Positions 1 to 64,000 are shown, numbered from the stretch's first letter. The stretch: DNA of 64,000 nucleotides from Trichoplax adhaerens (GCF_000150275.1 NW_002060947.1:5180267-5244266), one strand, 5' to 3'. Notes: generated from the letters alone by a model not told the origin. Program-made: numbers and translations.

Positions 1-779
1 ATAGCCATGCTCAAAATTGCGACAAAAAATGGCCAAGTAGTCAACAGATAAGATGAGGCAATGCTAGTAAGAACACCAATAAATTTTTTCTTCTTAGTTT
101 CATCACGATAGCGTCTTTCGTCACTAATGTAACCTGGCCGAATACTTTGCCTTTGATGCATAATAATTCTCCAATATGTAATTATTATCGCGGTTGATGG
201 TATAAAATATAATATAAGTGTAAATACAAAGAGGTAAATTGATTTATTCAAAGTAACTTCAGGAAAATCGCAAAATATGGGATCGTCAGGGTAGACATTA
301 ACATAAAATAAGAGGGGCACACATACAGCTGCTGATATAATCCAAACTTGAATTTCACTGAATAAAATAATTCGTGATTTTTTAGAATGATAAACTGATA
401 AAAACGGCCTAACAACAGCGAAGTAACGATCAATAGCTATAATTGCCAAGGTCATCATTGATATTCCATAGGATGTCATTGTTGTAAAAATAATCGTACG
501 ACAAACGATTCTGCCGTCGTTAACATCTAATCTATATACGACCATCAAGATATAACATGCTGCCGATGTGAAGCATGAAATGCTATCTGATATAACTGAG
601 ACCCGTATTAAATTATATGTCGTTTTGCTAAAGTGAAACCGATTACTTAGGACCATAAGCATAAACAAATTGGCTAATAGGCCTATGGCTGATAAAGGAC
701 TAGCTGCTATGCCGGCGTATCGGAATACATCAGAATAAGTTGCAGTCCCATTAGTTCCATTGCTTGAAATATTCCCCAT
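1..779 (-). CDS. Intronless rhodopsin-class (class A) GPCR, 3' end beyond the left edge of the window
   Basis: ATG at 779-777 opens a frame to the window edge: MGNISSNGTNGTATYSDVFRYAGIAASPLSAIGLLANLFML...ISDS...VCRTIIF...LAIIAIDRYFAVVRP...VWIIS..CVP...FCDFP...YFIP...TYWRI...LTTWPFFV. It has N-terminal N-glycosylation sequons, TM1 Asn, TM2 Asp, DRY motif, TM4 W/P, TM5 P and TM6 WP. It is absent from the ORF track because no stop lies in the window. Confidence 0.9.
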   Translation of the reverse strand, partial: MGNISSNGTNGTATYSDVFRYAGIAASPLSAIGLLANLFMLMVLSNRFHFSKTTYNLIRVSVISDSISCFTSAACYILMVVYRLDVNDGRIVCRTIIFTTMTSYGISMMTLAIIAIDRYFAVVRPFLSVYHSKKSRIILFSEIQVWIISAAVCVPLLFYVNVYPDDPIFCDFPEVTLNKSIYLFVFTLILYFIPSTAIIITYWRIIMHQRQSIRPGYISDERRYRDETKKKKFIGVLTSIASSYLLTTWPFFVAILSMA

Positions 780-3700
780 TTCCAGGTCTGATAGTTATTA
801 ATTTAATACTTTAAATAATAATTTTAAAACCCTACCAATACATTAGCTGGAAAATACTCAATTAAATTGCCTTGACCTCTTACCAAATAAAAATACGAAA
901 GATAATGGTCAACAGCATCTTGTTTAACGAATTAAATACATAAAGTTACCATATATGTAAGGGTGCAATCAAAAATCTTTATTCACTTAGGAATAGTTCT
1001 ATTCCTATTTGTTTCTCTATTCTAAGATTATAAAGGTAATCTTTCCCATGCATCGATTTTAGCAGTTGCTGTAAATTAGCTGAAATACAATAAGCCTGTA
1101 ATGGAGGGCAAGTGATAGCCAGTGCAGCTTTAGGTAACGAAGAATACAAACTCTTAATGATATTTTTCCCAGGATCTACTACTCCTTCAAGTACGCCATG
1201 TTCACTAGCATAAATGGTTCTGGCAATAGCTCTTAAGCTCAATTCATTCAAATCTATTATTAGATATATTAAGCCTTATGGCCAAGTTGGTAATAGATTT
1301 GTTATTTTCTATAGCTACACTAATCAGCATTAAGGTACTTTGAGACAGATTTTGAAGATACCCTTTCCTATTTTATTAATGACATTCATAGGTCTGGTCT
1401 ATTCACTGCTATTATCAAAATAGTTCTGAAAAGACCCATTTATGTTTATAGCTGTGTAAGTAAATACCAATGGCCGATCATCTAAATGAGATTGATTAGG
1501 AAGTGAATTAGTTTAGTATTTATGAACAAAGTAAAATTGTCATTGTCTAATTAATCTTTTCATCAACTTTATTTGTTTTTTTGAAATAAAAGAGTTTAAA
1601 ATAGATATTTTAATAAAGAAAATAGATTAAAAATATTTAGTGCTTAGTTTGTCCAATAGGCTTTTATGTTTCACGGTGCTGATTTAAGAGATTTATTGCA
1701 TTTTGTTTTCTCTAAAGCGCATTTTAATTACCATAGATTCTAAAGTTTTTAATGTAAGTATGCTTACATTCAAGTAGCTGACTGCAATAATAACGTCGTA
1801 AACTGTACTATCTAGCACACTTTTTATGTCATACTCATATGCGTAGACATGAATTTGATTATTATTCCAATCATAAGGGCTTATATTTAATATATATTCT
1901 ACTGAATGCTGGAATGTGGAAAAGTTTCAGCTATCGATATTTAAAAGAAGTTAATATGGAATTTCGATGGAAGTGAAAATTAAGACAGATTAAAATAGTA
2001 CCGTATTATTTTTTCAAAAGCTTTGGATATGGGAAATTTCTATTTAAATTTGCCAGTAAAAATATAGTACAAACACGATTGACAATCATTATAATAAATA
2101 TTAATTTATATTCTGATAGTAAAATTTGCTTCAAAAAATTTTCTGAATGTTAAAAGTATGCTTAATGCTTTATTCTATCAGTTGATCCCTTTAATCAAGA
2201 GAGGGATTATTATTTTTTAATATTTATTATAGAATGGGCTTTCAACCATATATATGAAAGGAAATAAATTATTCAAGCGTGTTTGTTCATCATTAAATCA
2301 AATAAATAGCTCTACGATTGTTAAACAGCTCGTTACGGTCAGAAAAATGTCAATGTTTTATCATTTTTATTCCAAATACTTCATTAATAAAAACATTTAT
2401 TAGTTATTCATTTAATTTAATAATGCGCTATAATGCTATTTTATTCGAAATTTATAAACTCTGATAGCAGATTTTTATCGCAAACATACTTAGCTTGTAT
2501 AGGTAGTAAATCCCACATTAAAATTTCTTTTCACTCTAGCAATTGCTAAGGCTTGACTTGTTAGTTAATTACCATACAAAAAATTATCATGTGAATTAGC
2601 AGCTTCTAAGAACTTCAATTAAATTGATAGCTGGTGATTTGGGTATAAGATAGGCGTCGTATAAATTTTCTTATTTTAAATTACTATTATAATGCTATAG
2701 TAAGATCGGTTTTAAAGTTAATAGATATATACGCAATTATATTTTAATTGTTAGTAAATCTGATCTTTTTGTTGATCGTAGGCCTACCAATGGAATGGAA
2801 AAGCTAATAAATGGTTAATTGTTTTAAATATAGTTTTTAATTGCTTGGTTAAGCTTACATTTTCAAAGTTACGGCTACGTAAATACACTTAGCTAGATTG
2901 CGGCGTACAAATTAAAGCCCTAACGTTATACAAGATCCGGCCTAGAATCGTATGCGATGCATAATGTTATAAGTATGCAGGCAATATTTTAAGTGTACAA
3001 GCAATATCTGGTTGCCAGCACTTTAAGGGTGTATTTAGGAAATAAGTAAAAATTTATGGTATCATCCAAAATTACATACAATTAAATGATTATAAATATT
3101 CAAGATTCAATATAGCCACGGTACCCTCTATTTATTCATTTATTATTTCAGATTTGTCACTGTTATACTGGCTAGCGGAAGCGTTTGTCCTTAAATACTT
3201 CATATATCACAAAATAAGAAATGGCAATGTTATTGAAAACAGCTGCTGTAGATTTATAAAAAAAATAAGAATGGTACATTTATAATAATTTTAACCACCA
3301 TTGCATAACTTCCGGATAGTTTTGAAACGGTTCATACGGTTATTACTGGTATCTTAAGGCTATTTTTACTTAGAAATAAGGCATTAAATTGTATTTATAC
3401 AACGTATGTAGGGGCGAAATTTTACGTAAATAATTTTCAATTTACATCCTAGACACATTTGCAATTGAAAAAATTAATCATAACGGAAATAAATTACGGA
3501 CGGCAGTCAATTTATGATAGTAACGTCTACAGATAATTTATATTCGTATTACATTGGCTTAAATGTATGATAAAATCAAAAATTTATACTTAGACCCCAC
3601 TATTGTAATTCTATATTGAGGATAGGTATTACAAATGGGTATAATACCCATCATAGCCTTAGTATAAATTGCTACTAGATTCGGTATAGAGAGACTACTT

Positions 3701-5159
3701 TGTTGAGACATGTAATTAAGTTTATGTAACCAAACATCGCATTGGCACTGTATAACCTGCAGTCGAACGGCCGCTAGACTACATGCAAGAACGCAACGCG
3801 TAGCTTGCAGTTCCGAATTCTAGTAGGATAGGTTTATGTGATTTCATTCAAAGAGCAGAGGCTTTAATTGTAAATAAAGAATCATTAACATACATCGTTC
3901 AGTTTACTGATTTACTGGAGTACATAGGCAGAACAAGTTCTGTGAATTACAGTAAAGAATTGCAACTGCCACTTTAAATGTTATTACCGTTTATTATCTA
4001 CATCTTTTTGATTACTTTCGTTCTAATAGAATGGAGAGATACGACATAATGTACTATTATTAATGTGCAGATCCATGACAGTAGAGCTATTTCTCGATTG
4101 ATTAATTAATGATCAGACGACTAAAATTTAAATTACCGGCATGACTTTAGAGTGTAAACATAGATAGCTCTCGAGAACTAGAAAACAAATCTGTGCTAAT
4201 ATTGTTCATCACTATAATTCGTAACAATAAAAATTTGATTTTCACTACGCTTTGACATAAAAATACCATCACTCAAATAAATTAAGAATAAACAACTTTA
4301 ATTCATTTATTAAGCAATGTCATAGTAATTTTGCACCCAGCTAAGAAGTAAATTTTTCAATTAAAACATACGTAGATTAAAACTGAAAGTATCAAAGAAA
4401 AACAAGAGTAGGCATACCCGATGCAGCCAATCAAACTAACAACAAAAGAAAATTTTAGCACATCACGATTTGTTACTTAATTCCTGGTTTTTCAGGAGCT
4501 ATTTTCTCTCCATTTCTTTAACTTCTTAGTAACTTATTCATTGAATTACTACAATATCTCAAATTTTCACGGTTCATAAAGTGAAAGTGTCTAGTTAATG
4601 ACGTATCACTTTAAACTACTTCAAATCAATTGAGCAAATTAATTACACAAGCTCAGAAGATTCTATCCTAGATTTTCTGATGCGGCTAAATAAACAATTT
4701 ATCCATAAGTTAGCCTGTCTACTATCAGTAACTGTTCGGCAGTATGCTGTAGACATTGAAAAATACAGTCAGTTAAATACAGCCTAGACCCTAGACTGAT
4801 TCTAGATATTAATACCGGCAAATCGGTATAGCAGTAATACTGATAGATTTTAAGCTGTCTCATCTCATAGTGCTACTATAATAAGTGAAAATTGTAGTCT
4901 TTAACAGTTATATCACATATCATTTTCCCTGCTGTATAGAGCAGTAAGCTAAGAAAAATTCATACAGATAATTTAAAATAGTCTAGTTAACTTATAGAGA
5001 GAATTTATGACTCATTCTAAGGTATTAGTGTTAACCTGTTTCTTGTAAGAGTTTAACATTTTATTTATTAAATGCTGATTGGATAAGATAGTTTTCCTGA
5101 GTGTATTTCAATGAAAATAGTTTGACGATACTTAAAATCAGTACGTACTGATACCTAGT

Positions 5160-7350
5160 TCTCATCGATAGCCTTTAACGAATAAATAACGAGAATGCTC
5201 ATAATTTGTAATCTAAATTCGAACCAGAAATCATGACTAATTTAACAATAGCGAATGAAGATATTGCAAATAATTGATTCAATATTACGACAAAAATTAA
5301 AAAAATTAAATACTTGATAATAGAATCCCGTTGATAGGATTGATAATTATAATGAATTACCGTAATTAATGCTTTTTACCATTTCAAACTTTATACCATT
5401 ATTGTACTATAATCGAATTTACTTTGCTCTTTAAATAAAATTAAGGAAATTGAGTCTCTTTTGTAATTTTGTACAGCTACCTACCTATCTTTAACGTTCT
5501 GGAAATTAGGTCACAGGAATTGTATAAATTAAATTAAGGACATTTTCATGTTAATTTTATATGCTACATTAAAATGCTCTAGTAAAATTGCTAGGTAAAT
5601 TAAGGACAATTTATATTTAAAATCAGTAGATCTCTCAGAATTTAATACAATAAGATTGTTGAACTGGCTTGTAAAAGAATTTAATAGCAATTATTGTTTT
5701 GGTATTTCTTATAATAATAACAAAATTATTTGTTGTAAGTTAACTTAGTACTGGGATTGTAGACTATTAGCCATGTTCTACTTCCAATAAATTATCAATT
5801 ACATTTACGTTTGAGTATGTTAATGAGTTGGGAATAAATAACATTGGATAGATAACTTTATTACAACAATATCTATTTAATTTATTGTTGTAATAATGAA
5901 TAAAGCTAATTTAGGTATAAAATTTGACAATCTTTTAAATTTAATTCGTACTTAATTAACGTCTGGATTTTTCATGGGTTATTCTGAGTAGAGAAGGCGA
6001 AAAGCTACTATCGACTCTTGCAGATAGGAGCTATGTCAACTTTTTGGCTTTACTGTAGACAGATCTCTGAGATAGTTAACTGAGTATTAGGCTGGTTCTT
6101 TACTGTACTAGAACTTTGGTTTATATTAGTTATAGAATATTTCGATATATCCCAACTTAGAAGTTATTTTGAATATGATAGTAACAGAATATCTAGCAAA
6201 GAAGAACTTACTATCAATTTAGTAATATCAGTTAATTGAATAAAGTAAATATTCTAAATAATTTACTATTCTATATCTACTGATTTCATACAAATATGCT
6301 TCAATTGAATCAATCATACAATTAAGATAACTGTATTAGTTTAGACGTATAAAATATATTCTATGATATGGATATTTGACCATACAAGAGTATGAAAGTG
6401 TTATATTCTGTATTATAGTATAAATATCTATGTTAGGATAATTTTGTTAGCCTGTTCTTATTTAGTTAACTTCTAATTTGGATATACTGTGTTTTAATAT
6501 AGCACTGGCTTTTTATGACAGAGACATATATAACATATACTGAAATTAATAACTATATTAGGGAATACGAATTATCTACTTTCAGTTCGAATCATCGCGA
6601 TTGTAACTTACTTATGATAGATTGTAAATTATCGTGGAAATGTCCCGTGACAGGACGTATCGCAATCTGGCTATTTTGTACTAGTCATCAGATGTCTATA
6701 TTCATAAATACTGTTGTCTACATTAGAGAGCAGTAGCTAAAATCAATGTCTAATTCAGAGAATAATTCCAAAGTTAATCGTTCTAACTATGACTCATGAA
6801 TTATTGAGGAAGAGTATATAAAGAAAATATATCGTGTAATAAAGTTAATTCTTAAAATTAGTGTTTAACGTAAAATATGAGGCATCTAAGTCTTTGTGTA
6901 TTCTGCTAGTAGAGCAAAAGGTTCATGATAGTGCAGATATCGTTCCTCGATACGTGATTCAAGGAATTGACTTATTGATCGTACATTACGTTATCTGGTT
7001 ACAAAGCTATTTTGTGACAAAGAAGCTAATGTGAATTGAAGCATTTTGCAAACTGTAGGCGTGTCATGAAAGTAATTCTCTTGACGTATAATTTATTTCT
7101 ATATCTCGGAAATGTTTTACGGTCTCCATAATTGTAATTTTAGTGGTTGATATTATTAATTTATGATGAGATAGACTAAAATAGTAATTGCCAACCAGCT
7201 AAACTGGATTGTATCTATCATCTCCAAAGTTATTAAAGTTCAAAGTACAGTTCCTAAGTTTAGAGGAAACGCTCTGATAGAATGTCTTTATATGTATCTG
7301 TTAAACTATTAATTAGAAATGATTATCTTAACTTTGTTACCGTGAATTGA
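5160..7350 (+). pseudogene. Heavily decayed intronless LRR-coding tract (LGR ectodomain relic), interrupted by repeats at about 6000-7019
   Basis: Broken-frame LRR-like peptides: DIANN, NKIKEIES, SGN*VTGI, VDLSEFN, GISYNN, TSNKLSI, ELGINNIG*I, KFDNLLNLIR and LNWIVSI. The last shares AAACTGGATTGT (7201-7212) with LGR exon 27129-27203 (GNWIVSV). Many stops and frameshifts; boundaries approximate. Confidence 0.4.
6391..7019 (+). mobile_element. Solo-LTR-like element, family A (copy 1)
   Basis: Aligns end to end with 36251-36880 and with the reverse complement of 24281-24885. Ends in TTTGTGACA; flanks AAGAG/AAGAA (5-bp TSD with one mismatch); internal TATATATAAA followed by AATAAA. Confidence 0.8.
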
Positions 7351-7992
7351 ATAGTATTAGACCGTATCTAATCTATGCAGACAGAATCTCTTTAGGGTAT
7401 TAATTTGCTAATTTCTAATAGAAGAGATGACTTGTGTAGTTAACCGGTCTTAGGTAGCGAAACCTATCAAAGGCAAGTTCGCTGACAAGAAATTAGATTG
7501 TGGCTTTCTATTAAGTTTTGAAGGTCTCTCAGTGTTAAACCCTATCGGCCTTGGAATGCCAATTTTCTGGTATTCTGGATAACAGTAGTATAGGATAGAA
7601 ATTACTCTTAATCCTTGTTGCAGGTTAGGGCTATTCCTAGCTAGTGACAAGTTAATATGAAATGAAATGCTTATTGGCGATTGGTTCAAAGATTTATACC
7701 AGTAGAGATTATGCGTGTCAGAAATTGTATATATATGATATATTATACTACTTTTCCCCTACTGGAAAGGATTTTAAACTAACAAAGTCTATATAGGTAG
7801 TAAATATAGATCCGTACTTATTAGGAAAGTCTCTGACATACTACTATGGTGATGGGTCTGAAATACATATAACTTAAGGATCATAATTAGCTTTAAATCG
7901 TGTCTTTTTTTCTCAATGATCGAAGTCAATACCATTAGGAAAAGAATTTATAGCTTTTCTCTCATGCTGAATTAATCAATTAAGTATATAAA

Positions 7993-8531
7993 TGCCATAA
8001 ATAAACTCTGCGAGAAGGGAAAACAAAAAAACCCTTTTATCAATCTAATAATTTAAATGCTCTTTTACTAAGCGAAAAGCACTCACCTAAAGTAACATAA
8101 AAATAGGAGCTTTACTAGCACAGACATATTGAAAAAACATTCTTACTCGAATTGTTCCCCGTTTATATAGAAACCATCTAACATGTAAACGACGATAATC
8201 TAATTATTATACACCATACTAGGGAAGGTATCTTGAAACAATATATCTGTCACACTGTAGTTTTTTCTATTAATAAATACTTTTAATATACTACCTATGC
8301 ATTACCTTGATCTAAGCGAGATTACGGTCTAGTCTAACTATCATGACCTAGAATTTGAATTACCTGGCTGTTATCTATATATAATAGCAATCCATATCAA
8401 ACCTGTAACAGCACAGTACGAATAGCACTTGTACCACTTGCCTTACCTAGCACTACATTTTTGGATTTTCTTTATTTCATTAACTACTACAGCATTATGA
8501 ACTGTTCTGGTAGTAAAGTAATACATTGACA
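7993..8531 (-). mobile_element. Degenerate solo-LTR-like element, family C (copy 1)
   Basis: 8145-8490 aligns with the reverse complement of about 18550-18895. TG...ACA ends are plausible; the TSD is degenerate (ATAAA/GTAAG). Confidence 0.55.
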
Positions 8532-8667
8532 GTAAGTAATCACTGCCATCTCTGATCTGATGTAGAAACTGAAATTCCTGAGTAATAGTGAAGCACTTAA
8601 AACTTATGAATTATAAAGCTATAGAACAACTGTAGTGTATTTAGAATATACCGTAACTATATTCTAC

Positions 8668-9102
8668 TGTTACAAACCAGCTTCGTGACAAGGATAACGT
8701 AAAACAAATCTTTAAATCTCTATAGTCTCCGGGATTCAGTATCCCTACTCACAAGAATTTAGACGCCTTTGATTCTACGTTAAAACAACTATACAATTGA
8801 GAACTGCTTTATTCAACTATCTGACGGGTTTATATACCCTTCTACAGCAGCTAACATTCACAAGTCATCTTATAAAAATACTTGGGTGAGAACATCTACT
8901 AACTAGTTTTTCACAGTCAGACTACAATATGTCCATTCACAGAATCATTTCAGCACACATTACAGCACAGCAATAAATTTACTGTAACATATTTATAATT
9001 AGAGTAATTCCTATTGTAAGTAACTAGTTGTAATATAATATCACTATATAATATTAACCAAATTTAGATATCTATTTCTTCACGGTAGTTCGCACCGTGA
9101 CA
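8668..9102 (-). mobile_element. Solo-LTR-like element, family B (copy 1)
   Basis: TGTTACA...GTGACA flanked by a perfect 5-bp TSD, TCTAC (8663-8667 and 9103-9107). Minus-strand TATATAAA (8829-8836) then AATAAA (8808-8813). A second copy lies at 17297-17777. Confidence 0.85.
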
Positions 9103-9109
9103 TCTACTC

Positions 9110-12100
9110 TTAAATATAGACATGTTGTATTGATCTTATATTTAGACATATCAACAGTCTGTTCTCTCTACAGTGCAATTCTCTGCATGACAACTAAAAC
9201 CACATTATCTGACTCTTCGAACCCTCCATCACAACAACGATAAAATTAAAAATACCAATCAGAAACATTGCTACTGATAAGAATTGATGATCTATTGATA
9301 ATTAAGTAAAGAATCCAAAATACGTCTATGCTAGTGTTACATTACAAATTCACAATTCATAAAAGGTACTTACCTATTATACGGAGAATCGCTTTGCAAT
9401 TTGTTATTGCATATTGTTGAACACAATTAATTAATAAATAACTTCTCTAAAATTACAACGTTCATTAAATCAGTTTCCATATGGCTTAGTGCTACCTGTA
9501 CCGACGGTTACAGAAATTTCGATCACTTTATTATCGTAAGGCAGACTCAGTTTTACTCCCGTAATAAGCACAAATACTTAGTTACGAAGTGTATGAACGC
9601 AGATCGTTATAGAAAGATTTTAAATTTATTCTTAGACATATTTATTGTTATGCTCAAATAATTCTCAAGAAATTTTTTAATGTCTAGACAGTTTGATTTC
9701 AGGCTCTTAACTTACTAACTTAATGTTAGCCGGAGATCTAGGCGAATAGACACCTAGAACATTTGAAAAATTTCCAGTAATTTCTATATGAAAGATGCTT
9801 ATTGTGACTTTTTACGCAATCATAAGCGTCAGATCGATATTAAGTCAATTCTTGTATATTAATTCGAAAATATAGCTTTTCTACCGTATTCCAGTTTCTT
9901 AAACCGTTAGGGTATTAACATCAGTACAAAGTGCATTTATTTTGTGAAAAATTTTATAGTAGAAATTTCCGAAATATACATATTCTACTTTAGCTATAAA
10001 ATCATCGTACATTATTCAACATTTGACAGGAAATTTTATATACAATTAACAATCTTAAATTTTAATTTTTCCTTACATACCACTTTTTATATTTTGAAAA
10101 TTAAATAACACGGATAGCACCTGTATTTACATCAGTAAAGTTTTAAAATCAAATACCATAAACTATCTTCTGAGAATAATATATCCTGTATTCCGCCCTA
10201 TTTTAAAGGCTATTAAAATTTGAAAATAAAATTTTTCAAATATAAATATTTTAAACTGAGATAATATCATTAAAGGGTACAAACTATCACCTTTATCATC
10301 AATGATTCCGAAAACTTCTTTTGATTATTGGTAACCGCATAATAAACGAATAAATAATTTTTAATGACAAAACCTCCTACCTTTTCATCGTTCATTACGC
10401 AAATTATTTTTAAACATTAATAATTAGAATTGCTAATAGTGAACACAGATAGCATCAGCGTTTCAAGATTCTCAATATACTCATGAATTGAATGATTATG
10501 CGGAACTACATAAGGCCCTTATTAGCGATTAAAATCTCAGATGCTGTTAAAGAATAACAGTAAAACATACAATTCTGTTAATTTTCTGACTATGCTTAGG
10601 TCTTTATTTGAATGGTAACTACGTAAGCATAAATTCGTCACTACCATATCATTCTTTTATAGCAAAATATTGCTTATATTAAGATTAATTATTTGTAATA
10701 ATGATGTTGCAACAAAATTTAAAATAGAATTTAAATAATTAATTTGTTGATAAAAAAAATTTAAATGATCTATTACAAGAATATCATGAAAATTAATTAC
10801 AGCCAACCGATAAATTAATTGTTCCCATGGATATCATTGAGGTTACTAACAAGAAAAGAAGTAGTCCGTTTCATTTTGGATTGTTTTTGAAGCTTGACAG
10901 TAGCCGTACTTTGTGGGATATCTCAAATCTTGAAATCAGTAAGTGGCATCTGTGCAACGAGCAAGAGTTGACATGTTAATAATTACATCTATAACATTTG
11001 AATTTATATAATCTAGAATATATTATCAATTATTTGTTTCTGTTGTATATTTTGCGATCAATTTGGGTTCCAAATAGGTGATATATCTGAAGCCTTAGTT
11101 TCTTTCATTTTAAGCTGTGGGCATGAAATATTTGTTTTACCTCTCAGATTTCGTTTCACAACTTTAATTTAGCCCCTCATATTATTGCACTTATCAGAAT
11201 TAATTTTAAATTGCAAATACAGTATCGATATAGTTATAAAACTTCACGAATTATGAATATAAGTCGAAGATTTATATTTGTACAATATTTAATCAACATC
11301 AAAGAATACTTTCCTTAGAATGAAAATTCAAGTCTTTTAAACTACGTAGAAATAAATTGGATTTAGTGGAGAAGTTCAACTTACCTTGCGTCACCGTACT
11401 CTAGCACGAGTAGCTGATTATAAAGTAATATATTTGTCAAAGAATATATAGACAAGGTCATTAGCATATAAAATTGTCTAATATTTTATTTTTTCTAATG
11501 TTAGATGATGATTTTATCTTGAAATACCAATTGTTTCCTTTATCAATTTTGTAACCTTGAAATAGTCAACATTCAACAGCTAATAAATATCTGATATTTA
11601 TAGTAATGTTAAATTGTAATCTTATTACTTCCTGTAATTTCTGATATTACATTAAATCTTGCAAACATTAAAACTATTTCGTTACAGCCTCTCTACATAA
11701 TTTAGGCTTATTAGCTTATCGATCCGATGGTAGAATCAAATTTATCGTTTTCAAAGATACTTGATTATCGGTTTTCGATAGATTGATTTCTACTTCGTTA
11801 TTACTCATTTCGGAGTTGATAGAGACTAGTGACTGTTAAGTTATCATCTCATCTAGTAATAGTTATAATTTAATCTATCTGACGATAGTAAATGCACTTC
11901 TATTGATTTGAATATAAATTGATTACATACTCTGTTTATAGATTAACATTCGACACCAGCTATGATTTGAAGTGCATTACGATCATGGAATCGATTATAT
12001 GATAAATTTTTGTTTAATTTTGTTTTATCTACTTCAAAAGTATCAATGAAAAAGCTCAATCTATTCCATTTTCTTGCTATGTAGTGTTTAAAAATATGCT

Positions 12101-14560
12101 TGCATGTATTAATGTCAAAATGCAACACGAAATTCTTAATATAATGATGTTATATATATGCAATCATTCTTTTTTGTTCAAGCTTAAAACGATATCATAT
12201 TTATTATACGATAAAGAATACTTTTCACATTCAGTTGATAAAATCTTTCCTATCTTTTAATTTGTATATTTTTTATCTAAGGAAGATATATTCAGCATTG
12301 AATATTGCAGTTTTAGGAGATTTGTTCAAGCGTAATTATACACTATATCCGCTTATGTTATGTATTTTTCGTGTGATTAACATGTAGCGTGTATCCTTTG
12401 GTATATAATGGCGGCTACCATCCTAAGTAATGCCTTACGGCGTAGCTTAGTACTTCTACTGATTGGAATTTGGTTTCCATCAGGTTAGTTAGCAGTCGTT
12501 ACTACATATACAAAGCCTATAGATTATTCGCGAATTATAGATTTCGATATATTATTTAACGTATGTTGGCAATTTAATATTGGTTTTGCTGCAGCACTAG
12601 TTTATTTCTAAAAATTTATGCAACGAATATAACTTAATATACTGTTGCGAAACAACTAAATTCAATATATGCATATCAATGCATTCTCGTGATTTTTATT
12701 TGTACTGTATTTTAATCCATAGTTTAATATTTAATTATTTTTGATTTTAATAATTCTTGGCTTCAGTGCAAATTAATTGCGGATATGAAAAGATTTTAAA
12801 AGTCAGTTCTAATGATAATTTTTATCACATAGTAATAAGGGATGAGTATCGCTGCAAACTATAAGGCCAGCAATTATTGATGATTAAACTATAGCGTAAT
12901 TTACTTTGCTTATTAAAATCATTAACTGAAGAGCCATTGTGATATATACCAATCACGAAATTCCAAATTTTAGAAAAATAAGGGCTTTAATGAATCTTAT
13001 ACAAAGATTAACTACACACAGCTCTACTCTAGCCGAATACTACTACTAAAGACTTCTACAGCGAACTAACAGAATAATCTAAAGTTGCATGCTTTTATAC
13101 TTTTCGTAGCATTCGCAGCTACAATCCGCATGGCAACCTTTTACCTTATTTTACACATAGTTAAATTATTCTTATTAAGTAACACTATTCTACTGCGGAC
13201 CATCATTAATCCAATATGGATACGACTACAGTACTTACGTAGATATTATTCACACCAGTCAAAGTACAATGAATTAACCATATCCTAATATATGATTTAC
13301 AGTTCTATTTTTACCTATAGCCTTATTAGTAACTCAACACCTTACTGTATATAGTCATCTGTACTCTAGCATAGGGTCTATATCACTACAGTCTATAGTT
13401 ATAGCTACCAAATATCTCTTAGGATAAATTTCTACCGTACATTATACTAAACATGGCTAACAGTCTATAATCACAATACTAGTTACATTACAGTCATCCA
13501 ATGAGTTCATACAGTGCTAACTGAAATTAAAATTTGGTTATTTTGTATTATCGTATTACTCAGATCTTCGAGTTGACAATTTAATATTTAAGTAATAATA
13601 TCGTCGCCATTTACAGAACTTTATGATCGATATAACTACAAGGAAATGTATTTGAGATAGTATAGATTTTAAATTAACTTCTACGTGTAGTAATCATCAA
13701 TGACACAAAAGATATTTCGTTCCACATGAAATATACATTACTTTGTAAACTACTCTTCATCACAGCTACCAACTCCAGCGATGCTAATTAACTGCCTATC
13801 TTAAGCTAGGCTGCTTATATCGTAAAATTTTAACAAAATATGAAACACCTTTTCATAGTGTTATTTCGAAAATAATTCTCTCGATATAACATTATTGAAA
13901 TGGTTAGTAATGGGATGATGAATCTTTCGATAGTGATAAATTAAAAATGCGCTTAATATGTACAAATTAGCAATCAATGTCGTAAATATGAGACAATGCC
14001 TTGAATACTGTTGCCATTTCGATTAATTAATTATTAATGCAACATATAATTAGAAACTAACAAATGATAATGATACATCAAATCATTTTACTTTTGATTT
14101 ACAATGACTAATTCAAAAAATACAATAAAGATTGATTCTAATTTTAGATTGAGTTTGCATAATTCGTTAGTAAATTCTGTTCTAGAAACTTATCTTTCCT
14201 AAAGAATTCGTAAGTACAAACATGATTATTTTCATAAGTATTAAGTTTAATATTGTATGAATTAATTGAGCTAAAATTATCGTAAAGTTCTGAAGACGTA
14301 TCTTTAGATATTGCATGCAGTAAATTACTCCATAAATTACGATGAAAATTCTTCAGAATGTCTTTCATGGTGACACTTAATAGTGAAGAATATGATCAAA
14401 TATTAATAATAATGTTTCTAAATTGCACGAAGTTCTGTATTAGTAACAGAAATGATATCATATTTTGTTACGAAAGATCACATTATTATTGAAACAAGAA
14501 ATGATATCTTAATTAGTAAGCATTCACAAAGTAACATTTGAATTGACTCATTAATTTTGG
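9110..14560 (-). pseudogene. Decayed intronless (probably processed) copy of an LGR-type LRR ectodomain
   Basis: Minus-strand fragments in order: ISVTNTELRAI, SYSSLLSVTMK, RNLWSNLLHAISKDT, FLEQNLLTN, HLLVSNY, RNGNSIQGI (14560-13930); EYIFLR*KIYKL, SLSYNK, NLSYNRF, EINLSK, FARFNVISEI, NIRKNKIL (12340-11460); ENLETLMLS, INMSKNKF, VDMSKYKI (10500-9110). The first block is collinear with the first LRRs of the plus-strand LGR but has no introns. Confidence 0.5.
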
Positions 14561-14652
14561 TTATGGTCACCTGGTGGCACTTTGACGAATAATCATATTT
14601 CCTAGGTTATTGTTATTTATTGCATAGAACCGATCAACGGAAACAAAAATTC

Positions 14653-14707
14653 ATGTTATTGCTAATAACGGAATTAGTGCTTACGTACGATCTTTGTCAT
14701 ATTTTAC
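14653..14707 (+). CDS. Tentative first (signal peptide) exon of the LGR gene
   Basis: ATG...MLLLITELVLTYDLCHIL plus C, then a GTAAGA donor in phase 1. This is compatible with the phase-1 start of the LRRNT exon at 16337. No independent support. Confidence 0.35.
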
Positions 14708-15168
14708 GTAAGAGAGTCATTTAACTCAGTTCGTACAACGTAAAGATCTGCAGTTATTTGGAATTAGTTATCTTCATACTTTTAAACTAATAGTCTACTG
14801 TACATCATAAAATCAGCGATAAGAAAAATACTCGTACTGGCTCAATTCCACTTTAATAGCCCTACTAAATCTATTGAAGGCTTGCACCATTTTGCCAATT
14901 GATTTGAATTTTAGATGCATAATACTAATTATTTTCTCCACGATACATAAAATACTATAAATCTTGTATTTCTTAAATTACATACCTTACTATATAGTAT
15001 GTTAAATTCCGAAAGTATTCCTGTATTGGGTATCTTATCTAATGATTAATTAACAGAATTCGAAGACATTTTTAATAGTAAATACTTAAAATCAGTTTAT
15101 AGACTTATACATAAGATCATAATTATTGAAAATATAAATTTATAGTTTAAATTTAATTACAAGTATTC

Positions 15169-15635
15169 AGTCTTGAAAACAGTATTGCTACAAGATAGCG
15201 TAATTTACGAAGCATAAATCGACTCACTGAATTTCATATCGTGGAATAATATCTGCGTTATCGGAAATAATTTTCTTCTACTAATAGATATATCATGAAT
15301 TAGACGCCTCGTATTATGCATTAAACAATAATTTTAAGAAATCCTTTTATCATTGGAGCGCGGTATATCGTATTCATATACTCCTCTGCAGTACTTCTTG
15401 AGTCCTAGTTAGAACTATTAGCTTTAAAATCTTTCAATGAATAGAAGTTGATCGTACCTACCGCTACTTTAGGAAAGTGACAGTATTTACAGACATAGAC
15501 ATCTAATGACAAATATAAGATAATCAGATTACATTGCATTCATACATGGAATATTTTTGAATTAATCTGCAATTTACCATAACTTAGTTACAATCACAGT
15601 TATTCGAACTGTAAAGTAGATATCACTTCGTGACA
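15169..15635 (-). mobile_element. Older, diverged member of the A/B solo-LTR group
   Basis: Contains the shared blocks TTAGACGCCTCGTATT, ACAGTATTTAC..ACATAGACATCTAATGAC and TTACAATCACAGT.ATTCGAAC. Ends in CGTGACA; no clean TSD. Confidence 0.6.
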
Positions 15636-16336
15636 GTCACTGACTGATACCTATCTTATTTTCATCAGATAATATTTTGTGATATTTATTAAACATGTCG
15701 TTATTTATGATGTTAGACGTTCTTTTAGAGACAAATGTGTAGTTACACAACATTATGTATGCACTAATAACTAATAATTACGTATTGAGTATAAAATTCA
15801 TTAGTTTATCAATATAAGTTTGGGTTTATCTTTGTCAAATGAGACTATAAGGTTATTGTTCCTTAGGACGATAGGAAACCGTGAGCATTCAGTGTTTTAA
15901 TGTAGGTAGAAATCGGGGGAATACCTGACAGTAGACTTGTAGTTTTAGTTTTATGTAGTAGCTAATTTTTTGCCGTTACGAATTTTGATTTGCAACAGTA
16001 GATTATTCTAAACTTCGTTATTTAACTACTAATTTTAATATCGTGATCTCGCGAAATGTCAGCACCATATTAAAACACTATGTATCTTGTTTACAAACTT
16101 GACTAAATAAGAGTAAGCGAGCAACGTTGTAGTAACATAGATATTCCTATTCTCATATCTAAAGTACTGTGATATAACACTGTGAAGCCTATTGTCAATA
16201 GCTCATTAACTGACAGCATTACAATTAGTTCTCAAGGCGTAAATTAATTATCTATCATATTTTAAGAGTAAAAATGATTTTAAACTCGTACTAGAACTAT
16301 ACCGTAAACTAATAATTTCTATTTCAAATGATCTAG

Positions 16337-19300
16337 CCTCAGCTTTGTGGTGCATAGATGTTAAATATTGCAAGTGCGACCAGAAAAATACAACAATAAT
16401 GTGTTCAAATTTCGAAATGAAAGAGATTCCAACTGGAAATGCTATAGTTACCACCGTTGGTGATCTGTAAGTAATATATAGAAAGGAACTTAAATTTATT
16501 ATAATATTATGTGGAATTAGAAACAGACACGCATATTTAAAGTTATAGAATTGCATCGACAATTATTGATAGATCTACGATTATGATGTCATATGCCCAC
16601 GCCTATTTTAGAAATTAAGCAATAAAGATATATTTAATCTAGATTTAGAAGTTTGGTAACAGGCTGCATTATACAACCAGTAATGAGAAATATCGATTGA
16701 AAGATAATCATACTGAAATAGTTACTATACCATAGACATTTTTGAAAATATCCCTTACGTTTATGCGTTACTGCAGCATGAACATTATAGTTAATTATTT
16801 CACCAGGCTAGTGTAACGTAATTGGAAATCTACAGATACCTCATAACTCTAAGCTCTTAGCCAAAAGTAGAATTGAAATAGTCACGGCAATAAATGATCG
16901 GTAACTGTCACTATCATCGATAGATGCCGTTTTTAGTATTAATGTAAATATTAAATACTATTCGATTTTTAACGATACCACACTTATCTAGGATATTGGT
17001 AAATAATTCTAAATTTTAAATGATATTAAAATCAATTAAAGAAACATTATATTACTATCATTTCAATTTTAAAAAATTTGGGATAAGAATTTCTGAGAAA
17101 TACGATATTTCCAATTTAAGCAATTTATAGAGAATGCTTTAAATTATCACTAACCTTGCACTTCAATCAGGTCAATAACCGAAACTGGAATCAAAATTAT
17201 CAGAAATTACAGCTTTATTCAATATCCGAACCTTTCAAAAGTGTAAGCTAATGTCTCACATCTTTCATTGTCTGATTTTGAAAATTATACACAGATTGTC
17301 ACAAACCAGCTTGGTGACGAGGATAACGTAAAATAAATATCTAAATCTCTAAAAATCTGCGGATTCAGTACCCCTACTCACAAGAATTTAGACGCCTTTG
17401 ATTCTACGTTAAACTCAACTAGACAATTGAGAACTACTTTATTAAACTATCTGATGGGTTTATATACCCTTCTACTGTAGCTAACATTCATGAGTCATCT
17501 TATAAAAATACTAAGGTGAGAACATCTACTAACTAAGAGTCATCTTATAAAAATACTTAAGTGAGAACATCTACTAACTAATTTTTCACAGTCGGAAATA
17601 CAATATGTCCTTTCTCAGAATCATTTCAGTGCACATTACAGTACAACATTACATTTACTGTAACAAATTTATAATTAGAATAATTCCTATTGTAAGTAAC
17701 TAATTGTGATATATTATCACTATATTATATTCACCAAATTTAGATAGCTATTTCTTCACGGTAGTTCGTACCTGACACTGATACAAAACAACCTGAACCG
17801 CGTATGAGGGAGCAGTATCTACTCTTTCAGGAACACTTTTCCTATACTAGTAGACTACAAAAAGACTTAGACGCCTCGTATCTTACGTTAAAGATTAAGC
17901 ATAAGAACTAACTTTATTACACGATTTTTTGCATTTATATACTCTTTTGCAATGGCAAAGATATCCTAGTTAGTAATATTAACGTTGAAACTTGATAATG
18001 AATTAAAAACTAATTTTATCTACTGCTACCTAATGAAGATAACAGTATTTGTGAACATAGACATCGAATGACTAATACAAAATTGTAAGATTATAATATG
18101 TCCTATCACGTAACATTTCTACAATAATCTAAAATCTACCATAAGTAAATTACAATCACAGTGATTTGAATTATAAGAAGATTATTCTCGATTCCCTAAT
18201 TAAACTACTAATTTCAGTAATGTCTGTATATATCACTATAAAAGCTAGTGCTATATTTAAATATCACACATCTAAATTAGAAACTCTCCATATAAGGGTA
18301 AATCAACAAAATTATCCTAGCATAAATGTTTCTACTATAATTTCGATATCATAGTGCATAACACTGTAACATACGCCTATCCTGTCAAATAAAATCAGCT
18401 AAGATACGTTTAGTATTCCTTTTTAAGCTAAAAATACGATGAGTTTCTTTTCCGAACATTTTATTAGTAAACTTATGAAAATTAAGTGACATATATCCTA
18501 TAGCTTGTTGTTATGGTGTTGCGTAGTCATTAGGATAGTTTAATAAGTACAGTAGTAGCTAGTATGGAGAATATCCATATTTGTAGTGCTAGGTAAGATA
18601 AGTAATGCCTTAACGTGGATGTTGTTTGTAATAGTTCATTACATATTTGATATTGATTGTTATTGTGTGATAGATAGCAGTAAGATGATTCAAGTTCTAG
18701 TTAATGATAGTTGTATTAGACAACCTTCGAGCTTAGATTAAGATTAAGTATGAGCAAGAGATTCAAAATATTTACTGATAGAAAAGCTATGTAAGGAACA
18801 TCTCAGTTCGAGACGTTTCTCCTAGTAAGGTATAATACCAACACTGTTGTTGTTTACAAATTAGACGGTTCCTATATGAACGGGAACATTTGAGTTCAGT
18901 GGTGGTAAAAAGTTGTAGATGTATCTTTGCTAATAATAGTTTCATCTTTACAGTGTTTTGCTGTGTGTCTTTAACGTTAAGTAAAAGGGCATTTAAGCCA
19001 GTAGCTACTTATAGACTTTTACTGTACGTTACCTTGTCGCAGAAGTGAAATTGTGACACTTGTGTACCGAATATGTAATTCTTTCATGTCTTACTATTAA
19101 GACATAATAACTAGTTTTAACAAAGCGTGTAGATCTGTCTATAGACAGATCTACACGCTTACATTAAATTTATTTCATTAGAAAATATTAGAAGTAACTA
19201 GAGAGTTACTGAACGCAAAACTAAACCACAGCTGATATATTACCAACAAGTAACAAGATTAAATCTAATCTATGAATTTACGATCTTTCTAGCTCTCTTT

Positions 19301-22300
19301 GGCTTAGCTTATATAGCCTTTGATATTGTCCAATTTAGCCAGTAATATTCAAGTGTACATATATATTTTAAGACAATTACACTATGTAAAGAACCATATA
19401 TAAATCTTGATAATTAAGACTAACGATAGTCGTTACATGAACGATAAATACCTAAACAAGAACTTAATACTCAATATCGATTATCTATCTTTGACTTATT
19501 CTTTAGGACAATGTCAAGCAATAAAATCAGTTTTATTGAAGATGATGCTTTTAAAGGATTGAAAAATTTGCGAGTTTTGTACGGCAGAAGAAAAAATTAC
19601 CTAATCTTATTTCTATTATAATGGATGTAAAACTAATCTTATTTTCAGTCACGCAAGAAATGTTATTAATTTCAGTTTAATTCATAATTTTCGCATTAGT
19701 ATCTTATAATTGCAAAGATTAATTTTTCCATTACTAATTGAGTAGATATCAATTAGATTTTAGTTAATTCGAAGTTATCGTAACACAAATTTGGCCATAT
19801 TTTCCGAATATACTGACTTTGTTTTGAAAAATATTTCATCAAAACTGAATAGAGATCTAAGCCAAAATCGGATAACGTCCCTTTCAGCCAATGTATTTGA
19901 AGGTTTAATGTTCCTGAGCTCAATGTATGAAATTTATGATGCATTTTCATAGATGCTTGTGATAACATATTTAGTACAGTACATAACATTGTAATCGCCT
20001 GTGATTATTATGAGGCTCATCTTTAATGGTTTCTAATTTCAATTTAGGTCCTTGAGATTTAACAGACTGAAACGTGTTGATGCTGTTGTTTGGAAACATT
20101 TAAGCGGTCTCATTAATTTGTAAGCGCACATATAAAGCCATGGATTAATATAAATAATAAAATAGTCTTAATATATCACCTAGAATACCATTTTATTTTG
20201 AAAAAAGATATTTAGATACTGTCGGAACAGCGTATTCATTTATTTGTAGATTTTAAATGAAACACGTAAAAATACCAATTGATTTTTTAGACGAATATCA
20301 GGCAATCAGTTTACTTCGGCTGAAGATATAGGCCTCGCTGGATTAATTAATTTACGTATATTGTAAGTAATGTTTTAGCTTCAACGTTATATTGTAGAAA
20401 GCATAGAGAGGTATAAGTGTGAACCTATAGAATTATATTTTATGACTATGAAAATTTGCATTTATTACCATCTAACTTAACACTTAATTGGCAGTACATT
20501 TTACTTATCGTAGGCTTATTTTTAATAGAATTTTAGTTTTTATAACGTAAGAATATCTATAAAATTATCTTTTGTAAATTGATACCGAATTGGAATAACA
20601 ATCTAAGTTTTACTGTAAATGTAATCCCTTGGAATGTTAATTTAGATTCCTGCAGTTCAATCGCCTGAAATCCTTCAACTGTTCAGACTTTTCAGATGCA
20701 CGCTTCTTACAGAATTTGTGAGTGGTTTGCAGATTTATAATGGCATCAAACTTCGAATTTCTATGAAATTACAAATATTAAAAAATTTTTGGCGGTTTAT
20801 TTGATGTGACCTTTTGTAGGCATTTGTCAGCAAATTTTATACAAGAAATTAACCCTGAAAATATGAATTGCCAAATTCCACTGAGCACATTGTAGGTTAA
20901 AGCTTTTACAGCAATCAAAATTGCTACAGAGAACAATACTAGATTTTTACTATAGATCCATAAATCCTTATTAAAATGAGACGAATTTTTAGTTTGGGTT
21001 GATTTATACAGTTATAAATTAACATTCTAACAAAGACAGTATGCTATTTTGCATTCCTTCCTGAAATTGCCTAGGGTAACTATCAATAGCTAAAAGTTGA
21101 TTTAGATAGGCGAATTGGCTATGTTATAAAATCCATCTCGAAATTTCAAAATTTGCAGAAAATTAGAACTTTATCAGATCATTATCCAAAGATAACCTAC
21201 TCATAACGCTTCTCTAGGGGAACATTGCTACTAGAAAGACTTCTTGAAAAACTCATCGAATATTTTAAACTTATCTGCTTGCTTGCTTTCTGTAGTGCTT
21301 ACGGGCACAATCTCCATGTTAATATCCTACCGTATTTTTAAATTGTTTGTATTTAAATATATGCGTATAAAACGGTCCGTTTATACGTAAAGTCATTAAA
21401 AGGGTATTCCAAGTATCATAAGCAGGATATTATAACTAATTACTAGCTTAACGATAAATGCAGGGAGCTATGCTACCATACATCATACCATACATGGCTA
21501 ATAATAATATAAAATCCAATTCTAAGTTATGTTAGAGGCTGTTAAAAGAACTACATTTTAGTATTACTGCACATGGCATTTAATAAAATTTCAATTGAAA
21601 GGTAGTAAGTATTCTCTTTACTCTTGAGGCAATATAAATGTATCTGATGTAGATAAAAATTATTATATATAGCTACAACCTTAATGATAGTTAATCATTT
21701 ATTTATACCTAGCCTATGCTTATTTCGATAATAACTATAGAGAGTTGGATGGCAACAGAATTCGTTATTTAAGAAATGGAACATTTGCTTCTTTATCTTC
21801 CTTGAAGATACTGTGCGTTAAGATCTAGTTTAGATGAAAGCAAACATAAAGCTTTCATATGTGTTAATTACGTTAGGGATTGATATGAATTAGGATAATG
21901 ACTTTTTCATCGCTAAATGTATAGAAATTTGGCTTTTAATTCTATTTACTCAATGGAAGTGGCTGCTTTTAGTGATGGTCATAAATTAAGAAATCTGTAT
22001 GTATCTTTACGTTATTAAATTTTCCTTTATGTAAATGATTTCGAAAGAATTCAAGATGCTTTTAATTGTACTAAATCTCTCATTATCTAATTGCTCAAAA
22101 TAGATATATGAGTAACAATAAATTAAAAATACTGGATGGAAGGTTTTTTAAGAGACTTCCCCGTTTGCGAATATTGTAAGTATACTAGATGTAAATTATT
22201 GATCTTAGAATCATAAACTTAATTCTAATAATATATATTCTTCCGCTATAATTAATGGATAGCTATGCAAGAAATAATCAAATTCACAGCATCATAAATG

Positions 22301-25300
22301 ATGGATTTAAAGAAAATTCAAGAATGGGAACCATGTTAGTTTTTGCCTTAGATTATAGCATTCTCTTTCAGATTGTAGCTGATGCTGTTTTCGAATGGGT
22401 GTAAAATTTTATTTTAAGAATTAGAAATTTGATAATAGAAGTAGAAAATAAACTTTTCACGTTGCATCTTTTCTCAGAATCTTGACTTCAAACAATTTAA
22501 AGGAAGTGGCAAAAGATGATTTTGCTAATTTGAAAAGTCTGATTGATCTGTAAGCTAGATTTACAAATGGGTTGAATAGATAATCGATTTTAGATCGATT
22601 ATTATTATCACCGCTTCATAATAGTAGTTATACATATTTTATTTAGAAATTTATCCGAAAATAATATTAGTAAGATCGACTACAGAGCTTTTGAAGGATT
22701 ATCAAATTTAAAAAGATTGTAAGTATTAATCGCAGTGCAACCGTTATTGCTCACTTACATATCTCAAAAAAATTAATTGCGCAGTTTTTATTTTGTTCAT
22801 TCTTTTGTAAAAAGAAGTACGTTGTTGAATATGAAAGTGCACAAGTCATTATACGTATTACTAACTATTAAGTTGCTATCATTTTTCCGGTAATAAGATA
22901 CTTTTTACGACTTTGCATGGTCGTTATTAGAATTTCATTAATTGAAATTTATTAAACATAGATTGAGATTATATTATTAAGGAAAATGACGTTTTTCAAA
23001 TATGATGTCTTAAAGACACCCTAAATTGTAAATTTATCTAGATAGAATTAAAGGAATGAGATTATAAAGTTATAAAAGCTTATCAGTATCCTCTTAGCTT
23101 TCTATCTGCTATTACCTCAATGAACGCCTTAATCTCGAAGAAATAAACCTCACATCAACTGCTATAGTAATATACCGTATTATAGACATCCCTGAAATAT
23201 AATTAATTACTGTAGTACTATTTTTGATTACCGATATTTACGCCCATACTGAAAATGAGCTTTATAAAGAACGACATTTATGCTTACATTCTATCATTTA
23301 TGAGCTAGATAATATGAAATTTAATAAATGTTATGCTTAATAATACTGATCTTTATTGTCAGATTCTATAAAAAATACAAGCGTATATATTGAAAAGTGA
23401 AACTTATAAAAATTCTAATCGCAATTTTAATTCCTCAACTATACTTAGGCGCCTAAATGGGAATCCTATTGGCAATCTATCCATGGAGAATTTGAAAGAC
23501 CTATCTTCGCTTGAAAATCTGTAAGTAAAAACTTTAATATTTATTTTAGTTTTTAATGGATGGATGAATTTTTCACTTATCTATGATTCTAGAGAGTTAA
23601 AAAATATCCCCAATTTGGTTATTCACCTGAAACCTTTTAGTGCCCCACCATCTGGACCTCTCAAATTGTAAATAATAATATACCATTTTTTCAGCTCTTT
23701 AAATTATAGATGCGGTCTATGGAGACATATATATCTATATTAACTATTTTATAAATTTTATTTTGTCTATGGCAACAATTTTTATAGCTATTTAACAGAT
23801 TCTATAATAAACTTTATTGATGAAATGGCTTTTGCAAATTTCTCAGCTATGGAATATTTGTAAGTAAACATGTTTAACTATAATTCGAAAAATATGAAAA
23901 ATATATGAAGTTAATAGTCACATTAGTAAGGTTTTGTGGTTATCTAAAGTTTTCATATAATACAAATTGATTTTCATGTCTCTATGTTTCTAATAACAAA
24001 GCCACTACCATAGCCCGCTGTGATAAAGTGAACCAAAATAAATCAAGAGCTACAGTTTCTAGTACATTTCAATTTATTACATAGGTTCGGTTCGTCTAAT
24101 CTCTACAATAGACACCAATTTTAGAAAATTACGGCTGAATTAAAAATAATCCATATCATTCATTCTTAGCGTCATTTCTTTAGCTATTAACATTATGAAG
24201 CGCTATTATAAATGATTTTTTAGCTCCATTTTTCTCCCAATGTCAGACATCTAGCCAATTAAATTAAATATATAACTGATTGTCTCAAAACAGCTTTGTA
24301 ACCAGATAACGTAATGTACGATAATTAGTCAATTCCTTGAACCACGTATCAAGGAACGATATCTGCACTATCAGGAATACTTTTGCTCTACTAGCAGACT
24401 ATATAAAGATTTAGATGCCTCGTATTTTACGTTAAACAATAAGTTTAAGAATTAACTCTATTACACAATATATCGTGTTTATATACTTTTCCTCAATAGT
24501 TCTTTGGAATCATTCTCTGAATTAGACATTAATTTTAGCTACTACTCCCTAATTCAGACAACAGTATTTACCAACATAGACATCTAATGACTCATACAGA
24601 ATAGTCAGATTACGATACGTCCTATCGCGGAACATTTCCACGATAATTTACAATCTACTATAAGTAAATTACAATCACAATGATTCGAACCGTAAGTAGA
24701 TAATTCGCATTCCCTAATATAGCTATTAATTTCAGTATATGTATAACATATATCTGTCACATATAGCCAGTGCTGTATTAAAAACTCAGTATATCCAAAT
24801 TAGAAGTTAACTAAATAAGGATAGGCTAACAAAATTATCTTAACATAGACATTTGTACTCTAATACAGTATATAACACTGTCACACTGATTAACTAGAAT
24901 TATTCTTTGATATTAGGAATATGGGGTCTACCGGATTAAGATATTTTCCCAATACCTTACTATCGACTAACCAGGAAAGCGCCTTGAAAGAACTGTAATG
25001 CGATGTTATTTATTGAATTACGCAAGAATAAACATATTTATTGTCCATCTCGAAAAAATTCTAGAATTACAAGAGCATGTTAGCCATATATTCTTAAAAG
25101 CTGATTACAGTCGCATAATCTACTACAATAAACTAGTTGCAGTGTATTTACGGTCTTAATTCTACAGTCTGAGTAATAAATACAGCGAGTTCATGAGTTT
25201 GTTCTTGATTATTTTAGCTATTTATACCAAAATCTCATCGAATCGCTTCAAAGTAACTCATTTCATGGATTAACCAAGCTTCAAAAGTTGTAAGTCTTAT

Positions 25301-28300
25301 GGTATTGCATTCAAATAATCATGACCATTTACGGTATTCGTGGACAATCGAATAATGATATCAAATCAAGACCTAAAGATAACTCTTCAGCCATTTTTAT
25401 TTAGGTATTTAGATGATAATTTTCTTACAAGAATTTGTAATTCTTCCTTTGATACATTAACCGCTTTGGATACGTTGTAAGTTTCGAGTCTTCGAGTTTG
25501 AAAATTTTAATTTGTATAAAGATCAACCCAATATTAGAAATTTGAAATTTATTAAGCTAATTTCAAAACTATAATCTTTATGGCTAATTTTTTCAGAATG
25601 ATAAGAAATAATAATATGACACATTTGTCTGAATATCAGTTTTCTGGAATGCCAAATGTTTTTAGAATGTAAGCAAATATGTTCAATTCTGGGAAATATT
25701 TTAATTCTAATAAATTTTCAATCTGAAGAATCATTACCATATATCATGGTAAGAGCGAAATAGACATGTTTATGTATATTGATATACTCCGAAAATAGAT
25801 CATTATCATCCAACCAACTTTGTTGTATACATCCCAATACTTTTGCAAATTTAACACGCTTGACCAGCCTGTAAGTTATAAATGATAATTTACGTCATTA
25901 CTCCAGGATAAACATATTTTAATTCAGTTGATAGCAATTTAAGTCTCAAAAATCATAAAAATACATTATTGAAGGCCTGTTAATAATTCGGCCTATATTA
26001 CAATTAAGAACGATTTAATTTATCAATTTTCGCGATATACTCACAGTGAAATTTTATTCTGTCAGAGATCTGTCGGACAATGTTATTAGCGATATACAGG
26101 GTTTTCAAATACCAGATCTTAAGGCTTTAACATTATTGTAAGGACCGTATTGAGACTTTTATCTAAACCGTATTGATTAAGATAACTAAATAAATGCAAT
26201 ATTTTATTTAGGATGCTAAATGAGAATCAAATATCAAAAGTCTTGAATGGTTCCTTCTCGGGCTTGAAAAGTTTAAAGAAGTTGTAAGTACAGCATTCTT
26301 GTCAGATAATTTTGTAAATATTTATTCGTCAATTAGCCCACAGATTCTGATTGGTCACAACCTATCGATTACTGACTAATGTTGGTATAATTTTAACTAT
26401 CGAAAGGCAATCACCATTCCTTGGATAATTTCATTATCACCTTTTGTACCATATTAATAATCATTCATAGTAATACAATACATGCATCAATTAGTTTATC
26501 ATGGGTATAGTATACAAGAAATGCCATTGATATATTAGCTGCTAAGGCTTGATCTTAATAATTTTTTTGCTTTCAGCATCAGCTTATGAAAATCTATTAA
26601 TGTCTTAGGTAGTTGTAGGTTTGATACCAATCAATTACACATAACACCAAGACAGTACTTGCATTACTCATATTACGAACATTAAATCTAAACGGACAAA
26701 GCGATAGTATTCTATATGCATTTTTGTATAAAGAAAGCGATATATATATATATATATGTTATATATATATACTTAAATTTTCCGTATGTCAATTTGCTTT
26801 TTTTTCCAAAAAGTAACCTGTAAAGCTTGACCGTATAGAGATAAATGCATGTTAAAAGTATTACGCTGATTATACTCTAAATTATTGATTTCAGCAAAGT
26901 TTTATTAGAATTTAATAAAGATTACAAATTTTAAGTTATACTACGTGCTTACTTATTTTGTTAGGGTTTTACGAACTAACAGAATATCTTATATTGCACA
27001 TGCAGCCTTTGAAGGACTAATTCAAATACAAGACATGTATGTAAAGACATTATATGGCTATTAGTAGCAATTTCGCTTATATGTTAACTTTTGTATATGT
27101 AACGGAAATAATCTTTAATAATTCTTAGACGCTTGGACGGAAACTGGATTGTCTCTGTTGCAATAGATATATTTAGTACCGGAGCGCCGCTAATAAATTA
27201 TGTGTTGGTTGCATTAAATACCCACGAATTATAAATAGACGATTATAAAATTTATTTTTGATACAGATTTATTGACGTAGTTCAAGTATATCACTAGTAA
27301 TCTAAAGCACTAGTATCATAGTATGTAAAAATTCATTGTCAATTAAGAACTGAAAGTAAACAGTAAAAATATCTGTAAAATAATATTCAATCTCTTTATT
27401 TCAAAGCAAAAATTTTCTAATCCATTTCTTATCATAGCATGCTTGACTAAATCATCTGAATTATTTTACTTTTAGAGGTCTATCAAAAAATAAAATTAAG
27501 TCTGTCCAGTTAATTAATACTAGCTTCAGCTTAATTCAGCATTTGTAAGTTATAATTTGCTAAAGTTCTGGCGCTATTTTAATTTTGGATTTGTCTCTCA
27601 TAAATTTTAGCTACCGTATTGTATTTCTATACTATTGCAAAAGTGTGTTTTGAAATAAGTAAATTTTTTTCTTTAAAACTGGTTATAAAAATAGAGACCT
27701 ATCTCATAACGTTATCCGTAAATCTATTATACTATCCGGCAATAATCTTCAAAAGCTGTAAGTATTAAATATTCTCCTGGTAATTAGTTAAGAAGTTGTT
27801 AATTATGTTGAGAATTTTAGTTAAATATGGCGGTCTTTGGTCATTTTTCTTCTGTTAATTGCAAAAATTGTATATATATTTAAAATTCTAGAAATCTTTC
27901 TGCAAATCGCATTGATCATGTCTCCGAATTGAAGAATCTTAATCTGTCGTTATTTGATAGCATGTGCGTATCAAATCTGCCGATCATAAAATATGTTATA
28001 TATGTTAACTGATATCATAGTGAATTCCCAGCATGATTTCGCGTTCTACTGTATATTTAAAATAACGAGCTGCATCAGTAAAAAATAATAGTCACGGCAA
28101 TTTCGTAAATTTTGTTGCCGAGCATTCATGATGCTCATCAATGGCCAAATGTAAAAATCCCCTTGATATTATTTATTAAATTTTGGAATGCAGTTACAAT
28201 ACTACAATAAAACCTTAAATAAGATTGTTGACAGTCTAAGATTGATAGCAACCAAGTCTAACTCTCCTAACAAGTTCTACCACACTAACAAGAATGCCTT

Positions 28301-31300
28301 AACGAATTTTTATCATTTTTTAAGTTAATAATATTTATACATTATATATGTATAATTTTACTATAAAATTCGCCATTAAAATTTATGAATCACAGAGACT
28401 TCAGCAACAATCGAATTTTAGACATTAATAATCAAATTATCCCAAATACTCAAGAATTTCCTAAAATAAGAGCATTGTAAGTTGACTATGAAATTATTAC
28501 TTTAAATGGTTAGTACATAATGCTAAATTTCCTTTTTAAATATATTCAAAATATTTAAAATCTCTCATATATCATAGGTATATTAAAAGCAATAAACTAA
28601 ATCAAATTCATCAACGGGCATTCCAGAACCTACAGAATTTGGAGATTTTGTAAGTAATCAAATACGAGATGCTAACAGTTATATTATCAGTGCAAAAAAT
28701 TTCGTCTCCTTCAGTTGGATTTGATATGGTAATCATGTATTCTATCGGTAACTCTGTTTTCTGTTCCTTCAGAGACCTGCAAAATAACAACATCAGAGTT
28801 TTATCTTTTGCAGAGAATCTACGCAGTCTTGAGAAGCTGTGAGTTACCATTAATAGACTAATTAGATTATAGGCTTATTTATAAACATAAGGAAAATTGG
28901 TCATTATCAAATAAAATAAAACCACTTAATTGTTGGGTTCACTTTTAGTATTATGGGCAAGAATAAGATTCAGCAGCTAAAATCACAATATTTTCAAAAT
29001 CTAACAAATCTTACCGAACTGTAAGGAAAGCAATGACTGCAATTTATTTTATGTACATTATGCAATCTCCATTATTTAGCATGCGACTGGTAGATTTAAT
29101 AATGTCGCCCAGATTTTGTAGAAGGGATTCAGTAACCACTATAATTTCTACATGTAATCTGCCAATATAGGGATGTAAGCTGCAATCAAATCAGACGATT
29201 AGAAAATCACATGTTTAAATCCTTAACAAAATTAAAATCGCTGTACGTACTACTTTCTGCCATAAAGCTGATTATTGCGACCAAAATATTTATAAATGGC
29301 TTTCTGAATTCTGTTGATGAAAACGAAATTCTAATTCCTATTCTTTGTTCTTGTATATAAATATTTTCATAGCAAATTATCTGGTAATCGTATAGAATTA
29401 ATTAAAACTCAAGCTTTTAATGGTTTGATTGCTCTAACTAATTTGTAAGTAAAGTTTTAACAATATTAACATTTTCAGCATTTTGTAAACTGTATGAATT
29501 ATATTATTGATGCGAGGGTGCTTTGAGTAATTTAGTCTCAGTTTAGTCTAAGTGTAAAAATTGGACTACTTTTTTAATTTAAATCTAGGCAACTGGAATA
29601 TAATTTAATCCAATCAATTGATGGTATATTCAAGAATCATCTTCAGAATTTACAGACATTGTAAGTTGGATGATGAAATCTAATTTGATCTGATTTTGTA
29701 TATACCACTAAATAGTTGGTAGTAGTCCATTATCAGCTAGACTTTTACATGTGGAAATCTTAGAACAGATTAGTAGCTGACTTTAATCGACTTTGGCAAG
29801 TAATTTTTACAGTAAACTTGAATTAATACCGGCAATAGCAATATGAATGCGAGTTAATATAGTATTTAAATATCGAATATGGGCGTTTGTTTTCATAGTA
29901 GCTCTAGAGAAGAATGTTATTTGTTTGTATTATAACAATAGCGAAGTAAAATATTACAGTCTTCGTTTAATTATTTAAAGAAGTTTAAACTGTATGCAGT
30001 CTCAAATAACTGCTGACATGCAACTATGGATAGCTTCAAGCCAACAATTTATGTACCTTAGAGGGCTAAAGAGCCAGATTTCTGAAGTAATTTTCTTCAT
30101 ATTACAATGAATTTTAGGAACATATCTAATAATAAAATTACATCGATTGGAGGCTCCTCTTTCCTCTCCATGTCTTACTTAGAACAGCTGTAAGTCTTAA
30201 TAAAGTATTGACTACCTAAATATTTCATTTTATTTGAAATATGCAAAATAATTGATGGAATAGCGCTTTTATTGAAAGCTAACTTATTCAGCAAATTTGC
30301 TGACTTCAATATGCCCTATTCTATGTTAAAATAAATTAATTATCAAATAATTTGCAAGTCCATTTTTTGTATGAATATATATCTGCAATGGCGAATATAT
30401 GCAAATCTTTTTAAATAATATTTAAAAAGTGTATTCTTTCACGTGATTTATCGTTAACTAACCGTTGTTACTTTTCAATTTCTAGCTGGCTTGATAATAA
30501 TCAAATACCATCATTGCCAACTAATAGTTTCAACGGATTATCAAGTTTGATAATTATGTAATTTACATAATATGAATATTACGTAGCAATATTGGTGTAA
30601 AAACGTTACAGAATATTAACGATTGATTAATGTATTCGATATTTATTGATGTCTAGATCCTTAAGTGAAAACTTAATTGGAAACCTTTCTTGCGAAAGCT
30701 TTACCAACCTAAATCAACTTGATGAACTGTAATTATTAATAGTGATAATTAGCTATCTACTAATATTTAAAGACGTTTAAATCGTTGAAAAATAATTTGA
30801 CACTTAAAGCAGGAAATGCAATTTACATTAATTTGTTATCATATTAAATATTATCCAACCATTTTTTTCTATTAGACGATTGGCATCAAATAATATATCG
30901 TTTATTCACCATAACTGCGCGTCAGTTTTCTCACGGTTAAATAAAATGTATGTCGAGTAATAACTTTCTGTAAAGGAGTTTCCAATAGCACTTCGTCTTG
31001 CATAAATTCAACTGTCTGACAAGCAGCCTACTCTTAAGCAGTATTTAGTTTTAAAAACCATCAGTAAATTTATCTTATTTCATGATTCTATAGTGATTTC
31101 AATTTTAACAACTTAGTCCGAAATGGCATCAATATCAGCAATTCTATTCTCGATAGCTTGAGTGGATTCCCGTTCGAGCTGTAAGTTACAATTGTGCTAA
31201 AAATCACTTATCGTAGACTAAATATCGATATTGGAGATACGTTTACGCAATCTAATCTTGACACTAACTATATTCATTTCTAGGAAATTGGCTGGAAATA

Positions 31301-34300
31301 ACATCAAGCATTTACAGACAAGCTACTTTCGACAAAATATCTTACTTAGATCAATGTAGGTCCAAATGGAATATTTTATTAACCGATAGAAAATAATCTA
31401 TGTGTTATGCCCAAAATTGAATTTTTAAACGTAAATATAATATAAATTTTAAGTCCTAATACTACATTTGCTAATTTTCGATTTTAGAGATATTGGCTAC
31501 AATGAACTAAATGATGAAGAAATGGCCGGATTAATTTCGTCTATAATAATTCTGAATGAGGAGTGCCAGTCATTTAAGAAAATTTTTCGTTGCTACGAGT
31601 ATTCAATGTTAGTGCTTTAATAAGTTGTCTCCATATAGCCCGGTCAGAAGAATTTTGATTGTCTTACCGGTATTTAAAAGTTAATTACTATTGATAATCT
31701 TATCGTCATTAGAAATGTGGCCGGTAACAATATGCACTCCATTCCGCCTGGATTTTTCAACTATTTAAAGGAATTTATTCTAAAAATGTAACTGTTAATT
31801 TTAGATGCTAATAGTCAAAGCTTAAATTTTCGCTATTGCGATAATTTACTTTAAATTAAGTAAAGAGAATCAGAGCTAGATTTTATCGTAGCATAGAATT
31901 ATGACGAATGCATTCTTAATTAGAAACGATCTTCATACTGCTCTTACAGCAACATTACTAACAACAAATTACAAACGGTGGATGCATCAGAAATCTTTTC
32001 TTCTCATGACTATATTCTTCAAGAATTGTATGTTCTTTTTATCGTTAGATATCATTTTCTATATACTTACTAATTCATATCATTATGGTACACACACTCA
32101 TTACTTAAGATATTACATTTCATTGAACAGAAGTTTATTCGAAAAGATATAAAATTAATGATTCAAATCTTTAATTCAGGTATATATCGAATAACCGAAT
32201 TCAATATTTTACCAATTTCAAGAAATTACAGTTTTACAAACTCAGAATTCTGTAAGTGACCTAAAGTTTATCTAAAGCTTTAGCTAATATTTCGACTTGA
32301 ACTATCATCAAGCCCCTTCATCCTTTTCATGAAGATATCTAAAGTTATATTCTTCATTAAATAATATCAAATGTACATAAAATCTCTTTAGAAATATTGA
32401 CAACAACAATATCGCAGATATTTGCCAGAAAAATTTGGGTCGAACATGGCCTAACCTCGAATATTTGTATGTTTATAAAAATTAATAGCCTAACAATTAT
32501 TGCTATAATATAATTCATATCAGCATGATCTAAATAAGATTATGTAGTCAAATACATGTGGTCGATCATTAAATACCATGCCATTCTATTATGCAGGTCT
32601 GCAAATAAAAATAATATCAAAGTATTACAGAGTCGTTGCTTTCAATATTCATCTAAACTAAAATTTATGTAAGTCTTTAAGATTACTAACAGAAATTTTT
32701 AATGTTAAATGCAATAAAGAGGATTCAGTAAAGAAAGGAGTAAACTTTATTCTAATGATAAAATTCTACAGATCGCTGAAAGAAAATCCAATCAATTCTC
32801 TCAACCCTCGATCATTTTATGGACCCCCTATATTAGATACAGTGTAAGCTACATTCAAATCAACAAATAAAAGATATATGTATTTTACTGACAGTGTTGG
32901 CAGAATTTTCTAAATTTTTAAAATAATTATTTCCTTATATTGATATAACGTACGGATTGTTATATAATAACTAACTCTTATAGACTGTACAAACTATATT
33001 CTAATCAACATATTAAAATTAATTGTACTTTACTGATAGTATTGCTAAATTTCCCAAATTTAAAAATATAATTATTCAGTTCCATTGATAAAATATTAGG
33101 ATTGTTATCTAATTTTTAATTCTTACATTGAAACTGTGTAACTATACTCAAATCAACAAGTTATAAGAAAACACATTTTAAAAATAGTATTACTAAATGT
33201 TTGAAAATGTTTAAATAACTATTTGTTTATGATAACAAAATATATTGAATACTATATAATAACTAACTTCTGTCTTGATTTTTTACGATCAGATTGTCAA
33301 CGCGAGATTATTTATGTTGTTATGTACCTGCTCAAGTCACATTTTGTACACCCATTTATGATCAGGACGCATTGTCTACGTGCGATGATATGCTATCTCA
33401 TCCAACGCTGCAATATTTTGTATGGATAATAGGAATTACAGCATTTGTCGGAAATATTTTAGTATTTCTCCATTATTGCCAACAAAGTAAACAAAAGCAT
33501 CCACCCATATCAGTTACTACTGTTTTGCTAACTAACCTGGCATTAGCTGATTTCTTTATGTCAATCTACCTGATTATTATTGGTATTGCGGATCAAATCT
33601 ATCGTGGATACTATTCCATGTATGTAGAACCATGGTTAACGAGTGTGCCTTGCTATTCCGCATCATTCCTGGTATCATTATCAAGTTTAATGTCGGTATA
33701 TATGATGATCATTATTAGCATTGATCGCTTTATATGTATTACTTTCCCATTTTCAACAAAAAGATTAAAAGTTTCCAGTGCAAGAAATGTGCTGTTGGTC
33801 GGTTGGTTATTCTGTATTGTTTTTGCTGGCATACCAGTAGTCTTCAGCATAGGCAAACCAGGAGAGAGCCGCCTCTACAAGTATAGCAGTATATGCATGC
33901 CTAGTAATGTCAATAACGTTTACTATAGAACTTGGATATTGTGCTATACTTTCTTGACCATGGTAGCCTGGATACTAACATGCGCTTTATATTTTGGCAT
34001 GTTTTTCTCTATGCGTCAATCTAGCAAATCAGTTCGTAAAATCGGATCTGTAAATCGCGACAGAAAAATTGCCATACGGTTATTTTTAATCATTATTACT
34101 GATTTAGCCTCTTGGATGCCTTATTATATCTTAGTTATTCAAGTTCTTTTTACTGGTACAATTGACATCATCGTCTTACAGTTTGTCATCATTTTTGCAT
34201 TACCAATAAATTCTGCTATTAATCCTTACTTATATACGATTACAAACCTATCTACATTTAATAAAGCTTTTAGTCAAGTTGTACCTAGTGGCGTCCACCA

Positions 34301-34622
34301 GGCAATAACTAATATAAGAAGTACAGAATTAACACGACAAGGTAGCGAAATATCTCGTCGCCAACGCGAATTTAATCTGTCACATGCTACAAGAAGCGAT
34401 AGTGTAACACCGAGAAAGAGTATCAGCGTAATACTACTAGATGAGAAACAATCGTCTAATTTAATCGTAGATCAAACACCAGTAGGACAAGGCATATTTA
34501 AAGAAGTCGAATTTGGATATTCCGATACGCTTACTAATATTAGCGGTCAAACTGTTAAGCATGGATTGCATCATATTACCCCTAGGCGCAATGATCCATC
34601 TTCTATTACTAACATTCATTAA
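16337..34622 (+). CDS. Giant leucine-rich-repeat-containing GPCR (LGR): LRRNT + 47 LRRs + short Cys hinge + class A 7TM
   Basis: LRRNT exon 16337-16466 (WCIDVKYCKCDQKNTTIMCSN...EIP). Then 47 AG/GT-bounded phase 2-2 exons, each one xLxxNxIxxIxxxxFxxLxxLxxL repeat, starting near 17171, 19507, 20048, 20291, 20646, 20820, 21741, 21925, 22104, 22263, 22478, 22647, 23449, 23593, 23788, 24917, 25218, 25405, 25597, 25799, 26066, 26212, 26965, 27129, 27476, 27695, 27892, 28395, 28578, 28773, 28949, 29171, 29373, 29589, 30118, 30486, 30657, 30876, 31094, 31284, 31488, 31713, 31950, 32180, 32392, 32597 and 32772. Terminal exon 33293-34622. The start codon is uncertain. Confidence 0.9.
17297..17777 (-). 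mobile_element. Solo-LTR-like element, family B (copy 2), intronic, with an internal tandem duplication of about 45 bp
   Basis: TGTCACAAACCAGC...CCTGACA; flanks CAGAT/CTGAT; aligns with 8668-9102. The block GAGTCATCTTATAAAAATACT..GTGAGAACATCTACTAACTA occurs twice (about 17492-17581). Confidence 0.85.
17783..18371 (-). mobile_element. Diverged family A solo-LTR-like copy, intronic
   Basis: Collinear with 24281-24885 over most of its length and ends in ATAACACTGTAACA. The left end is obscured by the adjacent family B insertion. Confidence 0.7.
18509..19058 (+). mobile_element. Solo-LTR-like element, family C (copy 2), intronic
   Basis: TGTTATGG...TTGTGACA flanked by a perfect TSD, CTTGT (18504-18508 and 19059-19063). 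The 3' terminus (CGTTACCTTGTCGCAGAAG...TTGTGACA) resembles those of families A and B. Confidence 0.8.
19123..19160. repeat. Perfect 38-bp palindrome
   Basis: AAGCGTGTAGATCTGTCTATAGACAGATCTACACGCTT equals its own reverse complement. Confidence 0.95.
24281..24885 (-). mobile_element. Solo-LTR-like element, family A (copy 2), intronic
   Basis: TGTCTCAAAA...CACTGTCACA flanked by a perfect TSD, CTGAT (24276-24280 and 24886-24890). It is the reverse complement of copies 1 and 3. Confidence 0.88.
26740..26771. repeat. Interrupted (AT)n microsatellite
   Basis: ATATATATATATATATATGTTATATATATATA within an LGR intron. Confidence 0.85.
33293..34622 (+). CDS. Terminal exon of the LGR: hinge, 7TM domain and cytoplasmic tail
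   Basis: YLCCYVP..FCTP...LSTCDDML hinge; FVGN (TM1); NLALADFFMSIYL (TM2); W..S..C; SIDRF; SSICMP; TDLASWMP; LPINSAINPYLY (NPxxY). These are typical LGR 7TM motifs. Confidence 0.95.
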
Positions 34623-36250
34623 GATGTAACATGCAATTTTTTCTTATGCTTATTTATTTCAATTTTGCCTTATTTCTGTACTGGACTTGGTATTGGTTTG
34701 AATTATCACTTCTACCAAATACGCATAAAAATGCTTGTACATCTTTAATGGCTATTTACGGAACTGATCAGTGACGTAAAAGGGATGTAATAACATATAA
34801 TCAAAAAAAGAATTGACAATAAATACAACCGAAGTTCCTCGACATAACATTAGAACAGGTGTCACAACAGCGAGAAAGAAATAAAATTACTAATGGTGAA
34901 AGGAACAATAAATATAATATTTTAACTATTTTATGTTATTTGCACTTATATAACTTAAGATTTTCGCTAGCGAGAAAATCTTAAAGCATGTTAATGTTAG
35001 GCCCATTAATGTGATCGAGAAATTAATTAACCTGAGTGTGAAATAATAATCAAATGTAATAGAATTTAAAATAAGGTTAAAATAGCTTATCATCTTCTGT
35101 AATGCAGCAAGATGCGGAATTTCATCATAATCGTTACGTTATACAGTTCTTTAAGTTTAGTGTTTAATCTTATCATAAGGAAAGATTAATCTAACAATAT
35201 AATATAAAATGATCTTCAACCTTTTCAGCGACTTAGACACTACTCTGCTTTCGCATTTATTCTAGATGCCTGAGGGAAGTTTTATTAATTGATACCTATA
35301 TAATCTGCGATTGAAGGATTCCTAGAATTATACTATTCCAACCTACGTAATCAATTCTATTTCAAAATATTCACGTTTAAGTGCTATCAAATTTTAATCA
35401 TAAAGAAATAACGTTTGTGCTTCAATTATAAACTGTCCCCGCTTCTTTACATAGATGTAGCAATTATCATTTAGCAAATTTAGAATTATTACTATATAAA
35501 TATATACTTAAGTTTTACAACTACAATGGACCATAAAATATTAACAGTAATTATTTCAATTTGTTATCAAGCAAAATTTCGTGATGTAGTAGATTACGAT
35601 TACCTTATTTATTCCTTGTCATAACTGTAATAATGTTATCTAACTAAGTAGAAGATAAACCTTATTACTACATCAAAAATTGCTTGCTGTAGCAAACTTT
35701 TCTTAATTTAAGGAAATTGATACAGCCTTAATTTGCAGTAAATTGTACCATCATTTCCATTTTGCATCACACAAGTCTAATGGCTATCAATAATTGCACT
35801 ATAAGGCTTTTGTAAAGCTTAAAAACTAATAGTCTTCAGCACTATCGTAGGCAAATCTTCAGACATTCTCTTCTTGACTGAAAATTTTATCAATATCACA
35901 CCCTAATATTAAATCTATGTCAATTCTTACAATAACTATGTGAAACAACTTTAATTTATTAATTATGCCTTACTGACGTTCCTTTATCATAGATTTTCAA
36001 GCTGTATTATATTACTATTAATTTAAAAGCTTTAATAAAGATTACATCGGAGCACTATGGATACAGAATTTGCTATGCTAAAATGTTTATAGATCCCGGA
36101 AATATCAGGAATATTCTTGTATCTTTACCCAATACTAAAATAAGTATAGCTTGTGCCAGTAATTAAATATGATATAGAGCTGAATCTACTTGATATATAA
36201 TTGTACTCGTAATTATACTATAGCGGTGATTTTTTTTTATTATGACTGAT

Positions 36251-36880
36251 TGTGGCAGTGTTATATACTGTACTAGAGTAGAAATATCTATGTTAGGATA
36301 ATTCTGTTAGCCTATCCTTATTTAGTTAACTCCTAATTTGGATATACCGTGTTTTAATATAGCACTGACTTTTTATGACGGTGATACATATACACATACT
36401 GAAATTAATAGTTATAATAGGGAAAGCAAATTATATACTTACAATTCGAATCATTGCGATTGTAACTTACTTATGGTAGATTGTAAATTATCGTGGAAAT
36501 GTTCCGTGATAGGACATATCGTAATCTGACTATTCTGTATTAGTCATAAGATGTCTATGTTCGTAAATACTGTTGTCTGCATTAAGGAAGCAGTAGCTAT
36601 AATTAATATCTAATTTAGTAAATGATTACAAAGTTAGTCGTACTAACTATGACTCATGAATTATTGAGGAAGAGTATATAAATGCAATATATCGTGTAAT
36701 AAAGAGGATTCTCAAACTTAGTGTTTAACGTAAAATACGAGGCGTTTAAGTCTTTGTGTAGACAGCTGGTAGATCAAAAGTGTTTCTGATAGTGCAGATA
36801 TCGTTCCTTGATACGTGGTTCAAGGAATTGACTTATTGATCATACATTACGTTATCTTGTTGTAAAGCTGTTTTGTGACA
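36251..36880 (+). mobile_element. Solo-LTR-like element, family A (copy 3)
   Basis: TGTGGCAGTG...TTTTGTGACA flanked by a perfect TSD, CTGAT (36246-36250 and 36881-36885). TATATAAA at 36675-36682 and AATAAA at 36698-36703. Confidence 0.88.
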
Positions 36881-38402
36881 CTGATTTATGCTGTATTTCA
36901 ATTAATAAAAGTCAATAAAGACCAGTATACTAATTAAAATGTATCTGCTGTATCCAATAGTTATAGAATCTATGCTTAATACAGGCTAGGAAGCGTTTAA
37001 GCCTTATCTGTTGGAGTAAAAATTCTGATAGAGCAGATGTAGTACCATGATACAGTTTCGTGTGTCAAAATTCAGTCGTTAGAACAAGAAAAATACAAGT
37101 TAAATTAAAACGTCTTCAAATATTATTGTATCTAATAAAAGCATTTAGGTATAAATTTTCTAAATAAATTACAGTGGCTAGTGCTAATTGGGACTTTTAG
37201 ATACCGTAGAAAGGCATATACGTTCGGTATTTCGTATAATAAACAGTTCTTATGTTAAATATGTACAAACCACAGATCATACAGACATGTACATATCATT
37301 TATGAATAAATATGTGCATCCCACGTGAAGGTGTTATTTTTTTTAACCAAAAAGTCAAGTGAACTTTGCTTAATACATTTGGATATAAGTGAATTTTTCG
37401 CAAGTCACAAAAAAAATATTTCGCTCAAATTAGCACTTCGTAAGACAATACTAATAGGGTGTCATTATTAGCTTAATAAATTGCCATAAAGTCCTAAATT
37501 TAAATCCTCAGGTTTAATATGCTATGTTACTGTAATAAAAAGAAAAACACTATTAATTTGTAAAATTAAAGTAAAGCAATGCGTTAATTACATGTTTGAA
37601 GCCATTAAGTCTGCTATACTGCCATACATTAAGCATTAGTTGCATTGTTACAAACATTGAGTGATTTTCGTCTATTTACTAACACATTCGAATGTGTTAA
37701 TCTTATAAATATTATTTACCACTATCTAACTGATGCTAGTTCTGTGATTACAACTTACTTATTCATGAAACTAAAGTTTCACAGCACAAAATAAAAACTT
37801 TTTTATATTTATTTATTAATATTGTATGGTCCGATACCCTTTCATAACAATATTACACTCAATTTATCAGCATTAATTCCAATAGCTTAATCATAATTCT
37901 ATAGTTCTCTTAAATGAAATATGCATCAAGTGTTTTATGGAAATCTTCAAGAAGCTAAGATTATCTCTTATATTCTTAAAACAGATAAGGAAGTTTAGCA
38001 AATGTATTGATTCCAGCTAATTGTAGTAGTACAGTAAGTGGCTAACATGATGAGATGGCGCACTTGTACTATTTTTATAGAAGACTGTAATAGCAGGAGG
38101 CTATTACTCGGTCATTACAGCAAAGTAGTTTTATTCTCAGCCGGGCGGGGATTGTTTAAGTTAAATATTGTAATTTTAAATATTTATGAAAAATTTTCGT
38201 TGATCTACCATTTACTGTAATAATTTTTTTGAATAGATTAAAGAGGTTTCTTTAAGTATCATAAGCCCTTAATTTTAAAATTAAATTTACTTTTTAAATG
38301 ATTTTGTATCTGCGTATACAAGATAAAATGTAATTAAGGTTAGCAAAAAATTACGATATAATAATCCTCGTTCGCCATATGATTATATCATAATGGACAT
38401 AT

Positions 38403-41400
38403 TTAATAAGTAAATTCTTTAATATTTGAATCCAATTTGTTCTCAGAGGGGTTATCTTCTTTCGATACTAGTGCTATTGGTGTTTTTATCGTTAGTTCTG
38501 TAGATTCATCACTAGAGTTAGCATCATGAGATCCGGCTGAATCTGATTCATGGTCTGCATCTTCAATTGGAATATCTAATTCCTTAGTATCGTCATTGAT
38601 TGCGTCTGAGAACAAGATACATGAGACTTATCCATAAAATTGAAAAATTCATTTTTTGAAATGTAGTATTAAACTTACAATTATTATCTGTAACTGCTTG
38701 ATTTAATACTGCCATCCATCTACACAAATTAGTAATAAGAAACTTTACAAAGGTGTTTCGAAATCATTTTAAGTACCGTATATTATAATCGTTCAATATC
38801 ATACTTAGTCATTTCTTCTCGATTATCTGCGTTTAAATAACAGATAGCTGTATGGTCCTTGGTGCAAATTTGAAAGGCACTAAATATTGCAAACGACATG
38901 GGTTGTCTGATCTTAAACCCAGAATATCGTAGTAAAAGCAAGCACGAAAGAAATATACTGACTGCCGCTTTACGCCAGATGGAAGTACAATGTAGTCGAT
39001 AAGAGAAATTTTCTCCAGTAATTCAATCTAAATTAAAGATAGCATAAAATTGGCACTATATTTGCGATATTATTAAAGTCAAAACTGCATTTAGAATCTG
39101 TACGTTAGCTTGGGCTATATTTAAAAGAACAATTATATCCGAGGACATTTCATGAAGAGTTCGCACCTCATTCTTCTTATATATGTATAAATTAGTATCT
39201 AGTAATCGAAACCAGCATCGACACCATTGCTTCGATAAATTAGAACCTGAAAATTATTCAAGGAATCTAATATGTTGGCTAAGTTCGTAACATACAATAT
39301 GAATAATGGCAAAATCGTTGTCGAATTACCTGGTCTTGTGGGCTTAATCCACAGAAATCCAGCTAAATCACTTCGACCTACCATTTCGTAGAAAGTTATA
39401 ATCATGAACAACATAATTACGAATTGGTAGCATAGTTGCCTTTCGTATTTGTGATTAAACCACCTCATCAAGTATTAATATTGTATAAAAGTGTTTCAAG
39501 CTAGAAGTATTCCTAATTTGCAACCAAGATGAGAAAGTAATTTCTTTGTCCTACATGACAAAGAACTGGAATGTCAATCAAACGGTATCCCAATGTTAGA
39601 TTTCATTGGGTAAAGACATAGTAAGGCCCGGAAATTCTTAGCCTACTCTACTAACTGAAGAATCATAACTTGAATAGATTTTAGAGCTTAAAACAGATTT
39701 AGCTATGAGAATTACTTCATCTTGACAATTGATTAAATAAATGCATATTAGAAAATTCATTATTATTAACTAAACTAGTCTAATCCTTTCCAATTTATAA
39801 GATAACTGAATGAATTAACTCCAGATTGCAATTTAACAAACATATGTTAAGGTTATCATACCAGAAGAATTTATCTAAACCTAGAAACTATACTTGCAAT
39901 TTTTAACATATTTAGCCATTAATCAAGTAAAGGCAAATTAGAAAGTCTATAATTACTGACATAACTGCAGCCTGATTCTGTTGAATTTATTATACGTATT
40001 AGTAAATTAATTAACTCTAGAGCACAGTTCAACAAAAACTGGTGCTATCATATTAGAATAGCTCATGCAAACTTAGAAGCTATGCTTTCAATTCCTAACA
40101 CTATTCAGATCAATTAAGATGCTTCGGTTAAACAAGTTCGTAATTACTATTTCAGTCTAACTATTCCTAAAATAAGGATTACAAATACATCAATGATCGT
40201 TATCCTTTAAAATTACACTTAGGAGGACGGTGAATGTTACTGGCCCACAAGTACATCTCAAATCGAATATGAAATTATTCTATAATACACACGTCAATAT
40301 AATTTACTTTCATGACCATTAAAGAGCAGGGTGTACTGATTGGCATGACATCTTGGCATTTTAAGCTACTACATCATGTAAATGCTTCTATGCAATATCG
40401 CTTACTAATCGCAATTATAACTATAATCACCTCCTCGGTACTTGTTCACTTTATGCAGTAATTCCTGTATAAGCAAAATAATATTTAAATTATGTACTAT
40501 CGAAACATTCTCTATTGGAAAATATCCTGTTACAAATTGTTATAGAAAGAAAATTCCGTCGTGAATGTGATGCGAATAATATCATGTAACAGTCTCTTTA
40601 TTATACGTATCTTATTATTTGCAGAATGAAATCTTAAAACAAGTTTCTGTAAGAATTATTTGTATTTTATAATTTTAAAAATAGCTTTTCAAATATTAAG
40701 TCACTGATTAGCTGTAACTTACATTCTCGGAAATAGCTGAAAAGCTACGATCTTTATTTCGACGGCCTAAATATACGCAAAATTCATGAAGCGAAATAAA
40801 ATACCATCTGATCTTAGAAATTTACGGCTGAACTATAATAAACTTACCAAATACAGCACTATCTCTCCTATGTCCAGTCTGTAGAATAGATCATAGGGAT
40901 TAGCTAAACATTGGTTATAAGTGAAGTAGTATAATATTTCCATTTTTGCAATCATCAGAACCTATCAAATTAATAATAACTTAAAGCTGAATTATCGTTT
41001 ACTTACACCGGAAGATTGTCCTCCCCAATCTATTAAAAATTATGATTTAATGAGATAATGATTTTTTAGCATTTACATGAATTAAAAATTGCAAATGACA
41101 GAACATAGTCCGATTACTAGAATATAAACATAGACATTACCCCATAGAGACTGGTTGCTAAAACGCTTCTTGATCTGCTCAAAAAGAGTTATGGATGGTG
41201 AATACAAAACATTATTCACCTCGAATGATAATTTATAATTTTTCTGACAATTAATTAATATTGTGAAATGGTGTCGAAAATTGAGTTTACCCTTTGCTTA
41301 ATCCCAGTAAAACCCTTGCGGTTTTTACCAGGTGAGCTATTACTCCTTACGGGAACTGATGAATCTATAGAAGACAAGTAGCAATCGGTAGGTTTTATGA

Positions 41401-44400
41401 CAATAAAAGGTGCTTATGAATTGATGATAGCGATATTCTCACTTACTTTTTTCTCCAATTGACGCAAATTCCTAAATCAAAAAATTGATATTTAGAGATT
41501 CATCGTGTCTGAGAAAAATATTTTAGAGCTATGCTATTTATAGCTAACTTTGTGATCCATTCCGATTAATGGCGGACTTTCAACAACATCTGCCAAAATG
41601 AACGACAATCATCAATTATGTCTATAATAAAATTTTCTCTTTTTCATTTTCAATTAAGCTGTAATATCATTGATAGCATCTTGGGTATTAACTAAACTTT
41701 AATAATATCAAAAAATCTTCTAAGTGCATAATTAATCACTATACGAGTATAGACAGCCTTTCAATACCGTAAGATAAATTAAACTAGTAAATTTTATTAG
41801 CATGCAAAATCGCTAAACAATTAGGAATCAATACGTTTAAACTATAGTTAAATTTCGACAATTTCAGAAGGTAAAAAATTAAAACTTATTAGTAAGTAAT
41901 TAAACCTTTCAATACCTGCAAATTCGTAGTCGTCCATATCAAGGCTCTTTTGCTCGGCTATTATTAAAGATCTCTTCCGCAATTCTATATAAACAAACGT
42001 AACATCCCAGCGTGTTTTAGTCATTGTATATTCAAATAATTGCAATACCTAAGCCAGAATGAAACTATACCCCGTTCTGGAGATGAGTAACGATCCATGC
42101 TTAATCCTTCAACAGCAGCACCCAAGGACATTTGGCGTCTAATTCTAGGATTATTGCCAAATTGATCGGCTAATAGGTAAAACATAAAGGCATACATTTA
42201 TATAATCAAAGAACTTAAAATGGGTCATACCCAGGCATTCTTAGGACAATAAATATATGTAATAAAATAATTTCGATAAATACATAGTATAATTTCTGGT
42301 TTTAAAATGAGAACTATCATGTCCCATTTTACAATTTTATTCAAAATCCAATGCAATGTTAATTACTATACAGTATTACCATAATTATCTTCTCCATTGG
42401 ATAAATGTGCTAAATTATCTTGAGAAGCACATTTACTTATAACGTCTTTCTTGATTTTAACAGCATCTTGCAATTGTGAATGAGAGATTGATGTTCGAAG
42501 ATTACAATTTTCAGGTAGTGCTTTGTCGTTGATGAGCGATTGCTTTTGAATTACATATACTTTAAGAACAGGATATGATTTAATTAATTTGACTACGTTT
42601 ACTTCTTGCCAGCCCGCCTAATAAAACGACAAGTTTGTTTATTCATAAGTAAGATGTAAATAAATTTAAAAGTGAAATTATTATAGTGGCTTCTCGTTAT
42701 ACATTTTCCTATCAGTTTTTAAAATAGATAAATCTTTAAACTTGTACTAGCTAAAACAGGCACGCATGTAAACTGGTTACCGCATCCCATTACTATGTTG
42801 CCGTATCCAGTGCATTGCAGAAGAAATTAATTGCTAATATTATAGCAAAAAGTATGCTATGTCTCTAATAATTAATTATTCTTGGCACCATTTAGAGTCA
42901 CATTTAAATCACACAAATGTTACGATGCCAAATTACTAAAAGTGCACCACAAGTTTCATGGTAGGGTATAAAAGGACGAGCGAATACTCGGCTCCTTAGT
43001 TCATAATTAGATGGAGTGCTGGAAGGCACTCGATTACTCTATTAATAAAACTATGCTAATCTATTAGAACAATCTTATCCCTGTGTGACCGTAAGTAGTA
43101 TAGGACTACCACACAGTAGACCTCCAGGTTTAGTGGAGTTTGTAATAAGTAATCTATTAATTTAGGATAGTAGTTCGCACTCAAGCTAGTGACAATCAGG
43201 TTTCAAATTCAGATTACATGTTTAAGTTACATAGTAAAGAATCTTACCACATTTTGTTCATTAATTTGAAATACTTCATCACCTTCTTCCAATTCGCTGT
43301 TATATGCTGGGGACTTTTAGTAAAATTAAGCGCTTTGTTAGATAAATTCATAATTTTATGTTTCTAGAAGCAAATAAAAGTACGTGCACATAACGTTTAA
43401 TTCTTTAAAAAATTAGTTTACTCACATCAGGTTTAATGCTCTCAATTATAAAGGTTCCGGAGATACTTGGAACAAGCTTTACCCCCTAAGTATTATATGA
43501 GTATATCATGACTTATGGTTTTAAGAAACAATGATCATGTGACGTCCTCACAAATATTAATCTAATATTATTTCATGACCGGAATATACCATTATAAAAG
43601 TACAGTATTTATCATTTATGTCATACAATCCATGTATTCTTTACCAAAATATCATCATTTTTGTTTATAATAGCTCGTTTTAAATTGGTAGGATAAGTTA
43701 ATAATGAGTAGTCCTTCGTTTCATCCATAATTTTATTGCAAATAGTACTGGCTTCCTGACACTAAATACAATAGAAATGCAAGCGATGAAAATAGCATCA
43801 AGATTTACTATCCGGTACACAGTGTACTATGATATTTAATTAATATTGTAAATATTCTAATTCAATTAATATTGAATATAGGTATAGATTTACTTCTGCT
43901 ATAAGGACTTACGAATTCTTGAAATTTCGATTTTGAAATTGTGTTGCTGGTCTAAAAACATAATTTTAATGTTCTGTTAAACGCCATTATGGCCTTCTTT
44001 TAAGTTAACGATTAAGAAATTATAAATTTTTTGCAGGGGAATGCGAATTTGCCAACCGTAATAGGGCTATGGCTTTATCGATTGATTGCTTAATTTTATG
44101 TTATACCAATAATTACCGAACTATTTGTACACCAAACCAATTCATCTGCGAACCTCTTAGCTAGTCTATTCAGTCCATGGTAACCTCGTAATGTAGAAAA
44201 TGGTGGACTATATGAGCAATAAATAGGGGTTAGATTTGACTACTTTTAATTTTTCAGTTTATAGAATACCTGTAATTCTCTCAGAATAATAAATTTCTCA
44301 AGATTTTAATACAAGCTACGATAAAATTCTTCATAGAGATATTATTTTTAACGCAATACTATAGAATAAGCAAGTATGTCGTCCTAAGCTCGTACTGTGA

Positions 44401-47400
44401 AATTCATCATTGATTTACCTGTTTAAAATAAAGGCTAATTGTCGAGAAGCTTTAGTTAGCTTCAAAAAGTGCAGTGCTGAAGTTCGAGGCGCCAAAGTCA
44501 ATCTATTTAATTTACGGGCTGCAAACAGTGCAGTCTGATTTTGTAGCGTTGATTGCTACGGTATCATTGAATTCGAAAAAAGGAAATACACATATTATAG
44601 CTATTAGTAATGTTGAAGACTGTATCAAAATAGCTAAGAACAACATGAACGCTTATGAGGGACTATTGTCATTTAATAATATAATTAGTACACCGAATAA
44701 TCTTAAAACGTTTATATGTTCAATTGATATGTGGTAATAAATATCGATCTAGCAACATCATTAACTACTGTACTCTAAAGTTAAGTAATATAAAGACTGA
44801 CTCTGATATACGTTAAATGCAGAGCATAATCATCTTGCATATGATTTGCAAGATATAAAGTAACTACAAGAAGAAGGTATAAACTTACCAGGATGCTTAA
44901 TGAAAGAATTGATTTTAATATCGTAAGACGATGATTGAAGCTTTCGATCTATAAATGAAAATATCGTGACAAAACCAATAACGCAAGTGTACGTATATGT
45001 TTTGTTGATATATGTTACAGAATGCTCATCGTTATTTCCAGACACGTACTAGTATGTCCATTGATTTTAAGTTATTGTTTATTATAATGTTAAAAAGTTA
45101 ATAATTCTTAATATCAAGATGTAGATTTAAAACAAAACTGCTTCACCTATTAATTATTGCAACTGAAAATCTAAAAATTGTAATTCAGAATAACAAACTA
45201 AAAATATATCAGAATAGATTTTCCTACAATTATACCGATATCGTATAATATTTCTAGGTCTCTAATAGTTAATATTAAGAAACTAGTAAAACTACAAGCA
45301 GGTAGAGCTAATTTTGTGTTGACATTCCGTAAGTAAGATATTATGCGAGCGATTAGGCCATAGGTTATTCAAACTGTTACAGCTTGCATTATCGTTTGCA
45401 ACTAGAGATTATGTGCTTTATATGATTGAAATGATATTGACTTGGATCAACTTACTTGCATGTTAATAAGGTCATGATGATTTAATTCAAGTAATCGTTC
45501 TCCATCAATATCATCTTGAAAGCAAGCCAAGAAGGATGATACGTTTTCAGTATCATCGATGCCTAGCAAAATAAGATAAAAACATTAAGAAAAACTGCTG
45601 ATAAATTAATAGCAGAATATGGCCAAACACTCCGAGCTTGCACTCTAGAATATCATTTATCATTCATTTGTATTATTGACGGTGCGATTATTGAAGAAAA
45701 TTAGTAAGGCTAGAATGATTAAGGAAACATTTAACGGTATTATTGTATGTTATTCTTTCTCGATATATCAAATCTTTTATCATCATTTTGTCCGTTGCGC
45801 AATAACATGGAAGACAATGAATTGCCTTTTCTATTTCGGAATTAGATATCAAATGAATAAATTGGCATGCATACGGTATGCATAAATCGCACAATGAAAT
45901 AGCATTTTTACAGTTATAAAAGCTCTTTTAAATATTTATAAACTACTGTACTGATAACAAGTTTATATGGATGAGTGGACGATTTTTTTCTGTTTCATTT
46001 TAATTGGAACATATTTATAAAATTGATAGTGTCAAGATTTCTGTTACTCTAATTGTACTTTTAGTTTACAATATAATAATACTGTCCTCTAACTACTTGT
46101 TAAAATTCAAGTCTTATATCCATTTGTTAGCATGAAACTATTAGAATATGAATGTTCTACGGGTTTGGCTATGATTATACCAATGATAGTTTAATTGTAA
46201 AAATCCGATCAAGGTTCATACAATTTTAATCTGAAACTCCTAAACAAATTCAATCAGCCCTATTTAATAAGCATAATTAAATAATTGTGTTAAATTGTAA
46301 TAAAATGAAAGACCGCACTCGATTTTTTCTACTTAATCGGCTTCCAGGGAGACATAGGCTATTATGAAGTAATATAGTTTATCGGAAACAATTTAAATTT
46401 ATTCAATTTTAGGCAATTTGACGTTTACAGTAAAGATTGTCAAAGCAGATAAACTAAACTATAACAGTAAAGGTCATGATGCATGGATATGGTCATATGT
46501 AGTAATGCTGTAAATTTCATAGAAATATTGAACAGTATGAAACGCCTATGTTTTTCGCTCGGTCTTTGCCATAGCTATCACGAAAACGGATAACAAATTA
46601 AGATACGTTAATATCGTTATGCACATAGATATTTTAGAGTCATATGAATAACCAGAAGTACGATTATACCATTAATTACATTTCCTTCAGCAATCTTTAC
46701 TATAATCGTGCTATACGATGTAAGGACCATAAATTATCAATTTTTTATCTGGAATAATATTCTATGTTCTCTATGTGGTATAGAACAAAGGTTATAATGT
46801 GTAGCATTTATTTCCCTTAGCTACCCTTGTCATAGCTGTTTACCTATCGTGAAAGAAACGAAGACAAATGCTAACTAAATAAACTATAATATCGACAATA
46901 TTGATAAATAATGCATGATTAATCTGTCTCCAATGGTATTACTATTACTATTCTATACCGTATGAAATCTATTGAACAATGAAACCTTGGGTAGAGTTTC
47001 TATGAATAAATAAAAATTTATCGTTATTGCTGTCATTTTCCAAAATCTTCATATCAGTCATCTTTCCATTTTGGAATATAGCAGAATTTTAGATTGTCAT
47101 CTTCAAAGGATGTGCATGCGCAGCCGAAGCAAATGTAACAAATTTATGTTCAATTAAATAATCGATTCGTAGATATTACGTTAGGATTTAAGGACGATTC
47201 TATCGCTATTCTAGTAATTTTAAAAGCATAGCATTAATATTCTAGTTAGTTAATTGAGTATGCAAGATATCACGATGATTGCTACGATCAAAGCGAAACT
47301 AAAGGAAAAGTATGACATGACGGTCAGTCCAATTTATTTTATAGATCCTGATTGACCTCGCAAAATGTATAAATAGTGATAGGACTAATAGGTACAGTAG

Positions 47401-48051
47401 GCGCTGTAGGCGAAAAGTAAGGAAATGGAATTAATTCTAGACCGTCACTATAATAATAATACAAGGCCATAAAATATGTAATAAAAATTAATTCCTATTT
47501 AATTAAATTACGGAATGACTGCAAATGATACCAAGGAATAAGATCGACTACAGCAGTATGCTCTCATACCGTACTGTTATAAGGCTAAGACCGGGATCTG
47601 TTTTCTAATTTTGTCTGGTTCTGAGCATCATCGCATTGCTAAAAAGTATGACATAACTTCAGATCTTATTTATGTCAAGCATAATCGCAAGACCTCAGAA
47701 GTTATGACAGTTTCAGCCGATTGGATTCTAGTTAGTTACATCTTCTTTTGGGTAATTTTAAATTACCACCGCTGCACTGAACAGCTTAAAGCTCTAACCT
47801 TTCATTACTTATATATCTAATATAGTGAACTATAATTAAACTTTTAAATCTTACTGATGACAATTACACACCATAGAATTTAGAACTGCAAGTTATGATT
47901 CTCGCGGTCTTCATATTATCCAAGTCAACAGAAGATTGTATTTAGCGTTAATTAAGAAATAATTTTAACTATCGTTTCCAAACTCACCTTTCAACCAATC
48001 TACAACATCTGCTGAACTCCATAAGTAAACTGATCGGAAATCGCCAAACAT
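38403..48051 (-). CDS. cnk: Connector enhancer of KSR (CNK/CNKSR-like) scaffold: SAM-CRIC-PDZ-linker-PH, multi-exon
   Basis: Spliced translation: SAM (VYLWSSADVVDWLKGIDD...IDGERLLELNHHDL...NHRLTILKSI); CRIC (LKLTKASRQLAFILNSPPF...ICNKI); PDZ (ILGVKLVP...SPAYNSELEEGDEVFQINEQNVAGWQ); PH (GRSDLAGFLWIK...KQWCRCWFRLLDTNLYIY...AFQI...YLNADNREEMTKWMAVL). ATG at 48051, stop at 38403-38405. Linker exons are less certain. Confidence 0.85.
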
Positions 48052-48491
48052 GACGTGATGCAATGGTTGGATAATACCTTCTTATTTTAAATTCTCTTGA
48101 TAAAAATGATGAATAGGTAACTAAACTTGCCGTTTTATATCAGCAGTGTAACGACTTCACAATTTTTGTAATAAAGAATTTTATTTCGTCATTTAATATT
48201 TTATACGGTGCACAATGAATCTACTAGACAACCAATAACTTATAGAAAAGCTACTACACAATTACATTGCGTTTTAGTCCAATTATTAAATAATTAATTT
48301 TTCAACTCTTTGTATAAATTCAGGTCAAAAACATGAACCAAGTGGAGAAGGTTAACATTATAATAACTTGGAATACTTTAATTATCATTAGTTTTCTAGG
48401 GCTGTACTCTTTACAATCTATATACAATAGCTTTAGAATTAAAACCGTATCAATATCAGTTGTTTGAAATTTACATATGAGCAAGTCAGCA

Positions 48492-51386
<2,895 letters not shown>

Positions 51387-52117
51387 GCTGCAAAAGATGG
51401 ATCAGTAACTAGAATCCAAGGCCTCTTATTCGGTTATTCATTAGAAATAATCTTGTAGAAATGAAGAGCATCAGGATTAGTCGAAGATAGTGAGAGATTT
51501 TACTAGCCGCTACCACACTTAGATCATGCCAAGCCGCGCCTGATTGAGAGAGTTAAAGTGGGTAAAAGTCCATGACGCAGTCCTACAGTATAGCGCAATA
51601 TAGTCTTGCAATAGACTACTTGTGTACCGTAGCCACCGACAGTACAGTACAGTACAGTACTGTACAGTACAGTGCTACAGTGCACAGTACAACATTGTAC
51701 TGTACTGTACTGTACTATACTGTACTGTACTGTACTGCACTGCTCGGTGCTTCTGCTCCGAAATTGCAACCCGATTACCATTTAATGTACTCATAGCTAT
51801 TAAAATTGGAGATTTTGCAAACATCTCTAACCGATGGTGATTCAAGATTGATATACTGTTGCTGCATTATAAGGATATTTTCATACTTTGCATACTGTAG
51901 TGTAGAGCGCACAGCAAACTCCAACTAACTTAAGCTCCATTTATAAATTGGCTAAAACGCTCAATTACAGCTATTAAATTATCTCTTCTTGTCCGCACTG
52001 CATCATAAACTGTTTATGCGTATGCGTACCCAACTGTACATAATTGGACCTATAAAGATTCAAGATTAATTCGAGATTACATCGTTACAGAAATTGAAGG
52101 AGGAAACAAGATAGAAC
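51387..52117. promoter_or_regulatory. Putative bidirectional promoter region (CCDC174 / EXOSC8)
   Basis: 731 bp between two divergent start codons; contains the ACAGT fold-back array. Confidence 0.55.
51639..51742. repeat. (ACAGT)n / (ACTGT)n pentanucleotide array arranged as an inverted repeat
   Basis: Left half mostly ACAGT units, right half ACTGT units, meeting at GTACAA-CA-TTGTAC near 51690. Confidence 0.92.
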
Positions 52118-54079
52118 ATGGCTTTGCAATTCAAGTATGCTTGACACAATAACTTAATACTTGCTATACTGATCATCACTTTAATCATGCTTATTACCTT
52201 TATTGATCATCAATTTTAGAACGTTGAGGCCTAAGGAATTCTACGACAGATTTATTGTAAGCCCATTATAGTTAAAAATGGCCTCGATCGACATATTGCA
52301 CATTGAGGTTCAAAATAAGTTCGTATCGCTGCCAAGGATGGCACGTAATGAGTAATTTATTCCTCTCTTCTAGGCTGAAAATATCAGACCTGATCGCAGG
52401 ACGTTTAAGCAATTTCGAAAAACAACAGTCAATGTTGGTGAGTCTAGTGGTTATGAATCAATAAATAAAAATTAGCTCAAATACCCTAATTCTAATAAAA
52501 GCAAAGGTACGATAGGACACTGTTTTATTGGTTAACAATAACTGCATATTTTGCAGACATTGTAGTTAGTCTATACTCTACCTCTGTTTATGCTTTTTGC
52601 CTAATTGGTCTCAGTTTAGTGATATGGAAATAGTGTATATCTTTACTCTCATGTTCGTATATGTATGTTCATACTTTTCGAAGTATACCTAAAATCACAA
52701 TCTAGGAATAGTCACGCCTGCTAAATGAATCATTATAATCTACTTTGTTGGTAAAGGGTCGATTACTACTGCTAACGGATCCGCATTAGTTAAAATTGGT
52801 AACACCACTATGCTATGTGGTATAAAGACTGTAAGTTGCTCATCACTATTTTATCATTATAATAAGCGATACTAAGCTAATTCGTAAACTGGATAAACTT
52901 CGTAACGATAGCTTTGCAAAGACAGTTTTTTGATAATGTTTTTGAATTAATGTAGGAATTTGCGGTCCCGAAGTTAGATAGTCCTGACCATGGCTACATT
53001 GGTGTGTTCATTTGATTGAGGATATACATCAGAGTTACGGTATACAGTGTCTGCTTTCTACTAATATACATTGTTATTGGTTGTTTCCATTCAGTTCCAA
53101 ATGTAGACTTGCCCCCATTATGCTCTTATCGATTTCGTCCCGGGCCTCCAGGGGAACAAGCTCAAGTATGCAGCCAATATTTAGCAGACATAATCAAAAG
53201 GTTCTTTGTCGTATGGCATCTATTCTTTAACTTCTCTATTATTGACTACTGTAGTAATTGCATTTTTAAAATTCTCATTTATAGCTGTAACTTGATCAAT
53301 CTGAAGGATTTATGTATTGTTAAAGAGAAGGTAATCATAGTGCACGTACTTTTTACCAAAATTTACCCATCAACTTTGCAAAAATTTGGTTACAACTATT
53401 TCCTTCATTTCTCAGCTCGCGTGGGTCATTTATATTGATTTACTATGCCTGGACTGCGATGGAAATGTACTAGATGCTAGTGTTATTGCAATGTTGGCTG
53501 CCTTGCGAAGTGGTACTTTTGCGCTATTTTCTACTCTATCTTGATACCGTTTTCAAAGTGTGTCTATATACTCAATTAACTACCATGAATCTTCTATAGC
53601 TAAGTTTCCGAAAGTAGAAATTGATGAAGAAGTTGATAAACCAATTGTCTCGAAAGATGAATCATTTTCTCTAAATGTTAACGACTGTCCTATCTCTTCC
53701 ACATTTGTATTATTTGATAAGTATGTCTGTCTTTACTGGACTGCTGCAGTTTTATCGCAAATAACATGATCTTCATTTGCAACTGTAGAAATTTAATACT
53801 AGCGGATCCGACTTCCGAAGAAGAAAATTTATCCAGCGGCTACCTCACCATTACAGTTAATAATGATGATGGATTATCTAACGTTCTAAAACCAGGTTTA
53901 GTTTCTGACTTAAGACAATAATTATTAAGGTACAAGTATGCCATAGGAATAGCTTGTGTATGTTTTATCGCGTTATCTTAGGTGGACGTGGCGTAAATGA
54001 CGCCGAATTAAATGAATGTATAACATTGGCTATAAAAAGAGCACGGGATATGCGAGATCTACTATCAAAATTATGTTGA
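52118..54079 (+). CDS. EXOSC8: Exosome complex component RRP43, multi-exon
   Basis: [14 protein letters not shown]...[42 protein letters not shown]...[26 protein letters not shown]...[28 protein letters not shown]...DPTSEEE...KPGG. Stop TGA at 54077-54079. Confidence 0.95.
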
Positions 54080-55140
54080 TTGAATAATTTGTAATGAATA
54101 TTTAACCGTGCACGTACGGTATGCGAGTGAAATTATAATTCTACACAACAGAGTATTGTACCATATTTGCCTAGGATAGAGCGCTGGCAATGATATGAAA
54201 TTATTCTCTTTGTTAACTTGCAGTCTGCTGTGCCTTTATGCAAAAAAATGCATTCAGATACAATTACACCAAAGTTCTCTGCATAAGATTGTAAAATAAT
54301 GTGGAATTTTACTTCAAAAGTTAGGTTGCATTATAGCATATTAACTGATCTTGATATCTCCATGTTCATTTGTATATGAATCTACATCTCTCTTTTATTC
54401 TTACATTATATTGGAAGTAGTTCTAAGTACTGTCCATTATATAATAACTATCTTCAATAGGAAGCCCTACCGATCGTTAGATTGATACGCAAATGTGTAT
54501 TTCATTTTTTTGTATCGATTATCTTACGTATTATATTCTTTCAAGGTATCGTTAATGTTGCTGCACTCAACCAATATCAAATTCATTTGTAAAATAAAAC
54601 AATTTTTGGATAGATTTGACCAGTATGATGTATCAGTATACTAAATTATTGCAACTGTTGACTTTTATCTACTGAATTTGCCGGTTATGGAAGTAATGTA
54701 AGTGTAAAGGCATTGATAAAAAGAGTCAAGAAAAGGCTAATGTTATTAGCCTTCAATTGTACCATAATTATAGGTCAACAGATGAAAAATTAATTTTATA
54801 GGAGGAATCACAAAGAATAAGGCTAAAATAAAAATAAACATAAGAGTAATTCTGAACTGTCGACATTAATGCTATCATTTGAGAGGCAATGACCAAAATG
54901 ATCTGAAAAATAAGGATATCGGAATTGTCACAATTTCAGAATTTTGGATATTTATTTAAATTTCTGTGATGTCTTATAAGTAGTCTATCAGTCTATAATT
55001 GTTTAAATTTTATCCTTATTCTTATTCTAAGTCTATTTCTGAATAAGTGTAAATGCCGTAGTGCGCCAAAGAGATAGATGTATTGAAATTGATATTTATG
55101 TGACCCGATAAACTCTAAACGTGTCATATTCACACTGTAC

Positions 55141-56060
55141 CAAAGGCCGTTGTGCATATCAATAAGATCAATAACCCTGCAGCCAGATACGGATGAAGAG
55201 TAGCAGATACTGTTTTCAATAATGATATAATGAGCTCTAGTGCTTTGTATAATTTCGTAGACTTCACGAGCTGATAAACGAGAGTAGAATTGATCTAAAA
55301 GTAAAATAATAGTTCAGTACTAAATTAGTACTGTATTTAACATAAGTGCTTAATCCATTTCATTCAGTATTCATTCCATGGCTATGTTCGATCTCTCTTC
55401 TACGCGCGTTTTCATTTCCAATAAGATCGCAATTACCTTCGTAGTCCTTTCTGTTAACCATTTTTCTTCGTAATGAGGATGATTGGTAACATGCCTACCA
55501 GTGCAGCACTTCACCCCCGCAAGAAGTTGCATACTACTAGCAAAGGAGGTTTCCTTCCCAATACTATTACCGTTAACATTAAAAATAGAACGTTTTTGAT
55601 TCGATCCTAATAATAGCCTGTGAGTAGGCATATTGTATAACTAAATAAACTAATAAGTGTAAAGATAATAAAATAGCTGTGAATCTTGTTAGTTTTATAA
55701 TATATAGCTTAACAATACTAATTAATATTAATCCTTAATAATAAAGGCAATCACTTATTACAACTTCTGTGCGAACTTAATCCAGTTCATCAAATCTACA
55801 GTGTCAGGATCGTAAAATTCCCTTAGTTTACTCAATTCAGTTGTTAAGGTAATAGTCAGTATACTATTCTTCTATCCAATTTTAAATCGTTCTAAAAACC
55901 TTTTACCTTGATGTTGGTAAACCAAAGATTTACTTTATGTATTTCTTGAATTATTGATCGAAATTAATAGCCACAGTAAGCACAAAGTACTACATGTAGT
56001 AAGTCAATCTGCGCCGTACTGGTATATGTGCAAAATTGAATGATTCTATTTGAGGATAAT
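55141..56060 (-). pseudogene. DPY19L3: Decayed C-terminal fragment of a DPY19L3-like C-mannosyltransferase gene (intron-containing)
   Basis: ELSKLREFYDPDTVDLMNWI; FASSMQLLAGVKCCTGRHVTNHPHYEEKWLTERT; QFYSRLSAREVYEII...YIIIENSICY...GCRVIDLIDMHNG. These match the DPY19L3 luminal domain. Lesions: expected acceptor reads GG (55570-55571); phase mismatch between donor 55437 and acceptor 55294; TAG at 55990-55992. There is no room for the multi-TM N-terminus before TRNT1. Confidence 0.75.
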
Positions 56061-56415
56061 CTATAGTGCAAATTTAATTAAAAATATAGCAAATTCTGAA
56101 TACCTTTTTTTACGTTTCCATACTCCTATATAGATATTTATTAATTCTACTATGAACGCATTGTTCACGTTCCAAACTACGTTATTGGCGATTTATGGTT
56201 AGTTGTTATTGAAGTAGCTATCCCCTCAATGACGTATAATTTGATAAATGATTCTAATTAATCATTATCCCAGTAGGATAGTTCCTACACTAGTTACAGT
56301 AACTTTATAGTCTGAGTTGTATTGTCACCTTGGAAAAAATCTCTGAAGTAGCTTTAGAGATGGGAGGAAATTAACTACTTCATTAACAAACGAAACCAAT
56401 CATAAGAGAATAGAA

Positions 56416-56507
56416 GTTGCTACTTCAGCTCCTGGCGGAATGCACCTGCGTATTTCTTTCTAGGTGCTGCTTCAGCTCCCCGCGAAATGCACATGCGTAT
56501 TTCTTTC
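56416..56507. repeat. Imperfect tandem direct repeat, 47-bp period, 2 copies
   Basis: GTTGCTACTTCAGCTCCTGGCGGAATGCACCTGCGTATTTCTTTC and GGTGCTGCTTCAGCTCCCCGCGAAATGCACATGCGTATTTCTTTC. Confidence 0.9.
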
Positions 56508-56541
56508 ATTGCGCAAAAGTGAGCAAACTAAGGAAGATGAA

Positions 56542-56830
56542 TACTATACACTATACAGTACATACTGTACAGTACAGTACAGTACAGTACACTTATACAG
56601 TACTTTCTACTGTATTCTGTTACCAAATACTGTACTGAAATTATTAAGTTGCTCTACTGTACGTACAGTACAGTGTACAGACCTGAGAAAGGTTCGGTTT
56701 AAACCGTTATGATCTACTGTACGGTACAGTACAGTATACAGTATAACAGTACTACTGCACTGTACTGTACCTTAGACTGTACAGTGTACAGTCTACAGTC
56801 TATAGTGTACGCACAGTACTGTACTGTACG
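56542..56830. repeat. Degenerate mixed-orientation ACAGT/ACTGT array upstream of TRNT1
   Basis: Several runs of ACAGT and ACTGT units forming local inverted repeats. Confidence 0.9.
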
Positions 56831-57086
56831 GTAAATGTTCTGCATACACAGAGTAAGATATATGTTCATACACAAGTCTTCAGCATTGAAATACACTCAG
56901 AAGTTCATTACCAACTTATACATTGACCCAAACAGCCCTTGTTGGAATAACGTAACCTAGCGATTAGACGCTGAGATTATGATTTCACTATTGGACGTTT
57001 TAGTGTATGCGTACTAAACCTATTTAACGTATCAAGACATTGATTGGCTCGGATCTTGGCATCAAGAAGACTTTAGCTTCCTGGAC

Positions 57087-58954
57087 ATGATCGGATTGAT
57101 ATCGCGCTTGATCTTGACTCGATTGCCAAGGATAACTTTGAATCAAAATTCTCCTTATTACACATCTGCTTGTAGAACTTTCCAACCATTAGCATCTCTA
57201 CAGAGATCAATGTCGATCCAAGTAGATACACCCAATTTCAGGGCTATCATAACCGATGAGTTAAAACGAGTCATCCAACTTTTCCAAGAAAATAATTATC
57301 AAATCAGATTAGTAGGAGGAGTTGTTAGGGATGTGCTCTTGGATAAGGTTGCCAAAGATATCGACTTAGGTAGGGCAAGCCATTCAATACTGCAGTGATC
57401 TTTACACTTTCATAATGGTACATTAAATTCAGATTGATCAAGATATAATTTGAATGACATTGCTGAATACAGTTCATATGAATTCCATACAATTTGAATA
57501 ATCCAACGTTTTGTTAGACGTTAATGTACCATCAAGAGTAGGAGTGTAGCAATCATCAAGCCAAATCAAAATTATTTCCTACTGAGCTATCAGTAATTAT
57601 ATCATGACTCTTATGGTGTATTCATTTAATTTAGCAACCGATGCAACTCCTGATCAAATGATTGAAATCTTGAAAAAAAATGAAATCAAATATGTGGAAA
57701 CAGGATTACAACATGGAACCATCACGGTTATTATTAATAAAGCTATTTTTGAAATTACTACTTTAAGGATAGACGCAATAACAGATGGGCGTCATGCACA
57801 AGTAAGTACTTTACATTTACTTCAAATATGCCATATTGAAGAATAAAGCATCAACAAAACATCATAATAACATTCAAAATTTACTCCCAATCCAAGGTAC
57901 AATTTACTAATGATTGGAGAATTGATGCTGAAAGAAGGGATTTAACTATCAATGCCATGTCTCTATCCATTGATGGCACTTTATTTGATTACTTTAATGG
58001 ACGAGAAGATCTTATCAATAGGCGAATAATTTTTGTAGGTAATACCAGGAAAAGGATACAAGAAGATTATCTTCGCATTTTACGTTATTTTCGTTTCTAT
58101 GGTCGAATAGCTGCTAATGCCGACAGTCATGATCCTGATATTCTGCAAGAAATTCGTCATACAGCTGCTGGACTCGAGAAAATCGCTTCGGAGCGGATTT
58201 GGATGGAGATGTCGAAAATATTAGTCGGAAATTTTGCCCCCGATCTCCTACGTCTCATGTATGATCTCGGTGTCGCTTCACATATCAGTAAGCCATTCAA
58301 TACAGTATATCAACCAATGTTATCATATTTGATAGCTATACTATAGCATGAAAGATGTCCTTGACTAAGAACTGAACTCTATGATAGAGTGTTATCGTTA
58401 TATAACATATAGCATATAGTGCAAGGATTTATCAATTTTAACTTTAACTTTAGTAATTGTCAATCACAGATTTACCAAAAGACGGTAATGTTGAAGAATT
58501 TCAAGCGATATGGGATCGAATGCGAAATTATAAGCCCCAACCTGCTGTCTTACTCGCAAGCTTGGTGAATTCTGTATCAAGCGCTGAAGCGCTAGCTAGG
58601 ACGTGGAAGTTATCGAACGTGGAACGATTTTTGATGAAGTTTATAACTGGCAAGAGACAAAATCACTATACGATACTTAAGCAATATCAAGACTTACTAT
58701 TTGACAAAGAAACCATGTCCAGAGATCATATCATTCAACTAATGTATTACAATGGTCATTCACAATTAGTGGATGATATTAATAATTGGGTAATTCCCAA
58801 ATTTCCTATAGGTGGTAATGACTTAAAATCTTTAGGTCATAAGCCTGGACCTCAATTTAAAAGAACCCTGGATATGCTGAAAAAGCATTGGATGGATACC
58901 AATTATAAGACTACCAAAGAAGAGCTACTTATGTTGATCCAGTCTAACAAATGA
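57087..58954 (+). CDS. TRNT1: CCA tRNA nucleotidyltransferase (class II), 4 coding exons
   Basis: Exons about 57087-57369, 57635-57801, 57897-58287 and 58470-58954. Motifs [69 protein letters not shown]...GP. Confidence 0.95.
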
Positions 58955-59960
58955 TTCCCTATCCACCTACGATTGTCTAATTTATTGACACAATGCGTAA
59001 TATCCATAAATTTACTCAGTAATTCATGAAACCCTGCACCAAATGTGTTGTACAAAAGGATTAATTTAACTATCGGAAATCTTTACTGCGTAAACTTTCC
59101 TCAATATTATACTTGATGAGCTTACTGAAGTATTAATGATCAAATGTGTTACTTTAAGTAAAAGAGAGGTACTTGTCTACCTTGCATATAAGGTACATAA
59201 GTAGCTGACGAGTTATTCTTAATAGGATGTCATTTCTCTAAGCCTGATAATCTAATTTTTTTAATATTTTAATTATATTTGTTTCTAAAAAATTAATCTC
59301 TGTATTGATGTTTGCTGAAATGGCTTGATATTGGTACACATTCTAATCAGAAGTATTTTATTCCTTACGATGAGAAAATTTCTTTCATAAAGCTGAAAAT
59401 TTATTCGTGTAAAAATTCATATTGCTGAGCTCTCAAATGTTGATATTAGTAGCTAAAAAATGACCACTATTGAACAACGATAACCGATTAATGCTATGTT
59501 GCCAGTGCCACAGGGTTATTTTTCTAGACTCAATTAAACATAAACTGTTGTTCATTAATAATACATGATATCAAAATGACATTCTTCACCACAGAGATGA
59601 AGACAAAAACCTAAATTATTTTATTTATCTCTGTACTTATCGAGTTGTATAAAATTTGTTGAATAGTAGAAATATATTAGTTGCTTTCCGAACGGCGTGG
59701 ATAGTATTACAATTACTAATGTGTCTGTAGTGATAATGATAAAAATAGTTAGTCTAAGATCTGAATAGAGTTATTACGAAATTATGTCGTTATCCTAACA
59801 AATTAAGTTACCAACAAAGATGTGCTACATTTCCATTAGCTTGATCTTCAAAATCGCATGTGTATAATTGAATTCTTGCTAATTGATATCGTTTAAAAAT
59901 AGAGATCTGACTACGATTATTCAATGATGCCACCTAGATCAGTAGTTATTGCAGTTATTT

Positions 59961-62900
59961 TTACATATTAACATCAATTGCCGCAATATCTTGGTTAAGG
60001 CTATGAATAAGCTCTGCGCTACTCTCGCTCTTGGATTTTAGCTTCTCTGGATTAACTGCAGCTAGAAAATGCACTTCCCCATTGCTGCATCCTACAGAAA
60101 TCTGGCTACCATCTTCGCTCATATCGAAGCAAGTAATATCTGTTCCGTGAATAGATGCTTTGCCAATAGATTTTCTTGATATTAGATTAATTACCTGCAG
60201 TGCTCGATTGCTGACACCTCCAAGCATCCATCCCATTAAGGATATATTATTGGCTAGAAAGCCGGAACCTCGCCAGACTTTGCTATAGATACCGGGTAGG
60301 GTCCGTTTATGTTGTAATCTACCGGTTAGACTAACTGCATGAACGACTCCTTCAGATATTTTTTCCTCTTTAAATGACGTTACATCTGCTGTAGTCGAAT
60401 TTTGCCAATAAATTACGGGTTGGGTATTAACTAAAGTGATGAAATGATGCTTCGTCAGGCAGCGTTTATCGGTTGAAATTGTTTTCAGTTTACGTTGAGT
60501 TTTGTAATCCCAAGTGGTAATTTGAGGAACTCCATACAACCAACCGGCAACGTTATCACTTGTCGAATGGACATGAATTGTTGCTAGTTGACTACAGTTA
60601 TCTGATAATGTAGCTGCTATGACCTTTAAAAATGTATCATATGAAGTATAATTAAAGATTTATTCATTACATTAACGGCTAGATAAATTTTACAAACTGT
60701 TATGTACGAAATAAGACAAATTACTGCCACTTCATAAAATTAGAAGTGTTTGAATATTATACTGTAACTTTATTTGTATATGCAGAACATACCTTGTCAG
60801 TGATTTCATGTCTAAATTCAACGGTACTAGGTTCTGGAAAATTTGGAGGTGTCCTCGATAATGTCCATTCTCCTAAGACCGCATTGTCAGCAAGTACAGC
60901 TGCGATAACCACATTTGGTAGAGATTCACGGATAAAAATTGTACACAATCCTAAACGATTGAAAACGGTCCATAGATGCTTTCTTCCAGCATATGGCAAT
61001 ATGCTATTCAACGAAAAAACCATAAAATTAATCAATTTTAAAACATTATGTAAGCTAAATCATTTCATTACAATTAAATTTATGTAAGTGATTAGAATTA
61101 GGCGCTACAACAAGGCAAACTTCAATTTAATCATGTTATTACTGACCAATGTTTACTTCTAGAGGTATCTTCGCGCAATGAGGTAATCAACCAGATTTCT
61201 ATACCATCATCTGATATACCCGCTAAGAAATCATCCTTTGGAGAATAGCATACAGGCAGTACAATTTCTAATAAAACAGAACAGAAATCAAAGCTTGATT
61301 ATTAAATAAGATAACGATTTATCTCAAGCCTAATGTTACATGCCCTTCTATCAATGTCATTAAAGCTCATATTTAGCTGAAATCCTACTAGCCATCCTCA
61401 AATAATAACTTTAGAAAGTTAATCCTGCAATGCCGTTATTCATATTTGTTACCTGAATTAGTATCGGCAATTAATGATGCCTTCAGCTTAGGCGGCTGCG
61501 TTTCCCATAGCCATAGATGCTGATCGCGAGTGCTTGTAACAAGTATATTGCCTTTGTGCGATAATAGACAGCGTTCCACTGAATTTTTATGCACCTAAAT
61601 TGGCACAAAATAGGCACATCAATGAACATTAAGTTAAAGCTGTTCGATAGGAGTCTATTTACGCTTTAAACATAATGTCGGATAAGGTAGATTCAAGTTG
61701 AAAGAAATTAGTAATGTCGACATACGGGCTGCTTAAATTCTTCAGCACTGGTAGGCACAATACAACTACCATCCCATAGCCTTACTGAGCCATCCTTTGA
61801 AGATGTTGCTAATACGGTCGATTCAATATTGCCAGGGTCATAAACAATTGCACAAGAAGTAATCTCCATGGCATGACCTTTTAAAGCAGCTCTACTTATA
61901 CTATTTTGCTTATTGAGGATGATAAGCTATAGCAGAGACAATGAATGACATAAAAGCATGCTTTAAAAGTAGGCTTGAACATTGATCTTATTCATTACGA
62001 TAGAAAATATTGATTATGTAATTGATAAATAGGAGAGAATTAAGCGTTAAACTAATTTTCAAGCTAATTTCAGAGGTTATAAAATAATCTATTAATAGTG
62101 TAGATTTAAGAAGGTAAATCTTAGTTATAAAAAGACAATTAAGGTTTAGCTGCTTACTTGCAGTTCTCGGCTATTGGTGCGATTTGGAGTGGCAATATAA
62201 TCCAAATTTAACGAGAAAGAAATAAATCGATGATCGCTAGCGCAATTTAAGGTCAACTTTTGACCAATACGTTTCCCTTTAAAAAATGTATGATATGACA
62301 ATTTTAGCAAAATCTGATCATAAAATAGTGTTGTAATTAATTGCTTTAAATTTATCAGTACATTTGAAGCAAAACCTTGATATTGTGAGAACTATAATAA
62401 TTTTAAAACTACCAATACCGTAGTAGAATAAACTTACCATTACTAACATGCCAAATGTAAGTTCCGTCCGGTAAGACAGCTGCAACTCTTTTGGAATCTC
62501 TCGATAATCGAATAACTGCGTTTGTAGCTTCACTATCATACAGCTTATCTGTCGCTAACTTCCTAATTTCCTATCAAAATTTATTAATAAATTGAAAAAT
62601 CATTAAATTACATTATCTGATCGTGGATAATGATAGTAAAGGAGGTAAAGTTTGATTATCGACATTAAATGCGCAATTTACTACCAGAATTTAATACTGC
62701 TAACCTTAAATTTAGACAAACTATATAGAAATACTTTATTGGTTATAATAGCTAATGTCTTTCCGTCGTGAGAGAAGCAACTTGACTTCGGCCGAAACTA
62801 TAGAGCAGATAAAAAGGATTAAGAACTCTACTTAAGAACTTCAAACCACAACAATTTTATCTCTATATGAAAATAGTATTACCTGTAAATCTTTCTTTTC

Positions 62901-63792
62901 TACTACTTTCCCGCTATTTGGATTGAATACTTTTAAGGTATTCTTCTCTATTAGTGATATTCTGGTCTGCAACAATAACGATAATGAAATTGACTAGTAT
63001 CTCGGCTAAGCAAAAGTGGTAGCGGACGTCTTTAGTATTACTAACAACCATTCAAGCATTATTTTCAATATTAAAACTTACTTGTGCACTTGTTTTACCG
63101 GATATGAATATCTGCGATGCTTGGGTAAAGGCACAGGGAATTCTTTTAATTATTTGACCTAAAAATAGATACAATAATAATAATTATGGCCAAGTTACGG
63201 AGATAAATCATTTAACAATGTTAATATTTTTAATAAACTCAGTGATATTGGTACATTTAGAATGAAGAGCCTCTAAACAGACCCTCTGATTCTCTATTTA
63301 ATCCAAAAATGATAATTTCATCCGTATCCCATGCAGTTATCCAGTCACAATGAGGTGGAAAAGCAACTGTTTTAATGCTTGGATGCTTGATTTTCATTAG
63401 TAATGATCCACTTACAACCTACATATTCACACATACGCGTATGTATCCAAAATTATTAAAATGCAGTAATACAGCTATTCAACTCTGAAATTTTAATTAG
63501 GATACATCATAGAGGTGATAGTAAAATATAATATATTGCAATGCTACGAGTTTCAAGGCATAATTAAAGGATTTTATTTGTGAAGTATTCAATAAGTATT
63601 ATCGCATTCAACCTACCTGCCATACTCTTAAGATATTGTCATGACAAAATGTTGCCAAATATTTACAATCATCAGAAAATTGGCAGAATAAAGTCGATTC
63701 AGGATGTTCTAATAGTGCTATTTCTGCTGACATGGTCTGCGACTTAACTTGATCAATATAATATCGCTGAATGTTAAATTTATCATTCTTTT
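59961..63792 (-). CDS. WD40-repeat protein, 3' portion; 5' end beyond the window; possibly a STAND (NB-ARC/NACHT)-WD40 protein
   Basis: Spliced exons give LEHPESTLFCQFSDDCKYLATFCHDNILRVWQ, CFSHDGKTLA, LKGHAMEITSC...LATSSKDGSVRLWD, VHKNSVERCLLSHKGNILVTSTRDQHLWLWE and ITCFDMSEDGSQISVGCSNGEVHFL. Stop at 59961-59963. Confidence 0.85.
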
Positions 63793-64000
63793 CTATAAAT
63801 ACATTAAAATGTATAGCAAATAATTAGATAAAAAATAATTGACATCGCAAGTTGTAAGAGATCTATTTTAATAGAAATAAACATTGTAGACAAAACTATC
63901 AGTGTTCAACAGCTACTATAACCTAAGATACTAGGCACAAGTACTGAAGTAATGGCAGCAATATTTTATTAACTGATCTTGGGATAAATTTTAATTTACT

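What the first reader, a model, noticed from the sequence alone, without database searches (positions are those of the whole stretch)
16337..34622. Giant LGR with 47 symmetric single-LRR exons: a possible combinatorial splicing receptor
Seen: each LRR is its own exon. All begin and end in phase 2 and have lengths divisible by 3 (mostly 72 nt, range 63-120), so any subset can be skipped, duplicated or lost without a frameshift. Known: glycoprotein-hormone receptors and RXFP1/2 have about 10 LRRs and LGR4-6 about 17; one-repeat phase-2 exons are typical of LGR genes, but 47 is about twice the repeat number of a TLR ectodomain. Inference: an ectodomain of more than 1100 aa that must form a superhelix or segmented solenoid, with potential for many isoforms in sensing or immune recognition.
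Basis: partly seen in the sequence, partly recalled or inferred. Interest (0 to 1): 0.8.

Follow-up and report, generated by a model that had tools for sequence, protein, structure and literature searches.

The report
Trichoplax LRR-GPCR gene with 48 repeats
This is a real gene of the placozoan Trichoplax adhaerens for a hormone-receptor-type GPCR with 48 leucine-rich repeats, one per small exon; it is one of dozens of such oversized receptors described in 2022, and nothing shows that its exons are mixed and matched.

Summary
On the + strand, 16337-34622 carries an LRRNT exon, 48 single-LRR exons and one hinge+7TM exon. I count 48 LRR exons, not 47: 36 are 72 nt, the range is 63-120 nt, and all are phase 2/2 with GT-AG introns.

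The genome is Trichoplax adhaerens Triad1 and the gene is TRIADDRAFT_56630. Its public 934-aa model starts inside exon 21 and skips nine exons. The Trichoplax sp. H2 model RDD40138.1 joins exons 19-50 exactly as in my table.

Between H1 and H2 the LRR exons differ by 11 synonymous and 1 non-synonymous change, with no indels. They are therefore translated and under constraint.

The architecture is a family trait. The genome holds at least 74 related 7TM exons, and ten paralogues show 19-37 such exons within 20 kb upstream. Hauser et al. 2022 already described 41 placozoan-specific LGRs with unusually many LRRs. Earlier notes of this scan, on other DNA of this genome, report genes with 44-60 repeats.

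Combinatorial splicing has no support:
- Symmetric exons are generic to LGR genes.
- Splice sites are canonical and introns short.
- The repeats are old and each is different.
- I could reach no transcript data.

Best reading: an orphan, constitutively spliced LGR-type receptor of about 1,690 aa. Low novelty.

The parts
12408..12483 (+). Candidate first exon (start codon plus signal peptide); inferred, not shown
   Evidence: ATG, basic n-region, hydrophobic core and a phase-1 GT donor that fits the phase-1 acceptor of exon 1. A paralogue has a similar short signal exon 1.1 kb upstream of its LRRNT exon.
16337..16466 (+). Exon 1: Cys-rich LRRNT cap (phase-1 acceptor, phase-2 donor)
   Evidence: Open frame with a C..C.C...C...IP pattern. 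LRRNT-like exons precede the arrays of two paralogues.
17171..17242 (+). LRR exon 2, 72 nt
   Evidence: Phase 2/2, AG/GT; 13.4 bits with the paralogue-trained HMM
19507..19578 (+). LRR exon 3, 72 nt
   Evidence: 33.3 bits; identical in H2
19853..19924 (+). LRR exon 4, 72 nt
   Evidence: 24.5 bits
20048..20119 (+). LRR exon 5, 72 nt
   Evidence: 10.7 bits; lies under the H2 96-aa LRR_8 model
20291..20362 (+). LRR exon 6, 72 nt
   Evidence: 9.1 bits
20646..20717 (+). LRR exon 7, 72 nt
   Evidence: 12.6 bits
20820..20891 (+). LRR exon 8, 72 nt
   Evidence: 12.8 bits
21741..21812 (+). LRR exon 9, 72 nt
   Evidence: 28.1 bits
21925..21996 (+). LRR exon 10, 72 nt
   Evidence: 12.0 bits
22104..22175 (+). 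LRR exon 11, 72 nt
   Evidence: 22.0 bits
22263..22334 (+). LRR exon 12, 72 nt
   Evidence: 15.1 bits
22478..22549 (+). LRR exon 13, 72 nt
   Evidence: 19.6 bits; 1 synonymous H1/H2 change
22647..22718 (+). LRR exon 14, 72 nt
   Evidence: 32.2 bits; 2 synonymous H1/H2 changes
23449..23520 (+). LRR exon 15, 72 nt
   Evidence: 17.5 bits
23593..23667 (+). Irregular LRR exon 16, 75 nt
   Evidence: Phase 2/2, AG/GT. Only 1.4 bits, but its single H1/H2 change is synonymous in this frame.
23788..23859 (+). LRR exon 17, 72 nt
   Evidence: 14.7 bits
24917..24994 (+). Irregular LRR exon 18, 78 nt
   Evidence: Only 0.8 bits, but all 3 H1/H2 changes are synonymous in this frame.
25218..25289 (+). LRR exon 19, 72 nt (first exon of the H2 model)
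   Evidence: 28.9 bits; residues 1-23 of P0260
25405..25476 (+). LRR exon 20, 72 nt
   Evidence: in P0260
25597..25668 (+). LRR exon 21, 72 nt (the JGI model starts at an internal Met here)
   Evidence: in P0260; partly in P0121
25799..25870 (+). LRR exon 22, 72 nt
   Evidence: In P0260; skipped by P0121
26066..26137 (+). LRR exon 23, 72 nt
   Evidence: In P0260; skipped by P0121; 1 synonymous change
26212..26283 (+). LRR exon 24, 72 nt
   Evidence: In P0260 and P0121
26965..27036 (+). LRR exon 25, 72 nt
   Evidence: In P0260 and P0121
27129..27203 (+). LRR exon 26, 75 nt
   Evidence: In P0260; skipped by P0121
27476..27544 (+). LRR exon 27, 69 nt
   Evidence: In P0260 and P0121
27695..27757 (+). 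LRR exon 28, 63 nt
   Evidence: In P0260 and P0121
27892..27963 (+). LRR exon 29, 72 nt
   Evidence: In P0260; skipped by P0121
28396..28476 (+). LRR exon 30, 81 nt
   Evidence: In P0260 and P0121
28578..28649 (+). LRR exon 31, 72 nt
   Evidence: In P0260 and P0121
28773..28838 (+). LRR exon 32, 66 nt
   Evidence: In P0260 and P0121
28949..29020 (+). LRR exon 33, 72 nt
   Evidence: In P0260 and P0121
29171..29242 (+). LRR exon 34, 72 nt
   Evidence: In P0260 and P0121
29373..29444 (+). LRR exon 35, 72 nt
   Evidence: In P0260 and P0121
29589..29660 (+). LRR exon 36, 72 nt
   Evidence: In P0260 and P0121
30118..30189 (+). LRR exon 37, 72 nt
   Evidence: In P0260 and P0121
30486..30557 (+). LRR exon 38, 72 nt
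   Evidence: In P0260; skipped by P0121
30657..30728 (+). LRR exon 39, 72 nt
   Evidence: In P0260; skipped by P0121
30876..30947 (+). LRR exon 40, 72 nt
   Evidence: In P0260 and P0121
31094..31180 (+). Irregular LRR exon 41, 87 nt
   Evidence: In P0260 and P0121; 2.1 bits
31284..31355 (+). LRR exon 42, 72 nt
   Evidence: In P0260 and P0121
31488..31607 (+). LRR exon 43, 120 nt, with an inserted loop holding two Cys
   Evidence: In P0260 and P0121; 0.8 bits
31713..31787 (+). LRR exon 44, 75 nt
   Evidence: In P0260; skipped by P0121
31950..32027 (+). LRR exon 45, 78 nt
   Evidence: In P0260; skipped by P0121
32180..32251 (+). LRR exon 46, 72 nt
   Evidence: In P0260 and P0121
32392..32466 (+). 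LRR exon 47, 75 nt
   Evidence: In P0260; skipped by P0121
32597..32668 (+). LRR exon 48, 72 nt
   Evidence: In P0260 and P0121
32772..32843 (+). LRR exon 49, 72 nt (last repeat)
   Evidence: In P0260 and P0121. An orthologous 72-nt phase-2 exon exists in another placozoan-like contig, L014:114-185.
33293..34622 (+). Terminal exon: short Cys hinge, 7TM domain, about 110-aa tail, TAA stop
   Evidence: Pfam 7tm_1 E 3e-25. Best solved relatives are LHCGR 7e-36, RXFP1 3e-33, FSHR and TSHR. DRF and NPxxY motifs are present. PolyA signals lie 200-290 nt downstream.
17297..18341 (.). Interspersed-repeat copies that inflate intron 2
   Evidence: Copies at 8668-9102, 6412-6961, 15250-15614, 24338-24864 and 36274-36822
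24258..24887 (.). Interspersed-repeat copy that inflates intron 17
   Evidence: 83-85% identical to 6389-7020 and 36251-36906

Best explanation
One protein-coding gene of Trichoplax adhaerens (TRIADDRAFT_56630, under-annotated in public records) encodes an orphan LGR-type class-A GPCR of about 1,690 aa. Its parts, in order, are a probable signal peptide, an LRRNT cap, one uninterrupted run of 48 'typical' 24-residue LRRs, a short Cys hinge, a rhodopsin-type 7TM domain and a cytoplasmic tail.

Shown:
- the exon chain;
- LGR homology of the 7TM domain;
- purifying selection on the repeats;
- membership of a large placozoan-specific paralogue family with the same one-repeat-per-exon layout.

Inferred:
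- The repeats are spliced constitutively into one long solenoid.
- An unknown ligand binds the concave face of that solenoid.
- The signal passes through the hinge to the 7TM domain and a G protein, as in glycoprotein-hormone and relaxin receptors. The hinge keeps the C...C-D-D-M-L segment that aligns with the FNPCEDIMGY region of LHCGR.
- The symmetric phase-2 exons are a relic of growth by serial exon duplication, not a splicing device.
For: Exon chain:
- 49 of 49 introns are GT-AG.
- All LRR exons are phase 2/2 and a multiple of 3 nt.
- Every junction codon is L, I, V, F or M.

Independent gene models:
- H2 protein P0260 (RDD40138.1) joins exons 19-50 with exactly these boundaries.
- JGI protein P0121 uses 20 of them whole, plus part of exon 21, with the same boundaries.

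Constraint:
- H1 and H2 differ in LRR exons 3-49 at 12 sites: 11 synonymous, 1 non-synonymous, no indels. This includes 7 synonymous and 0 non-synonymous changes in exons 13-18, which lie outside both long models.
- Exon divergence is 0.38% against 0.65% in introns.
- Exon 49 and the terminal exon are conserved at 77% in another placozoan-like contig, while the intron between them does not align.

LGR identity:
- 7tm_1 domain.
- Best solved homologues are LHCGR, RXFP1, FSHR and TSHR, and the hinge segment aligns.

Family context:
- 74 related 7TM matches in the genome.
- Ten paralogues have 19-37 phase-2 LRR exons of mostly 72 nt within 20 kb upstream.
- Hauser et al. 2022 (PMC9545775) describe 46 T. 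adhaerens LGRs, 41 of them placozoan-specific with unusually many LRRs, for example 34 in Tadh-LGR15.

Repeat age:
- Repeats average 26% identity to each other (maximum 50%), with no periodicity and no DNA-level similarity between exons.
Against: - I could reach no transcript or cDNA evidence for this gene. Joining of exons 1-18 to exons 19-50 therefore rests on frame, phase, selection and the absence of a terminal or initial exon between them.
- The start codon exon is only a candidate, 3.85 kb upstream.
- The H2 annotation splits the upstream exons into separate 96-aa and 160-aa models. However, that contig begins inside intron 2, so the gene is truncated there.
- The ligand, the G-protein coupling and the cell type are unknown.
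Confidence: 0.85

Rival explanations
1. Combinatorial-splicing receptor. Because every LRR exon is symmetric, cells would skip different subsets and make many receptor isoforms with different ectodomains.
For: - All 48 LRR exons are phase 2/2 and a multiple of 3 nt, and each equals one structural repeat. Any subset could therefore be removed without a frameshift or a broken repeat.
- The JGI model P0121 drops nine exons and still reads through.
- Canonical TLRs are absent from placozoans (PMC6321704), which leaves room for other LRR sensors.
Against: - Symmetry is inherited. All ten paralogues examined have the same layout, and it is the general LGR gene plan (established knowledge, not tested here).
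- P0121 is a gene prediction, not a transcript. The H2 model includes every exon from 19 to 49.
- Splice sites are canonical: 20 of 49 donors are GTAAGT, all introns are GT-AG, and the median intron is 140 nt.
- There are no clusters of near-identical alternative exons.
- Each repeat is individually under purifying selection.
- No isoform-like proteins were found.
Confidence: 0.06
2. Two genes: exons 1-18 would encode a secreted LRR protein, and exons 19-50 a separate LGR with 31 repeats.
For: - The H2 model P0260 starts at exon 19 and is flagged partial, and H2 has separate small models over exons 5-8 and about 10-16.
- Exons 16-18 are irregular repeats.
- Intron 17 is 1,057 nt long.
Against: - Exon 19 has no start codon or signal peptide, and exon 18 ends in a phase-2 GT donor, not a stop.
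- The 18/19 junction codon is Leu, as at the other junctions.
- Intron 18 is only 223 nt, and intron 17 is long because it holds an interspersed repeat.
- The H2 contig starts inside intron 2, so fragmented models are expected there.
- The upstream exons are under the same purifying selection, in the same frame.
Confidence: 0.06
3. Decaying or non-functional member of a large gene family: a pseudogene whose open exons persist by chance.
For: - No transcript evidence was found.
- The first exon is uncertain.
- The family is large, and some 7TM copies elsewhere in the genome carry stops.
Against: - All 50 exons are open, with intact splice sites and intact DRF and NPxxY motifs.
- 15 of 18 exonic H1/H2 differences are synonymous and there are no indels.
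- An orthologue is kept at about 78% identity in another placozoan lineage.
Confidence: 0.03

Closest known systems
Placozoan-specific LGR expansion (Tadh-LGR6-46 of Hauser, Koch and Grimmelikhuijzen 2022, PMC9545775; named 'GRL101-like' by NCBI)
   Same: - Same genome.
- 7TM exon 42-53% identical to at least 40 paralogues.
- Own short Cys hinge and no LDLa module.
- Dozens of LRRs, each on a phase-2 exon of about 72 nt.
   Different: - 48 repeats, against the 34 quoted for Tadh-LGR15. This places it at the upper end of the family, but earlier notes of this scan report 44-60 repeats in other genes.
- Its public models (934 aa and 1209 aa partial) under-report it.
- I could not map it to a Tadh-LGR number, because only TriadITZ identifiers are given.
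Glycoprotein-hormone receptors (LHCGR, FSHR, TSHR; type-A LGRs)
   Same: - Best solved sequence relatives of the 7TM exon, at E 7e-36 to 3e-31.
- The hinge segment just before TM1 aligns with the FNPCEDIMGY region.
- The 7TM domain lies on one exon, and there is one LRR per phase-2 exon.
   Different: - About 9-11 LRRs against 48.
- Type A has a long hinge with two Cys boxes. Here only about 40 residues separate the last LRR from TM1.
- No known cystine-knot ligand has been assigned.
Relaxin-family and GRL101 receptors (RXFP1/2; type-C LGRs)
   Same: RXFP1 is the second-best solved relative (3e-33). The short hinge carries a CC...C motif, and databases name the family 'GRL101-like'.
   Different: - No LDLa module was found in the window (regex scan; the Pfam families on record for P0121 and P0260 do not include Ldl_recept_a).
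- 48 LRRs against about 10.
- The very long non-placozoan homologues (2,000-3,300 aa) are CUB, LDLa and MAM mosaics with few LRRs.
Chaoptin and artichoke (insect LRR-only surface proteins with about 40 repeats)
   Same: After P0121 itself and its H2 orthologue P0260, they are the best hits for the LRR part (about 25-30% identity). They show that uninterrupted runs of 40 or more typical LRRs exist in other proteins.
   Different: They are not GPCRs. The resemblance is at the level of the repeat consensus only.

Membership tests
LGR (leucine-rich-repeat-containing class-A GPCR) | Rhodopsin-type 7TM domain most similar to the LHCGR, FSHR, TSHR and RXFP receptors | tested here: met
   Pfam 7tm_1 E 3e-25. 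The top PDB hits are LHCGR, RXFP1, FSHR and TSHR at E 7e-36 to 3e-31.
LGR (leucine-rich-repeat-containing class-A GPCR) | N-terminal ectodomain of LRRs capped by a Cys-rich LRRNT | tested here: met
   Exon 1 cap plus 48 LRR exons. The consensus is LxLxxNxIxxIxxxxFxxLxxL, with Asn in 34 of 36 regular repeats.
LGR (leucine-rich-repeat-containing class-A GPCR) | Cys-containing hinge between the last LRR and TM1 | tested here: met
   Four Cys lie in the first 31 residues of the terminal exon, and this segment aligns with the LHCGR hinge end.
LGR (leucine-rich-repeat-containing class-A GPCR) | Gene layout with one LRR per exon and phase-2 introns | tested here: met
   48 of 48 LRR exons.
Type-A LGR (glycoprotein-hormone receptor) | About 9-11 LRRs and a long hinge with two Cys boxes | tested here: not met
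   48 LRRs. Only about 40 residues separate the last LRR from TM1.
Type-B LGR (LGR4-6 / bursicon receptor) | 16-18 LRRs with a type-B hinge; orthology to LGR4-6 | tested here: not met
   48 LRRs. Hauser et al. 2022 find no type-B LGR in T. adhaerens. I built no tree of my own.
Type-C LGR (RXFP / GRL101) | N-terminal LDLa module or modules | tested here: not met
   No LDLa-like Cys pattern in any frame of the window. The Pfam families on record for P0121 and P0260 list no Ldl_recept_a. Caveat: the true 5' exon is not established.
Placozoan-specific LGR expansion (Hauser et al. 2022) | Closest relatives are other Trichoplax LGRs, with its own hinge and an unusually high LRR number | tested here: met
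   The top named hits are all Trichoplax 'GRL101-like' proteins at 42-53% identity, against 36% or less for non-placozoan hits. Paralogues carry 19-37 or more LRR exons.
Combinatorially spliced recognition receptor (Dscam-like logic) | Arrays of alternative exons documented in transcripts | not testable with these tools
   No RNA data were reachable. There are no near-identical alternative exon clusters.

The most novel reading that the evidence does not exclude
In an animal without canonical Toll-like receptors, the many placozoan LGRs with 20-60 single-LRR exons serve as a diversified recognition repertoire for microbes, food or self. Regulated skipping of symmetric LRR exons in genes such as this one adds a further layer of isoform diversity.
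Probability: 0.05. Interest if true: 0.8.

Novelty: already known. Interest (0 to 1): 0.2.

Why it matters
The practical value is a corrected gene model. The public protein for TRIADDRAFT_56630 (934 aa, 20 complete repeats) misses 28 of the 48 LRR exons, and nine of those are dropped internally. The H2 model misses the first 18 exons.

Anyone counting repeats, building trees or expressing placozoan LGRs from public models would therefore work with truncated or chimeric ectodomains.

Biologically, the gene is one more example of the striking but already published placozoan LGR radiation, whose ligands and roles remain unknown.

Tried and rejected
The LRR-exon HMM and per-exon tblastn give only chance-level hits there: at most 8.8 bits, and E above 0.05. 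The only shared DNA is interspersed repeats.
- **Missing exons in the long introns.** None were found. Two of the long introns, 2 and 17, hold interspersed-repeat copies.
- **Recent exon duplication.** There are no blastn matches between exons, and repeat identity shows no periodicity.
- **Transcript evidence.**
  - No Logan or ENA protein near 100% identity turned up at 243-773 aa or 514-1634 aa.
  - The 90% clusters of P0121 and P0260 have one member each.
  - A full-length product of about 1,690 aa falls just outside the length ranges that could be searched.
- **A third word search with paralogue P0128.** It aimed to reach longer proteins but returned only three close relatives.
- **The look-up of encoding contigs on P0121.** It found nothing.
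- **Pseudokinase tail, as noted for other LGRs of this genome.** There is a TAA stop, polyA signals follow, and no open frame of 70 aa or more lies on the + strand downstream.
- **Joined model.** Joined evidence comes only from the public proteins P0121 and P0260.


Full report
**What the DNA is**

The window is AT-rich (27-37% G+C). A search of its own assembly places it at contig C1410:5180267-5244266 of a 105.6-Mb, 1414-contig genome. Protein matches identify this as Trichoplax adhaerens Triad1. The terminal exon is 100% identical to residues 493-934 of P0121. P0121 is TRIADDRAFT_56630, also filed as XP_002112520.1 and B3RYP5, and sits on a scaffold of 8,573,113 nt. The contig is not human.

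**Checking the observation**

I enumerated AG...GT-flanked open segments that start and end in phase 2 and chained them. The result on the + strand is:
- Exon 1 at 16337-16466, a Cys-rich LRRNT cap. Its acceptor is phase 1, so at least one upstream exon must exist.
- 48 LRR exons from 17171 to 32843.
- A terminal exon at 33293-34622.

Of the LRR exons, 36 are 72 nt. The others are 63, 66, 69, 75 (x4), 78 (x2), 81, 87 and 120 nt. All 49 introns are GT-AG, 20 donors are GTAAGT, and the median intron is 140 nt.

The codon split by each intron encodes Leu 33 times, Ile 10, Val 3, Phe 2 and Met 1. This is the first hydrophobic position of the repeat. Each exon therefore equals exactly one structural repeat, with consensus L-x-L-x-x-N-x-I-x-x-I/L-x-x-x-x-F-x-x-L-x-x-L-x-x and Asn in 34 of 36 regular repeats.

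An HMM built from these exons scores at least 15 bits only within the array. It reaches at most 8.8 bits anywhere else in the 64 kb on either strand.

A second HMM, trained only on exons of paralogues, scores 44 of the 48 exons at 6 bits or more. It finds no additional exon in the introns.

The four low-scoring exons (16, 18, 41, 43) are irregular repeats. Exons 41 and 43 are present in both public protein models. Exons 16 and 18 carry only synonymous H1/H2 differences in the proposed frame.

From exon 1 to the stop the coding length is about 1,663 codons, so with a signal exon the protein would be about 1,690 aa.

**Independent support for the exon chain**

The JGI model P0121 (934 aa) begins at an internal Met in exon 21. 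It uses 20 of my LRR exons with identical boundaries but skips exons 22, 23, 26, 29, 38, 39, 44, 45 and 47.

The Trichoplax sp. H2 protein P0260 (RDD40138.1, 1209 aa, flagged partial) contains exons 19 through 50 without a gap, again with my boundaries.

The H2 contig NOWV01000111.1 is collinear with the window at 99.4% identity, but it begins at window position 18681, inside intron 2. This explains why H2's annotation breaks the upstream exons into small models of 96 and 160 aa.

Between H1 and H2, exons differ at 0.38% of sites and introns at 0.65% (Fisher p = 0.04). In LRR exons 3-49 there are 12 substitutions: 11 synonymous, 1 non-synonymous, and no indels. Seven of the synonymous changes fall in exons 13-18, which neither long model includes.

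If roughly a quarter of random changes are synonymous, 11 or more out of 12 has a probability of about 2e-6 (my arithmetic). The repeats, including the upstream ones, are thus translated in this frame and under purifying selection. Exon number does not differ between the two lineages.

A more distant relative is also informative. It comes from unnamed ENA and Logan contigs and is 77-79% identical. It keeps the terminal-exon acceptor and a 72-nt phase-2 orthologue of exon 49, while the intron between them does not align.

**One gene or two**

Nothing between exon 18 and exon 19 looks like a gene boundary:
- Exon 18 ends in a phase-2 donor.
- Intron 18 is 223 nt.
- The junction codon is Leu.
- Exon 19 has no Met or signal peptide.

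Two of the long introns, 2 and 17, are long because they hold interspersed repeats that also occur at 6.4, 8.7, 15.2 and 36.3 kb.

Downstream, the frame ends in TAA, polyA signals follow at +200 to +290 nt, and there is no long + strand frame.

Upstream, the best candidate first exon is 12408-12483. It has a Met, a basic n-region, a hydrophobic core and a phase-1 donor. A paralogue has a similar short signal exon 1.1 kb upstream of its LRRNT exon. This part is inferred.

**What it is**

The terminal exon carries a 7tm_1 domain. Its best solved relatives are LHCGR (7e-36), RXFP1 (3e-33), FSHR and TSHR.

The DRY-type motif reads DRF, and NPxxY is intact.

Only about 40 residues separate the last LRR from TM1. 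They contain four Cys, and the stretch just before TM1 aligns with the hinge-end segment of LHCGR.

I found no LDLa module. The gene is therefore an LGR by every defining feature tested, but it is not type A, B or C.

**Context**

The genome holds at least 74 matches to this 7TM exon, most at 40-53% identity. For ten paralogues I fetched 20 kb upstream. Each shows 19-37 phase-2 LRR exons of about 72 nt, against 0-2 on the reverse strand. The same detector finds 40 of this gene's 48 exons. In two paralogues an LRRNT-like exon marks the start of an array of about 34-37 detected exons.

Hauser, Koch and Grimmelikhuijzen (2022, PMC9545775) report 46 T. adhaerens LGRs. Of these, 41 are placozoan-specific, with their own hinge and 'an unusually high number' of LRRs, for example 34 in Tadh-LGR15.

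Earlier follow-ups of this scan, on other DNA of this genome, describe sister genes with 44, 49, 49, 56 and 60 repeats. Those notes are unchecked, but they agree with my survey.

The very long non-placozoan homologues (2,000-3,300 aa) are CUB, LDLa, MAM and lectin mosaics with few LRRs. The LRR-only giant ectodomain is therefore a placozoan speciality, but not peculiar to this gene.

**Combinatorial splicing**

Symmetric exons are necessary for that idea, but they are the inherited LGR layout and are shared by all paralogues examined. Several observations argue against a dedicated mechanism:
- The splice sites are canonical and the introns short.
- The repeats are old and individually distinct, with mean identity 26%, a maximum of 50%, no periodicity and no DNA-level matches.
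- There are no clusters of alternative near-identical exons.
- Each repeat is constrained.
- The only exon-skipped product on record is a 2008 gene prediction. The H2 model keeps all exons from 19 to 49.

I found no transcript-derived proteins for this gene. A full-length product would fall just outside the searchable length range, so expression and isoforms remain untested here. Occasional in-frame skipping is plausible, but a regulated combinatorial system is unsupported.

All joined evidence comes from the public proteins P0121 and P0260. P0260 exceeds the folding length limit.

**Verdict**

This is a real but ordinary member of a published family. The useful product is the corrected 50-exon structure.

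Noticed in passing
window 3-794 (- strand): An open frame of 264 aa that runs off the window start carries a rhodopsin-type 7tm_1 domain (E 4e-22). It is a second GPCR gene, with no LRR exons detected next to it in the window.
   Followed up: partly
window 6389-7020, 8668-9102, 15147-15622, 17297-18341, 24258-24887, 36251-36906: At least two families of interspersed repeats (68-85% identical copies, both orientations) lie in and around the LGR gene. They account for its two longest introns.
   Followed up: partly
Neither the LRR-exon HMM nor per-exon tblastn finds more than chance-level similarity there.
   Followed up: partly
window 57018-58951 (+ strand): Several exons match the PolyA_pol head and RNA-binding domains. 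This is probably a tRNA CCA-adding nucleotidyltransferase gene.
   Followed up: partly
window 54996-55313 (- strand): An open frame matches the C-terminal end of Dpy19 (E 8e-12), a C-mannosyltransferase-like protein.
   Followed up: no
window 59964-63823 (- strand): Exons with WD40 / beta-propeller matches, probably one WD-repeat gene.
   Followed up: no
window about 38400-44800 (- strand): The H2 annotation places a PDZ+PH domain gene here (product at least 684 aa), tail to tail with the LGR gene.
   Followed up: no
window 51527-51837 and 56414-56709: Low-complexity stretches that read as repeated TVQYS-like units in several frames on both strands. They look like a simple or satellite-like repeat present twice.
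   Followed up: no
P0127 vs P0128 (paralogue on scaffold of 9,739,543 nt): The H1 model TRIADDRAFT_53796 (952 aa) and its 99%-identical H2 counterpart (1270 aa, partial) differ by more than 300 aa. Under-calling of LRR exons in the 2008 models therefore seems systematic for this family.
   Followed up: partly
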